In this document: positions 1-38,844 of the stretch, in pieces | Layout of the letters: each line of letters begins with the position of its first letter | Numbering within the stretch: position 1 is the first letter of the stretch | NCBI GenBank assembly: GCA_018816485.1 | Contig: JAHIVL010000061.1 | Location: 1 to 38,844, forward strand | Length of the DNA: 38,844 nucleotides | Direction: 5' to 3' | Origin: Patescibacteria group bacterium | Lineage (GTDB): Bacteria > Patescibacteriota > Microgenomatia > UBA1400 > PJMF01 | The notes under the pieces: model-generated | Databases searched by the model: none | Told to the model about the DNA's origin: nothing | The model's input: the letters and a program-made list of their open reading frames with translations, nothing else | Made by a program: the position numbers and the translations under genes

Positions 1-21
1 AATTAAGATTGAAGTTTATAT

Positions 22-558
22 ATGAATATTGTTGCAGGCTTGGGTAATCCAGGAGAAGTTTTTAATAATACCAGGCATAACGCAGGGCTTGAGATTGTTC
101 AAAGCCTGAGTGAAACCCTTGGTTGTCCAAAATTTTCTCTTAAAAAAAAGATGCAGTCGGAAGTTTGTAAACTTGATCAAAACGTGTTTGTTAAGCCTCA
201 GACATTTATGAATGGATCCGGATTCTCGGTTAAGGCAGTTTTGGATTATTATCTTAAAAAATCTCAAACAAATTATGAAAATCTTTATATAATCCACGAT
301 GATCTAGACATAGCCTTGGGAGATTTTAAAATTAAATTTGCTAGTGGTCCAGTTGGACACAATGGTCTAATGTCTATCTATCAGCATTTAGGAACAAAGA
401 ATTTTTGGCATGTTAGGATTGGAATTGATACAAGAGAAGGAGATAGAACTATGTCTTCTCCTGTTTATGTTTTACAAAAATTTAATGTAAATGAAACTCA
501 AAAATTTAATTCTGTAAAAATGAAAGTTATCAAAAGATTAATCAACCTAATCACATAA
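22..558 (+). CDS. pth: peptidyl-tRNA hydrolase
   Basis: 178-aa ORF. The N-terminus VAGLGNPGEVFNNTRHNAG matches the classic Pth signature (GLGNPG...Y..TRHN.G), and an internal GHNG motif is present. Confidence 0.9.
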   Translation: MNIVAGLGNPGEVFNNTRHNAGLEIVQSLSETLGCPKFSLKKKMQSEVCKLDQNVFVKPQTFMNGSGFSVKAVLDYYLKKSQTNYENLYIIHDDLDIALGDFKIKFASGPVGHNGLMSIYQHLGTKNFWHVRIGIDTREGDRTMSSPVYVLQKFNVNETQKFNSVKMKVIKRLINLIT

Positions 559-567
559 GGATAAATT

Positions 568-1797
568 ATGCCTAAAACTCGATCTCATCATCTTCATTTA
601 CCTCATATTACTTATGATGATAGTAAAAATATGAAGTTGCTTTATGCAATTAGAGTCACCAGGGATTTAGTAAATAAGATGGCAATGTTTTTTTTGCCTA
701 TTTTTTTATTTCAAGTTGGTTCTAAAACAAACTTTTTATCATTTCTACCATTCTCAGATTTTCAAAGAGGAATGTTAACTATATCTCTTTATTATGTTAC
801 CTATGGAACAGTTGGTTTAGCGATTGGAATATATACTGGAAAAATGTTGGGAAAAATTGGTTATCAAAGAAGCTTTGTATTGTCATTAATGTTAAGAACA
901 TTAATGTTTGCAACATTGTATTTATCAAAAGCTAATCCAATGTATCTATTAGTATCAGCGATTATAGATGGAGTTAACTCGCAGTTTTTTTGGGCTGGTT
1001 ATTATTCTCTTTTGAGTCAAACAGCTCGTAAAGGCAATATGGGCAAAGATCTTAGTCTGATACAATTTTTATTGCAGTTAGTTGCAGTAATTTCACCCGC
1101 CATTAGTGGTGTAATTGCATATCTAATTGGATTTGAGTACCTATTTTTAATTGGCATAGCAATAAATCTTTTATCAAGTGTTTTTGCCTTGATGATGGAT
1201 GCTAAAGTTCATAAAAATAATGTCAGTTTTGCTAACTTTAGGATTTGGATAAAGGATAAAGAATTTCTGCAGTTGGGAATTGCCAATTCAGGAAGAAATA
1301 TCAATGATTCTGTTATATATCTCTGGTCTTTATATATATTTTTCCTTTTAGGATCGGTAGATAGGGTTGGTTATTTATATACATTCTCATTATTTCTTGC
1401 GATGGTTTTTACATTTTTCATAGGAAAGTATATCGACCATCATAAAAACAAAAAACCATTTTATTTGTCTGGAGGATTTATTTCATTTTTATGGTTAGCA
1501 AGGACTCAAGTTTTTGATGTTTGGAGCATTGCTCTGGTTGATATATTTGATAGATTAGCAACAAATGTTTATTCACTATTTTTTGACTCAATGTTTATGA
1601 AGCGTGGAAAGGGACATTTATCTGACGAATACTTTGTTTATTTAGAAATGATTGCGAGCTTTAATAGAATCATTTTTTGGTCGCTATTTGGAGCATTCTT
1701 TCTTTTCTTTTCTTCTTGGAACTCAATTTTTGTGTTTGCTGGGGTTGCAGTATTAGTGGGACTACTAATTAGTGAAAAAAAACCAGATTATGTCTAA
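568..1797 (+). CDS. multi-pass membrane transporter, MFS-like
   Basis: 409-aa ORF with about 10-12 hydrophobic segments. The loop TGKMLGKIGYQRS resembles MFS motif A between TM2 and TM3. Confidence 0.5.
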   Translation: MPKTRSHHLHLPHITYDDSKNMKLLYAIRVTRDLVNKMAMFFLPIFLFQVGSKTNFLSFLPFSDFQRGMLTISLYYVTYGTVGLAIGIYTGKMLGKIGYQRSFVLSLMLRTLMFATLYLSKANPMYLLVSAIIDGVNSQFFWAGYYSLLSQTARKGNMGKDLSLIQFLLQLVAVISPAISGVIAYLIGFEYLFLIGIAINLLSSVFALMMDAKVHKNNVSFANFRIWIKDKEFLQLGIANSGRNINDSVIYLWSLYIFFLLGSVDRVGYLYTFSLFLAMVFTFFIGKYIDHHKNKKPFYLSGGFISFLWLARTQVFDVWSIALVDIFDRLATNVYSLFFDSMFMKRGKGHLSDEYFVYLEMIASFNRIIFWSLFGAFFLFFSSWNSIFVFAGVAVLVGLLISEKKPDYV

Positions 1798-2098
1798 GCA
1801 AAAGAAAAAAGGTTTTAGTGGAATTGGTTCTCTACTAGAAGAATATAATTTAGAGGACAAAGGTGGATATATTACTAAAGAATTTCAAGACTATGGTTAT
1901 AGGTTAGCGGTTTCTTTGAATGACATGAGTCACAAAAGCTTGTATATTAGAATGGCAAAAACTGTTGACAGGGGAATTTTGGAGAGGGCATTATCATTTG
2001 TTAAAGATGCAGATTTGGCAAAAAGCAAAGCAAGATTATTTATGTGGAAGGTTAAACAGCTTAAAGAAGAAAAGCTGAATAAAAAAGATGAAAACTAG
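1772..2098 (+). CDS. hypothetical small basic protein
   Basis: 108-aa ORF from a GTG start. A more likely start is the ATG at 1790, which overlaps the upstream stop (1795-1797), suggesting translational coupling. No recognisable motif. Confidence 0.55.
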   Translation: MKKNQIMSKQKKKGFSGIGSLLEEYNLEDKGGYITKEFQDYGYRLAVSLNDMSHKSLYIRMAKTVDRGILERALSFVKDADLAKSKARLFMWKVKQLKEEKLNKKDEN

Positions 2099-3275
2099 AC
2101 AACGTGTTTTTATCGGAATACTTTTTATTATTTTAATTCTAATTGGAATAAATTATTTTGCTCGACCTTTTGAAAAGTATTTTGATGTCAAAGAAATGAC
2201 AGTTCAAAAAACAATTGAACCTATAGAACCGGTGGTTTTGTCAAGCTTTGATATTGTTCAGAAATTGTCATCTAAAGAAAAAATTGCTCAAATGATAGCT
2301 ACTCCTTTAGTTATTGATGAGGAGATTACAAATGAGAGCAGTAAGTCGGCAACATTTTCGGCGGTTAATCTAGAAACAGGATTTTTCACTATTTTTGGGA
2401 ATAATATTTCGTTTGATAGCGCAAAGCTGAAAATTACCGAAGTTGAAAGATTATATAAAGATAATCTATTGTCTCCAAAATTTGCAGTTGATCATGAGGG
2501 TGGGAAAGTTCAAAGATTAAATGGCGATGGATTTACTGTCATTCCTTCATGGAGAAAACTTTGTGTTAACGAAGATATCGAGGAATTCAAAAAAATCCTA
2601 AAAACATCTGCTCAAGAGCTTAGAGACGTAGGTATAGATATAGTCTTAGCTCCAGTTTTAGATGTGGGGAATAGTCAGGTATTAAAAGACAGAATTTGTT
2701 CTGATTCATACCCGGTGGTGGCAGAAAGAAGTCTTGAGTACATCATAGTATTTGACAGCTATGGTATTTTGCCGGTGATAAAGCATTTTCCCGGGCTAGG
2801 ACAGGTAACCAAGGATTTGCACACCAATTTTGATTTTGTCAAAGTATTAGATAATGATGTTAAATTGTACACCTATATAATAGGTGAATCTCCTCATGTT
2901 GGAGTTATGATTTCTCACGCGGGAGTTCTTAATCAGAATCCTGAGATACCATGTTCACTAAGCACTGATTGTGTTGGTGAATTAAAAAATGCCTATCCAG
3001 AATTATTGATTTTTTCTGACGCTCTTGAAATGAAATCAGCAAGTTTTGACAAAGACAATTCTGATGAAGAGAAAGACTTGCTCAAGGTTTCAAGAGAGGC
3101 TGTAGTAGCTGGTAATGAAGTACTAATTTATGGTCCAACTGTGACAATGCAAGAGTTAGAAAATATTACTAATGATTTGAGCATTACCTATGATAATGAC
3201 GTAGTATTTAAAAAGTTAGTTGACGAAGCAGTGTTAAAAATTGTAAACTATAAATATACAGGGAGTCGAATTTGA
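2088..3275 (+). CDS. glycoside hydrolase family 3 N-terminal-domain protein (NagZ-like beta-N-acetylhexosaminidase), membrane anchored
   Basis: 395 aa with an N-terminal TM segment. DHEGGKVQRL and KHFPGLG motifs match the GH3/NagZ signatures (D-HEGG-V-R, KHFPGHG). Confidence 0.8.
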   Translation: MKTRQRVFIGILFIILILIGINYFARPFEKYFDVKEMTVQKTIEPIEPVVLSSFDIVQKLSSKEKIAQMIATPLVIDEEITNESSKSATFSAVNLETGFFTIFGNNISFDSAKLKITEVERLYKDNLLSPKFAVDHEGGKVQRLNGDGFTVIPSWRKLCVNEDIEEFKKILKTSAQELRDVGIDIVLAPVLDVGNSQVLKDRICSDSYPVVAERSLEYIIVFDSYGILPVIKHFPGLGQVTKDLHTNFDFVKVLDNDVKLYTYIIGESPHVGVMISHAGVLNQNPEIPCSLSTDCVGELKNAYPELLIFSDALEMKSASFDKDNSDEEKDLLKVSREAVVAGNEVLIYGPTVTMQELENITNDLSITYDNDVVFKKLVDEAVLKIVNYKYTGSRI

Positions 3276-3754
3276 AAATTAAACCCCAGACAATACTAAT
3301 TCCTATATTTTATTTAGGATTATTTTTTCTTTCAAATTTTTTAAAGGGTGATATCAATTATTATAATTTGATATTTTTTTCCGTGGGAACAGTTTTGGGA
3401 ACAATTTTAATGGATTTAGATGAGTCACTTTTATATAAATATTATCTTGAACAGGGCGCAACTCAAATTAAATTAATTACGCGCTCAATCTTATTTATGT
3501 TCTCACTCATACCTCTAGGGATATTTATTGTAACTTCTACTGGAAGTGAGATAGGAATCGGTTTATTTTTAGGAATAATTACGACTTTATTAATAGAATT
3601 AATTATTTATCGAAATAGTACCGATTTTTTCCACTCAAGATTTTTATCGCAACTCAAAAGAAGATTAAGTGCTCAAGAAATAAAATATTTTGTAGCTAGT
3701 TTTAGCATATTAACACTAATTTTTGTTTTACTTAGCTTTTTTATTGGGAGATAA
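3272..3754 (+). CDS. hypothetical integral membrane protein
   Basis: 160-aa ORF with 4-5 hydrophobic helices. It overlaps the upstream stop by 4 nt and starts at TTG. Confidence 0.55.
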   Translation: MKIKPQTILIPIFYLGLFFLSNFLKGDINYYNLIFFSVGTVLGTILMDLDESLLYKYYLEQGATQIKLITRSILFMFSLIPLGIFIVTSTGSEIGIGLFLGIITTLLIELIIYRNSTDFFHSRFLSQLKRRLSAQEIKYFVASFSILTLIFVLLSFFIGR

Positions 3755-3763
3755 AAATACTAT

Positions 3764-5050
3764 ATGAATTCACCATTCCATTTGTATGGATTTATTGTTG
3801 GAATTGTCATAGTTACAGCAATTACTTTAATAGAAAAACAGTATAAAAAATTAGGATTTTCTGAGAATAATTTTTGGAAAATTATTATTTTTAGTTTGAT
3901 ATTTGGTGTGATCGGCGCTCGTTTATGGCATGTGGCAACAGATTTTTATTTATATGAAAATAATTTGCGTGAAGTTTTTTATATTTGGAATGGAGGCCTG
4001 AGTATTTTTGGAGGAATTTTAGGAGGCGTTGTTGGAGTTTACTTTTCACTCAAATTGTTTCAAAATTGCAGGTTATTAAAATCAAAAGGCACAAACAAGA
4101 AAATTCAATTTTTGGAGTTTTTGGATATCGCAATTTTTGGTTTACCAATTGGACAAGTAATTGGACGACTTGGAAATTATGTAAACCAGGAACTCTATGG
4201 AAAACCAGTTAGTGATTTCGGCAGTAACTCCATTTTTTCAATATTCAAAATTTTTATTTCTCCTGAAAATAGGTTGTTAGGATATGAAAATATAGAGTAT
4301 TACCACCCAATATTTTTTTATGAGATGGTGGCAATGGTTTTTTTTGTTGGTGCAATTTATTACTTTAATTTGAAGAAAAAATTGCCCAAAATAGGAACTG
4401 GGAAACTATTTCTAATTTATGTTTTATACTATTCTATAGTTAGATTTTTGCTTGATTTTATTAGGTTGGATAAAACTATGATTGGTTGGTTGAATATTGG
4501 GGTTAATCAGGTGATATTATTAATTTTTGTTATGATTTCGGTTCATTTATTATTTAAAAAAAGAAAACTAGTATTAACTTCAATATATGTTTTTATCGCT
4601 ACATTAATTTTAATTATGTTCAATTTTAATAAGACTGATAAGCAATCTCAAAAATTATTTAAGGATACTGTTGACAGAGAGCTTGTTTCTATTATGGTTG
4701 GAGATGAGACAAAACTTAAAGTTGAAATTGTTAATTCTGTGGAAAGTACTCAGCAAGGATTAAGCGGTCGAGATGAAATTGGTAACGACGGAATGCTTTT
4801 TATTTTCCCCGAAAGTTCTATGAGGACTTTTTGGATGTTTGATATGAAATTTGATTTAGATTTTGTTTGGATTAATGGTGATGAAGTTGTGGGCTTGTCA
4901 AAGAACATAAAAAAGCCGGCTCCAGGTACAATTAATAAAGATATTGAAAGAGTTTCAATTAAAAAAGATTCCAACAAGGTCTTGGAGCTTAATGCTGGCA
5001 ATATCGACAAATATAATATAGAAGTAGGTGATGTGGTTATCCTCAAATAA
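3764..5050 (+). CDS. lgt: prolipoprotein diacylglyceryl transferase fused to a C-terminal DUF192 domain
   Basis: 428 aa. Lgt motifs are present: GGLSIFGG, GRLGNYVNQELYG and YHPIFFYE. The C-terminal ~120 aa (GLSGRDEIGNDGMLFIFPESSMRTFWMFDMKFDLDFVWIN) match the DUF192 pattern. Confidence 0.85.
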   Translation: MNSPFHLYGFIVGIVIVTAITLIEKQYKKLGFSENNFWKIIIFSLIFGVIGARLWHVATDFYLYENNLREVFYIWNGGLSIFGGILGGVVGVYFSLKLFQNCRLLKSKGTNKKIQFLEFLDIAIFGLPIGQVIGRLGNYVNQELYGKPVSDFGSNSIFSIFKIFISPENRLLGYENIEYYHPIFFYEMVAMVFFVGAIYYFNLKKKLPKIGTGKLFLIYVLYYSIVRFLLDFIRLDKTMIGWLNIGVNQVILLIFVMISVHLLFKKRKLVLTSIYVFIATLILIMFNFNKTDKQSQKLFKDTVDRELVSIMVGDETKLKVEIVNSVESTQQGLSGRDEIGNDGMLFIFPESSMRTFWMFDMKFDLDFVWINGDEVVGLSKNIKKPAPGTINKDIERVSIKKDSNKVLELNAGNIDKYNIEVGDVVILK

Positions 5051-5075
5051 ATGATATTATTATGACTAAGATAAT

Positions 5076-5645
5076 ATGACAGATACTGCCCAAGCTCAAC
5101 CAGTTTTGCAAGATTCAGCGGGAACTACACAAATAGCAAATGTTTCCGATGATCAAAACCAAGTTAAAGGTGATTTAAATTCATTTGGTGAAATTTTAGA
5201 TGAAATGGGGGTAGTTGCTCCTCAGGCAGTTCCAATAGCAATTGAACAATCGACAGAAACTTTAAATCCAGTAAACCCAACAAGAATTGCTAAAGAGAAA
5301 TTGATATCTTCAGCTACACTTGATTCTGCTCCAATTGACGACGGTGGTGGAGTGGCGCTGGTGGAACATGAGAAAATGCCTGAAATTCCTGTTGAAGTCG
5401 AAAGTTTTCTTCATAGAGTTGAAGATCATCAGGATCAAGCTCCTCGAGAGATTGTTGTTGCAGATGGTACTGTGGAAACATCAAAAGCTAATTATCCCTC
5501 AACTCCAGTAGTTGTCTTACCAATAACTCAAGAAGAAGAAAAACAAGGTCAAAAGAAAAGTTTCAAGTTCAGTTTCAGGTGGTTGATAGAGTGGAGTCAT
5601 AAAGTTATTAAATTATTTGCTGGCAAAGCAATTTACAAGGAATAG
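5076..5645 (+). CDS. hypothetical acidic protein with a C-terminal amphipathic/hydrophobic tail
   Basis: 189-aa ORF lying 5 nt upstream of the ATPase gene. The composition is plausible for a protein. No recognisable motif. Confidence 0.55.
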   Translation: MTDTAQAQPVLQDSAGTTQIANVSDDQNQVKGDLNSFGEILDEMGVVAPQAVPIAIEQSTETLNPVNPTRIAKEKLISSATLDSAPIDDGGGVALVEHEKMPEIPVEVESFLHRVEDHQDQAPREIVVADGTVETSKANYPSTPVVVLPITQEEEKQGQKKSFKFSFRWLIEWSHKVIKLFAGKAIYKE

Positions 5646-5650
5646 ACTAA

Positions 5651-7984
5651 ATGTACGATGGTGATTTTGTAGCACAACTAGTTTCGATAATAATGACTAT
5701 TATATTTTCTATTCTTTTTATAGCAATATTTGCTGTGTTTATTTATATGTTATTTCAGTGGTTTAAGCATCGAAACAGAGAGAAAATAGCTCTCGAATTT
5801 GTGACCTTGCTTGTAAGAGTGCCCAAAGATAATGAAACAAAAATTGATGCTGCTGAACAACTTTTTGCATCATTTTATACGCTTAAAAAAAATGGCTTTT
5901 TTTCTTGGGCAAAAGCTGAAGATTTATTCTCATTTGAACTAGTTGCTCTTCAAGAAGAAATATCTTTTTATATGAATTGCCCAAAAAGAATTCGAGACTT
6001 GGTAGAAAAGCAAATTCATGGGGCCTATCCTAATGCGGATATAAAAGAGACAGACGAAGTAAACATTTTTAACAAAAAAGGGAAAGTAGCATTTACATCT
6101 ATTAAGCTTGATAAATCAACATTTTTGCCAATAAAAATGTATAAAGATTTGCCAACTGATGGTTTGTCTTTACTAACATCAGCTCTTTCAAAAATGGGCG
6201 CAGGAGAAGGTGCAATTATACAAATTCTTCTTCAGCCAGAATCAAAGAATTGGCAAAAAAAAGGCAGATCTTATATTTCAGCCCAAAAAAAAAGAGAGGC
6301 AGATCCAAAAAATGCCACATATAGCAATGATCCAAAAGAGATGGAGATGATTTCTCAAAAAATTGAAAAACCTGGTTTCAAGGTTTCAGTTAGAATTGTT
6401 GTCTCTGCTCAAAATGAATACACGGCAGATTCTCATCTTAATAATATTGTTGGGGCATTTGCTCAGTATTCCTCTGCTTACAACTCATTTAAAAAACCTA
6501 GAATTATTTTGCTTAAGCAACTTTTTATGATTGATTTTATTTATCGATATATGCCTATTCTGAGATATGGCACTTTTATTTTAAATTCCGAAGAACTTGC
6601 AACAATTTTTCATTTACCAAATAAAACTGTAGAGACTCATCATATTAGATATCTGAATGCAAAAAATGCTCCAGCTCCGCACAATATTCCCAAGACTGGT
6701 TTGTATTTGGGCAAATCTAACTATAGAGGCGAATCGAGAGAAGTTTTCATTGGTGACGATGATAGAAGAAGACATATGTACATCATTGGAAAAACTGGTA
6801 CAGGTAAATCTGAATTTTTAAAAGAAATGATTTTGCAAGATATTGAAAGTGGCAAAGGTGTTTGTGCGATTGATCCGCATGGAGAATTTATTGAAGATAT
6901 TTTAGAGTTGATGCCTCCAGAAAGAGCTGACGACGTTATTTATTTTAATCCTTCTGATTTGAGTAGACCTATGGGTTTGAATATGATGGAAGCTGACAGT
7001 GAAGAACAGAGGCATTTTGTTGTTGGTTCAATCATTGGATTAATGTACAAACTTTATGATCCTCATAGAACTGGAATTATTGGGCCAAGATTTGAGCATG
7101 CTATTAGAAATGCCATGCTTACTATTATGTATAAAAAAGGCAGTACTTTTATAGAGTTGGTGCGTATTTTGACGGACGTTAAATATGTTGACGAGATGCT
7201 ACCTTTGGTTCAAGACCCGGTGGTGAAACGTTACTGGACTGATCAGATTGCCCAAACTTCCGACTTTCATAAATCTGAGGTTTTGGATTATATTGTTTCT
7301 AAATTTGGTCGTTTTGTGACAAACAAAACCATGAGAAATATTATTGGTCAGCCAGAAAGTTCGTTTAATGTTAGACAAGCAATGGATGAGCAAAAAATTA
7401 TTTTGTGCAACCTTTCAAAAGGTGTTTTAGGTGAGGAAGATGCAAAATTTTTAGGCTTGATTCTTGTGCCAAAAGTTTTAACTGCAGCTATGAGTCGTCA
7501 AGATATACCTATGGATCAAAGAAAAGATTTTTTCTTGTATGTCGATGAGTTTCAAAATTATGCGACAGAAGATTTTGCGGTTATTTTGTCTGAGGCTCGT
7601 AAGTATCGACTGAATTTAATTGTTGCTAATCAGTTTGTCAGTCAGATTGACGAAGAAGTTAAGAATGCTGTTTTTGGTAACGTTGGTACAATGGTTTCTT
7701 TTCGAGTTGGTGTGCCTGATGCAAACTTTTTACAACATGAGTATGCACCTGTTTTTAATGAGGTAGACCTAATAAATATTGAAAAATATCACGTTTATGT
7801 CAAAACTATTGTTCAAAATGAGCCAGTACCTCCATTCAGTATGTCATTAGCCAAAGATATGGATGATATTAAGGCTAGAATGAATCCAAAACAGGCAGAA
7901 ATGATCAAGGAGCTTTCGAGATTGAAGTACGGGAAAGATGTCCATGTAGTTGAGGCAGAAATTCAGAGTAGAAGTAATTTATAA
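5651..7984 (+). CDS. membrane-anchored TraD/VirD4/HerA-FtsK-superfamily P-loop ATPase (type IV coupling-protein-like)
   Basis: 777 aa with an N-terminal TM helix. Walker A is IIGKTGTGKS and Walker B is FFLYVDEFQNYA. The ARKYRLNLIVANQ block is typical of TraD/VirD4/TraG-like coupling ATPases. Confidence 0.75.
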   Translation: MYDGDFVAQLVSIIMTIIFSILFIAIFAVFIYMLFQWFKHRNREKIALEFVTLLVRVPKDNETKIDAAEQLFASFYTLKKNGFFSWAKAEDLFSFELVALQEEISFYMNCPKRIRDLVEKQIHGAYPNADIKETDEVNIFNKKGKVAFTSIKLDKSTFLPIKMYKDLPTDGLSLLTSALSKMGAGEGAIIQILLQPESKNWQKKGRSYISAQKKREADPKNATYSNDPKEMEMISQKIEKPGFKVSVRIVVSAQNEYTADSHLNNIVGAFAQYSSAYNSFKKPRIILLKQLFMIDFIYRYMPILRYGTFILNSEELATIFHLPNKTVETHHIRYLNAKNAPAPHNIPKTGLYLGKSNYRGESREVFIGDDDRRRHMYIIGKTGTGKSEFLKEMILQDIESGKGVCAIDPHGEFIEDILELMPPERADDVIYFNPSDLSRPMGLNMMEADSEEQRHFVVGSIIGLMYKLYDPHRTGIIGPRFEHAIRNAMLTIMYKKGSTFIELVRILTDVKYVDEMLPLVQDPVVKRYWTDQIAQTSDFHKSEVLDYIVSKFGRFVTNKTMRNIIGQPESSFNVRQAMDEQKIILCNLSKGVLGEEDAKFLGLILVPKVLTAAMSRQDIPMDQRKDFFLYVDEFQNYATEDFAVILSEARKYRLNLIVANQFVSQIDEEVKNAVFGNVGTMVSFRVGVPDANFLQHEYAPVFNEVDLINIEKYHVYVKTIVQNEPVPPFSMSLAKDMDDIKARMNPKQAEMIKELSRLKYGKDVHVVEAEIQSRSNL

Positions 7985-8389
7985 AATATTGAATCTCTCA
8001 TAATCTTCTACAACCGATTTGCAGTATATATACTGTCCGTATTCTAAGGCTTTTTCGTGAATAGGAGTTGAGTCTTGTGTTGCTTCAATAGGTGACTCAA
8101 GAATTTTTGAGGTTCCTAGTATATTGCTAGCATGTTCTTTTATCTCTTGAGTTCTAGTAGATAATTGTGACATTTCTTCTTCAGCATTTTGAATTGCACT
8201 ATCCAGATTTACATTAATTTTTTCTTTATTAATGTTTTGAGCTTGTTGAGCAATATTTTTTAAAGGAGTTTTGTCTAAAATTTGTAGTGATGAATTAAAC
8301 AGTTTTTGAGTATCTCCAAAATAGTAGAATGTTGTGCCGGCAACAATAATCATAAATAAAATGAAGAGTTTAGTTCTAAAGAAGTTCAT
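7979..8389 (-). CDS. hypothetical N-terminally anchored protein
   Basis: 136-aa ORF with one N-terminal TM (LFILFMIIVAGTTFYYF) followed by a coiled-coil-like region. It is convergent with the ATPase gene and overlaps it by 6 nt. Confidence 0.5.
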   Translation of the reverse strand: MNFFRTKLFILFMIIVAGTTFYYFGDTQKLFNSSLQILDKTPLKNIAQQAQNINKEKINVNLDSAIQNAEEEMSQLSTRTQEIKEHASNILGTSKILESPIEATQDSTPIHEKALEYGQYIYCKSVVEDYERFNIL

Positions 8390-8413
8390 AAAAATAGTAT
8401 ACAGTTTTTTACT

Positions 8414-8484
8414 CTTTAATATTTATATAAAATACTCTCGTCGAAACAAGTTCGAAATGTTCGTATTCCATATAAATATTAAAG
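8414..8484. other. 15-bp perfect inverted repeat (ctttaatatttatat / atataaatattaaag) with a 41-nt spacer that contains a second small hairpin
   Basis: Read directly from the sequence. It sits in the intergenic gap just downstream of the ABC permease stop (minus strand). It could be a terminator or an operator. Confidence 0.35.
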
Positions 8485-8501
8485 AATCAAACTGACCAGT
8501 C

Positions 8502-9710
8502 TTACTCATACCTAAGTGCTTCAATTGGAGAGAGCTTAGACGCTCTTTTAGCTGGTGCCGCTCCAAAGACCAAGCCAACCACGGTAGAAACGCCAAAGGC
8601 TAAAATGACTGCCTGAAGTGTTATTTTCGCTGGGAAATAGATCTGAATAGCCAGTGTTCCGAGGTAAGCTATTAGTAAACCAATTAATCCGCCTAAGACT
8701 GAAAGTACTGCGGCCTCGATTAAGAACTGCATTAAAATTATATTTGGAGTGGCTCCTAAAGCTTTTCTAAGACCAATTTCTCTAGTCCTTTCACTAACGG
8801 AGACTAGCATAATGTTCATGATTCCAATTCCGCCGACAAGTAAAGAAATACTTGAAATTCCTCCAAGCGCAATTGTTAGAACTCCAAGAATACTATTAAT
8901 AGTGTCCAGAATTTCGGATTGATCAAAAACGGAGTATTCGTCTTCATCATATTTTTTTGCCATTTGTTTCTCGATTGCAGAAATGCTTTCTGGAATATTA
9001 TCAGCACTTTTGGTTTTAACAACTATTTCAACAATTTTCTTAGAATCATATTGCTTAAACATGGTTTCTAGAGGAATAAAGATGTATGTATCTAAGCTTG
9101 GACCTCCAAATGAACCACCGGCTTCTTCTTGGACGCCAATCACAGTATAAGTTTGATTGCCAATTTTTACTTTTTTACCAATCGGATCAATGCTTCCGAA
9201 TAATTCTTCTGCAACTTTAAAACCTATGCTTACCACTTTCTTTTTAGAATCATTTTCATTTTTATTAAAAAATCTTCCTTTTGCAATTTTTGTACTTGGC
9301 TGAGCAATAGGGTATTCATGAGTTGAGCCAATCACTGTGACTGATTTATCATTGTTTCTGTAAGAAATATTATCTGTTTGGGTTGTAAATGGAACAACAA
9401 TATCAACAAATTCTCTGATTTTTTGAATTTCTTTTACATCACTCATATCGAGCTTACTATTAGCGAGTGCATTTAATTGGTTCTCTCTGCTAAAGCCCCC
9501 ACCTTCTCCAAAAGGATCACCAGGAAACACTAGAACGGTATTTGCCCCAAGCTCATCAAATTGGTCGGAAATGTAAGCCTGAAGGCCTGTCCCGATTGCT
9601 GTTAGCATTACTACTGAGCCCACTCCAATAATTACACCAAGCATAGTTAAAAATGACCTATATTTGTTGACTAGTATTGCTTTTAGCGCAATTTTGAACG
9701 TATTTAGCAT
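8502..9710 (-). CDS. ABC transporter permease, MacB/FtsX family
   Basis: 402 aa. The architecture is an N-terminal TM, a large extracytoplasmic domain and a C-terminal FtsX-type 3-TM bundle (ERTREIGLRKALGA motif). The start overlaps the ATPase gene stop. Confidence 0.85.
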   Translation of the reverse strand: MLNTFKIALKAILVNKYRSFLTMLGVIIGVGSVVMLTAIGTGLQAYISDQFDELGANTVLVFPGDPFGEGGGFSRENQLNALANSKLDMSDVKEIQKIREFVDIVVPFTTQTDNISYRNNDKSVTVIGSTHEYPIAQPSTKIAKGRFFNKNENDSKKKVVSIGFKVAEELFGSIDPIGKKVKIGNQTYTVIGVQEEAGGSFGGPSLDTYIFIPLETMFKQYDSKKIVEIVVKTKSADNIPESISAIEKQMAKKYDEDEYSVFDQSEILDTINSILGVLTIALGGISSISLLVGGIGIMNIMLVSVSERTREIGLRKALGATPNIILMQFLIEAAVLSVLGGLIGLLIAYLGTLAIQIYFPAKITLQAVILAFGVSTVVGLVFGAAPAKRASKLSPIEALRYE

Positions 9711-10414
9711 TATTTATTCTTTGTTACGGTACGAACTTTTTTAGTTTTAAAATCTTTGATGATTTCACCATCTTTAAAAACAATCTGTCTTTTGGCAAAC
9801 TGGGCAATTTCTTCTTCATGTGTAACCATAACAATAGTTTTACCTTCTTTATGAAGTTTTAATAAGATATCCATAATTTCATCACCAGATTTTGAATCTA
9901 GGTTTCCTGTTGGCTCATCGGCAAAAATTATGGATGGATTGTTGACTAAAGCTCTAGCAATCGCAACTCTTTGCTGTTGTCCACCAGAAAGTTGGGCTGG
10001 AGTGTTGTGTAATCTGTCTCCTAGTCCAACTTTTTCTAAGATTTCTTTAGCTCTTTTCATTTGTTCAGAATGTTTCACTCCAGTATAAACTAGAGGGAGG
10101 GCAACATTCTCGATAGAAGATGTTCTGGCCAACAGATTAAATTGTTGGAAAATAAAACCAATTTCTATGTTTCGGAGTTTTGCTCTTTCAATTTCATTAT
10201 ATAAACTTACCTCTTTATCCTTGAGAAAAATTTGGCCACTTGTTGGTTCGGCCAAGATACTTGCGACTTGTAAAAAAGTTGATTTTCCAGATCCTGACGG
10301 ACCCATTATTGACACAAATTCACCATTTTTAACCTCTATAGATATATTATTTAGAGCTTTAATAAGGTTGTTACCTAGTTGATAATGTTTGGAAACATTT
10401 TTTAGTTTTAGCAT
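9710..10414 (-). CDS. ABC transporter ATP-binding protein (MacB/LolD-type)
   Basis: 234 aa. Walker A is GPSGSGKST, the ABC signature is [14 protein letters not shown] and Walker B is [12 protein letters not shown]. Confidence 0.92.
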
Positions 10415-10436
10415 TTTTTGTAAATTCTCGTGAGTT

Positions 10437-11480
10437 TTATTGTTCTGGAACTACAATTTCATCAGATTCAGTTAGTCCTTCAAGAATTTCTATGATGTCA
10501 TCTGTTTCCAAACCAATTTTTATTTCTCTTTCTTCTGCCTGATTCTCTCCAGTTTTGACATTTACATATGTTTTATCGTTTCTTTGAGTTATTGAAATTG
10601 TTGGAATGGTAAGTACATCATCTTTGGTTTCGAGGACAATATGAATATCACCATTCATACCAATTCTCAGTAAATTGCCATCAGTTGCCTTATTTAAAGG
10701 AAATTCAATAACAAAAGCAGTGCCACTACTTGTCTCAGTACTTACAAAGGAAACATAACTTACAGTTGTTATGATTGTTTCGTTGGGATATGAATCTAAA
10801 ACTAGATTAGCAGTTTGACCCTCAGAAATAAAAGAGATATCAGATTCATCAACTGCGGCTCTAAATATTAGTGATTCTGGGTTGACGATTTCGAAGTAAT
10901 CACTAGCTAAGAGCTGTACTCCAGTAACTGCAGTTGGCGAGCTGGTTAAAATGCCTTCAAATGGGGCGTAAATAGCGGTATTTTTGATTGCTATATCTTG
11001 AATTTCAACATCGATGACAGTGTTATTTAAGTCCCATTGTTCTTTATCTACTGTTCTTTGTTCTGTAGTTTCAAGTGGTCGGTCTTTAATGTCATCAACT
11101 GTTGTTTCCCAATCCCATCGCTCTTTCATGTAGAGATTTAAGTCTTTTTGAAGGGTTTTGGCTAATGAGGCTCCATCAATTGTAGCAATTGTTTGCCATT
11201 TTTTTACAATATCACCTTCTTGGGCGCCTAAATAAACTACTTTTCCGCCTGCAATGAATCTTAAGCGAGCTTTTTGTTTAGCATCGACATGACCAGAAAC
11301 TTCTAGCATTTTAGTAATAGAATCCTTGACTGGATGTTCAAATTTGAGTTGATCATTATTTTTTGTGGCATTTGAGCGAGCTACGAAGACTAATATTAGT
11401 ATGATAACTATGGCAATTATAGAGGAGAGCTTCCATCTTTTCTTAATTTGACTGAGTACTGAATTAAAAATATTTTTCAT
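10437..11480 (-). CDS. efflux transporter periplasmic adaptor subunit (HlyD/MacA family)
   Basis: 347 aa with an N-terminal TM anchor. It has lipoyl/beta-barrel-like segments and is the first gene of the three-gene adaptor-ATPase-permease operon. Confidence 0.7.
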   Translation of the reverse strand: MKNIFNSVLSQIKKRWKLSSIIAIVIILILVFVARSNATKNNDQLKFEHPVKDSITKMLEVSGHVDAKQKARLRFIAGGKVVYLGAQEGDIVKKWQTIATIDGASLAKTLQKDLNLYMKERWDWETTVDDIKDRPLETTEQRTVDKEQWDLNNTVIDVEIQDIAIKNTAIYAPFEGILTSSPTAVTGVQLLASDYFEIVNPESLIFRAAVDESDISFISEGQTANLVLDSYPNETIITTVSYVSFVSTETSSGTAFVIEFPLNKATDGNLLRIGMNGDIHIVLETKDDVLTIPTISITQRNDKTYVNVKTGENQAEEREIKIGLETDDIIEILEGLTESDEIVVPEQ

Positions 11481-11582
11481 TATTTGTTTCTTTACTGAAA
11501 GGTGATTATAACATTGTAATCTATTGTTTGGAGTTTTGTGTTATATAATGATTTTGCAATCTTTTGAGCAGTTTGCACAAGT

Positions 11583-11655
11583 GAGTCGATAGCTCAGTTG
11601 GTAGAGCGGTAAGCTTATACCTTACTGGTCGGGGGTTCGAGTCCCTCTCGACTCA
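11583..11655 (+). tRNA. tRNA-Ile, anticodon UAU
   Basis: Hand-folded 73-nt cloverleaf. The acceptor is GAGTCGA/TCGACTC, the D arm GCTC-AGTTGGTA-GAGC, and the anticodon arm GTAAG-CTTATAC-CTTAC (positions 34-36 = TAT). The T arm is GGGGG-TTCGAGT-CCCTC and the discriminator is A. No CCA is encoded. Confidence 0.85.
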
Positions 11656-11658
11656 CAT
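11640..11658 (+). repeat. direct repeat copy 1 (tRNA-Ile 3' end, agtccctctcgactcacat)
   Basis: An identical 19-mer recurs at 11777-11795. Confidence 0.9.
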
Positions 11659-11697
11659 ATTTGTAAAAACCTAGCAATGCTAGGTTTTTACAAATAT
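11657..11697 (+). terminator. 19-bp perfect-stem hairpin directly after tRNA-Ile
   Basis: atatttgtaaaaacctagc-aat-gctaggtttttacaaatat. The right arm contains a T5 run and is followed by AT-rich sequence. Confidence 0.6.
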
Positions 11698-11776
11698 ATT
11701 TAAGATGATGAGGGACGTCCAGTGCCCGATCAAGCGAGTTTCTTTTGAAAAATATGGCATGAGCCTGACGAGGGTA

Positions 11777-11795
11777 AGTCCCTCTCGACTCACAT
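11777..11795 (+). repeat. direct repeat copy 2 (att-like duplicate of the tRNA-Ile 3' end)
   Basis: Identical to 11640-11658. No matching tRNA 5' half is present upstream. Confidence 0.9.
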
Positions 11796-11941
11796 TGGGT
11801 GATTATAGAATGATATAATTAGTTATAGTTAGTAACTATTTATATAAATTAAACAGCAAAATATAAATTATCAAAAATAGAATAATATGATGTGCCCCGA
11901 TAAAGAAAAATTCGATAATTTCGTCTTTAAGAGGATATGAT

Positions 11942-12118
11942 GTGAAAACAGAAACAATAAAAACATCCGATCTTGAGGTTAACTTGGATATTAAAAGCGT
12001 TGATTGGCAAGAAGTTGCTCAAGACATGCATGTTTTTGTTGAATATATTAGAGCTATTCTTAGAAGTGAACAGAACGTATTAATGTTAGCCTTGTTGGAC
12101 AACATAAAATGTGTATAG
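11942..12118 (+). pseudogene. possible 5' gene fragment (58 codons) truncated at a dispersed repeat
   Basis: GTG start preceded by the Shine-Dalgarno sequence aagagga at 6-nt spacing. The translation (VKTETIKTSDLEVNLDIKSVDWQEVAQDMHVFVEYIRAILRSEQNVLMLALLDNIKCV) looks protein-like. The stop codon lies inside the 52-bp repeat at 12106-12157. This ORF is not in the supplied ORF track. Confidence 0.3.
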
Positions 12119-12363
12119 TAATAGTTTAAAAATGTGCACTTTTCCTTGATCCTAGTAATACTACCAATTACACAAGGATCAAAGCAAACTAAGATTACAA
12201 CTTGTCTACCTCTAAAGCTAAACCAAACCCCATCCAATGCTAGATATCCGGATCTTTTTGGATGAAATATATTATCTATAGTTAAAAACTTTTGTAGTCT
12301 TTCTAGCAAATCGCTAAGTTTTTCATTCCACAAATCTAGATTTCCGTTATAATTTTCCAGCAA
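12019..12363 (-). pseudogene. DDE transposase-like fragment
   Basis: 114-aa ORF. The segment LALDGVWFSFRGRQVVILVCFD has the D-x2-aromatic-x4-G-x9-D spacing seen around the first catalytic Asp of IS6/IS1-type DDE transposases. The ORF is too short for an intact enzyme, its C-terminal third looks non-coding, and a possible N-terminal piece (MNPDQKIKIGGKSPVDI) lies upstream in another frame. Confidence 0.3.
12106..12157 (+). repeat. dispersed 52-bp repeat, copy 1
   Basis: aaaatgtgTatagtaatagtttaaaaatgtgcacttttccttgatcctagta. It matches 32059-32110 with one mismatch, in the same orientation. Confidence 0.9.
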
Positions 12364-12548
12364 TATCTACTGGTGATTTCCCACCAATCTTAATTTTTTG
12401 ATCTGGATTCATATATATTGTCGCTATCTGTTCCAAGAATTAAGATTTTATGTAGCTGTAAGAATCTTTTTTTGAAACTTTCTAAATCATCATAGTTACG
12501 TTATTTAACAAGAGTTAATTCACTTACCTTCAGCCAAAAAATTTACTC

Positions 12549-14066
12549 TTAATCCCTTCCCCGCCAAAAATATAGCTCAAGATACTGCATGCCTATTTTT
12601 TGAATATGGCATAGTTGTCTAAATGCACCATAAGCTTTTTCAGTCATTTTATTTTCTAAATCATGATCTAATAAAACTTTAATAAGTTCATTAGTAGATT
12701 CTTCAACTACCCCTTCTTTAACCACTGGCAAACCAGTTTCCTCCCATGGTTCTAGGTCATCACTATCTCCAACCTGAATGATTCCATTAATGTGACTCAA
12801 TATATCTTTGACTGCCACTGGATAGCCAAACATCATCATGATAATTTTTGCCCAAGCAGCCTCAATAGCCTGGTTGCCCCAACCTTCATGGGTAGGAACA
12901 TAAAGAACACCATCTACAATTCCGCTTTTAATGAAACTATAAAATGAGTGTTTACCAGCCGATTGATCCTCATTAGTATATTGAGCATCTGCCACAATGT
13001 CATCTCCAATAAAAACTAATTTTACGCCCATCTCTTTGGCGTACTCTTTAATTTTTGAATAATATTCACTATCAAAATCAGCCGATTGGATAACTAACAA
13101 AAAAATATTGCTTTCTGAATCAAATGTTTTAGAGCTACGTCCAACTCCATTTTCATGATTCTCTAGCAGCTTTCTTTTATCTTGAATGCTTTTCACGATT
13201 CTTATGGCTGTTTGATAGCCTTTATTTTTTCTAGTTCTGGTTGTAAGTGCCAAAACTAAATCATTTTCTTTAATGCCATATTTTTCTAGTAGCTCTTTTT
13301 TATCTTCTTGTGACATTTCTTCAACTTCTTTGTCAAAGTCGAAACCGTCTGGAATAAAGGTTGATACTACTCCTTTTCGCTTTTTTAATTCTGCTTGAGC
13401 TATAGTATTGATACAAATATGTCGAGTATTTTCAAAGTTTGGTGCTGTAATTTTATTCACAAGCTTGTTAATTTTTTCATATTTACTGACATATTTGGTT
13501 GCATCAGGTCCTTCCCAATAAAAATCATGATGATGTAAAATAAATCTAGTTTCTGGTCGATTTTTAATTACCTCGTGGACGGCAACTGCAGCCTGAATAT
13601 GTAAAAATGGCAAAGCTGAAAGATTTCTAATATGGACTATATCAAGTCTATTTTCATCAATAAATGTAATCATTTGCTGGTAAATAACATCAGCACCATT
13701 GTTAATTTTTGTTAACAGTGCATTTTCTTGTTGATCTAAAGTTTCTTGATCCAGATCTGCCATATCCTGATCTAAAATTTTATCTCTTAAACAAGTAACG
13801 TTTTTATTGTGGTAATCTAGTTCTGGAGAATTTGAACTGATCTCACTTTCTGTAGTATCGGCTGCTAGAGAAAAGGTTTTCGCCCCAAGACTATTTAAAA
13901 ATACTTGAGTTTCTTGTGCTTGTAGAGAAACTCCGTCTGTGCCATATAAAAAGTAGTGTATCTGTCCTATTTGTTTGTCCTTAATTATATTCGACATTTC
14001 TTCTAAAGAAAGTTTCGGTGTCTCAATTATTAATGGTCTTTTTTTAGCTTCTTCTTTTGCAAACAT
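12549..14066 (-). CDS. GT-B fold glycosyltransferase (GT4-like)
   Basis: 505 aa. The C-terminal PTHEGWGNQAIEAAWAK resembles the GT4 E-x7-E nucleotide-sugar binding motif. An HHHDFYWEG block is also present. Confidence 0.55.
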   Translation of the reverse strand: MFAKEEAKKRPLIIETPKLSLEEMSNIIKDKQIGQIHYFLYGTDGVSLQAQETQVFLNSLGAKTFSLAADTTESEISSNSPELDYHNKNVTCLRDKILDQDMADLDQETLDQQENALLTKINNGADVIYQQMITFIDENRLDIVHIRNLSALPFLHIQAAVAVHEVIKNRPETRFILHHHDFYWEGPDATKYVSKYEKINKLVNKITAPNFENTRHICINTIAQAELKKRKGVVSTFIPDGFDFDKEVEEMSQEDKKELLEKYGIKENDLVLALTTRTRKNKGYQTAIRIVKSIQDKRKLLENHENGVGRSSKTFDSESNIFLLVIQSADFDSEYYSKIKEYAKEMGVKLVFIGDDIVADAQYTNEDQSAGKHSFYSFIKSGIVDGVLYVPTHEGWGNQAIEAAWAKIIMMMFGYPVAVKDILSHINGIIQVGDSDDLEPWEETGLPVVKEGVVEESTNELIKVLLDHDLENKMTEKAYGAFRQLCHIQKIGMQYLELYFWRGRD

Positions 14067-14144
14067 GATACGTGGGTTACTATCAAAATAGTTTTAATTT
14101 TATATTGTATATCAAATATGTGAATTCTAAAGCAGTTGTATAGA

Positions 14145-14255
14145 TCACTCACATTTTGGAATATTACTTTTTAAAAAATTGATAGGCGACACATAGTTTA
14201 GTGAAGTGTGTGGTCTTCTGTAGTTATACCAATTTAAGTACTCTAATCCATAACT
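14145..14255 (-). pseudogene. C-terminal remnant of an rve-type (IS3/IS481-like) integrase/transposase
   Basis: The translation LEYLNWYNYRRPHTSLNYVSPINFL matches the conserved tail of the integrase core domain (YN..RPH.SL....P..F). No catalytic region lies upstream, and the rest of the 62-aa ORF overlaps the end of the LPXTG gene. Confidence 0.6.
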
Positions 14256-14272
14256 AGGCATTCTTAATATAT

Positions 14273-16330
14273 TTAAAGTAGTAGGAATAATGCTGTGCCG
14301 ACACCTAGTGTCACTAAGCCTGCCTTTAGCCAATTAAGCCAGTCTTCAGGACCAGTTTGTGGAAGAGTAGGTGGTAATTCCGGTTGAACTTGTGCTAATG
14401 GAACCGTACATGTGACAGAGTCAGGGTAGCTTTCTAATCTACATCTATTTGATCCATCAGCTGTTGTTAGACAGATATGACTACTGTTTGAACAGTCTGC
14501 ATTAGTCACACAAATTTCATTACAGCCTGGAGTTGGAGTGGAAGTAGGCGTAGACGTTGGAGTCGAAGTAGGTGTAGGAGTAGGAGTTGGCGTTGGCGTT
14601 GGCGTTGTAGCTGGAGAACAACTAGTGCTAGAAAGATTAGATTCTAGTCTGCAAACTTGATTATCTCCTGATTCATAACAAACGTAATCTTCACTAACTG
14701 TTTGACAGTTTGCATTGGTTTCACAAGCTTCGTTACAAGCATATTCTTCTTCCTCTTCAAAGATTGCTAGTGGTAATTCACATACATGAGAGGTGTCGTT
14801 GTCAGTAGTTACTGTAGCGACATTATTTAAGGTTTCTACAGTAGGGTTAGCAACGACCTGGACTTTAAATTCTATCGTTCTTACGTCAGTATCTTCAATT
14901 ACACCGTAATCTATGGTCACTCTTCTTGTAGTTGCATTGTATGTAATGCCATCAGTATTTTCGGCATCTTCAACAAAGATTAAACCTTCAGGGAGTTGAT
15001 CTACAACTATTACGTCTCCTGTTGTAGTTCCATTAGCATTGACAGAAACTCTGTAGACAAATTCTTGGCCTGGTTGAACTTCTGCATTAGCTAATATTTC
15101 TGTACCATCAAAGTCAGTGAATGCCTGCTTTTCAATACATTGAGCAGTTCCATGAGGTAGGATTGAGTGATTAACCTCACAGATACTACCAGTATCTAAT
15201 GGTTCTTTTTGTAAAGATTGAGGAGGGAAAATGTAGACGAGAGCACTATTAGTAAATTTGCCTAATTCTGGTTGATCAATTACTTTGACAACAAATCCGA
15301 GAGTTACTGTTTCATCTTCCAAGACTCCAAAGTTTACAAATATCGTGTTATCTCCAGCGTCATTAGATATATATTGTTCGCTAGAAGCTAAAGCTCTAAC
15401 AAATTCAAAATTATCTGGAATTAAGTCATAGAGCTTAACTTCACCATTCGTTTTGTTGGTTGCATCAACAGTAAGGTAATAAACGTATTCTTCACCTATA
15501 GTAAGAGCACTTCCAGCAGGCACAATTTCAGAAGCTGATTCAGCTGGGTCACCGGTATAAAGTTGTTTGCTCGTACATTCAGCAGTACCTGCTAGAATAT
15601 TAAATTGATATTGACAGGTTGATTTTGAATCAGCATTGTTATTTGTTGTTACTGTTGCAGAGTTAATAACTAATTGATCTGGAGCGGAAATAACTTCTAC
15701 CATAAACTCAACTTTGATTGTTTCATTTTTGGTCATGCCATCTAAATTAAGAGTAACAATATCCATATGTCCGCCATCCATATATCGAACTGTTAGTCCA
15801 GGTGTGTTACTAGAGTTTTCTACGAATTTTAAACTTTGTGGCAAAACATCAACAATCTCAACTGCGCCTTGAGTATCTTCAGGTGAAGATACAGTTAGAC
15901 TAAAGACAAGTTGATCACCAATATTAAACATACCTGGTTCAACTATTACTTTGATGGGCTTGGTAATTGCTTTGGCAGAGAAATCATCTTGAGCAATTTT
16001 GCTTTCGCAAATTGCATTTCCTTTTGGAACAGTGAAACTTGTTGCGCAGTAATTGTTGTTATCAGTAGTTGCGCTTGGTCTTGATGCTGGAGCATTAGGT
16101 GCTACTGGCGTAGTTTCTTCACCTTTTTGAGTTACTTGTTTTTGAGAAATGAAAACACCAGTCAATGCGACAACTATGAAGAAAATTATTCCAACAATAG
16201 CAAAAATATTTTTGAAATTATTTTTCTTTTTCGGAGTTGGGTTATTTTTGACCATATTAACATTACTACCAACACCAGTACTAGGAATTTTGGTATAAAA
16301 AGCTTGTGGTTGTGTGTTAGTGTTTTCCAT
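14273..16330 (-). CDS. LPXTG-type sortase-anchored surface protein with DUF11-like repeats, two 6-Cys modules and a PT linker
   Basis: 685 aa with an N-terminal signal-anchor TM. Three ~125-aa repeats carry D-LP-x-L-FV motifs (VDVLPQSLKFVENS, LYDLIPDNFEFVRA, VVDQLPEGLIFVED). The linker is TPTPTPTPTPTPTSTPTSTPTSTPTP. The C-terminus is LPQTG followed by a hydrophobic tail. Confidence 0.85.
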   Translation of the reverse strand: MENTNTQPQAFYTKIPSTGVGSNVNMVKNNPTPKKKNNFKNIFAIVGIIFFIVVALTGVFISQKQVTQKGEETTPVAPNAPASRPSATTDNNNYCATSFTVPKGNAICESKIAQDDFSAKAITKPIKVIVEPGMFNIGDQLVFSLTVSSPEDTQGAVEIVDVLPQSLKFVENSSNTPGLTVRYMDGGHMDIVTLNLDGMTKNETIKVEFMVEVISAPDQLVINSATVTTNNNADSKSTCQYQFNILAGTAECTSKQLYTGDPAESASEIVPAGSALTIGEEYVYYLTVDATNKTNGEVKLYDLIPDNFEFVRALASSEQYISNDAGDNTIFVNFGVLEDETVTLGFVVKVIDQPELGKFTNSALVYIFPPQSLQKEPLDTGSICEVNHSILPHGTAQCIEKQAFTDFDGTEILANAEVQPGQEFVYRVSVNANGTTTGDVIVVDQLPEGLIFVEDAENTDGITYNATTRRVTIDYGVIEDTDVRTIEFKVQVVANPTVETLNNVATVTTDNDTSHVCELPLAIFEEEEEYACNEACETNANCQTVSEDYVCYESGDNQVCRLESNLSSTSCSPATTPTPTPTPTPTPTSTPTSTPTSTPTPGCNEICVTNADCSNSSHICLTTADGSNRCRLESYPDSVTCTVPLAQVQPELPPTLPQTGPEDWLNWLKAGLVTLGVGTALFLLL

Positions 16331-16336
16331 TTTTAT

Positions 16337-18127
16337 TTAAATTTCTCTTGGTGCAACTGGTATCCAATCTTGACATGAGGTGCCAGTACATACTCTGCAT
16401 TGTACGGTGTGATTTAAGTACTGATTGATTTGATAGTTGAGTGAGATTGCAGACAATCCAGCTGGGTTAATTGCACTGCCTTGGACTATTGTTCCATTTG
16501 GCTCGGTTATTTTAAATTCGTAATTAATTTTATAGCCGCCCGGATTATCAGCAGCACATCTGAATTTGAGCACCATTCCAATTGAGAATGGATCAACTTT
16601 GGGATCGAGTTCATTATTATTTGCATCTAAAATTGCAACATCTTTACACATTAATTCTTCTACGACATCTGGTTTACAAGTTGTGGAGGTTGGATTTGAA
16701 ATTAATCTACATCTTTTATCATCACTGTTTACTGGACGTGTGCAGGACCATGCTGGATTAACAGCAGAACATTGAATATCTGTAGTGCAAATACTATTAC
16801 ACGTTAGTTCTACAACATCTTCCTCACAAGTTGTGGAGGTTGGATTTGAAATTAATCTACATCTTTTATCATCACTGTTTACTGGACGTGTGCAGGACCA
16901 TGCTGGATTAACAGCAGAACATTGAATATCTGTAGTACAAATACTATTGCATGCATACGTTGGTATCGGTGTCGAAGTTGGTGTAGATGTTGGAGTCGAA
17001 GTTGGTGTTGGAGTTGGAGTTCCGCCTGGACAACATCCATCACTCTGTACGCAGCAAATATAATCAGGAACACAGCAGGTCATTGCTTCTCCGTGCATAT
17101 TAACACACCATTCTCGATTAGAATCTTCACATATATCCTTGGTTGTTCCTGGGTCTTCACATTTAGCTATTGTACAGGCATCTCCATCTTGACAGTGACA
17201 AACCAGAGGTGGGGTACATTTGAGGCCGTCAAAACTACATGCATCGCCAACTTGACCCCCTCCATCTACACACTTCCCATCTACACATGTTTGACTTCCA
17301 GGATAAGGGCATGGAATCGTGTTGGAGCAAGTAGGCAGATCCAAGCATCCTTCGACATAGTTACAGTATTGATGGGCTAGACAACCTCCACAATCCTCAA
17401 CACAATTTCCATTTACCGGACCGTAGCCAGATTTACAAATACAAAGACCATTAACGCATTGCTCATTTGCACCGCATTTCTTATGCGTACATATATCACC
17501 TACATAGGCCTGCTGTCTTAAATCCTGATTTTGTTGTGACAAGAAAAACCCAGCTCCTGCGCCTACCACTATTAGTAGTAGAACAAATACGCCAGCAATT
17601 ACTTTTATGTTAAATTTCTTTTTTGGTTTAAGTCCATCATGTCTATCATCAAACCCCGGTGGTTTTTCCATAGCCGGTGGTGTGGTTGCTACCATAGCAG
17701 GTGTCAAAGCAGGCGATACCGATGAAGTCATAGCCGGTGGTGTGGTTGCTACCATAGCCGGTGTCAAAGCAGGCGATACCGATGTAGCCATAGCCGGTGG
17801 TGTGGTTGCTACCATAGCCGGTGTCAAAGCAGGCGATACCGATGGAGTCATAGTGGGTGGTTTTTTGGCAACAGTGTCTAAGGGGATATTCGCTGTAATA
17901 GGTAACTTAGGACCAAGGGATGCATTTGGAGTAGCTGACAATTGTTTATCAGAAGCTATTTTAGCCATAATATCTATATTATCTTTGGTAGATTCTTGAG
18001 GTGAAATTAGTGTTTCAATAACTTTAGAAGTTCCATCATTCACAGAAATATTTTTTGCTACAGTTGAAGCAAGGTTTGGTTCTGGGTTTGTATTTTGTGA
18101 TTTATTGTCGTTTGTAGCGTTGATCAT
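16337..18127 (-). CDS. single-pass membrane protein with an extremely Cys-rich ectodomain, PT linker and duplicated 6-Cys module
   Basis: 596 aa. The N-terminal region holds a 3x 20-aa repeat (TPSVSPALTPAMVATTPPAM), followed by the TM VIAGVFVLLLIVVGAGAGFFL. By my count there are about 28 Cys in ~165 residues. After the TPTPTPTSTPTSTPTSTP linker, CNSICTTDIQCSAVNPAWSCTRPVNSDDKRCRLISNPTSTTC occurs twice. Confidence 0.85.
   Translation of the reverse strand: MINATNDNKSQNTNPEPNLASTVAKNISVNDGTSKVIETLISPQESTKDNIDIMAKIASDKQLSATPNASLGPKLPITANIPLDTVAKKPPTMTPSVSPALTPAMVATTPPAMATSVSPALTPAMVATTPPAMTSSVSPALTPAMVATTPPAMEKPPGFDDRHDGLKPKKKFNIKVIAGVFVLLLIVVGAGAGFFLSQQNQDLRQQAYVGDICTHKKCGANEQCVNGLCICKSGYGPVNGNCVEDCGGCLAHQYCNYVEGCLDLPTCSNTIPCPYPGSQTCVDGKCVDGGGQVGDACSFDGLKCTPPLVCHCQDGDACTIAKCEDPGTTKDICEDSNREWCVNMHGEAMTCCVPDYICCVQSDGCCPGGTPTPTPTSTPTSTPTSTPIPTYACNSICTTDIQCSAVNPAWSCTRPVNSDDKRCRLISNPTSTTCEEDVVELTCNSICTTDIQCSAVNPAWSCTRPVNSDDKRCRLISNPTSTTCKPDVVEELMCKDVAILDANNNELDPKVDPFSIGMVLKFRCAADNPGGYKINYEFKITEPNGTIVQGSAINPAGLSAISLNYQINQYLNHTVQCRVCTGTSCQDWIPVAPREI
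16658..16950 (-). repeat. 2 x 150-bp near-identical in-frame tandem repeat (encodes the duplicated 6-Cys module)
   Basis: The stretch from 16676 is repeated from 16826 with near-perfect identity. The period is 150 nt (50 codons). Confidence 0.9.
17668..17847 (-). repeat. 3 x 60-bp in-frame tandem repeat
   Basis: catagccggtggtgtggttgctaccatagc[a/c]ggtgtcaaagcaggcgataccgatg... starts at 17668, 17728 and 17788. It encodes the 20-aa Pro/Thr/Ala repeat. Confidence 0.9.
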
Positions 18128-18226
18128 TTTGTATTCGCATTATCTTCGTAATAACAAAAATAAGTATTATAATACGTGTACTTAACAGGATACAAACATT
18201 ATCTATGTCAAGTCAATACCGAGTTT

Positions 18227-19555
18227 TTAATCATCTAAAATTGGCTTTATTCCTGGCAACATTTTTCCGCTCAGTAAATCTAGCGCAGCTCCTCCTGCGG
18301 CAGAGACATAACTAAACTGTTTTTCCAGTCCAAAATGGTTGACTGCGCCAATTGTATCTCCACCACCGATAATTGTTTCAGCGCCCGACAATGCAACGGC
18401 TGCCGCGATTTTTCTAGTTCCTTTTGTGAAAATTGGATTTTCCCAAACTCCCATAGGACCATTCCAAAAGACTGTATTGGCCTGTTCAATTATTTTTTGA
18501 TAAAGCTTGATTGTTTTTGGACCGATATCTAAATAGAGTAGTTTTTTGTTTATTTTACCCGCACCATCAAGAGTGCTGTCATTTTCAACTGTCAAATCTA
18601 TTATAATAGTTTTTTCAGAGTTAGTCTCTTCAAGAGAGTGGGCAGCAACTACATCAATGGGATATAAGATTTTATCCATTGGAATATACCCATTCATCAA
18701 CATTTTTTCGGTTTTATGTTTTTCAATCAGTGAATAAGCAAAATCAACATAATTGATATTTTTCTTTTTCAAATCAACAGGGGCGTCTTCTATATATGAT
18801 TTATAAGTATTAAAACCATCTGCTTTTAGGAAACTATTTGCAACAGCTCCACCAACTAAAACGATATCTGCGATTTTTGCTAAGTGTTCTATAGCTCCAA
18901 CTTTGTCAGAAATTTTTGCACCACCCAAAACAATTACAAGTGGTCGTTTGGGTTCACTCATCATTTTTGCGAAAGTACTCACTTCTTTTTCAAGAGCAAA
19001 CCCCGCAAATGCGGGTAAATGCTTTGTAATACCAACTATAGAAGCGTGAGATCTGTGAGTTGTAGAAAAAGCTTCATTTATATAGATGTCCATATGTTGA
19101 GCCAGTGTCTTTGAAAATACTGCATCATTCTCTTCTTCTTCTTTGTGGAAACGTAAGTTTTCTAGTAGGAAGATTTTAGACTCAGATTCATTCAGAGCTT
19201 TTTCAATTTTTTCTCCAATACAAGCATTAATAAACTGAACTGGCAAGCTCAAGTTTTCTCTCATGTACTTGGCAACTGGTTCTAAGCTTAAGTGCAAATC
19301 GGAACTAGATTCTGGTCTTCCTAGGTGCGATGCTAAAACTACGGTGGCATCATGTTTTAGAAGAAAGTTAATAGTTTCGAGCGAGGCTTTTATTCTTTCG
19401 TCATTCACAACAACAACTTTTTTATTGCCAACAGCATCAACTTCTGTTTCTAGTGGAACATTATAGTCAACTCTTACAAACACTGTTTTATTTTTAATAT
19501 CCGAAATCTTAGGGAGTTTTAGTTTCATAAGTTTCAAATTATCATACATTTTCAT
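18227..19555 (-). CDS. pgk: phosphoglycerate kinase
   Basis: 442 aa. The N-terminal VRVDYNVPL motif and the C-terminal GGGDT / SAAGGAALDLL blocks are typical of PGK. Confidence 0.92.
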   Translation of the reverse strand: MKMYDNLKLMKLKLPKISDIKNKTVFVRVDYNVPLETEVDAVGNKKVVVVNDERIKASLETINFLLKHDATVVLASHLGRPESSSDLHLSLEPVAKYMRENLSLPVQFINACIGEKIEKALNESESKIFLLENLRFHKEEEENDAVFSKTLAQHMDIYINEAFSTTHRSHASIVGITKHLPAFAGFALEKEVSTFAKMMSEPKRPLVIVLGGAKISDKVGAIEHLAKIADIVLVGGAVANSFLKADGFNTYKSYIEDAPVDLKKKNINYVDFAYSLIEKHKTEKMLMNGYIPMDKILYPIDVVAAHSLEETNSEKTIIIDLTVENDSTLDGAGKINKKLLYLDIGPKTIKLYQKIIEQANTVFWNGPMGVWENPIFTKGTRKIAAAVALSGAETIIGGGDTIGAVNHFGLEKQFSYVSAAGGAALDLLSGKMLPGIKPILDD

Positions 19556-19586
19556 ACTTTAGAATAGTTATTATTGTTTTGTCATC

Positions 19587-19615
19587 TTAGCCAGCAAATA
19601 TTACTCAAGTATGAT
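19587..19615 (+). promoter_or_regulatory. candidate sigma70-type promoter for rpsA (TTAGCC-17-TATGAT)
   Basis: Hexamers read directly from the sequence with a 17-nt spacer. It lies in the divergent pgk/rpsA intergenic region. Confidence 0.3.
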
Positions 19616-19653
19616 ATACTCCTCACACCTTAAGAAAGGGGAATTTATTTTTT

Positions 19654-20769
19654 ATGTCATCCAAGAATGATAAAACTAACAAAAAGCCACGAACCATGGC
19701 TGAGCTTCTGGTAAACACCGAGCACAAAATGGTTATTCCAAAGAAAGGATCTGTCGTTTCGGGCATAATCACATCTATAAATAAGAGATCGTTGGTCTTA
19801 GACATTGGTGCTAAAACAGAAGGCGTTGTAGTAGATAAAGAATTTGAGAATGCAAGAGAATATGTCACAGAATTAAAAGTGGGCCAACTATTAGAAGCAA
19901 CTGTTTTTTCAGTTGAAAATGATCGTGGTCAAGTTTTATTGTCACTCAAAAAAGCAGCTAACGATAATAGATGGGAATTTTTCACAGAAGCATTCAAAAA
20001 AGAAGAAATACTTGATGCCAAAGGTTTAGAGGTTAATAAAGGTGGTTTAATTGTTCTTGTTAACGGAACCAGAGGTTTTGTTCCTTCAAGTCAATTTGGT
20101 AAAGATTTGGTAGGCAATTTTTCAAGATTAAAAGGTGAAGATATCAAAGTTCGTGTTATTGAAGTTGATAGAGAAAAGAATCGTTTGATTTTTTCTGAAA
20201 GACACGTTTCTGAAGCAAAAGAAATTTCTCAAAAAACTGCAGCACTTGAGTCAGTTGGAGTCGGAAAGATTTATGAAGGTGTTGTGTCTGGAGTTATGCA
20301 TTTTGGCTTGTTTATTACAGTCGAAGTTCCTGTTGAAGGAAGTAAGAATATTGGACAGGTTGAAGGCTTGGTTCATATTTCAGAAATTTCTTGGGAAAAA
20401 GTCACTCATCCAAAAGATTTTAACGTTGTAGGAGACAGAATTAAGGTTAGAGTTCTAGGAATTGATGAAAAAACTGGTAAACTTAATCTTTCAATTAAAC
20501 AACTTTCAGATGATCCATGGCAATCTATTGCAGACAATTATCAAGTTGGTACTACTGTAGATGGCACAGTTTCAAGAATTGAAGCATTTGGTGCGTTTAT
20601 TAATGTTGAACCAGGGATTGATGGTCTAATTCACTCTAGCAAGCTCGATTCACAAGTTGAGCTCAAAAAAGGTGACAAGATTACTGTTAATGTAGAGAGT
20701 GTTGATCCTGATCATAGAAGAATGAGTTTGAGTTTGGTCTTGACTGAAGTACCGGTGGGCTACAAATAG
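19654..20769 (+). CDS. rpsA: 30S ribosomal protein S1 (four S1 domains)
   Basis: 371 aa with repeated S1 OB-fold signatures (G.V....GA.V...G..G.VH.SE...). Confidence 0.85.
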   Translation: MSSKNDKTNKKPRTMAELLVNTEHKMVIPKKGSVVSGIITSINKRSLVLDIGAKTEGVVVDKEFENAREYVTELKVGQLLEATVFSVENDRGQVLLSLKKAANDNRWEFFTEAFKKEEILDAKGLEVNKGGLIVLVNGTRGFVPSSQFGKDLVGNFSRLKGEDIKVRVIEVDREKNRLIFSERHVSEAKEISQKTAALESVGVGKIYEGVVSGVMHFGLFITVEVPVEGSKNIGQVEGLVHISEISWEKVTHPKDFNVVGDRIKVRVLGIDEKTGKLNLSIKQLSDDPWQSIADNYQVGTTVDGTVSRIEAFGAFINVEPGIDGLIHSSKLDSQVELKKGDKITVNVESVDPDHRRMSLSLVLTEVPVGYK

Positions 20770-20800
20770 ACATTTATTTATATAGTATACTTATCTTAGG

Positions 20801-20887
20801 TGAGTTATTAATTAATTTATCCTAATGGAGCGTAGATTTACAATTTATTAAAATCTGCGCAATCGAGATAAATTAATTAATAGCTTG
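20801..20887 (+). other. long two-tier hairpin downstream of rpsA
   Basis: The outer stem pairs 20801-20821 with 20867-20887; it has a 16-bp perfect core (tattaattaatttatc/gataaattaattaata) extended by G-U pairs. The inner stem is gcgtagattt/aaatctgcgc (20830-20839/20851-20860). No U-tract follows. Confidence 0.5.
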
Positions 20888-20917
20888 CCTAAGAGTAAAC
20901 TATTTAAAAAAGGAATT

Positions 20918-21076
20918 ATGGCAAAACAAAGAATGATTGTTACAGACGACCAGTTATTAATTGACATGGACTTATTGTTCAATTCAATTAGAGATGCTGG
21001 AGGCGATTGGGAAAAAGTTGAACAAGATATGAAAAGCTATCTATCGGCCATCCAATCGATGGTGGGTGAAGAGTAG
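20918..21076 (+). CDS. hypothetical small acidic protein
   Basis: The ATG at 20918 is preceded by aaaggaa at good Shine-Dalgarno spacing (the ORF track begins at a TTG at 20885). 52 aa with no recognisable motif. Confidence 0.45.
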   Translation: MAKQRMIVTDDQLLIDMDLLFNSIRDAGGDWEKVEQDMKSYLSAIQSMVGEE

Positions 21077-21159
21077 TTATTTTGTGGTACAATACCCCTA
21101 GATTTACCGAAAGTTGACTTGTTGCCCAAGTTCGATCGCAAGTCCTAATAAAAGTAAGG

Positions 21160-21819
21160 ATGTTACATATGATTGATAAGACAGAAGTAATCGAAGAAAA
21201 AGTTTTGGCATATGTAATCACGTGTGGCGATGAAGGAGTTCAAATAAATGAGGGAATCAGACTTGGTTTCGTTGGTGCAGGGGTTAAACTTGAAGGTTTT
21301 GATAAGGCTGTTGCTGCCTTGAAATCTCTTTTTGTTGGTGAAAATTTACGTATAGCTGCTTCCGAAGAATGTGATTGGATAAAAGAACAGCTTGATCTTT
21401 CAAACTGGGAACAAACAACTGCAAGTTCTCAACAGCGCGTAGAGGCTTTGGCAGATAAAGAGGGCTTGCTGTATTGTGGCTTTTTACCATTCAAAGATCC
21501 GAGAAAATTAAAACATGATATTAAAGGTCACATGGTTAGACCACACAATATTCACGTTGCAAACAAAATTTGTTTTACGTTAGCTGGTGGGGAACAAACA
21601 TATAACTTAGGTTGCTATTTAATTAGTGCTGAGTGGGTTCACAAAGTTCCTGCCAAGGTTGCTAAAAAACTTATCCATACACAAATTGCGTTTTACAAAA
21701 AAGTTTCAGAAAATGACAACCTCGAGTTTGTCTTTGACAAAGAAGGCATATTGGGAGAAAAAGTTGCTGAAAAGAACGTTAAGGCTTTAAAGAAAATTGG
21801 GGTGGTGGCTAAAGAATAA
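21160..21819 (+). CDS. hypothetical protein
   Basis: 219-aa ORF. The ATG at 21169 has better spacing to the taagga Shine-Dalgarno sequence. No recognisable motif. Confidence 0.6.
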   Translation: MLHMIDKTEVIEEKVLAYVITCGDEGVQINEGIRLGFVGAGVKLEGFDKAVAALKSLFVGENLRIAASEECDWIKEQLDLSNWEQTTASSQQRVEALADKEGLLYCGFLPFKDPRKLKHDIKGHMVRPHNIHVANKICFTLAGGEQTYNLGCYLISAEWVHKVPAKVAKKLIHTQIAFYKKVSENDNLEFVFDKEGILGEKVAEKNVKALKKIGVVAKE

Positions 21820-21841
21820 TTTTTTAAAAAGTGAGAGTGAC

Positions 21842-22660
21842 ATGACAGAAGAAAATGGCAAATTTTTTTTACAAAAGTTGGCAGACAATATTGAGGCAGG
21901 ACAAGATATTCCAGGTGAAGTGATCAATCATGTTCAAGAGAATTTGGCAATTCCTACCAATCAATCATCTATTTGTGTTGATGGTGGATATACCGAAGAA
22001 CAAGCTGAGGGCGAGTTGGCACGTCCAGGTGCAGATTTGGGAATTTCAATTTCTTTAATCAAGTTAGGCTTCACGCCTCTGGAGGCATTTTTAGCAGTCT
22101 ACAATCATCGTGTAAAAAATGGTCAACAATATGGTTGGCATACTGATATCCACGCTGATCCAGTAGATGGCTCGCATGTTCATTCAAGAATTTTTAGTGG
22201 TTGTGGACATTGTAATATAGCGTATATGAGATCAGAGGAATATGGAGTCGATAGCGAAAAAGTGCGAGAACTTCTCAATGTGATAAGAACATATCAAGTT
22301 TCAAATCCAGAATCTATGAGATTTGTTAATTTAGATAGAGAACATAAGGAAAAAGGAATATTAGTTGTGAACACTGATGAAGTTACAATTTATCCATGGG
22401 ATAAAGAAAAGGATAGTCAATTTTTTGTTTATGATTCTGTGCGAGATGCAAAACTTCTTGGAGATATTGTTGAAAGCATAAATAAAGAAGCAAACGGCAA
22501 AAATATTACTTTTGAACAATTAAAAGAGGTTGTGGATCAACATACTAGTGCAACATTGGGATTGCTTGGGTCAAGCAAAGGCAAGCCAATGTATAGTATT
22601 ACAATTGAAGGTGGCAAACTTTTAGTTGAGCTTGCGGGTAACGCACCAAGCATTGATTAA
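21842..22660 (+). CDS. hypothetical protein with Cys/His-rich putative metal site
   Basis: The ATG at 21842 lies after the upstream stop (the ORF track starts at 21797). Motifs ICVDGGY, WHTDIHAD and SGCGHCN are present. No family was recognised. Confidence 0.6.
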   Translation: MTEENGKFFLQKLADNIEAGQDIPGEVINHVQENLAIPTNQSSICVDGGYTEEQAEGELARPGADLGISISLIKLGFTPLEAFLAVYNHRVKNGQQYGWHTDIHADPVDGSHVHSRIFSGCGHCNIAYMRSEEYGVDSEKVRELLNVIRTYQVSNPESMRFVNLDREHKEKGILVVNTDEVTIYPWDKEKDSQFFVYDSVRDAKLLGDIVESINKEANGKNITFEQLKEVVDQHTSATLGLLGSSKGKPMYSITIEGGKLLVELAGNAPSID

Positions 22661-22689
22661 TCAAAGGGAAAATTCGGGTTTTTTTACTG

Positions 22690-22718
22690 TTGCACATCTC
22701 GAACTCTTATCATATAAT
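22690..22718 (+). promoter_or_regulatory. candidate sigma70-type promoter of the tRNA-Ala/23S/5S operon (TTGCAC-17-TATAAT)
   Basis: Near-consensus hexamers with a 17-nt spacer, about 125 nt upstream of tRNA-Ala. Confidence 0.5.
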
Positions 22719-22842
22719 ATCATTCTGATTGTTCGGGAAACACTCATCTAGATATTCTACTTTTAATCCATTAAGATTAGAATCCCTCAAGAAAAATTCA
22801 AAAATAAATTAAGATTGATAGATTTTTAGTGTGATCATTTTT

Positions 22843-22916
22843 GGGCCCTTAGCTCAGCTGGTCAGAGTGCTTCATTTGCAATGAAGAGGTCAAGGGTTCG
22901 ACTCCCTTAGGGTCCA
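22843..22916 (+). tRNA. tRNA-Ala, anticodon UGC
   Basis: Hand-folded 74-nt cloverleaf. The acceptor GGGCCCT/AGGGTCC contains the G3:U70 alanine identity pair. The anticodon arm is CTTCA-TTTGCAA-TGAAG and the T arm is AAGGG-TTCGACT-CCCTT. Confidence 0.9.
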
Positions 22917-25590
22917 CATCTAAGAGGTCGATCTAATATTTAATTCTGAATTTTAAAACCGAATATTCGCGTTCTTTAAATAAAAAAAATAAATGTTTTA
23001 AAAGCGAACGCTTTCGAGCTTGTCTCGATGAGAGCTTTTAAAACAATTATTTTTGATTAGAAAATCAGAATAAAATTGGTTATTAAATATTAGTTCTTTG
23101 GTTTTACCTCACCAGGTCTTACTGAGAACTAACATTTAGCAACTAATTATTGCTGAAAAATGGATTTGTTGACTAAGTTAACATTTTCGACAAGGTAGTT
23201 AATACGGCAGGACTCTCAAGTTGTAAAAACCGTATATAAACCTAAATCCTTGAGATCTGGAATGAAAACAACAAAATTGTTTGTGATTGCCGACATGGCG
23301 ACTAATAACAAGTTTTCAGAAAAGAGTTGATCTTTAACAAGTGAAGAAAACTGTCATGTATAGGTCAAAATGATGATTTAATCATCAGTGGCCATGCATC
23401 TTTTTAAAATTTCAATAAAAAATTGTACTAAACTGTGCGGCAACGCACTAAATTGTACAAACATTTCGTCTTGAAATTACAAAAAAAAACAAATGCTACA
23501 AGTCGAGACTACGCAAGTAGTTTCGCATGCTAAAGTCTATTTACACAAGTGCAAACTCGTGTTTATAGCAAGCTTATAGAAATATAATAGCGATATATAA
23601 ATGAAAATTTATGTGAATTAATGCAGATAGTGGATGCCTAGGCTTATCTGGCCGATGAAGGACGCTAACCCCGCGAAAGTGGTTGGGTAACTGGGAAAAA
23701 GTTATGATCCAGCCGTGTCCGAATTGAGAAATCACGCTACGTGAGAGCGTAGTGGCCCTAATTTTTTAAATTAGGTGGGTAACCTCCCGAACTGAAATAT
23801 CTAAGTAGGGAGAGGAAAAGAAAACGTAAGAGATTCCCCGAGTAAGCGACGAGCGAAAAGGGACTAGTCCAAACCCGGAATTTATTCCGGGGGTTGTAGG
23901 ACCTCAACATTTGACTTTAAAAGATAGAAGAACACTTTGGAATAAGTGATCAAAGAGGGTGATAATCCCGTAAGCAAAATCTAATAAAGCGATAGAGGAT
24001 TCCTGAGTAGGTTGGGAGACGGCAAACTCCCTTCTGAATCTGGGGTGACCACACTCCAAGACTAAATACCAGATAAGACCGATAGTGAACGAGTACCGTG
24101 AGGGAAAGGTGAAAAGAAGGGTTGAAGACCCCGTGAAATAGAACCTGAAACCATCTGCTAACAATCAGACAAAGCACATTTATTGTGTGATGTCGTGCCT
24201 ATTGAAGAATGAGCCGGCGAGTATTTGACAACTGCTTCAGGTTAAGACATTTCGTGTCGAAGCCGTAGTGAAAGCGAGCGTGAATAGCGCGAATCTGTAG
24301 TTGTTGAATGACCCGAAACCGGGTGAGCTTACCATGACCAGGATGAAGCCCTGATAATATCGGGGTGGAGGTCCGCACCGGTGTATGCTGCAAGATGCTC
24401 GGATGAGTTGTGGTAAGAGGTAATATGCCAATCGAACCCGGAGATAGCTGGTTCTCCCTGAAATATATTTAAGTATAGGGTTACGTGAAGTTGCGGGGGG
24501 GTAGAGCACTGATCTGGTGTCTTGGGCGAAAGCCTAAGCGCTTAGTCAAACTCCGAATACCCCGTAATGTTTCGTAGCACTCAGCACCTGGGAGCTAAGT
24601 TCCAGGAGCAAAAGGAAAACAAACCAGACCTACAGCTAAGGTCTCAAATTACATATTTAGTGGCGAAAGAAGTGTTATTCCTAACACACCTAGGAGGTCG
24701 GCTCAGAAGCAGCCATCCTTTAAAGAAAGCGTAACAGCTCACTAGCCGAGGAATAATGCGCTGAAAATCCAACGAGGCTCAAATATGTAACCGAAGCTTA
24801 GGGTTCTAGTGTCAGATTTATTTGATATTGGAGCGGTAAGGGAGCGTTCTGTGTGCTTTGAAGCCAGCCCGTGAGGAGCTGGTGGAGCGATCAGAAGTGA
24901 GAATGCCGGCATGAGTAGCGAAATTGGGGTGAGAATCCCCGACTCCGAATGACCAAGGTTTCCGCACCCACGTTCGTCGTGTGCGGGTTAGGCGACCCTA
25001 AGGTGAGCCCTCGTTAATGAGGGGTAGCCGATGGATTACTGGTTAATATTCCAGTCCTTGGTTAGGATCATTTGACTTGGGGAGGGACGGTGATGGATAA
25101 CATGTGAGCAGCGGTGAATGTTGCTTCAAAGCACTAAAGCAGTCTGGATAGGAAAATCCGTTCAGGCGTTTATCTGAGGTGTGATAGGGCTCTGATTCCT
25201 TTTGGAAGACGAGTTACATGCGATTTCATTATCCTGGAAAAGCTTCGCAAGGAGATTCTAATCAAATCGTACCGATAACCGACACAGGTAGTCAGGTCGA
25301 GTAGACTAAGGAGAGCGAGAGAAAATAGTTTAAGGAACTCGGCAAAACAGCTGGGCGTAATTTCGAGAGATGCCCTCCTCTTTATAGCAATGTAAAGAGG
25401 CGCAGTGAATGTCATGAGGTTGACTGTTTACCAAAAACACAGGTCTGTGCAAACTCGTAAGAGGAAGTATACGGGCTGAAGCCTGCCCAGTGCCGGAAGG
25501 TTAATTGAGGGGGTTTTGTCTAATTTATTAGATAAGGCCTCTGATCGAAGCCCCGGTGAACGGCAGCAGTAACTATAACTGTTCTATGGT

Positions 25591-26301
25591 AGGAAAGCTG
25601 CCTTAGTAAAACTCAACTATATGCTGGAAACCCTGAGAATCTTGATCTACTCATTAAAATATGGTATATATTTACCATAAATGAGTGAAAATGATCCAAG
25701 TGCAGACAATCAGCAGGGAAGACTTGAATTCGCTAGTTGGATAATTGGTTTTGTTGATGGAGAAGGATGTTTTTCAGTCAGTATTTTTCGTAATAGAACG
25801 AGCAAATTTGGTTGGCAGGTAATGCCAGAATTTGTGATAACTCAATCTGAAAGAGACCTAGATGTTCTTAAAGACATCAAAGCTTTTTTCGGTTGTGGAA
25901 ATATCTTCGTAAATCGAAGATATGATAATCACAAACGTAATTTATATCGCTTCTGTGTACGCAAACGTTCTGATTTGACAAACGTAATCATTCCATTTTT
26001 CAATCAATATCCATTACTGACCAAGAAACATTTAGATTTTATTACTTTCAAAAAAGTAGTAAATATGATGAATAAAAAGCAACATTTTCAAACAAAAGGT
26101 TTGAATAAAATTGCTAAATTGGTTGGTAAAAATCTAGAACGAAATCAAGAACCCTCAGAGACTATACGTTGAGCTCAATTATTTAATTGAGAAGATATAG
26201 TCCGATCTCATAGGCGACTATGAGGATCTTTAAATACAAGCGTCGAAGATCATAAAAACAAAGCGTACAATTACTAAATATTTATTTAGTATTTGTTTAT
26301 G
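25591..26301 (+). mobile_element. group I intron 1 in 23S (about E. coli position 1931) carrying a LAGLIDADG ORF
   Basis: The exon junction restores ..CTATGGT|AGCGAAGTTCCTTGTC. The intron follows a U and ends in G. A P7-like gatatagtcc core lies downstream of the ORF. Confidence 0.8.
25681..26172 (+). CDS. LAGLIDADG homing endonuclease (single-motif type)
   Basis: 163 aa. The motif WIIGFVDGEGCFSV is a LAGLIDADG motif. The ORF lies entirely inside intron 1. Confidence 0.88.
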   Translation: MSENDPSADNQQGRLEFASWIIGFVDGEGCFSVSIFRNRTSKFGWQVMPEFVITQSERDLDVLKDIKAFFGCGNIFVNRRYDNHKRNLYRFCVRKRSDLTNVIIPFFNQYPLLTKKHLDFITFKKVVNMMNKKQHFQTKGLNKIAKLVGKNLERNQEPSETIR

Positions 26302-26864
26302 AGCGAAGTTCCTTGTCACTTAATTGGTGACCCGCACGAAAGGTTTAACAAGCCTCATACTGTCTTGAACTATTACTCGGCGAAATTGAAATGGCTGTGA
26401 AGATGCGGCCTACTGACAACAGGACAAAAAGACCCCGTAGAGCTTTACTACAACTTGGCACTGACGGTGAATATAGGATTGTTTAGAATAGGCGGGAGGA
26501 AACTTCATTTATGACGTTTCCGACCAGTGAAATACCGCCCGTTTTGTATTTATCATCTAACTTAATCATGCTGCAAACGCATGAAAGAACACTGTCTGGT
26601 GGGTAGTTTAACTGGGGAGGTTGCTTGCTAAAGAGTAACGCAAGCGCGCAATGGTATTCTTCGCCTGGATAGAAATCAGGCTGGACGTGCAATAGCATAA
26701 GAATGCTTTACTGTGAGACATACAAGTCGAGCAGTTGCGAAAGCAGGTTATAGTGATCCTCGTGTGTTTTGTGGAAGACACCGGGCTTATCGGATAAAAG
26801 TTACCTCGGGGATAACAGAGTCATCGCGCCTAAGCGTCCCTAGCGTCGGCGCGGTTTGCTACCT

Positions 26865-27256
26865 TTATTAACATTGGGGTCCCTTAACAGTAATGTTAAG
26901 GTGCTGTTCTTGAGTAGAAAGACAACTCAATTTCTACTATCAAGATAAAAATGGGCTCATAACGGTGAACCCTTCGTTTTATCGGATAGATAAAACATGG
27001 TAATACCGTGGGAAGTCCAACAAAAGATCAAAATTCTATACCTCAAAGGGTATAATTAAGAGCATTTGCTTTTAATTTAGTAGTGGATAACATTACAAGC
27101 TTTTGTTGTGACCCCGTATCGACTTGAGAGTTGGGGCAATTATGCAAACTCTCAGATGGAATGAATAATCATTTCATAACACGCCCACGTCCTTTATGTA
27201 GAAACAAAGGATGGTGGTATAGTCAGACTCTTGGCGAAAGCCTTGAGATAAATTCG
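26865..27256 (+). mobile_element. group I intron 2 in 23S (about E. coli position 2500), ORF-less
   Basis: The junction restores TTTGCTACCT|CGATGTCGGCTCATC. The intron follows a U and ends in G. A ggtggtatagtc core is present. Confidence 0.75.
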
Positions 27257-27303
<47 letters not shown>

Positions 27304-27349
27304 AGTCTGTTCGCCTATTAAAGCGGTACGCGAGCTGGGTTCAGACCGT

Positions 27350-27741
27350 CAACTAACGGCGGCTTTTTCGAGTAATCGAAATCGAATAAATCGACTCATA
27401 TCGGTGAAACCCTAACAAACACTCAACCTGTCGTGTGTTAGGATAATACCGAGGGAAGTTGTATTCCTGTACATATTATGAAAAAAAATCTTTTTTAAAT
27501 TGAATTATTCAAAAAAAAGAAAAATATGTACTAAGGTGGTTCGTAATCACCTGATAGAAAAAGGAGTATTAACCCCGTAGAGACTTGTTTGTGTAACGAG
27601 CAAACAGAATTGTTTTTAATAAAAATAATTAACACGTCGATCCCCTACACTTTGCAATAAAAACAAAGAATGATGTAGGGTGGTGGTATAGTCCATCCTC
27701 TTAGTAATAAGAGATTTTATATACTTTTATGTATATATATG
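27350..27741 (+). mobile_element. group I intron 3 in 23S (about E. coli position 2593, the I-CreI-type site), ORF-less
   Basis: The junction restores GGGTTCAGACCGT|CGTGAGACAGGTCGG. The intron follows a U and ends in G. A ggtggtatagtcc core is present. Confidence 0.75.
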
Positions 27742-27884
27742 CGTGAGACAGGTCGGCCTCTATCCGCTGTCAGCGTTAGATAGTTGAGAGAATTTGCCCA
27801 TAGTACGAGAGGACCTGGGTGAGGGAATCCCTAGTGTTCCAGTTGTTGCTGTCAAGCGCACTGCTGGGTAGCTACATTCCTTAT

Positions 27885-27917
<33 letters not shown>

Positions 27918-28258
27918 AATCTCAAGATTAACTATCTCCATTAGACCCGTGGGAGAACACCACGTTGATAGGTAGTCGGTGTAAGCCTGGTGACAGGCTA
28001 AGCCTAACTATACTAAGTGTTGATCGAACATAATTTTCAAATTTTAATTTTTGAACGTTAGCGAGTTGTGCAATTTATTGTGCGCCCGCCAAACAAATTT
28101 TCAAACTTTAAAAGCATGGACACTGTGTTACATCAACTAAATTTTAATCTAATTAACGTTTTTCATATCTTTTTGACCCATGGCAGATTTTCTTCACTTG
28201 TTAGAGTCCAACTCTAATTAACAATTTAATATTACTTAACCGCGTAAAGAACGTTTAA

Positions 28259-28376
28259 TTCTGGTCTCTAGAGCGAGGTGGAACCAACTCTTCCCTTCCC
28301 GAACAGAGTCTTGAAACTCCTCAGCGCTGACAATAGTGCATGGGCAACTGTGTGTGAAGATAGGTCGAGGCCAGAA
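28259..28376 (+). rRNA. rrf: 5S ribosomal RNA
   Basis: 118 nt. Helix I pairs ttctggtctc with gaggccagaa. The internal CCCGAACAGAGTCTTGAAAC..CAGCGCTGACAATAGTG matches the bacterial 5S consensus (CCGAAC.CAGAAGTGAAAC..GCGCCGATGGTAGTG). A T7 run follows. Confidence 0.88.
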
Positions 28377-28391
28377 TTAAGCGTTTTTTTG
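28310..28391 (+). repeat. 82-bp direct repeat, copy 1 (3' 67 nt of 5S rRNA plus a 15-nt T-rich trailer)
   Basis: Matches 36141-36222 with two substitutions by hand alignment. Confidence 0.9.
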
Positions 28392-28440
28392 TGGGCAAAA
28401 TTAGTTTTCTATTAACCCTGAATTGAAGCCAATTAAAGTT

Positions 28441-28469
28441 TTCGAATTTCTTTATCCTGGTGCTATAAT
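28441..28469 (+). promoter_or_regulatory. candidate promoter with extended -10 (TTCGAA-17-[TGC]TATAAT) for the 28561-31804 operon
   Basis: TGCTATAAT lies at 28461-28469, and a weak -35 hexamer lies 17 nt upstream of the -10 hexamer. Confidence 0.4.
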
Positions 28470-28560
28470 AAACATGTATCCTTAAGATGTAATTATATCC
28501 GTGAGGGCATATCCGAGAGAACCTGTGGTTCATGAAGGTACAAGTAAATAGTAAAATAAT

Positions 28561-29580
28561 ATGAAAATTTTATTAAATATTCCTCAAAGTAAATGGGATA
28601 ATAGCAACATTAGTAGAGCACTTGCAAGTTTTCCAGGACAAATTTTAACCTATGTTAAGAAAACTGATGCAGCAGCAATTTTAAGACTTGAGCAGTGGTT
28701 ATCAATAATTTTATGGAGATGGTACTTTTTAGTCAATGATTCTTTAACTACTTCACCATATCTTTATTTAATATGGAGGCATGATTTAGAAAATTGGCCT
28801 AAAGAAAGTCAGTTCTTAGTTATTGCAAAAACTAATTTTATAGACCAGAAAATTAATATAACTCTTGACGTTGATGCAATTGATTTTAATCAACAACCAT
28901 TATTGGTTGACCTATTGAATGTAAAATCTAAAATAAATTCAAAAACAAATTTATTTTTCCCCAATGATTCTGTATACACGAAGTTAATTGAGAACCTAAA
29001 ACTTGAATTTACCAAAGATGTTAAAGATATCAAAGGTTTCACAGAGAATAAAAATCCAAATAAACTAGATCAATCTCAAATTCAATTAACTAAAAAAATA
29101 GTTGTCTACTTACTTGATGAATGGCATAAGACTGATGAAATTATAAATAAAAGTTGGACTAAAGTAGAATGGCAGGGTCTTTGGAGTTGGGTATTTTCAT
29201 TTATCCAAAAAGAAGATGAACTCACTTCAGAAATGTTTTCCGATAAAATTATTAAACATACACGTAAAACAATGCCCACTTTTGGTTTAACTGGCCAAGA
29301 AATGGAGCAAATGGAACAGAATAATGCTTCTTACTCAAGGTCCCAAGCAAGTAGTCAATTTATGTTTTGGTTAAATTGTACGAGATTTTTTACACTTCCT
29401 TTGTCATGGTATTTACACCTAGTAGCGCCAGTTTTTCTTGAACAATTGAATTTTGATCAAGATATCAAAGATACCTTAACAAATTTTTTTGAAGATCCAA
29501 TTCTTCTTTTTAATCCATTTTCTGCGATATCACTTACTAGTTTTGGGAGTCAAGTATTAACAGAGGATCTTTGGAGGTAG
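28561..29580 (+). CDS. hypothetical protein (no recognisable domain)
   Basis: 339-aa ORF, Trp-rich. Its stop is 4 nt before the start of the next gene. Confidence 0.7.
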   Translation: MKILLNIPQSKWDNSNISRALASFPGQILTYVKKTDAAAILRLEQWLSIILWRWYFLVNDSLTTSPYLYLIWRHDLENWPKESQFLVIAKTNFIDQKINITLDVDAIDFNQQPLLVDLLNVKSKINSKTNLFFPNDSVYTKLIENLKLEFTKDVKDIKGFTENKNPNKLDQSQIQLTKKIVVYLLDEWHKTDEIINKSWTKVEWQGLWSWVFSFIQKEDELTSEMFSDKIIKHTRKTMPTFGLTGQEMEQMEQNNASYSRSQASSQFMFWLNCTRFFTLPLSWYLHLVAPVFLEQLNFDQDIKDTLTNFFEDPILLFNPFSAISLTSFGSQVLTEDLWR

Positions 29581-29584
29581 ATTT

Positions 29585-31804
29585 ATGGGTTTAAGTTTTA
29601 ATAGTAGTCTCAAGCCGGAAGAACATAAAAAAATTGGTCGTAATGAACTATGTTCATGTGGTAGTGGTAAGAAATTTAAAAAATGTTGTTTACAAAAGCA
29701 GAACGAACAACAATATTCTGCAGGTAATAAACAAGGGAAAGTTGCTAGAGTTGTAGATTGGGTAACCCAGCAGCCGTGGAATGAATGGTACTTACAAGCT
29801 TATTTCAAGCGTTATTATCCAAATTTGACTATGGAAGAATCAGAGATGAGTGCGATTATGGATTTAGCTATTTTTGAAGGACTAGTTGGCAGTAAGACTC
29901 CACTGGAAATGTTTGTGTCTCAAGCTACTTTAACTACTTCAGAAAGAAATTATTATCAAAGCTGGACTGATAATCATATCTTTTCTTTTTTTAAAGTTCA
30001 AGAAGTTGATTTAGGACAAAGTGTTGTTCTTAAAGATTTGCTATCTAAATTGGGTAAAACATATTTTGTACTAGAAAAGCAGGGCACTTATACTATGTCT
30101 GTTGGTACTGTTGTAGCCGCACGACTTGTTTCTCATTATGATGATTGGATGATGAGTGGAGGAGCGCTTTTTGCCCTGCCATCAGAATTTACACATCTGT
30201 TACAAAAAAATAGAGATAAACTTCCTAGTGAAGGAATTACTCAACAAGAGTTCATGGAAAGCTCACTACCTCAATTTGACCACATAGATAAAGATTCTTT
30301 GGTTGAAAATGGCTACACTCTTGATGAGGTGGAGAAAGCATTGAGTTTACTAGGCGAAGAACTTGATGTTGTTGAGGTATTACAACGATGTAAACCTGTT
30401 GCAATGGGAACTAGCGTTGTTAACGATAAACAATTGAATAGCAGTGAATTGTATAAAAATGATCTGCAAGAAATAATTTTTAAATGCGATAGTCAGCACC
30501 AAATTAATAGACTATTTAGCTTACTAAAAAGGTTGGGTGACTTAACTGTCCCGGATAGTTTTGATAGCAATGTTAGTAAACAGATTCAAGTAGGGAAAGC
30601 TGAGGTCGAAAAATTTGAATTTAAAACAAACTTTGCGGATTCTCATGAAGGTTTATCTTCCAAGCAAATTAAAATTTATAATAAGGCCGCAAGCAACTTG
30701 CTCAATAAAAAACCACTATTAGCTCTTAAGCAGTTTGCTCAATTGACATCTGTTGTTGAGTCAATAGATGAGTCATTTCGTTGGTATGGCAATGTAGGAA
30801 CGTGTTTGTCAATGTTGGGACAATTAAAATTAGCAGAGTCATTTTTTAAAAAGGCTGTAAGGATTAATTCTAACTACGATGTTGCAAAAAACAACTTAAA
30901 AAATTTTGATGATGACAAGATTAAAGACCAGCTTATTAATCAAGGATCAATATATTTTTGGTCTATGTTTCATAGAACAAAGTGGGCCCTAAATTTAGCC
31001 GATAGCGTGAGTTCTAAGTTACTTCAAAAATCAAATCCAAGCTTATTACAAGATATGATAGTTTTTTTGAGTTATTTTGAAGATAATAAAGTAAGTTTAA
31101 CACCAAAAAGAAAAGATATTCCCTTAAAGACCGTGAAGGTTATTAATAAACTGTTTGTTGTTGCAGATTCAGAAACAATGTCTTACAAATTTAGCAAGGA
31201 GTCTGAGTTTTCTCAACTAAGGTTGTTACGTATGGTAGCTTTATTTACTGGTTGGGTTAAAATTACTACCACTGGGCGCAAAACATCCAGACCTATTTTA
31301 AGTATTACTAATAAGGGTAAAGAGTGGCTTAAGAAACCAGCCTTGGACCAGTTTAGTATGTTGCTCACAGCCTGGTGGGGGGATACTGCATGGGAAGAGG
31401 TATATGATTTTCATAATTTAGCTACTGGCTTTATTGAGCAATCTCTTGGTTTTTATCAAGATTCTTTGTTTGTGTGTTTGAGAAGTCTTTACTGGGCTAA
31501 TGGATGGCTCTCTTTAGAGAAAGTAATGGGTAGTTTTTCTTCAACGGCGGATGAGTTTGAAATTTTCTTATCTAGCTCTATGTTTGAAAGGGATGTCTTA
31601 ATATTTTTAACTAAGGCGGGATTGGTGAAGCCTAAGTACCAGGATTTAGTATTTGTTAGGGGAGAAATATCGTTTGATGATGATCCAGACGACAAAAGAG
31701 AGCAAGCTTATAAAATGACAGCTTTAGGCAGGCAAGTATTTGTAGTGTTGGAAGAAAGATTGAGAGGTATGGTGCCAAAAGAAATTTTGCAGATGGAGTT
31801 GTAG
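29585..31804 (+). CDS. SEC-C motif / TPR-containing protein of unknown function
   Basis: 739 aa. The N-terminal CSCGSGKKFKKCC is a SEC-C zinc-binding motif. A TPR-like segment (YGNVGTCLSMLGQLKLAESFFKKAVRINSNY) is present. The C-terminal region looks winged-helix-like, which is inference only. Confidence 0.75.
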   Translation: MGLSFNSSLKPEEHKKIGRNELCSCGSGKKFKKCCLQKQNEQQYSAGNKQGKVARVVDWVTQQPWNEWYLQAYFKRYYPNLTMEESEMSAIMDLAIFEGLVGSKTPLEMFVSQATLTTSERNYYQSWTDNHIFSFFKVQEVDLGQSVVLKDLLSKLGKTYFVLEKQGTYTMSVGTVVAARLVSHYDDWMMSGGALFALPSEFTHLLQKNRDKLPSEGITQQEFMESSLPQFDHIDKDSLVENGYTLDEVEKALSLLGEELDVVEVLQRCKPVAMGTSVVNDKQLNSSELYKNDLQEIIFKCDSQHQINRLFSLLKRLGDLTVPDSFDSNVSKQIQVGKAEVEKFEFKTNFADSHEGLSSKQIKIYNKAASNLLNKKPLLALKQFAQLTSVVESIDESFRWYGNVGTCLSMLGQLKLAESFFKKAVRINSNYDVAKNNLKNFDDDKIKDQLINQGSIYFWSMFHRTKWALNLADSVSSKLLQKSNPSLLQDMIVFLSYFEDNKVSLTPKRKDIPLKTVKVINKLFVVADSETMSYKFSKESEFSQLRLLRMVALFTGWVKITTTGRKTSRPILSITNKGKEWLKKPALDQFSMLLTAWWGDTAWEEVYDFHNLATGFIEQSLGFYQDSLFVCLRSLYWANGWLSLEKVMGSFSSTADEFEIFLSSSMFERDVLIFLTKAGLVKPKYQDLVFVRGEISFDDDPDDKREQAYKMTALGRQVFVVLEERLRGMVPKEILQMEL

Positions 31805-31820
31805 GTAAAAAACTTGATAA

Positions 31821-31893
31821 TGTTTCTGTAGATACTAAAAATTATAGTAATTATAGAAATGATTGAGAAAATAAAAAAAGTACCATTTTTATC
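31821..31893 (+). repeat. 73-bp direct repeat, copy 1 (duplicate of the abiEi upstream region plus its first 12 codons)
   Basis: Identical to 34619-34691. The duplicated ATG at 31859 opens only a 21-codon ORF (MIEKIKKVPFLSQSSFSISPN). Confidence 0.9.
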
Positions 31894-31954
31894 ACAAAGC
31901 TCCTTTTCCATTTCGCCAAATTAGGCGAAAATTGGTGAATTGAGGTTAACTGTA

Positions 31955-32005
31955 ATAAACTGACGCCAGTTTGGTAGAGAAATCATGTCAAACTGGTGTC
32001 AGTTT
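31955..32005. other. 17-bp-arm inverted repeat (taaactgacgccagttt / aaactggtgtcagttta) with a 17-nt loop
   Basis: Read directly from the sequence. The single mismatch would be a G-U pair in RNA. Confidence 0.5.
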
Positions 32006-32058
32006 AATTTGGTAAAACTTATTCGGTACTTGATTTTGGACGTGTGACCAATAGTGTA

Positions 32059-32110
32059 AAAATGTGCATAGTAATAGTTTAAAAATGTGCACTTTTCCTT
32101 GATCCTAGTA
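32059..32110 (+). repeat. dispersed 52-bp repeat, copy 2
   Basis: Matches 12106-12157 with one mismatch, in the same orientation. It abuts the truncated 5' end of the AlbA_2 pseudogene. Confidence 0.9.
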
Positions 32111-33038
32111 TTTACCCTATAGTTTTAGAAAAACAACAAGGAAGTAAAAAATATATTGAGATTGTGGTAGAAAAAAGTTTTATCTCTCCACATTTTGCAG
32201 ACCACATTGCTTATCAAAGAGTTGGAAGGACTTCACAAAAGCTATCTGCTCAAGAAATAGAAAAATATATTTCTCAAAGAAATACTGTTAGTTTTGACAA
32301 TACAGCACTTTTGCCAGTAAAAATTGAGAATATATCTATTGCCAAGGTTAAAGAGTTTTTAGATTCAATTAATAAAAATTATCCTGTGAATTCTTACCTT
32401 CTTTCTAGAAATTGCTTAAAACAAGAGTCAGCAGTATCAAGCTCTTTACCTACTTTTAACTCCTACAGTTGCAGGTATTTTACTATTTGGAGAGGATCCA
32501 CAGTCATTTCTCACTCAGTCACATATTACGTTAGTTGATTACACCAAGTCGGCACAAAAAGAAGTTAAAGTAATAAAATCTATTGCTGGAACAGTGTTGG
32601 AGCAGTTATCACAGCTGGTTGAGAATATTTACAGGGCTTTACTCTCCTTTGGATATTTTACCCAAAAATGAGATAAAAAGAAAAAAAGTCTATGTGATTC
32701 CACCAGCTATTTTAAGAGAGATACTGGTTAATGCACTTACTCATAGGGATTACTCTGATTATGGAAGAAAAACAATTATCCAGTTGTATAAAGATAGATT
32801 TACCATCTCTAATCCAGCTAGATTTGATAAAAATATAACAGAAAATGACTTAATTAACTATCAATACTCACAAAATCCTATTTTAACTAGAGTCTTTTTT
32901 GAAGCAGGATTGATAGAGGAAATTGGTAAAGGATATAGCTCATCTGAGTTGGCGAAGTCTCTAGATGTTTCAAAGGATACTATCTTGAGTGATTTGGAAA
33001 CATTAAAATCATTAATTAATATTGTTGACGAAGGGTAA
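32083..33038 (+). pseudogene. decayed AlbA_2 / HATPase_c_4 (Schlafen/RecG-C-terminal-like) putative DNA-binding regulator
   Basis: The N-terminal part of the AlbA_2 domain is missing. Three reading frames are needed to recover the conserved blocks: HIAYQRVGRTSQKLSAQE (frame 1), LTPTVAGILLFGEDPQSF (second frame) and AILREILVNALTHRDYS (ORF 32583-33038). This implies at least two frameshifts plus a 5' truncation. Confidence 0.7.
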
Positions 33039-33139
33039 GGTAGAACAACTAGATATCGTTGGATTCAGTAAACTATAAATCAAACCATAAACAATGGTCA
33101 TTGTTATAATGTCTATTGTTGTGTTAAAATAACAACTAT

Positions 33140-34600
33140 ATGAAAAAATTTTATAATCGAAAAGATGAAATCCAGGCTTTACTAGATATACACAAAGAAT
33201 CAAAAGACCAAGCTAGATTTACTTATATTATCGGTCAAAGAAGAATTGGCAAGACGAAGTTAATAGAACACGTATTTCTAAATTCAAAATTTCAAAAAAA
33301 GAACAAAGTTGTGTACTTTTTTGTTGAACGTAAATCTGTAGATGCTCTTTTACTAGAGTTTACAGATTTGTTAAAAAGTATTTTTGATCTTACCCCAGAG
33401 TTTAAAGATTTATCTTCATTTTTTAAGTATCTTTTTGAGCAATCTAGACACCAAAATTTAACAATAATTTTTGACGAGTTTCAAAATTTTAGTTATGTTG
33501 ATTCAAGTGTCTTTTCTACTTTGCAAAAACTATGGGACAAACACAAATATGAATCTTACCTCAATTTAATTACTATCGGGTCAATATATTCTTCAATGGA
33601 AAAAATATTTGTATCAAAACATGAACCTTTATTTGGTAGGCCTACAGATAAATTATCTCTTAAAACATTTAGTATTTCCACTTTACAAGAGATATTAAAA
33701 GATAATAAAGTTAATAGTTTTGACCAGTTACTAAGTAATTTCACATTATTTAATGGTATTCCTAAATATTGGGATATTCTTGAATATAAGAAATTGTTGA
33801 ATAAAAAACCAGACGAAATTTTACTTGATTTATTTTTATCTTCACGGTCTTTACTAAAGAATGAAGGTAAAGAGTTACTTATGGAAGAATTTGGTCCAGA
33901 ATATCATACTTATTTTTCTATTATTGAGGCTATAGCAACACTTAGTAAAGTTTCAACTAATAAAATAGCTTCTAGGGTAGGTATTGAGTCTCATCATGTT
34001 AGTACTTACTTAGCATCTTTAAATAAAAAGTTTAGTTTAATTACTAAGAAAAAATCACTAATTAATTTCTCAAATAAAAAAGGGAGATATATACTTAACA
34101 ATAGATTTTTGCAAACTTGGTTTAGGTACATATTTGCTAATAAAAGTTTAGTGGAGTCTGGGAACAAACAAGAGATTATAAACAAATTTAATAAAGATTT
34201 TCAGAGTTATAAAGGACTGGCTTTTGAAGATCTTACTATTCAGATACTAAAATCAACTTATCAAAAGTTTTCATATGAAACATGGGGAGGGTATTGGGAC
34301 AAGCAGAGAGAAATAGATATTGTAGGTATAAATAAATCTGAAAAAACTGCGATGATTGGAGAGTGTAAATTATCTGTTAATATGGTTAATGATGAAATAG
34401 TTCAAAAAATGGAAGAAAATGCTAGATACTTGAGTTCTGTTTTGGTGGGTTACAAGGTTAAAAAATATATCTTTGTTGCTAGTAAAGGTAGTAAGAGTAA
34501 AGCTAAGCAGTGGGATGATGATTATGGTATTAAGTTGGTTGATAAAGATGAGCTGTTAGGTTTAATAACTGAATCAACTCGGAATGAGTGTTGCGAGTAG
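33140..34600 (+). CDS. Arch_ATPase/DUF234-family AAA+ ATPase with a PD-(D/E)xK-like C-terminal motif
   Basis: 486 aa. FYNRKDEIQALLD...GQRRIGKTKLI supplies Walker A and IIFDEFQNF supplies Walker B. The C-terminal EIDIVG-x12-IGECKLS resembles a restriction-endonuclease-fold motif. Confidence 0.8.
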   Translation: MKKFYNRKDEIQALLDIHKESKDQARFTYIIGQRRIGKTKLIEHVFLNSKFQKKNKVVYFFVERKSVDALLLEFTDLLKSIFDLTPEFKDLSSFFKYLFEQSRHQNLTIIFDEFQNFSYVDSSVFSTLQKLWDKHKYESYLNLITIGSIYSSMEKIFVSKHEPLFGRPTDKLSLKTFSISTLQEILKDNKVNSFDQLLSNFTLFNGIPKYWDILEYKKLLNKKPDEILLDLFLSSRSLLKNEGKELLMEEFGPEYHTYFSIIEAIATLSKVSTNKIASRVGIESHHVSTYLASLNKKFSLITKKKSLINFSNKKGRYILNNRFLQTWFRYIFANKSLVESGNKQEIINKFNKDFQSYKGLAFEDLTIQILKSTYQKFSYETWGGYWDKQREIDIVGINKSEKTAMIGECKLSVNMVNDEIVQKMEENARYLSSVLVGYKVKKYIFVASKGSKSKAKQWDDDYGIKLVDKDELLGLITESTRNECCE

Positions 34601-34618
34601 TTGTTTAATGTGTTATAT

Positions 34619-34691
34619 TGTTTCTGTAGATACTAAAAATTATAGTAATTATAGAAATGATTGAGAAAATAAAAAAAGTACCATTTTTATC
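34619..34691 (+). repeat. 73-bp direct repeat, copy 2 (native abiEi 5' region)
   Basis: Identical to 31821-31893. Confidence 0.9.
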
Positions 34692-35277
34692 TAAAACAGC
34701 GCTTGCTGTGGCTTTAGATAAAAATAAAAATACTTTGCGCAACACTATAGATTATTGGGTTAAAAACAAAACTCTTACGAGGCTTAAGAGAGGTTTTTAT
34801 GTGTTTAGTAGTTTTTTAGACAGAAAAAATAACTCACTATATTATTCTAAATTTTTAGCGACTAAATTGATAGAGCCAAGTTATTTGAGTAAGGAATTTA
34901 TTCTACAAGAATATCAAATATTGACAGATGTAGTGTATGGTTATTCAGTAGTTACTTTAAAAAAGACAAATACTATTGCGAATAAATTTGGAGTTTTTAA
35001 TTATAGTTCAATAAAAAAAGACTTATTTGTTGGTTTTTCTCAAGTATCATATGGAAGTATGAGTTGGTATGTGGCAAGCAAGGCCAAAGCACTGTTTGAC
35101 TATATTTATTTTAATCAAAACAAATTTACCACTTTTTCTGAAGGTGAGTTACTTGGTTTAAGGTTAAGATTAGAAGTGATGTCTGCTCAGGATTGGAAAG
35201 AGTATAAAAAATATCTTAAAAAAGCACCAAAAAAAATGAGTCAGATTTATAAAATTATGGAAACATCACTATGTTAA
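34657..35277 (+). CDS. abiEi: AbiEi-family type IV toxin-antitoxin antitoxin / transcriptional regulator
   Basis: 206 aa with an N-terminal wHTH ending in LTRLKRGFYVF (the AbiEi_4 pattern ..rl.rGvY). It overlaps the downstream AbiEii gene by 7 nt. Confidence 0.75.
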   Translation: MIEKIKKVPFLSKTALAVALDKNKNTLRNTIDYWVKNKTLTRLKRGFYVFSSFLDRKNNSLYYSKFLATKLIEPSYLSKEFILQEYQILTDVVYGYSVVTLKKTNTIANKFGVFNYSSIKKDLFVGFSQVSYGSMSWYVASKAKALFDYIYFNQNKFTTFSEGELLGLRLRLEVMSAQDWKEYKKYLKKAPKKMSQIYKIMETSLC

Positions 35278-36128
35278 TAGATAATTTAAAAGAAATAGTG
35301 CAGATTAGTAGAAGTAAGAATATGTCTGTAGAGTATATAAAAATTGAACTTAAAGAAGTATTAATTGACTATACTTTAGATTTTATCTATAACTCACCAA
35401 AGTGGAACAAACTTATTTTTGGAGGTGGAACTGCTTTGAAAATGATTGGCAAGACAGCGAGATTGTCCGAAGATTTAGATATGGATTACTTAACAGCAGA
35501 ATTTGATTCAAAAGGTTTTGTTAAGAGTTTGCTAGCTTTTTTTAAAAATCTTGGAGTAGGTGAAGTCACAACAACACTGCAACATAAGGATCAAATTATT
35601 ACAATTAAGTTTCCAATCTTAAAAGAACTGGGTTTGATTAAAGATATAAAAAATGAAAGTAATTTACTTTATTTAAAAATAGAACTAGAGAAGAACAAAT
35701 ACTCTGAATTTACAACGGCAGTGACTCCTTTTATGAAAAACAACTTATTTTCTGTGGTTAAACACTATGATTTGGAGACACTTTTTGCCAATAAAATTGG
35801 CGCCATTTTGGGTAGAAAAAACAAGATCTATCATGATAAATATGATTTCAAAGGTCGTGATTTTTATGATCTAATTTGGTTTTTACAGCATAGCATTAAA
35901 CCAAATTTAAAAAGATTAAAGCAAATAATTAAAATTGAGCAAAAAAAGACAGTAGAAAATTACGATGATGTCTGGAAATTGCTAACAAATAGAGTTAAAG
36001 AAGTAAATACTGCTGGAATTTATGCAGATATGAAAAATTTAGTTAAAGAACCCGCAGGCATCAAACAATTGGCCAATAATTATCTAGAAATATATTCTTC
36101 TTTGGTAAAAAAACTGAGTTATAGCTAA
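35271..36128 (+). CDS. abiEii: AbiEii/AbiGii-family nucleotidyltransferase toxin (DUF1814)
   Basis: 285 aa. FGGGTALKMIGKTARLSEDLDMDY matches the AbiEii NTase motifs (GGTAL...R.S.DLD). Confidence 0.85.
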   Translation: MLIDNLKEIVQISRSKNMSVEYIKIELKEVLIDYTLDFIYNSPKWNKLIFGGGTALKMIGKTARLSEDLDMDYLTAEFDSKGFVKSLLAFFKNLGVGEVTTTLQHKDQIITIKFPILKELGLIKDIKNESNLLYLKIELEKNKYSEFTTAVTPFMKNNLFSVVKHYDLETLFANKIGAILGRKNKIYHDKYDFKGRDFYDLIWFLQHSIKPNLKRLKQIIKIEQKKTVENYDDVWKLLTNRVKEVNTAGIYADMKNLVKEPAGIKQLANNYLEIYSSLVKKLSYS

Positions 36129-36140
36129 GATTTACAAGAG

Positions 36141-36222
36141 CTTGAAACTTCTCAGCGCTGACAATAGTGTATGGGCAACTGTGTGTGAAGATAGGTCGAG
36201 GCCAGAATTAAGCGTTTTTTTG
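36141..36222 (+). repeat. 82-bp direct repeat, copy 2 (orphan 5S rRNA 3' fragment plus trailer)
   Basis: Matches 28310-28391 with two substitutions. No 5S 5' half precedes it. Confidence 0.9.
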
Positions 36223-36271
36223 CGCCTATTTTGATGTTTAGTCTTTTCACTCGAGGTGATATAGTACCGTT

Positions 36272-37045
36272 ATGTTGAGTTACTTTTCTAAATACTGGTT
36301 TGATTTTGTCTGGGTGATGACTTTAAAAGAGATAAAAGCACGATACAAGCGTGTTTTTTTAGGATTTATTTGGGCAATTTTAAATCCAATTTTTCAAATG
36401 TTGGCTATTGGGTTTATATTCCAATTTTTTATTCCAGTAAAGATTGACAACTATTTCTACTTTCTATTTGCAGGGCTTCTTCCTTGGAATTTTTTTTCAT
36501 ATACATTTAGTAAATGTACCCCATTAATGCTTAATGAAAGATCTCTTATTCAAAAAGCAAAGTTTCCCAGAGAAGCACTTGTTCTTTCAATTGTTTTTTC
36601 AAATCTATTTCATTTTTTAATATCTCTATTTTTATTTACAGTGCTGACTATTTTTGTAGGCTATCTATCTTTGTTTAAATTATTTATTTTGTTTTTAGCT
36701 ATTTTGTGGTTAGTTTTCTTTACTATAGGAATTTCTTTTTTGTTATCGACGCTTTTTGTACGATACAGAGATATAAAATTTATTGTTCAAGCAATTATTC
36801 CTTTGTGGTTTTATGCAACTCCAATAATATACACAAGAGCTCTTTTGCCAGAATGGGTAGCAACTATTTTAAAGTTTAATCCTATGACAGGAATTATTGA
36901 GTTATTTCAGTTTGTTTTTATAAGTGGGAACTCAATTATTAACTTAGAAGCAGTTGTCCCAGGAATTTTAATTTCACTTACAATTGTATTAATTGGGATT
37001 TATTTATTTAAAAGGGACAATCAATATTTTGATGATTGGTTGTAA
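36272..37045 (+). CDS. ABC-2 type polysaccharide/teichoic-acid export permease (Wzm/TagG-like)
   Basis: 257 aa with six TM segments. The N-terminal IKARYKRVFLGFIWAILNPIFQM is typical of ABC-2 exporters. Confidence 0.85.
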   Translation: MLSYFSKYWFDFVWVMTLKEIKARYKRVFLGFIWAILNPIFQMLAIGFIFQFFIPVKIDNYFYFLFAGLLPWNFFSYTFSKCTPLMLNERSLIQKAKFPREALVLSIVFSNLFHFLISLFLFTVLTIFVGYLSLFKLFILFLAILWLVFFTIGISFLLSTLFVRYRDIKFIVQAIIPLWFYATPIIYTRALLPEWVATILKFNPMTGIIELFQFVFISGNSIINLEAVVPGILISLTIVLIGIYLFKRDNQYFDDWL

Positions 37046-37048
37046 AAA

Positions 37049-37765
37049 ATGAAAAAAAATCAAAAAAAATTAGCAATAAAGATTAAAAATGTAACAAAAA
37101 CCTATGTTTTACGTCATGAAAAACCAACGCTGATAGAAAGTTTGCTCTATAGACCAAAAAAAGGAATTCATACTGCGTTAAAAGATATATCCTTTTCTGT
37201 ATATGAAGGTGAACGACTAGGAATTATTGGTAGTAATGGATCTGGAAAAACCACTCTATTAAAGTTAATTGCTGGGATTACAAAGCAGCAAAAAGGAGAT
37301 ATAAAAGTAAATGGAAGAGTAGTATCGCTAATTGATCTTTCAGCTGGTTTTCACCCAGATTTAACTGGTGAGGAAAATATTTTTTTGAATGGGTTGGTTA
37401 TTGGAATGACCAGAAGAGAAATTGAAGAAAAAAAACAATCAATTATAGATTTTGCAGATATTGGAAAGTTTATTGATGCTCCACTATATACTTACTCTGG
37501 TGGGATGGAGTTGAGATTGGGCTTTGCTATTGCAGTTCATTCTAATCCAGATGTATTGTTAGTTGACGAGGGTTTTGCGGTTGGAGATGAAAATTTTAGA
37601 GAAAAGGCTCACAAAAAAATTCTAGAGTTTAAAAGACAAAAAAAGACGTTAGTTATGGTTAGTCATTGGATTAGTGAATTAGAGCGCAATTGTAATAAAT
37701 TTTTATGGTTAGAAAGAGGTGAAATTGTTAAGTTTGGTGGAAAAGAAGTGCTAAAAAAATATTAA
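37049..37765 (+). CDS. polysaccharide/teichoic-acid export ABC ATP-binding protein (Wzt/TagH-like)
   Basis: 238 aa. Walker A is GSNGSGKTT. SAGFHPDLTGEENIFLNG is characteristic of the TagH/KpsT/Wzt clade. Walker B is LLVDEGFAVGD. Confidence 0.88.
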   Translation: MKKNQKKLAIKIKNVTKTYVLRHEKPTLIESLLYRPKKGIHTALKDISFSVYEGERLGIIGSNGSGKTTLLKLIAGITKQQKGDIKVNGRVVSLIDLSAGFHPDLTGEENIFLNGLVIGMTRREIEEKKQSIIDFADIGKFIDAPLYTYSGGMELRLGFAIAVHSNPDVLLVDEGFAVGDENFREKAHKKILEFKRQKKTLVMVSHWISELERNCNKFLWLERGEIVKFGGKEVLKKY

Positions 37766-37786
37766 AATATTTTGTGTTTATAATTA

Positions 37787-38710
37787 ATGATGAAAACAAA
37801 TATACTTAAAAAAAATGAAAAACAACTAGATAAAGAAATTAGAAAAAGAAAACTAGAGGATCCTGATTTATTAAAGTCTCTTTCTAATATTTTAAAGAAA
37901 AAAAGAGGACATGTATTTAAAATGCCTGCTCCTAATACGCCTGTAATTGTTTTTATGTCTGGCGGTATTGATACCATAACAATAATAGCTATTTTGATGG
38001 AAGAGTTTGGTTTGCAAGTTTACCCAGTGTATTTTGATTTAGGTTTTCCTCAATCAAAATATGATAAAAAAAGTGTTTTTTTCTTTACAGATTACTATTT
38101 AAAAAAATATCCTAAATTATTTCACTCACCTATGGAAATATCATTGACGTTTCCTGCAAAACAAATGGCCAAGCATATACTTCCTAATTCAGGAAATATA
38201 TTTATAGATAAATCAATAAATCATCGCAGAGGAGTTCCTTTTTCTCCAGCAATTTTTGCATATAACGCTGTGCATTATGCTATCTCTCTAAGAGAAGGTA
38301 AAAGTATTGAAGTTAATACTATTTTTGGAGGAATTTTGCCATCTAATATTGACTGGTATTCATATGAGTCACTAACGACTCATAGGTCGATTAACCTTGA
38401 TATTTGTGTGTCTTTGAACGATTACTCTTGGCAGTACACTTCTTTACCGATTGAAAAAGAACTGGGATTTAATTTGCAAAAACAAGATCTTATTTCCTGG
38501 GGACATAAGTATGGATTGCCATTAGAAAAAACAAGGACTTGTAATGTAAAAAGAGAACATCAGTGTGGTGTGTGTGATATTTGTATAGTTAGAAAAAAGG
38601 CATTTAAGTTGGCAAAAGTAAAAGACAATACATTCTATTTATTTAAAAAGCCTTTACTTGAAAGAGTAAGGTATAGAGTAAAAAGGCATCTTCCATGGCT
38701 CTTAAAATAG
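37787..38710 (+). CDS. QueC-like PP-loop ATP pyrophosphatase family protein (divergent, extended)
   Basis: 307 aa. VFMSGGIDT is an SGGxD[ST] PP-loop, and the C-terminal C-x8-CGVCDIC-x2-R resembles the QueC zinc-binding cluster. It has a Lys-rich ~45-aa N-terminal extension. Confidence 0.6.
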   Translation: MMKTNILKKNEKQLDKEIRKRKLEDPDLLKSLSNILKKKRGHVFKMPAPNTPVIVFMSGGIDTITIIAILMEEFGLQVYPVYFDLGFPQSKYDKKSVFFFTDYYLKKYPKLFHSPMEISLTFPAKQMAKHILPNSGNIFIDKSINHRRGVPFSPAIFAYNAVHYAISLREGKSIEVNTIFGGILPSNIDWYSYESLTTHRSINLDICVSLNDYSWQYTSLPIEKELGFNLQKQDLISWGHKYGLPLEKTRTCNVKREHQCGVCDICIVRKKAFKLAKVKDNTFYLFKKPLLERVRYRVKRHLPWLLK

Positions 38711-38844
38711 CACAAGTCGCTCCTCTATGGGAAAGTGTTCCACCACCAAGGTATGGTGGAATAGAAATGGGAGTATCACTCTTAACAGAAGGACTAGTAA
38801 AAAAAGGTCATGATGTAACGCTATTTGCAGCTGGTACTTCAAAA
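38695..38844 (+). CDS. glycosyltransferase family 4 protein, N-terminal fragment (runs off the window)
   Basis: MALKIAQVAPLWESVPPPRYGGIEMGVSLLTEGLVKKGHDVTLFAAGTSK matches the common GT4 N-terminus (KIA.V.PLWE.VPP..YGG.E.VV..L...L...GH.VTLFA.G.S). It overlaps the stop of the upstream gene. Confidence 0.8.
   Translation, partial: MALKIAQVAPLWESVPPPRYGGIEMGVSLLTEGLVKKGHDVTLFAAGTSK

Follow-up and report, generated by a model that had tools for sequence, protein, structure and literature searches.

A pair of minus-strand genes in the 38.8-kb window (the whole stretch of DNA analysed, 38,844 nucleotides) comes from a Microgenomates-group CPR bacterium, an uncultured organism from groundwater. We consider it fairly probable that the pair encodes a sortase-type wall-anchored stalk protein (B) and a membrane-anchored partner (A), in which copies of a six-cysteine module would serve as rigid spacers.

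Locus and synteny

The open reading frames confirmed the arrangement given in the earlier note, two minus-strand genes separated by 6 nt (the TAA stop of A, ATAAAA, and the ATG of B). The same note called the products giant, which they are not, with only 596 and 685 aa.

16337-18127, minus strand: gene A, ORF of 596 aa with 45 Cys; predicted membrane-anchored, Cys-rich partner protein
14273-16330, minus strand: gene B, ORF of 685 aa with 19 Cys; LPQTG-terminated putative stalk protein
18128..18226, minus strand: intergenic gap of 99 nt between PGK and gene A, with promoter-like hexamers (consensus matches only)

No terminator-like site was found within 13900-18400, and a search for RNA or protein expression data for A and B returned none. 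Gene A had 24 homologues, the top one named Candidatus Woesebacteria, and gene B had 11, with identity up to 72%. Related genomic loci were retrieved via the C-terminal cassette of the module, and all 41 of them were in CPR genomes. The gene order PGK-A-B(-C)-MFP-ABC-FtsX is kept across these loci, and A and B are always adjacent.

Protein B

The features of B are listed from the N-terminus.

16142..16207, minus strand: residues 42-63, N-terminal hydrophobic signal or anchor (hydropathy)
16028..16102, minus strand: residues 77-101, conserved APNAPxSxPxA motif, then strand YCATSFTV
15593..16018, minus strand: CLIPPER/DUF11 domain 1, residues 105-246, triad K111/D161/N223
15158..15586, minus strand: CLIPPER/DUF11 domain 2, residues 249-391, triad K255/D302/N361
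14759..15148, minus strand: CLIPPER/DUF11 domain 3, residues 395-524, triad K401/D444/N503
14618..14737, minus strand: six-Cys module 1, residues 532-571
14528..14617, minus strand: PT/TS linker, residues 572-601
14408..14524, minus strand: six-Cys module 2, residues 603-641, short-loop 'SN..H[IV]C' subtype
14276..14386, minus strand: residues 649-685, sorting cassette QPELPPTLPQTG-PEDWLNWLKAGLVTLGVGTALFLLL, without basic tail

The three DUF11-like repeats seen earlier were recovered as three stretches matching Pfam DUF11 (PF01345; E 1.2e-22, 80.8 bits against a cut-off of 24.6), and B also matched TIGR01451 (50.1 bits, cut-off 24). DUF11 is now named CLIPPER, a CnaA-like isopeptide domain for which bond formation is proven and which is typical of the stalks of fibrillar adhesins (PMC12617251). 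Over 19 aligned CLIPPER domains only five columns were invariant, Cys, Lys, Asp, Asn and Cys, and the K/D/N isopeptide triad was present in 19 of 19. The profile of these domains matched the grappling-hook protein GhpA (E 4e-14) and the CLIPPER crystal structure 9IFR, which comes from a fibrillar adhesin of Acinetobacter (E 5e-7; PMC12617251). In the latter match the catalytic Asp and the isopeptide Asn aligned, while the Lys of the B triads, lying like that of 9IFR on the first strand, is presumably its equivalent by position and not by alignment. A Lys-Asn isopeptide bond could form in each of the CLIPPER domains of B. Two invariant Cys set the B domains apart from 9IFR, one lying three residues ahead of the Lys and one on the last strand, as do about 13 extra residues after the first strand. 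A disulfide beside the isopeptide bond occurs in about 30% of CLIPPER domains (PMC12617251), and the same combination is predicted here.

The LPQTG motif is at residues 656-660, 25 residues from the C-terminal end, and is followed by a hydrophobic segment (667-685, Kyte-Doolittle mean 1.79). The protein ends in ...GTALFLLL with no K or R after the hydrophobic stretch, just as the earlier note described. A C-terminal LPx[TSA]G was present in 119 of 171 inspected family proteins. In 116 of these 119 a six-Cys module stands upstream of it, at a median distance of 20 residues, and 97 of those 116 modules are of the short-loop 'SN..H[IV]C' subtype.

Protein A

17606..18127, minus strand: residues 1-174, long low-complexity N-terminal region ahead of the TM segment, presumed cytoplasmic
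17504..17605, minus strand: residues 175-208, TM segment and juxtamembrane motif SQQxQDLRQQA
17030..17491, minus strand: residues 213-366, Cys-rich block, exactly 28 Cys by position
16955..17029, minus strand: residues 367-391, PT/TS linker
16826..16951, minus strand: six-Cys module copy 1, residues 393-434 (AF2 pLDDT 93.3)
16676..16801, minus strand: six-Cys module copy 2, residues 443-484, a 150-nt tandem duplicate of copy 1
16340..16669, minus strand: residues 487-596, C-terminal all-beta Ig-like domain, 5 invariant Cys (alignment)

Hydropathy supported the N-terminal TM anchors proposed for both proteins, in A as a single TM-like segment at residues 175-196 and in B at residues 42-63. The PT/TS linkers likewise proved to be present in each. 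An obvious AxA cleavage site is absent from both of these N-terminal segments. B could remain anchored at both ends. The N-terminus of A (MINATNDNK) is conserved among homologues, three 60-nt tandem repeats lie at 17668-17872 inside its N-terminal region, and the motif SQQxQDLRQQA is kept even in A-type proteins bearing different ectodomains.

The 28 Cys attributed to an EGF-like block were counted as predicted, whereas the EGF-like label was not upheld: the only Pfam match was PF01683 EB, below its cut-off (20.6 bits vs 24.3), and the PDB sequence search of the block matched a single chain at a sub-threshold E of 0.07. DNA identity between the two module copies of A is 95%, protein identity 100%. 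One copy is missing in a contig of another groundwater run, and module copy number possibly differs between populations. The C-terminal domain was modelled by AF2 with a pLDDT of 76.7, and its 5 Cys are found in 14 of 15 homologues. Foldseek gave for this domain generic Ig/FnIII matches only (E of at least 0.02), and no ligand-binding domain was recognised. Neither A nor B matched DUF4215 (PF13948), which we take to be a relative of the Myxococcus Cys-rich repeat.

The six-cysteine module family

The module is 39-42 aa long and occurs twice in each protein, as the earlier note had it. The six-cysteine pattern given there also holds, except for two loop lengths, which are x6-8 between the third and fourth Cys and x8-10 between the fourth and fifth instead of x6-7 and x7-8. 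The module starts with C-N-x-x-C-x-T-x-x-D-C (C-x3-C-x5-C), continues with loops of x6-8, x8-10 and x10, and carries the conserved motifs CRL and NPxSxTC. A profile built from 76 copies was searched against 1.84 billion proteins and matched about 500 representative proteins (50%-identity clusters) at E<=1e-3, 197 of them at E<=1e-10, which is far beyond chance. The number of copies among homologues varied from 1 to at least 7.

No significant match of the module was obtained in Pfam and NCBIfam, even at E<=10, nor in PDB sequences or by Foldseek, which listed only insignificant knottin toxins. A pacifastin-like domain (PF05375), to which Pfam likewise showed no match at E<=10, was rejected, as the loop between the first two Cys of the module is only 3 residues, while it is at least 9-12 residues in pacifastins (PMC13388995). 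By sequence criteria, the module is a genuine domain family without a named or described counterpart. The claim of novelty stands with regard to named families; an entirely novel fold is not established, given a sub-threshold similarity to carboxypeptidase-inhibitor knottins. The sequence of A copy 1 was confidently modelled by AF2, and the module is predicted to fold on its own, probably with three disulfides. Spacer-repeat behaviour is suggested by the variable copy number which, together with the position of the modules, is what the role of rigid spacers would rest on.

Alternative interpretations

Canonical sortase substrates need a basic tail, and this family departs from the rule: K and R are both absent from the last 8 residues of 116 of the 119 LPXTG-bearing members. 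The sorting signal of B also scored below threshold against TIGR01167 (11.8 bits vs a cut-off of 15.9, E 0.31), and the segment GPEDWxNWLKAGLVTLGxGAxLLLLL is conserved far beyond a generic hydrophobic tail. LPQTG and its tail could accordingly do no more than anchor the C-terminus in the membrane, or be recognised by another, lineage-specific sorting enzyme. We find this very unlikely in view of the almost invariant LPx[TSA]G core, the ordinary basic tails of a few relatives (P0053, P0071, P0158) and the near-ubiquitous sortase of the lineage (PMC6744442). The combination of CnaA-like isopeptide domains and LPXTG in B would also suit a pilin subunit, polymerised by a pilus-specific sortase into a covalent pilus of the Gram-positive type with A as an accessory; B weakly matches the fimbrial isopeptide domain TIGR04226 (E 1.4e-6, 29.2 bits vs a cut-off of 30), and one module-bearing relative matches a GBS104-like tip-pilin Ig domain. 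A class C sortase of their own is a normal component of pilus operons, but a search of the window and of up to 10 kb around each of the 41 related loci gave no sortase gene (no TLxTC-type ORF). With no YPK pilin motif in A or B, and no LPXTG in A, a pilus appears highly improbable.

The modules themselves might be tethered protease inhibitors, kin to the potato carboxypeptidase-inhibitor knottin or to pacifastin-like domains, that shield the cell surface or act on the host. The top PDB sequence matches were indeed metallocarboxypeptidase inhibitors (E 0.17-0.22) with the common start CNxxCxTxxDC, and six-Cys domains of pacifastin-like type have been reported from Woesebacteria and CPR groups related to them in a structural survey of 2026 (PMC13388995). 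Pfam CarbpepA_inh (PF02977) was found on B module 2 at E 0.67 (10.2 bits vs 25), on three relatives at E 3.4e-4, 0.041 and 0.062 (20.8, 14.1 and 13.5 bits) and on one relative at E 1.5e-8. Every match on the window's own modules is, however, sub-threshold, and Foldseek gave no inhibitor structure at a useful score. The potato inhibitor acts by inserting its free C-terminal tail into the active site of the protease, whereas all four modules are internal repeats followed by linkers or more domains, without such a tail. A cystine knot of the knottin type is defined by the disulfides I-IV, II-V and III-VI. Both the inhibitor and the module have six Cys within about 40 residues, begin alike and show the C-x3-C-x5-C spacing, but the later loops of the module are longer (x6-8, x8-10, x10 vs x5, x2, x6), and its CRL and NPxSxTC motifs are missing in the plant protein. 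Inhibition seems to us extremely improbable. Better founded, though still unlikely, is a covalent A-B complex held by one intermolecular disulfide, either tethering the membrane (A) to the wall (B) or forming a two-component fibril tip, which would make the pair a matter of envelope architecture over host binding. Odd Cys numbers prevail among LPXTG members (92 odd vs 27 even at 50%-identity representatives, p 1.7e-9) and in the Ig-C-terminal class (15 odd vs 1 even), although the sequences are related and the counts not fully independent. Both members of the pair, the A-type partner and B, have an odd number in about 16 of 19 paired loci, whereas the cassette's third gene has an even one in 4 of 4. 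B carries 2n+1 Cys for n CLIPPER domains, the A end domain has its five invariant Cys, and the genes are always adjacent. The odd counts in both families suggest one unpaired Cys each in A and B, that of B being probably Cys95 in the strand YCATSFTV. Parity is silent on the partner, and the lone Cys could be free, paired between two B molecules, or modified.

Proposed model and relation to known systems

In the favoured reading of a wall-anchored stalk and its membrane partner, B would carry an N-terminal secretion signal or anchor followed by three CnaA-like CLIPPER domains, each self-locked by a Lys-Asn isopeptide bond and having its own cysteine pair. Two six-Cys modules split by the PT linker would lead to the LPQTG signal, presumably cleaved by a housekeeping sortase so that B is joined to peptidoglycan. 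The N-terminal TM segment of A would keep this protein in the membrane, displaying the 28-Cys block, the two six-Cys modules and the Ig-like end domain. Each module would act as a protease-resistant, rigid spacer bead, one subtype being built into the C-terminal anchoring cassette as a constant element, some 20 residues ahead of LPxTG, at the wall crossing. The disulfides would be made by an MdbA/VKOR-type oxidoreductase; no Dsb/VKOR gene turned up in the window or in the 10 kb around the 41 related loci. The earlier note would have given up its proposal for a complete genome without a sortase, and published surveys of the lineage, not of the source genome, speak against that case: sortase is described as 'near ubiquitous in Microgenomates', and CPR genomes show an enrichment of an MdbA-like disulfide oxidoreductase that has a VKOR neighbour (PMC6744442). 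One complete Microgenomates genome also encodes a sortase (PMC7143001).

The adhesin-like build proposed earlier is well matched by B, which is organised like the stalk of a fibrillar adhesin anchored to the wall (PMC12617251). It shares with Gram-positive LPXTG fibrillar adhesins (MSCRAMM-type, with CnaA/CnaB stalks) a secretion signal, tandem Ig-like isopeptide domains, a Pro/Thr-rich wall-spanning segment and LPXTG with a hydrophobic C-terminus. It differs from them in the conserved GPEDWxNWLKAGL segment in place of a basic tail, in the disulfide-rich six-Cys beads between stalk and anchor, in having no recognisable ligand-binding head, and in belonging to a CPR bacterium. The MdbA/VKOR-dependent pilins and surface proteins of actinobacteria (Actinomyces oris FimA, Corynebacterium) are similar in being monoderm, sortase-dependent and reliant on extracytoplasmic disulfide formation, features which in our case are read from sequence; unlike in those, Cys density is far higher (45 Cys in A), there is no nearby pilus sortase, and B has no pilin motif.

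The view that such dense disulfides are unusual for bacterial surface proteins needs correction for those of CPR. Large Cys-rich extracellular proteins, variable between strains and with a proposed role in attachment, were already reported from Peribacteria (PMC4736985). They resemble A and B in being exported, very Cys-rich and strain-variable proteins of CPR, and differ in their average size of about 1,655 aa and in a weak similarity to the Myxococcus Cys-rich repeat (PMC4736985). A and B would likewise be exposed on the cell surface, where a role in host-cell attachment is plausible.

Gene pair and genomic neighbourhood

The pair of surface-protein genes picked out in the earlier note is real. 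Both genes, here called A and B, encode cysteine-rich envelope proteins and lie on the minus strand as described; ATAAAA separates the TAA stop of A from the start codon ATG of B, a gap of 6 nt. A scan of positions 13900-18400 detected no terminator-like site, either between the two genes or beyond them.

Features of the surface-protein locus
16337-18127, minus strand: ORF A, 596 aa
14273-16330, minus strand: ORF B, 685 aa
14145-14333: rve integrase-core fragment, overlapping the 3' end of B
12549-14066: 505-aa ORF in a strain-specific insert
within 12019-14333: 114-aa ORF in the same insert
7979-11480, minus strand: HlyD-like MFP, ABC ATPase, MacB/FtsX-type permease and a small protein of 136 aa

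By hydropathy A and B each have one N-terminal TM-like segment, as expected (residues 175-196 in A, 42-63 in B), and B has a C-terminal hydrophobic stretch as well (667-685). The module, a unit of about 40 residues with six cysteines, was found twice in A and twice in B, again as first reported. The pattern proposed for it was slightly too tight in its loops, since the real ones are x6-8 and x8-10. Proteins of 596 and 685 aa are not "giant" and, as discussed below, the "EGF-like" label goes back to a sub-threshold match; the rest of the description holds.

A genome scan was run with 8 closer sequences, as the 25-sequence alignment was too diverse for a query. The order that recurs across the related loci is S1< PGK> A> B> [C>] MFP> ABC ATPase> FtsX permease> small protein>, where C is a third LPXTG module protein. 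The MFP/ABC/permease/small-protein set follows the surface genes in approximately 29 of the 41 related loci. In distant genomes without the PGK neighbour (loci L031, L034, L036, L041, and L042) the module/LPXTG proteins still stand directly upstream of MFP-ABC-FtsX, and this retention despite a differing upstream context suggests that the set may help to export or mature the surface proteins. Gene C is absent from the window at the place where close relatives carry it. The strain-specific insert lies between B and the MFP gene (12019-14333), and its 505-aa ORF had no Pfam match and no counterpart at the 41 loci; a GT-B-like EGWGN...EA motif was seen in it by eye.

Origin of the window and its other genes

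We assign the window to a CPR bacterium by its homologues, the best named of which was from Candidatus Woesebacteria. The 41 related loci, found in a species-representative genome set, all lie in bins of Woesebacteria, Pacebacteria, Microgenomates or "Patescibacteria group"; a Pseudomonadales label together with a PATE isolate name is found on several bins. The stretch was also present in groundwater and biofilm metagenomes.

Other features of the window
11583-11656: tRNA-Ile, anticodon TAT (UAU), found by ARAGORN
22843-22917: tRNA-Ala
23607-28037: 23S rRNA gene, 4,431 nt against a 2,925-position model
25681-26172: LAGLIDADG homing-endonuclease ORF, 163 aa, in a 23S insertion
28260-28376: 5S rRNA
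within 33140-36128: DUF234/ATPase_2 protein with an Mrr-like nuclease end
within 33140-36128: AbiEii nucleotidyltransferase toxin gene with a 206-aa ORF ahead of it

The length of the 23S gene corresponds to insertions of about 1.5 kb. No 16S gene was found upstream of it, where protein-coding ORFs and the tRNA-Ala precede, and the rRNA operon therefore appears split. The tRNA-Ile with UAU is uncommon, because most bacteria read AUA by a lysidine-modified CAU tRNA. The DUF234/ATPase_2 and AbiEii genes may belong to defence or toxin-antitoxin systems.

The six-cysteine module

The module is an undescribed domain family, so far seen in CPR genomes only. A profile built from 76 copies showed six invariant cysteines with the consensus xxCNxxCxTNAQCxxxNxxxxC...CRLxxNPxSxTC. 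Among 1.84 billion proteins searched it retrieved 500 representatives at E<=1e-3, in which a single protein can have as many as nine copies. The HMM scan proposed in the earlier note thus yielded a family, and the 41 genomic loci retrieved through its C-terminal cassette were all attributed to CPR. That note had recognised no named domain, and indeed Pfam and NCBIfam gave nothing significant for the module, in whole proteins or isolated copies, even at E<=10. The suggested structure prediction, done by AlphaFold2 on a single copy, reached a mean pLDDT of 93.3 for a short helix followed by a beta-hairpin, and Foldseek with this model found nothing in the PDB at E<=0.001 (best E 4.3).

Two known families of disulfide-rich domains were considered as possible relatives. 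The best PDB sequence matches of the profile, likewise not significant (E 0.17-0.22), were potato-type metallocarboxypeptidase inhibitors, which have the start CNxxCxTxxDC in common with the module. The corresponding Pfam family, CarbpepA_inh (PF02977), stayed sub-threshold on the second module of B (E 0.67) and on three relatives, and reached E 1.5e-8 on one of 84 relatives; Pfam searches of 20 candidates did not recover this last match. The plant inhibitor, however, blocks its protease through a free C-terminal tail, whereas the modules are internal repeats without such a tail, and the later loops differ in length; for these reasons we keep the knottin relationship as a lead only. A 2026 survey described pacifastin-like six-cysteine domains, detected by structure only, in Woesebacteria and related CPR groups (PMC13388995). 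The module falls outside that family because its loop between Cys1 and Cys2 has three residues, where at least 9 are needed (PMC13388995), and the accessions in the survey's supplement did not overlap with the few retrieved here.

In 116 of the 119 LPXTG-bearing members a module ends shortly before LPxTG (median 20 residues), and in 97 members the copy before the motif is of the short-loop subtype (SN..H[IV]C) that B also has. Module and sorting signal therefore form a composite C-terminal cassette. Homologues differ in copy number, from 1 to at least 7, and A carries its two copies as a 150-nt tandem duplication with 95% identical DNA. A contig from a different groundwater metagenome (run X2) skips exactly 150 nt, one A module (window 16675-16826), which could be a copy-number polymorphism or an assembly collapse of the 95%-identical repeat. 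The Pfam domains found alongside the module in 84 proteins were mostly DUF11 (27), bMG10 (13), and DUF7927 (7). Taken together, position, copy-number spread and companion domains make a rigid spacer bead by the anchor a more probable role than catalysis or ligand binding.

A second class of module proteins (P0102, P0129, P0131, P0137, P0141, and P0145-P0171) carries three modules (18 Cys) and lacks LPXTG, and its long C-terminal tail ends in the conserved SSM[LV][ED]R[IL]K[QE]KGI.PP; one protein of this class gave a weak PASTA match.

Protein B and its sorting signal

Three DUF11-like repeats had been reported in B, and Pfam DUF11 matched it three times (E 1.2e-22). DUF11, now renamed CLIPPER, is a CnaA-like domain locked by an intramolecular Lys-Asn isopeptide bond, as established by crystallography and biophysics, and is typical of fibrillar-adhesin stalks (PMC12617251). 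An alignment of 19 CLIPPER domains, taken from B and homologues, has no invariant columns other than Cys, Lys, Asp, Asn, and Cys, and the corresponding Lys/Asp/Asn triads of B are K111/D161/N223, K255/D302/N361, and K401/D444/N503. Whole B gave no matches in the PDB by phmmer; a profile of its CLIPPER domains was needed, which matched the solved CLIPPER domain 9IFR (E 5e-7) and the GhpA grappling-hook protein (E 4e-14). In the profile alignment the Asp of DxLP pairs with the Asp of DTL in 9IFR and the invariant Asn with the residue counted as Asn806, while the equivalence of the Lys is inferred from its first-strand position and not from the alignment.

The C-terminal end of B is QPELPPTLPQTG-PEDWLNWLKAGLVTLGVGTALFLLL. 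An LPXTG-type signal lacking the usual basic residues had been noticed here, and the same holds for the family: 119 of 171 proteins inspected end in LPx[TSA]G, and in 116 of these 119 the last eight residues contain no K or R. Since the NCBIfam LPXTG model scored B below threshold (11.8 bits, cut-off 15.9), the basic tail is missing and the segment downstream of the motif is strongly conserved among family members, the signal is a lineage-specific LPXTG variant without the canonical basic tail. We regard B as a new form of LPXTG-anchored, isopeptide-stalk surface protein.

No sortase gene was found in the 38.8-kb window or within 10 kb at any of the 41 related loci, searched by a TLxTC-type motif regex and neighbour-clustering of 587 ORFs. 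A sortase family is described as "near ubiquitous in Microgenomates" (PMC6744442), and a closed Microgenomates genome encodes a sortase (PMC7143001), from which we infer that B would be processed by a sortase. An MdbA-like thiol-disulfide oxidoreductase, often beside VKOR, is enriched in CPR (PMC6744442).

The YPK pilin motif is absent from B. Its N-terminal TM segment is followed by APNAPxSxPxA (residues 77-87, window 16070-16102), which occurs in 58 of the 119 LPXTG module proteins, often with a C-x-[LT]-x-F-x-[IV] strand next to it. Both this motif and SQQxQDLRQQA, which follows the TM segment of A (residues 197-208, window 17504-17539), may be lineage-specific signals for processing or sorting.

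Protein A

A is a conserved membrane-anchored partner of B. Conservation covers the N-terminus MINATNDNK..., the TM segment and the juxtamembrane motif QDLRQQA, which also occur on proteins in the same position with quite different ectodomains. Of its 45 cysteines (7.6% of residues), residues 213-366 contain 28, the two modules account for 12 and the C-terminal domain for 5, so the block estimated at about 28 Cys contains exactly that number. Calling it EGF-like was not supported, as it gave only sub-threshold matches to the EB module (20.6 bits, threshold 24.3) and to one PDB chain (E 0.07). The last 110 residues were predicted as all-beta (pLDDT 76.7), in line with the beta-rich domain first proposed; Foldseek returned only generic Ig/FnIII sandwiches (E>=0.02), from which no function follows.

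The N-terminal region of A, presumed to be cytoplasmic, includes 20-aa units PAMTxSVSPALTPAMVATTP encoded by three tandem 60-nt repeats (window 17668-17872, 89-95% identical), and GC over these repeats is 0.445 against about 0.34 in adjoining stretches. One family protein, P0005 (731 aa), has the N-terminus, TM segment and Cys block of A together with the last module and LPQTG tail of B. Domains have accordingly been shuffled between the two families, and an A-type anchor can coexist with a sortase-type signal.

Cysteine parity

B has 19 cysteines in total. In approximately 16 of 19 paired loci both the A-type partner and B have an odd number, with totals ranging from 13 to 63, while gene C was even in 4 of 4. 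Counted on 50%-identity representatives, 92 LPXTG members were odd and 27 even (binomial p 1.7e-9), and the class with an Ig C-terminus had 15 odd and 1 even, although such probabilities are only indicative because the sequences are related. With n CLIPPER domains, B has 2n+1 cysteines outside the modules. Cys95 is probably the surplus one; its N-terminal strand, YCATSFTV, resembles the Cys-bearing last CLIPPER strands CQYQFNI, CEVNHSI, and CELPLAI. In the end domain of A five cysteines are invariant.

One presumably unpaired cysteine per partner suggests a possible intermolecular disulfide between A and B. That the two proteins are made to be joined covalently in this way, as a two-protein fibril, is a bolder reading of the counts, which we consider unlikely. 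In such a fibril the lone cysteine of A would be one of the five in its C-terminal Ig-like domain, onto which the orphan strand of B with Cys95 would dock before the disulfide locks them. The A end would sit in the membrane and the B end in the wall, the latter through the tail-less LPXTG variant as read by a CPR sortase. We know of no bacterium in which such an envelope-spanning or tip assembly has been described.

Significance

Cysteine-rich surface proteins in CPR were noted previously (PMC4736985). Host adhesion, proposed for A and B in the earlier note, is reasonable as a putative role only. A search for expression evidence turned up no RNA run. CPR bacteria, or Patescibacteria, account for a large part of bacterial diversity and seem to have a lifestyle of attachment to other cells, and to our knowledge almost nothing is known of their surface proteins beyond type IV pili. 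New here are a conserved two- or three-gene surface cassette, a disulfide-rich domain family of about 500 clusters at 50% identity, and an LPXTG signal which breaks the basic-tail rule of sortase substrates. Given its small size and very confident structure prediction, the module could serve as a stable protein scaffold, and the conserved odd-cysteine signature would predict a covalent partner for these proteins.

Follow-up and report, generated by a model that had tools for sequence, protein, structure and literature searches.

Two copies of a 5S rRNA 3' end around a block of defence-type genes in a member of the Patescibacteria: a possible case of homology-anchored displacement

Where the 3' end of an RNA gene occurs as a direct repeat, an integrase is usually held responsible. 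Such a repeat surrounds 7.75 kb of accessory genes beside the 5S rRNA gene of a Patescibacteria group bacterium, and the question is what kind of event placed them there. The window referred to below is the whole stretch of DNA that was analysed, 38,844 nucleotides in length (GCA_018816485.1 JAHIVL010000061.1:1-38844); the features described lie on its plus strand, apart from one non-coding stretch to which no strand is assigned. The two copies of the repeat, 82 nt each, were found at 28310-28391 and 36141-36222, exactly where the original prediction had placed them, with a start-to-start spacing of 7831 nt. They differ by two mismatches, both with C in the first copy and T in the second, and the chance expectation from 100 dinucleotide-preserving shuffles was 0 matches. 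Rfam recognises a complete 5S gene, identical in alignment to the 5S of the relative L040, at 28260-28376 (65.1 bits, model positions 1-120), which means that the left copy consists of its last 67 nt and a 15-nt T-rich trailer, TTAAGCGTTTTTTTG. The prediction that this copy is continuous with a complete, foldable 5S gene was borne out: the full pre-5S, with leader and trailer, folds into a 23-bp stem (z -4.4). The right copy proved, as had also been proposed, to be an orphan 3' fragment with its trailer, which the 5S model does not recognise even at E<=1 and which has no stable fold (z +1.06). When a function of the orphan was sought, neither an Rfam match nor a terminator-like site was found, and it appears to be a dead 82-base copy with no apparent function.

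As the source is a short-read metagenome assembly, the structure might be a chimera made through the 82-nt repeat, for example by threading a separate circular element into the chromosome. Logan contigs from SRR6514274 do break at the repeat, exactly 30 nt inside each copy, a pattern that fits a k=31 graph, which we assume the assembler to have used. Misassembly is nevertheless unlikely, and a chimera of this kind extremely improbable. The same structure is present in two separate, near-identical assemblies, the window and a 38787-nt ENA contig, k141_1343554; about 7 substitutions and one 57-nt indel separate the two, and the k141 of the contig name points to a k-mer that exceeds the repeat in length. 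Identity between the copies extends over only 52 nt, and their two substitutions tie each of them to its own flanks. The right junction is crossed by L003, from another sample (SRR27458548), which spans AbiEii, the orphan and the ABC-2 gene at 100% identity, and the trailers of both copies make evolutionary sense when set beside those of relatives.

The block is bounded by core genes. On the left lies the 23S rRNA gene (23607-28037, Rfam LSU 2074 bits) with three group-I-intron-like insertions at 25593-26301, 26865-27256 and 27351-27741, defined against L046, L039, L006 and L008; these give sub-threshold Intron_gpI matches, and a LAGLIDADG ORF is located at 25681-26172. On the right, the native trailer and the ABC-2 upstream region, with a conserved GAGGTGnTATAGTACC motif (36223-36271), lead to the ABC-2 permease and ABC ATPase genes (36272-37765), which in relatives come directly after 5S. 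The cargo opens with a two-gene module of ORF339 (28561-29580, 339 aa) and ORF739 (29585-31804, 739 aa, with a SEC-C motif, TPR and DUF7986). In a non-coding stretch (31899-32163), positions 31943-32019 form an imperfect hairpin, and the 52 nt at 32059-32110 are repeated at 12106-12157. A frameshifted remnant of a gene with HATPase_c_4 and HTH domains (32083-33038) is followed by a DUF234/ATPase_2 protein with an Mrr_cat-like C-terminal match (33140-34600; Pfam 4e-21, PADLOC PDC-S27 4e-58), which is a candidate defence gene. The AbiEi antitoxin/regulator (34657-35277, PADLOC AbiEi 5e-36) and the AbiEii nucleotidyltransferase toxin (35271-36128; Pfam 1e-18, PADLOC 9e-35) are encoded by adjacent genes with a 7-nt overlap and constitute an AbiE type IV toxin-antitoxin/abortive infection system, and a 12-nt junction, GATTTACAAGAG (36129-36140), leads from the abiEii stop codon to the orphan. 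The cargo is thus of the defence or toxin-antitoxin type, comprising AbiE, the DUF234 ATPase and the pair of ORF339 and its SEC-C partner. The list given in the original prediction (an unknown operon, a decayed gene, a DUF234 ATPase and AbiE) agrees with this inventory except for the AlbA_2 label of the decayed gene, in which only the C-terminal HATPase_c_4 and HTH were detectable. With moderate confidence, the segment 28392-36140 is regarded as DNA acquired horizontally and inserted where the single 23S-5S operon ends in a Microgenomates-type host within the Patescibacteria. Elsewhere in the window, 19 nt of a tRNA-Ile 3' end are repeated 137 nt apart.

The state of the locus before the block arrived can be read from relatives. 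In about six distinct related lineages (carriers L006, L007/L037/L053, L018, L031/L032, L039, L040 and L046) the 5S gene is followed within 51-172 nt by the ABC-2 exporter gene; these empty sites, for which the original prediction had suggested a search, mark the block as an insertion between core genes. All close relatives have 5S adjoining ABC-2, and the accessory block was seen beside 5S in none of them. Other cargo at the same spot in L008, L043 and L051 is glycan-related and lacks any repeat. A wider sample of 30 related loci was collected by a genome scan via the ABC-2 protein and a metagenome scan via the 5S 3' pattern, each large collection being covered by a single pattern scan and many of the loci being short. 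The second 5S fragment was absent from 30/30, two 5S 3' ends being present only in the window's own contig, and the further cargo between 5S-derived repeats that had been envisaged was not encountered in this sample. No match to the 5S fragment was obtained in viral contigs (two scans) or in phage records (BLAST).

The trailers of the two copies belong to different lineages. The complete 5S of L046 has CGCCTATTTTGATGTTTAGTCTTTTTACTCGAGGTG... after it, a sequence that agrees at 47/49 bases with the one after the orphan of the window; the orphan with its trailer is 96% identical to the L046 5S and trailer over 131 nt. Over a segment of 64 nt the trailer reaches 97%, as against only 79% for the ABC-2 gene beside it. 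The intact 5S of the window is followed by TGGGCAAAATTAG... (28392-28420; alignment, BLAST), a foreign-lineage type of trailer that resembles those of L039, L007 and L041 and is unlike the L046 type. BLAST similarity of relatives continues past the left repeat copy, to 28401-28416, and 28392-28420 is probably the left edge of the 5S locus that the incoming DNA brought with it. As the orphan keeps the native trailer and the intact 5S carries that of another lineage, the topology is attL/attR-like. Upstream, the 23S-5S spacer and 5S leader (28038-28259) form a mosaic, in which per-segment identities match 28095-28215 to L046 and 28048-28094 and 28216-28259 to L040. Since leader and 5S are those of L040 and the spacer upstream is L046-like, lineages have recombined within this operon end, where the 5S is 98-100% identical among the close relatives aligned. 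Exchange between lineages at a shared conserved anchor is thus visible in L046-like and L040-like segments of spacer, leader and trailer, and a displaced resident fragment is kept downstream with its native flank. Position 32 of the repeat is T in both copies of the window and in L040 and L036, and C in L046, L039, L007, L006 and L008.

No integrase, serine recombinase or transposase was detected by Pfam and PADLOC scans of every island ORF, of the frameshifted segments and of the other window ORFs of at least 90 aa, which extends to the whole 38.8-kb window what had originally been stated for the island. ORF339, which occupies the position where an integrase would sit, was also put through profile and structure searches of the kind proposed at the same time for a cryptic recombinase. 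A profile of its family, which has about 50 representatives among 1.84 billion proteins searched, gave no match in Pfam or PDB, and PADLOC gave none. The first AF2 model had a pLDDT of 44, which rose to 89 with 28 sequences, and the latter model has no Foldseek neighbour in PDB (best E 0.63) and none that is recombinase-like. The structure, predicted with confidence, is a new fold unlike any recombinase, and ORF339 was rejected as a cryptic recombinase on the profile and structure searches together. Its homologues are found at loci without 5S; the one in L057 is paired with a SEC-C protein, and the one in L056 is followed by a cut, unannotated ORF at the position of ORF739. Homologues of ORF739 also occur at loci without 5S, and distant relatives of the SEC-C/DUF7986 protein and of AbiEii lie at varied loci, with 5S never adjacent. 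A transposon with target-site duplication was likewise rejected: there is no transposase, the island ends have no terminal inverted repeats, and the repeat measures 82 nt where 2-15 bp would be expected.

Within the block a second direct repeat, named D2, is nested. Its copies at 31817-31898 and 34615-34696 share 73 identical nt; the right copy is continuous with the real abiEi and forms the start of an AbiE module that shows 73-78% nucleotide identity in other Patescibacteria, and the left copy is an orphan abiEi promoter/operator with the first 14 codons. In the ENA contig, 57 nt of the left copy are missing. D2 flanks a 2.7-kb insertion, composed of the gene remnant and the DUF234 ATPase gene, at a sequence unrelated to 5S, and there too it was a conserved sequence that provided the shared arm. 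The 2.7-kb piece would have entered the abiEi 5' end and duplicated the promoter and first 14 codons in the same type of event as at 5S. The occurrence of a repeat of the same size at the unrelated 5' end of abiEi points to a general, homology-driven mechanism.

The whole arrangement is attributed here, with about an even chance of being right, to general recombination of the host, a 3'-end displacement, and not to a site-specific recombinase or a 5S-specific mobile element. The repeats, the empty sites, the native and foreign trailers, the mosaic spacer, the lack of recombinases and the nested repeat are observed; how the recombination proceeded, in which direction and order, and from which donor, is inferred. 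Incoming DNA would have brought its own 3' part of 5S, together with a leader and trailer from a different lineage, and the functional 5S gene would now be completed by this part. The 3' end of the resident 5S (67 nt and trailer) would have been pushed 7.8 kb downstream, to survive as the orphan, still joined to the native trailer and the upstream region of the exporter. On one side the event may have been a homologous exchange in the highly conserved end of the rRNA operon, and on the other an illegitimate join of the foreign DNA end, 12 nt after abiEii, to about position 51 of 5S; the two combined would amount to homology-facilitated illegitimate recombination. Alternatively, a circularised fragment would produce the same topology through one homologous crossover. 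Genes for homologous recombination and competence are reportedly retained in Patescibacteria (PMC12455944), and for T6SS and Rhs loci a displacement anchored by homology, with orphaned 3' pieces left behind, has been put forward (PMC5361080). Several points speak against the displacement. At the illegitimate joint, where ...TTTACAAGAG meets CTTGAAAC and the 5S has ...GAACAGAGT before the same CTTGAAAC, ACA and AGAG are common with a 1-nt offset, a weak microhomology possibly due to chance. The search for a donor locus gave none: 28417-28560 has no match in any other sequence, and nowhere else does a 5S trailer lead into ORF339. The T of the orphan at position 32, in place of the C of L046, needs an extra C>T change or a gene conversion, and the case is a single one.

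A site-specific integrase that has since been lost, or acts in trans, would leave an equal architecture. The block would then be a decayed or cis-mobilisable island with an attP copying the 5S 3' end, whose tyrosine or serine recombinase has been deleted or is encoded elsewhere or by a helper; this is possible but unlikely. It accounts for the exact attL/attR-like topology, with a restored gene on the left side and, on the right, the native 3' end, displaced but still beside its own flank, and for the empty site in relatives, and the composite, partly decayed state of the block makes gene loss plausible; the tRNA-Ile repeat is a relic of the kind left by integration into a tRNA gene. It has to be set against these points that 38.8 kb contain no recombinase and that only ORF339 and ORF739 leave room for one, neither of them 5S-linked elsewhere or recombinase-like in fold or domain. 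No second example was found among the 30 related loci, the fragment is on no viral contig, and D2 would require a second, different missing recombinase. The lineage-typical trailer of the left copy, moreover, exceeds what restoration of 5S needs, as is expected of chromosomal donor DNA. Of the tyrosine-integrase-like architecture originally proposed, the topology stands, whereas an integrase-type island or a dedicated 5S site is not upheld, given the missing recombinase and the lack of recurrence. It is improbable that the 5S 3' half is a genuine attachment site for unrecognised integrative elements of Patescibacteria, served by a recombinase in trans or by a new-fold protein such as ORF339 with its SEC-C partner.

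The direction of transfer may also be turned round. The glycan-exporter cluster of an L046-like donor would have replaced the resident one, with its left end inside the donor 5S and an illegitimate join after abiEii; such an event is improbable, and so is its premise that the accessory block already stood beside 5S before the exporter was replaced. The exporter region is indeed highly variable among relatives (ABC-2 70-85% identical, rRNA 96-100%), different glycan genes have been inserted in L008, L043 and L051, and the orphan and its trailer are L046-like. A trailer 97% and an ABC-2 gene 79% identical to L046 nevertheless share no single recent origin, no close relative has the accessory block beside 5S, and the spacer upstream of the intact 5S is L046-like as well, which fits an L046-like recipient. 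The T at position 32, lineage-specific and shared by both copies against the C of most close relatives, would agree with a local duplication or repair artefact, in which a tandem duplication from within 5S with a deletion, or template switching in replication, made the repeat and the accessory genes arrived separately. This is very improbable: the trailers after the two copies are not of one lineage type, two or more additional events are needed, and relatives have an empty site, not the same genes beside 5S.

A footprint at 5S without a visible recombinase, together with a nested one at an unrelated sequence, means that such repeats are not diagnostic of site-specific integration. The locus suggests that the near-invariant end of the rRNA operon may be a portable homology arm in ultra-small bacteria with a single operon, and defence genes could pass between lineages via this end with the rRNA gene and the neighbouring promoter undamaged. 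Island-finding methods currently look at tRNA and tmRNA genes; if a 5S-specific integration system did exist, it would be a new target class for them, and the island described here would be the first example of an unrecognised class of 5S-targeting elements.

Among known systems, islands and prophages placed by tyrosine integrases at tRNA and tmRNA 3' ends resemble this locus in direct repeats that copy a structural RNA gene's 3' end, in the gene restored on one side with the displaced native 3' end and flank on the other, in accessory or defence cargo and in an empty site in relatives. In contrast to them the target here is 5S rRNA, there is neither an integrase nor recurrence nor a fragment on viral contigs, and the left copy has an extra, lineage-typical chromosomal trailer. 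The full-text literature search gave no report of 5S as an attachment site of islands, in accordance with the original view that it is not an established one. CIMEs, cis-mobilisable elements that have lost their recombination module, share with the block the att-like flanking repeats and the absence of an own recombinase. What identifies them is their kinship with a complete integrative element that shares the att site; we know of no such element for a 5S site, and none was found here. In homology-facilitated illegitimate recombination (de Vries & Wackernagel 2002; Prudhomme et al. 2002; Meier & Wackernagel 2003, as cited in PMC5361080), as here, a one-sided conserved anchor is accompanied by a non-homologous join at the other end, with no dedicated recombinase. 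The present locus has its illegitimate joint within the anchor region, which duplicates part of the anchor; the microhomology at the joint is weak and the mechanism is read from sequence. In the classical experiments recipient DNA is usually deleted instead. In Rhs, CDI and T6SS effector loci, C-terminal or 3'-end displacement leaves orphan fragments (Jackson et al. 2009; Kirchberger et al. 2017, PMC5361080). Those are protein toxin genes under diversifying selection, whose orphans can be useful, as with immunity genes, whereas the piece displaced here is an rRNA gene fragment with no such apparent use; in both, a new module brings its own conserved part and the old 3' part becomes a downstream orphan with a conserved stub.

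The window holds tRNA-Ala, the 23S rRNA gene (23607-28037) and a complete 5S rRNA gene (28260-28376), which matches the full Rfam model with 65.1 bits. No 16S rRNA gene lies within 22 kb upstream of tRNA-Ala-23S-5S (window 1-23600), so that 16S and the remainder of the operon are unlinked. The last 67 nt of the 5S gene and its trailer TTAAGCGTTTTTTTG constitute the first copy of an 82-nt direct repeat (28310-28391), the second copy of which is found at 36141-36222. The copies are distinguished by two mismatches, each C in the first and T in the second, and a match of this length was obtained by chance in 0 of 100 shuffles. On the left, trailer TTAAGCGTTTTTTTG and leader form a precursor stem of 23 bp (fold z -4.4). 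As an orphan, the second copy lacks the 5' 50 nt of 5S; it gives no match to the 5S model even at E<=1 and folds into no stable structure (z +1.06). The insertion appears to be seamless: on the left side 5S, processing stem and T-run are whole, and on the right side so is the conserved GAGGTGnTATAGTACC motif, which precedes the exporter ATG by 7 nt.

The 7.75 kb of accessory DNA between the copies (28392-36140) begins with ORF339 (28561-29580), a gene with no known domain, and ORF739 (29585-31804), with SEC-C motif, TPR and DUF7986. These are followed by a frameshifted gene remnant (32083-33038), a DUF234/ATPase_2 protein (33140-34600) assigned to the PADLOC candidate system PDC-S27 (4e-58), AbiEi (34657-35277) and AbiEii (35271-36128); the right flank encodes an ABC-2 permease, an ABC ATPase and a QueC-like protein. 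The remnant had been predicted as a decayed AlbA_2 gene: the frameshifted gene is indeed present, but the AlbA_2 domain itself is undetectable and HATPase_c_4 and HTH domains are found instead. With the block the cell would have gained AbiE, an ATPase that is a candidate for defence, and a module of two uncharacterised genes. The G+C content of the ORF339-ORF739 module (0.33-0.35) in comparison to that of the DUF234-AbiE part (0.27-0.29) fits separate origins of the two. A non-coding stretch of the island (32059-32110) shares a 52-nt repeat, 98% identical, with a gene-poor stretch beside tRNA-Ile (12106-12157), and this may be the remnant of a shared element. The tRNA-Ile itself (anticodon UAU, 11583-11656) has its 3' end repeated 137 nt further on as a 19-nt copy, AGTCCCTCTCGACTCACAT (11776-11794), a small att-like relic; no convincing gene was recognised in the 750 nt after it (11800-12550).

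Related loci were collected by an ABC-2 permease scan of species-representative genomes (24 loci) and by a 5S 3' pattern scan of metagenomes (26 more). The predicted empty site, 5S directly before the permease, is present in relatives. According to Rfam it occurs in L006, a 1.08-Mb contig of isolate HK-STAS-PATE-15 (gap 172 nt), in L007 of Candidatus Pacebacteria (51 nt) and in locus L018 (118 nt), and the permease also comes immediately after 5S in L031/L032, L037, L039, L040, L046 and L053. The 5S-exporter adjacency is therefore ancestral in the clade, and it is interrupted in the window by an insertion of 7.75 kb. Other DNA occupies the same place in L008 (4.1 kb), L051 (4.1 kb) and L043 (1.2 kb); these inserts consist of glycosyltransferase, epimerase and methyltransferase genes of the glycan cluster and are without the 5S repeat. 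Other cargo between 5S-derived repeats was not found, each of the 30 related 5S loci having a single 5S 3' end. Several records of close exporter relatives (L006, L010, L011, L015, L016 and others) are titled Pseudomonadales or Gammaproteobacteria; the titles look mislabelled, as rRNA and gene content match Patescibacteria, e.g. isolate HK-STAS-PATE-15.

Comparison of trailers and leaders indicates which copy is native. The complete 5S of L046 continues into TTAAGCGTTTTTTTG-CGCCTATTTTGATGTTTAGTCTTTTTACTCGAGGTGTTATAGTACCGTT-ATG and the window orphan into CGCCTATTTTGATGTTTAGTCTTTTCACTCGAGGTGATATAGTACCGTT-ATG, with 47 of 49 bases matching; the ABC-2 gene beside the orphan trailer is only 79% identical to L046. 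After the intact 5S of the window comes TGGGCAAAATTAG..., similar to the trailers seen in other lineages (L039 TGGCAAAAATTGAT, L007 TGGCAATTTT, L041 TGGGCAAAATAG), and from 28216 on its leader and 5S are the same as in L040. From these comparisons it follows that the orphan represents the resident 3' end, still in native context (attR-like), and that the 3' part of the working 5S is foreign-derived (attL-like), so the attL/attR-like topology of the original prediction was correct; perhaps the whole working 5S arrived with the foreign DNA. The 23S-5S spacer (28038-28259) is a patchwork, L046-like at 28095-28215 and L040-like at 28048-28094 and from 28216, and two segments present in relatives, one of about 60 and one of about 50 nt, are missing from it. 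This pattern indicates repeated recombination between lineages at the operon end.

The simplest account, of moderate confidence, is homology-facilitated illegitimate recombination. DNA from a related lineage would have been taken up with its rRNA operon end, carrying a 5S with L040-type leader and TGGG-type trailer and a cargo ending 12 nt after abiEii. It would have paired with the nearly identical operon end of the recipient, with homologous exchange upstream of 5S position ~51, and its non-homologous far end would have been joined to the recipient at that position, leaving the recipient 5S 3' end in place, now downstream of the new DNA. A circularised fragment and a single crossover would give the same product. 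Microhomology at the non-homologous joint is weak (ACA..AGAG), and no donor locus with contiguous 5S-TGGGCAAAATT...-ORF339 was found. A process of the same logic has been proposed to give rise to the orphan arrays of T6SS and Rhs loci (PMC5361080), and Patescibacteria are reported to keep homologous recombination and competence genes (PMC12455944). The 23S gene contains three insertions (25593-26301, 26865-27256 and 27351-27741), missing in L046, L039, L006 and L008 and similar (88% identity) to those of L032, L034 and L053. Their group I intron matches are sub-threshold (27.5, 30.6 and 23.2 bits; gathering score 50), and a LAGLIDADG endonuclease is encoded in the first (25681-26172). Recombination here might conceivably have been favoured by a break made during homing close to the end of the operon.

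Among the rival explanations misassembly is very improbable. The window (38844 nt) is a version of ENA contig k141_1343554 (38787 nt), the whole structure being common to both; they differ by ~7 substitutions and one 57-nt indel, and apart from the indel are 99.95% identical. The abiEii-orphan-ABC2 junction is spanned at 100% identity by contig L003 from a different sample (SRR27458548), and contigs of SRR6514274 begin precisely 30 nt short of the end of each copy of the repeat, the pattern expected for both copies in a k=31 graph. Further points against a chimera are the longest identical stretch between the copies of only 52 nt, the contig name (k141), which implies a k-mer longer than the repeat, and the linkage of the substitutions of each copy to its own flank. 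Local duplication could also yield two 5S ends, and is judged improbable beside the empty sites of relatives and the differing trailers. That the exporter side is the incoming DNA is rather unlikely; a reversed topology, suggested by L007 alone, was rejected.

A site-specific island, decayed or mobilised in trans, would suit the att-like topology and is possible but doubtful. As predicted, domain searches revealed no integrase, serine recombinase or transposase in island ORFs or frameshifted segments, nor in other ORFs of at least 90 aa across the 38.8-kb window. A cryptic recombinase was sought in vain by sequence and structure searches of ORF339, which occupies the usual integrase position, and by domain searches of the other ORFs. 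The ORF339 family is rare (~50 representatives at 50% identity among 1.84 billion proteins), and no member has a Pfam match or a PDB sequence relative; the model from a 28-sequence alignment is confident (pLDDT 89, pTM 0.89) and has no structural neighbour in PDB (best E 0.63, TM 0.11). The two closest homologues, L056 and L057, stand in loci with toxin-antitoxin genes and without 5S sequence. In L057 the partner is a SEC-C/DUF7986 gene, and in L056 that position is taken by an unannotated ORF cut by the contig end. Distant SEC-C/DUF7986 proteins occur in varied contexts and some distant partners carry an Xre_MbcA_ParS_C antitoxin-type domain; ORF339 and ORF739 may form a toxin-antitoxin or defence pair not yet characterised. 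Relatives of AbiEii with 60-76% identity are numerous in Patescibacteria, and the two contexts examined are unrelated to 5S; no 5S fragment carrier was detected among viral contigs and phage records. A true 5S-specific integration system, the only case in which the finding would gain high importance, is unlikely.

Site-specific recombination would moreover need two different missing enzymes, one for the 5S repeat and one for a nested repeat, D2 (31817-31898 and 34615-34696; 82 nt, 73 identical). On the right, D2 comprises the promoter/operator of the genuine abiEi together with its first 14 codons; on the left, directly after ORF739, it is an orphan duplicate of this abiEi start, and the two copies bracket a 2.7-kb piece with the HATPase_c_4 and HTH remnant and the DUF234 ATPase. 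In other Patescibacteria the AbiE module is conserved at the nucleotide level (73-78% identity in L064 and L065) from exactly the point at which D2 starts. A second sample also has the repeat, as its contig L060 breaks off precisely 30 nt inside the identical core. The 57 nt absent from k141_1343554 (window 31830-31886) lie inside the orphan abiEi start; the difference is strain-level variation or decay, and a deletion is consistent with a decaying remnant. D2 is the mirror image of the 5S case: a conserved neighbour is duplicated and the gene kept intact, in wholly different sequence, and one general mechanism explains both insertions.

In a full-text literature search no description of 5S serving as the attachment site of an island was found, and the arrangement has so far been seen in a single lineage, represented by two or three samples. 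Its architecture is like that of islands integrated in tRNA and tmRNA genes; their defining recombinase was looked for in the window and recurrent site use in the related 5S loci, and neither was found, so it is not classed with them, and the proposed tyrosine-integrase-type island at 5S is not upheld. It is comparable to 3'-end displacement by homology-anchored recombination, with the same working, applied here to an rRNA gene.

Follow-up and report, generated by a model that had tools for sequence, protein, structure and literature searches.

A conserved gene pair with a SEC-C/DUF7986 member on an integrase-free 5S rRNA island of a CPR bacterium is a plausible conflict or defence module

CPR bacteria (Patescibacteria) are episymbionts with tiny genomes, and their immune and mobile-element biology is poorly charted. 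On a contig of one such bacterium (JAHIVL010000061.1, assembly GCA_018816485.1; the window, as used below, is this whole stretch of 38,844 nucleotides) two adjacent, uncharacterised genes, here called ORF A and ORF B, were predicted to stand at the head of a defence-type island. This raises the question of whether the pair is itself a novel defence system or rather serves the maintenance or mobility of the island. We therefore analysed the island, both proteins and their relatives in other genomes (loci with L numbers).

The island proved to be real, and its exact edges are now set by two 82-nt direct repeats, which a direct-repeat search of the window recovered as 98% identical copies at a spacing of 7831 nt (Table 1). 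They define a segment of about 7.8 kb (28392-36222) inserted in the 3' end of a 5S rRNA gene, which is itself intact and contributes its 3' two-thirds to the left repeat. The left repeat was also recovered by blastn of L032 against the window, while the right-repeat junction, just upstream of an ABC-2 transporter gene, is present in both L031 and L032, which are independent assemblies. The gene pair adjoins the left repeat and indeed heads the island. Among the ORFs of at least 60 aa between the repeats, all of which are accounted for, family scans identified no integrase, transposase or recombinase.

With respect to the cargo downstream of the pair, the predicted AbiEi/AbiEii module is confirmed by PADLOC (AbiEi, 5e-36; AbiEii, 8.6e-35) and Pfam (AbiEii, 1.2e-18), and the predicted DUF234 ATPase with a nuclease-like tail turned out to carry an Mrr_cat tail and to correspond to the PADLOC candidate PDC-S27. 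In the gene initially described as AlbA_2/Schlafen-like, a HATPase_c_4 and an HTH part were found, but only those are detectable and the gene is split into two ORFs. A further direct repeat within the island, D2, is present in two copies with 96% identity (direct-repeat search); translation of the first copy meets stop codons.

Table 1. Features of the island and of the gene pair, in coordinates of the window.
Feature	Position	Strand	Basis or remarks
5S rRNA gene (insertion host)	28260-28376	+	Rfam RF00001, 65.1 bits, full length
Left 82-nt direct repeat (attL-like)	28310-28391	.	5S rRNA 3' part + T-run
Candidate promoter, extended -10 motif TGCTATAAT	28461-28469	+	sequence; 92 nt upstream of ORF A ATG
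ORF A	28561-29580	+	339 aa; ORF call
ORF B	29585-31804	+	739 aa; ORF call
SEC-C zinc-binding motif of ORF B	29639-29692	+	residues 19-36; C23, C25, C34, C35
DUF7986 core of ORF B	29732-30259	+	~residues 50-225; five helices, then six-stranded beta region
TPR region of ORF B	30647-30934	+	~residues 355-450; TPR_1 and TPR_12 matches, pLDDT 83-93, Foldseek
Variable C-terminal region of ORF B	30947-31801	+	~residues 455-739; possible winged-helix modules
Repeat D2, first copy	31817-31898	.	82 nt; abiEi upstream region + first 13 codons
Broken AlbA_2-type gene	32164-33038 (ORFs 32164-32538 and 32583-33038)	+	ORF call, Pfam
DUF234/ATPase_2 protein, Mrr_cat-like tail	33140-34600	+	PADLOC candidate PDC-S27, 3.8e-58
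Repeat D2, second copy	34615-34696	.	overlaps abiEi start (ATG at 34657)
AbiEi/AbiEii module	34657-36128 (34657-35277 and 35271-36128)	+	PADLOC, Pfam
Right 82-nt direct repeat (attR-like)	36141-36222	.	orphan 5S rRNA 3' part + T-run

The ORF coordinates bear out that the two genes are separated by only 4 nt, i.e. that they form a tight two-gene operon. The extended -10 motif, which the original prediction had rated a good promoter, is present and its position fits, but it occurs at chance frequency: TGNTATAAT is found 4 times in the window compared to 3.2 times expected by chance, and the 27 sigma-70-like sites of the region show no enrichment over the 20.8 ± 3.9 expected. It is thus by position alone that this candidate promoter of the pair is plausible.

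ORF A matched no Pfam, NCBIfam, PHROG or PADLOC family, in line with the expectation that no domain would be recognised in it. It is a soluble, acidic (pI 5.5) alpha/beta protein, for which AlphaFold2 yields a confident model (pLDDT 88, pTM 0.88); Foldseek found no counterpart to this model in PDB or BFVD. A membrane protein can be ruled out, as there is no transmembrane segment (highest 19-residue Kyte-Doolittle mean 1.26), and a TraS match that was seen in one of 29 family members was treated as chance. In the family alignment the invariant residues of ORF A are mostly aromatic or proline, and in neither ORF A nor ORF B was a catalytic-looking set of conserved residues found. Both proteins end with 'LT.FG'; a shared C-terminal module is nevertheless not proposed, given an hhalign probability of only 6.5%.

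Judged by its sequence, ORF B is a member of a known, uncharacterised SEC-C + DUF7986 family. Its predicted N-terminal SEC-C motif scores above the gathering threshold of PF02810 (E = 8.6e-8, 32.3 bits compared to a cut-off of 20.4) and has PDB matches to YchJ-C and SecA metal-binding-domain chains. Beyond this motif and a TPR-like stretch no domain had been recognised in ORF B, so that DUF7986 (PF25948) was missed. A precomputed match to this family is recorded for the exact ORF B protein; the model was not reported in our Pfam scan, and phmmer ties ORF B to other PF25948 proteins. Together, the SEC-C motif and the DUF7986 core, modelled at a pLDDT of 80-94, are the only part of ORF B that is kept in all orthologues. 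Because helices precede a beta sheet in DUF7986 as well as in YchJ, we considered a YchJ-type NTF2-like domain, which was rejected at the sequence-profile level (hhalign against the YchJ profile, 0.2%); an hmmsearch against PDB sequences likewise gave no match.

The TPR-like stretch is supported by a confident model and by Foldseek: each Pfam match (~residues 364-431) is below threshold, the region matches TPR structures, and TPR matches dominate the list obtained with the whole ORF B model. The winged-helix modules that had been suggested for the C-terminal third are a possibility in the model, with Foldseek matches to PadR and MarR, but these are weak (E ~0.1) and the pLDDT in this region is low. 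TPR and C-terminal parts are variable and often lost among orthologues. Hereof, the C-terminal region is common only to the long orthologues L011 and L013, and the apparently intact 349-aa orthologue L020 is devoid of it. For the Xre_MbcA_ParS_C domain (DUF2384, PF09722), no match was obtained in the window's ORF B at E<=0.1, nor does the alignment show the motif in it; long CPR orthologues keep a degenerate 'W..TPQ.EL.GKTP' at the DUF2384 position.

The pairing of ORF A with ORF B is genuine and conserved, and the two proteins co-evolve. All of the 12 loci that encode an ORF A homologue have a SEC-C/DUF7986 gene located directly 3' of it. In orthologous loci the two genes overlap by up to 29 nt or lie up to 29 nt apart, with a wider gap only in the decayed L019, and the identity matrices of ORF A and of the N-terminal part of ORF B are correlated (Mantel r = 0.59, p ~0.004). 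Relatives of ORF A are rare, with 50 matches at E<=1e-3 among 1.84e9 (1.84 billion) cluster representative proteins; a locus-search pattern, built from an 8-sequence subset of the 29-sequence ORF A alignment, was found in 4 of 185,579 species genomes. The named sources are two Roizmanbacteria, Berkelbacteria and one 2.7-kb contig binned as Pseudomonadales. With the exception of the latter, all nameable matches are from CPR bacteria, to which the ORF A family is, as far as sequence matches indicate, confined. Neither a homologue of ORF A in viral contigs nor an ORF A-like gene beside non-CPR relatives of ORF B was found.

Decay of the pair is frequent. In L012, L019, L036 and L014, ORF B either carries a frameshift or is cut down to 227, 237 or 84 aa, and ORF A is split in L019. 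Hereby, an intact ORF A can accompany a truncated ORF B, namely one of 84 aa in L036/L037 (the L036 contig recurs in 10 samples) and one of 227 aa in L012. Since the family is rare and patchy, its context varies by genome and it is often decayed, a housekeeping role is disfavoured, and the pair looks like an accessory rather than a housekeeping module.

The neighbourhoods of the pair are mixed with respect to defence genes. Toxin-antitoxin or defence neighbours are present in about three of the eight lineages with flanking sequence (the window, L014 and L002/L019), a sample too small for statistics, in which the remaining lineages show ordinary genes. In L014, the pair lies between MazEF-like genes and GAPDH, while L002 and L019 carry MazE/AbrB-like and PIN genes next to it. 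In L011 the pair stands alone between TrmD/GT2 glycosyltransferase and SOD, in L020 a RecQ-like helicase is adjacent, and in L012 and L013 the pair follows a stable-RNA gene, which is tRNA-Pro in both. Direct repeats of at least 25 nt around the pair were not found in L002, L014, L015, L012 and L018. No profile or structure search assigned the pair to a known pathway. PADLOC found AbiE and PDC-S27 on the contig, but matched the pair only at the SEC-C motif.

It is thus plausible that the pair represents a new conflict or defence module. As its specific form we tentatively propose, as a possibility that is ahead of the alternatives discussed below, a two-component Abi/TA-like module with ORF B as sensor-effector and ORF A as its partner. 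ORF A and ORF B would be co-transcribed and co-inherited as an accessory module of CPR bacteria (Roizmanbacteria, Berkelbacteria). In ORF B, the invariant SEC-C zinc knuckle and the DUF7986 core would act as the working part, whereas the dispensable TPR repeats and the winged-helix-like C-terminus would be accessory parts for sensing or regulation. ORF A, as a soluble partner with an unmatched fold, would bind, restrain or regulate ORF B. Because ORF A is intact in L036 where ORF B is reduced to 84 aa, ORF B would be the costly component and ORF A the neutraliser, and not the reverse. In SecA, the SEC-C motif binds the ribosome and SecB, which makes the translation or secretion machinery a plausible target. 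We infer all four of these elements, i.e. the contact between ORF A and ORF B, the identity of the effector, the target and the defence phenotype.

Several observations argue for such a module: the strict pairing, the co-variation of both proteins, the rarity of the family along with its lineage-specific neighbours and frequent decay, and the 82-nt repeats that enclose both the pair and bona fide defence genes. Moreover, distant relatives of ORF B carry the Xre_MbcA_ParS_C domain, a RES/ParT-type antitoxin domain, in cis, and in two of five distant-relative contexts defence or mobile genes abound (Cas1/Cas4/PIN in one case, a DndE-like gene with AAA_15/AAA_21 ATPases in the other). A precedent for a SEC-C-headed Abi-like protein is given by Rugutis (PMC11381338, PMC13064643). 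On the other hand, no effector domain (nuclease, NADase, protease or pore) can be recognised in either protein, the PADLOC match is limited to the 20-residue SEC-C motif, viral contigs yielded no ORF A homologue, the flanks are housekeeping genes in several lineages (TrmD/GT2/SOD in L011, GAPDH in L014, a RecQ-like helicase in L020), and both proteins by far exceed the size of classical toxin-antitoxin partners. Hence, the original suggestion of a candidate novel defence system retains the support of a conserved pair, an island with defence cargo and no known pathway, while mixed neighbours and the missing effector domain weaken it.

Alternatively, the pair could be a lineage-specific cellular factor such as a ribosome- or secretion-linked chaperone/adaptor pair, which we consider unlikely. 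In this case, SEC-C would bind the ribosome or SecB, the TPR region would bind a client, and ORF A would be the client or a co-chaperone. SEC-C motifs are indeed found in SecA, YchJ, YecA and some methionine aminopeptidases, and TPR domains, such as the one in ORF B, are typical of chaperone adaptors. Translation- or RNA-related flanks (23S/5S rRNA, TrmD and tRNA genes) point in the same direction, as do the distant DUF7986 relatives, most of which are solitary among ordinary genes, one of them adjoining a YchJ_M-like gene. Against this role stand the extreme rarity and patchiness of the family (~50 clusters in 1.84e9 representatives; the locus-search pattern in 4 of 185,579 species genomes), the lack of conserved synteny, the frequent pseudogenes and the location of the window's pair on an inserted island with defence cargo.

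Similarly unlikely is that the pair serves the integration, excision or maintenance of the island that carries it, by a non-canonical recombination or partition function through which an integrase-free island could settle beside stable-RNA genes. Integrases of islands usually lie next to attL, and the pair occupies just this place, on an island with att-like 82-nt 5S repeats yet without an integrase, transposase or recombinase ORF inside; this lends the maintenance or mobility alternative of the original prediction slight support. The tRNA-Pro genes upstream of the pair in L012 and L013 and the zinc knuckle and possible winged-helix region of ORF B are consistent with it as well. However, neither family shows a tyrosine, serine or DDE recombinase signature, repeats of at least 25 nt do not flank the pair in the five loci named above, and the pair has only GT2 and SOD beside it in L011 and is flanked by a MazEF-like module and GAPDH in L014. 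In addition, the putative DNA-binding C-terminus is missing in the 349-aa L020 orthologue, and the frequent truncation of ORF B would strand the element. Very unlikely is the bolder version of this idea, in which the pair would be a new site-specific integration/excision machinery for CPR stable-RNA 3' ends that works without a tyrosine, serine or DDE recombinase. Its sites would be 5S rRNA here and tRNA-Pro in L012 and L013, its cargo small islands; the zinc knuckle and winged-helix parts of ORF B would recognise DNA, and ORF A with its unmatched fold would supply chemistry or architecture.

The least probable reading, a classical toxin-antitoxin system with ORF A as toxin and ORF B as antitoxin or regulator, was proposed because relatives of ORF B carry the DUF2384-type antitoxin domain and because ORF B has possible winged-helix modules, and it would suit the tight operon and the toxin-antitoxin modules adjoining the pair in three lineages, but an intact ORF A next to an 84-aa (L036/L037) or 227-aa (L012) ORF B would be lethal if it were an unrestrained toxin, the window's ORF B is devoid of the Xre_MbcA_ParS_C motif, and the acidic ORF A has no toxin-like domain.

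Being conserved and co-evolving, and combining a confidently modelled protein that lacks structural matches with a member of an uncharacterised SEC-C family, the pair makes a tangible candidate for a conflict system specific to its lineage, found on an island together with AbiE and a PDC-S27 candidate. Should ORF B prove to be related to Rugutis, the pair would link SEC-C-headed proteins to a broader, mechanistically unexplored defence class with the ribosome as a possible target. The island also merits attention by itself, as it combines an integrase-free insertion with an unusual 5S rRNA target and clean 82-nt att-like repeats. Integrative islands that target tRNA or tmRNA genes likewise have long direct repeats of a stable-RNA 3' end around accessory or defence cargo; in contrast to those, the present island targets a 5S rRNA gene and has no integrase.

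Compared to known systems, the pair shares the two-gene operon layout with the type II systems RES-Xre, ParST and MbcTA, and relatives of ORF B hold the toxin-binding domain of the respective antitoxins. Unlike those systems, however, the pair has no RES or ART toxin domain, the window's ORF B lacks the antitoxin domain, and the proteins are 3-7 times larger than their counterparts. In line with this, Pfam, NCBIfam, PADLOC and PHROGs revealed no type II toxin domain in the pair, and with 339 and 739 aa neither protein is a small antitoxin. With the SecA metal-binding domain, YchJ and YecA, ORF B has the CxCx8-9C[CH] zinc knuckle in common, where only the 20-residue motif is shared. The same applies to the PADLOC models PDC-S12 and CBASS E2 / E1-E2, whose terminal SEC-C is matched by 20 of 20 ORF B-family members scanned: the alignment comprises ~25 residues at the C-terminal end of the models and no other region aligns. 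Against the systems of PADLOC-DB v2.0.0, there is no consistent full-length match for the ORF A family, and the ORF B family matches only at SEC-C.

Rugutis is an Abi-like antiphage system that consists of one gene and is carried by Lactococcus plasmids; its 359-aa protein has an N-terminal SEC-C followed by a confidently modelled domain without PDB match (PMC11381338; PMC13064643). By description it resembles ORF B in its N-terminal SEC-C, its location on mobile DNA and its size (359 aa compared to 349 aa for the L020 orthologue), but it acts as a single gene (pUCCL633_059, PRJNA1086404), whereas the SEC-C protein ORF B is always paired with ORF A. A tblastn search of PLSDB with the N-terminal part of ORF B returned no Lactococcus match; the SEC-C proteins that this query and a SEC-C peptide did retrieve, from Enterococcus, Bacillus, Clostridium and Alkaliphilus, are all unrelated and mostly have the motif at their C-terminus.

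Closest to ORF B are its SEC-C/DUF7986 relatives, which are annotated as 'SEC-C metal-binding domain-containing protein' and show the same N-terminal SEC-C followed by the DUF7986 core (phmmer from ORF B, 4e-21 to 1e-4). These proteins of ~480 aa, for example in Desulfobacca acetoxidans, usually have a C-terminal Xre_MbcA_ParS_C (DUF2384) domain and stand alone, without an ORF A-like neighbour. In contrast, the window's ORF B is paired, is devoid of a DUF2384-like motif and extends the common architecture by TPR repeats and a C-terminal region of 285 aa.

The adjacent genes ORF A and ORF B form a conserved and co-evolving pair. At each of the 12 loci at which A was found (about 10 lineages), namely the window and the loci L001, L010, L002, L019, L011 (= L015-17), L012, L013 (= L018), L014, L020, L036/37 and L038 of other assemblies, a SEC-C/DUF7986 gene follows immediately 3' on the same strand, so that the co-occurrence on which the original prediction was to be checked holds in 12 of 12 cases. 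The two genes overlap by up to 29 nt or are up to 29 nt apart, and the gap is wider only in the decayed L019; in the window the ORF coordinates confirm the predicted separation of 4 nt. When pairwise identities are compared between A and the first 225 residues of B, the two sets correlate (r = 0.59, Mantel p ~ 0.004). Source genomes of A with a name belong to Roizmanbacteria (two) and Berkelbacteria (one), to which is added a 2.7-kb contig assigned to Pseudomonadales, probably through mis-binning. No A homologues were found in viral contigs, and no A-like gene lies near non-CPR relatives of B in the contexts examined.

In line with the earlier statement that the 339-aa protein holds no recognisable domain, A matches no family in Pfam, NCBIfam, PHROG or PADLOC. 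A word-indexed search returned only two relatives; profile searching with HMMER, run exhaustively over 1.84 billion cluster representatives, gave 50 matches at E ≤ 1e-3, about 30 of them full-length (roughly 320 aa). The conserved positions are chiefly aromatic or proline (WRWYFL, SPY, E.WP..G.F, QPL, PLS.Y, T.FG), and the family alignment shows no catalytic-looking residue set among them. With a pI of 5.5, A is an acidic protein, and it lacks transmembrane segments. Its AlphaFold2 model, built from a 29-sequence alignment, reaches a pLDDT of 88.1 and a pTM of 0.88; Foldseek retrieved nothing for it from the PDB (best E 0.53, TM ≤ 0.13) or BFVD (best E 0.27). A is hence an orphan family whose modelled fold has no detectable relatives in either collection. 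A relationship to TraS was rejected, the weak match being confined to 1 of 29 family members. A few longer proteins (530-556 aa; P0057, P0058, P0060 and P0062 at loci L021-L024) contain a segment matching the last ~85 residues of A (E 1.6e-6 to 2e-4), and two of them have a PRiA4_ORF3 domain at the C-terminus. A gene for this domain was also seen two genes 5' of B's best non-CPR relative, on a stretch of Altiarchaeales DNA (L007) with many Cas1, Cas4 and PIN genes.

The predicted N-terminal SEC-C motif of B was recovered (residues 19-36, E = 8.6e-8), and the only PDB sequence matches to B are YchJ-C and SecA metal-binding peptides. The DUF7986 domain (PF25948), taken from the collection's precomputed annotation, shows no profile similarity to PDB sequences; its assignment to the YchJ NTF2-like domain was discarded, as the two profiles are not similar. 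Single Pfam TPR matches stay below threshold, and residues ~355-450 are modelled at pLDDT 83-93 and resemble TPR structures, which supports the TPR-like stretch noted originally. Outside it, the AlphaFold model is confident only at residues ~50-225, the DUF7986 core, which is predicted to consist of five helices followed by six strands. For the C-terminal third, read before as winged-helix modules, Foldseek does match PadR/MarR winged-helix proteins, but at E ~ 0.1 and low pLDDT, so that this fold may be present there. PADLOC models of the candidate system PDC-S12 and of CBASS E2 match B over the SEC-C motif alone. Distant relatives of ~480 aa combine SEC-C and DUF7986 with an antitoxin-type Xre_MbcA_ParS_C (DUF2384) domain, which Pfam scan and alignment show to be absent from the window's B. 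B represents a new architecture (SEC-C, DUF7986, TPR, C-terminal region) inside an uncharacterised family. On a proteobacterial-type contig (L026), a small YchJ_M-like (NTF2-like) protein is encoded 6 nt 3' of a SEC-C/DUF7986/DUF2384 protein, an adjacency that hints at a functional link between two SEC-C-associated families.

In the window the pair lies in a 7.8-kb block between direct repeats (98% identity, spacing 7831 nt), together with a broken AlbA_2-like gene, a DUF234 ATPase and AbiEi/AbiEii. The downstream cargo first described is largely borne out by Pfam and PADLOC, except that the AlbA_2/HATPase_c_4-type gene is probably a pseudogene whose AlbA_2 part is beyond Pfam detection. The left repeat copy comprises the final two-thirds of the 5S rRNA gene and its T-run, and blastn with other assemblies encoding the same ABC-2 protein showed that the spacer upstream of ABC-2 duplicates the 5S 3' end; the right junction recurs in two Logan assemblies that are independent of each other (L031, L032). 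An intact 5S gene on the left with an orphan 3' fragment on the right is the pattern expected of an element that has integrated at a stable-RNA 3' end. Pfam analysis of all ORFs of at least 60 aa between the repeats revealed no integrase-like gene. The insertion site of this integrase-less island, a 5S rRNA gene, is an unusual target. A second repeat duplicates the abiEi upstream region and first 13 codons directly 3' of the stop codon of B. Because of this abiEi-start copy, the 2.8-kb AlbA_2-like/DUF234 segment looks like a later, secondary insertion, and the older gene order was probably A-B-abiEi-abiEii. The extended -10 promoter previously judged good is present as TGCTATAAT, but with 4 copies in the window versus 3.2 expected, TGNTATAAT is statistically undistinctive. 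A scan of the region gave no enrichment of sigma-70-like sites (27 versus 20.8 ± 3.9 expected) and no predicted intrinsic terminator.

Elsewhere in the window, the 23S rRNA gene is 4431 nt long versus a 2925-nt model, with ~1.5 kb of insertions, and only tRNA-Ala, no 16S gene, lies 5' of it. Such an arrangement is typical of CPR bacteria. The TAT (UAU) anticodon of a tRNA-Ile is uncommon in bacteria. A QueC-like protein (307 aa) with an N-terminal extension is encoded directly after the ABC-2/ABC_tran pair, outside the island.

Coordinates and flanks of features in the window and at loci of other assemblies (L numbers)
Locus	Feature	Position	Strand	Remarks
window	tRNA-Ile (TAT)	11583-11656
window	23S rRNA gene	23607-28037		directly 5' of pair, with 5S
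window	LAGLIDADG homing endonuclease ORF	25681-26172		in 23S insertion; Pfam 9.2e-31
window	5S rRNA gene	28260-28376
window	82-nt direct repeat	28310-28391 and 36141-36222		left copy (attL-like) and right copy
window	TGCTATAAT	28461-28469		92 nt 5' of A's ATG
window	ORF A	28561-29580	+	339 aa
window	ORF B	29585-31804	+	739 aa
window	second 82-nt repeat	31817-31898 and 34615-34696		96% identity
window	AlbA_2-type gene, broken, two ORFs	32164-32538 and 32583-33038		only HATPase_c_4 and HTH detectable
window	DUF234/ATPase_2 protein, Mrr_cat-like tail			PADLOC candidate system PDC-S27, 3.8e-58
window	AbiEi			PADLOC 5e-36
window	AbiEii			Pfam 1.2e-18
window	ABC-2 transporter, then QueC-like gene	QueC-like: 37787-38710		3' of AbiEii
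window	flanks of pair			5': 5S rRNA; 3': defence cargo
L002/L019	flanks of pair			5': no annotated gene; 3': MazE/AbrB-like + PIN
L007	PRiA4_ORF3 gene	4992-5525
L011	flanks of pair			5': TrmD, GT2; 3': SOD, ABC transporter
L012	flanks of pair	tRNA-Pro: 8837-8912		5': tRNA-Lys, tRNA-Pro; 3': contig ends
L012	B truncated	10957-11640		227 aa
L013	flanks of pair	tRNA-Pro: 8090-8164		5': tRNA-Pro, unknown 596-aa protein; 3': contig ends
L014	flanks of pair			5': MazEF-like pair; 3': GAPDH, PGK
L014	B frameshifted	10318-11798		381+148 aa
L019	B truncated			237 aa; A split as well
L020	flanks of pair			5': unknown partial ORF; 3': RecQ-like helicase
L026	YchJ_M-like protein	6449-6829
L036	flanks of pair			5': contig ends; 3': large unknown proteins, GT4
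L036/L037	B cut to 84 aa	1306-1560		A intact; L036 contig in 10 samples

Among the contexts compared, no conserved synteny surrounds the pair. Toxin-antitoxin or defence genes adjoin it in about 3 of 8 lineages; the defence neighbourhood anticipated for homologues extends beyond the window only partially. The contexts of distant B relatives are likewise mixed, and defence or mobile genes abound in two of five. In three lineages the pair has a stable-RNA gene just 5' of it. In a Berkelbacteria (L012) and a Roizmanbacteria (L013) contig the pair follows, in the same orientation, a tRNA-Pro gene, and no att-like repeat occurs 3' of these two pairs in the short sequence before the contig ends. Intact-looking B orthologues measure 349 aa (L020), 531 aa (L002) or 739-794 aa, and only SEC-C and DUF7986 are kept in every orthologue. 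Where B is truncated or frameshifted, A is usually intact.

We tentatively favour A/B as a candidate accessory module of the conflict type, with B as sensor-effector and A as partner or restrainer. Its rarity, patchiness, variable context and frequent pseudogenes argue for such a module and against a housekeeping function, as do its place on an inserted island that also carries AbiE and PDC-S27, and the toxin-antitoxin neighbours elsewhere. The candidate defence system of the original prediction is qualified by the partial link to defence genes beyond the window, and neither protein allows an effector or a phenotype to be deduced. B would be a costly sensor-effector and A might assist or restrain it, as suggested by the loss of B with retention of A, the order of the genes and the antitoxin-type domain that B relatives carry in cis. 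SecA uses its SEC-C motif to bind the ribosome and SecB, which makes the translation or secretion apparatus a plausible target. That A/B serves as a lineage-specific ribosome or secretion adaptor appears unlikely. Slightly less probable still is a role in mobility or maintenance of the island: the pair adjoins attL and the island has no integrase, but recombinase signatures are absent and no repeats of 25 nt or more flank the pair at L002, L012, L014, L015 or L018. The inverse assignment, in which A is the toxin and B its antitoxin, is very improbable, since the same three observations that suggest B as sensor-effector speak against it.

A full-text literature search for DUF7986 yielded no paper. 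The A/B pairing is previously undescribed and falls outside every known defence family; as a type, two-gene accessory modules carried by islands are familiar. For B, one functional precedent is Rugutis, a lactococcal Abi-like protein of 359 aa whose trigger is the large terminase subunit of the phage (PMC11381338, PMC13064643). By its published description, Rugutis shares with B an N-terminal SEC-C motif, which is followed there by a domain without PDB match (PMC11381338, PMC13064643).
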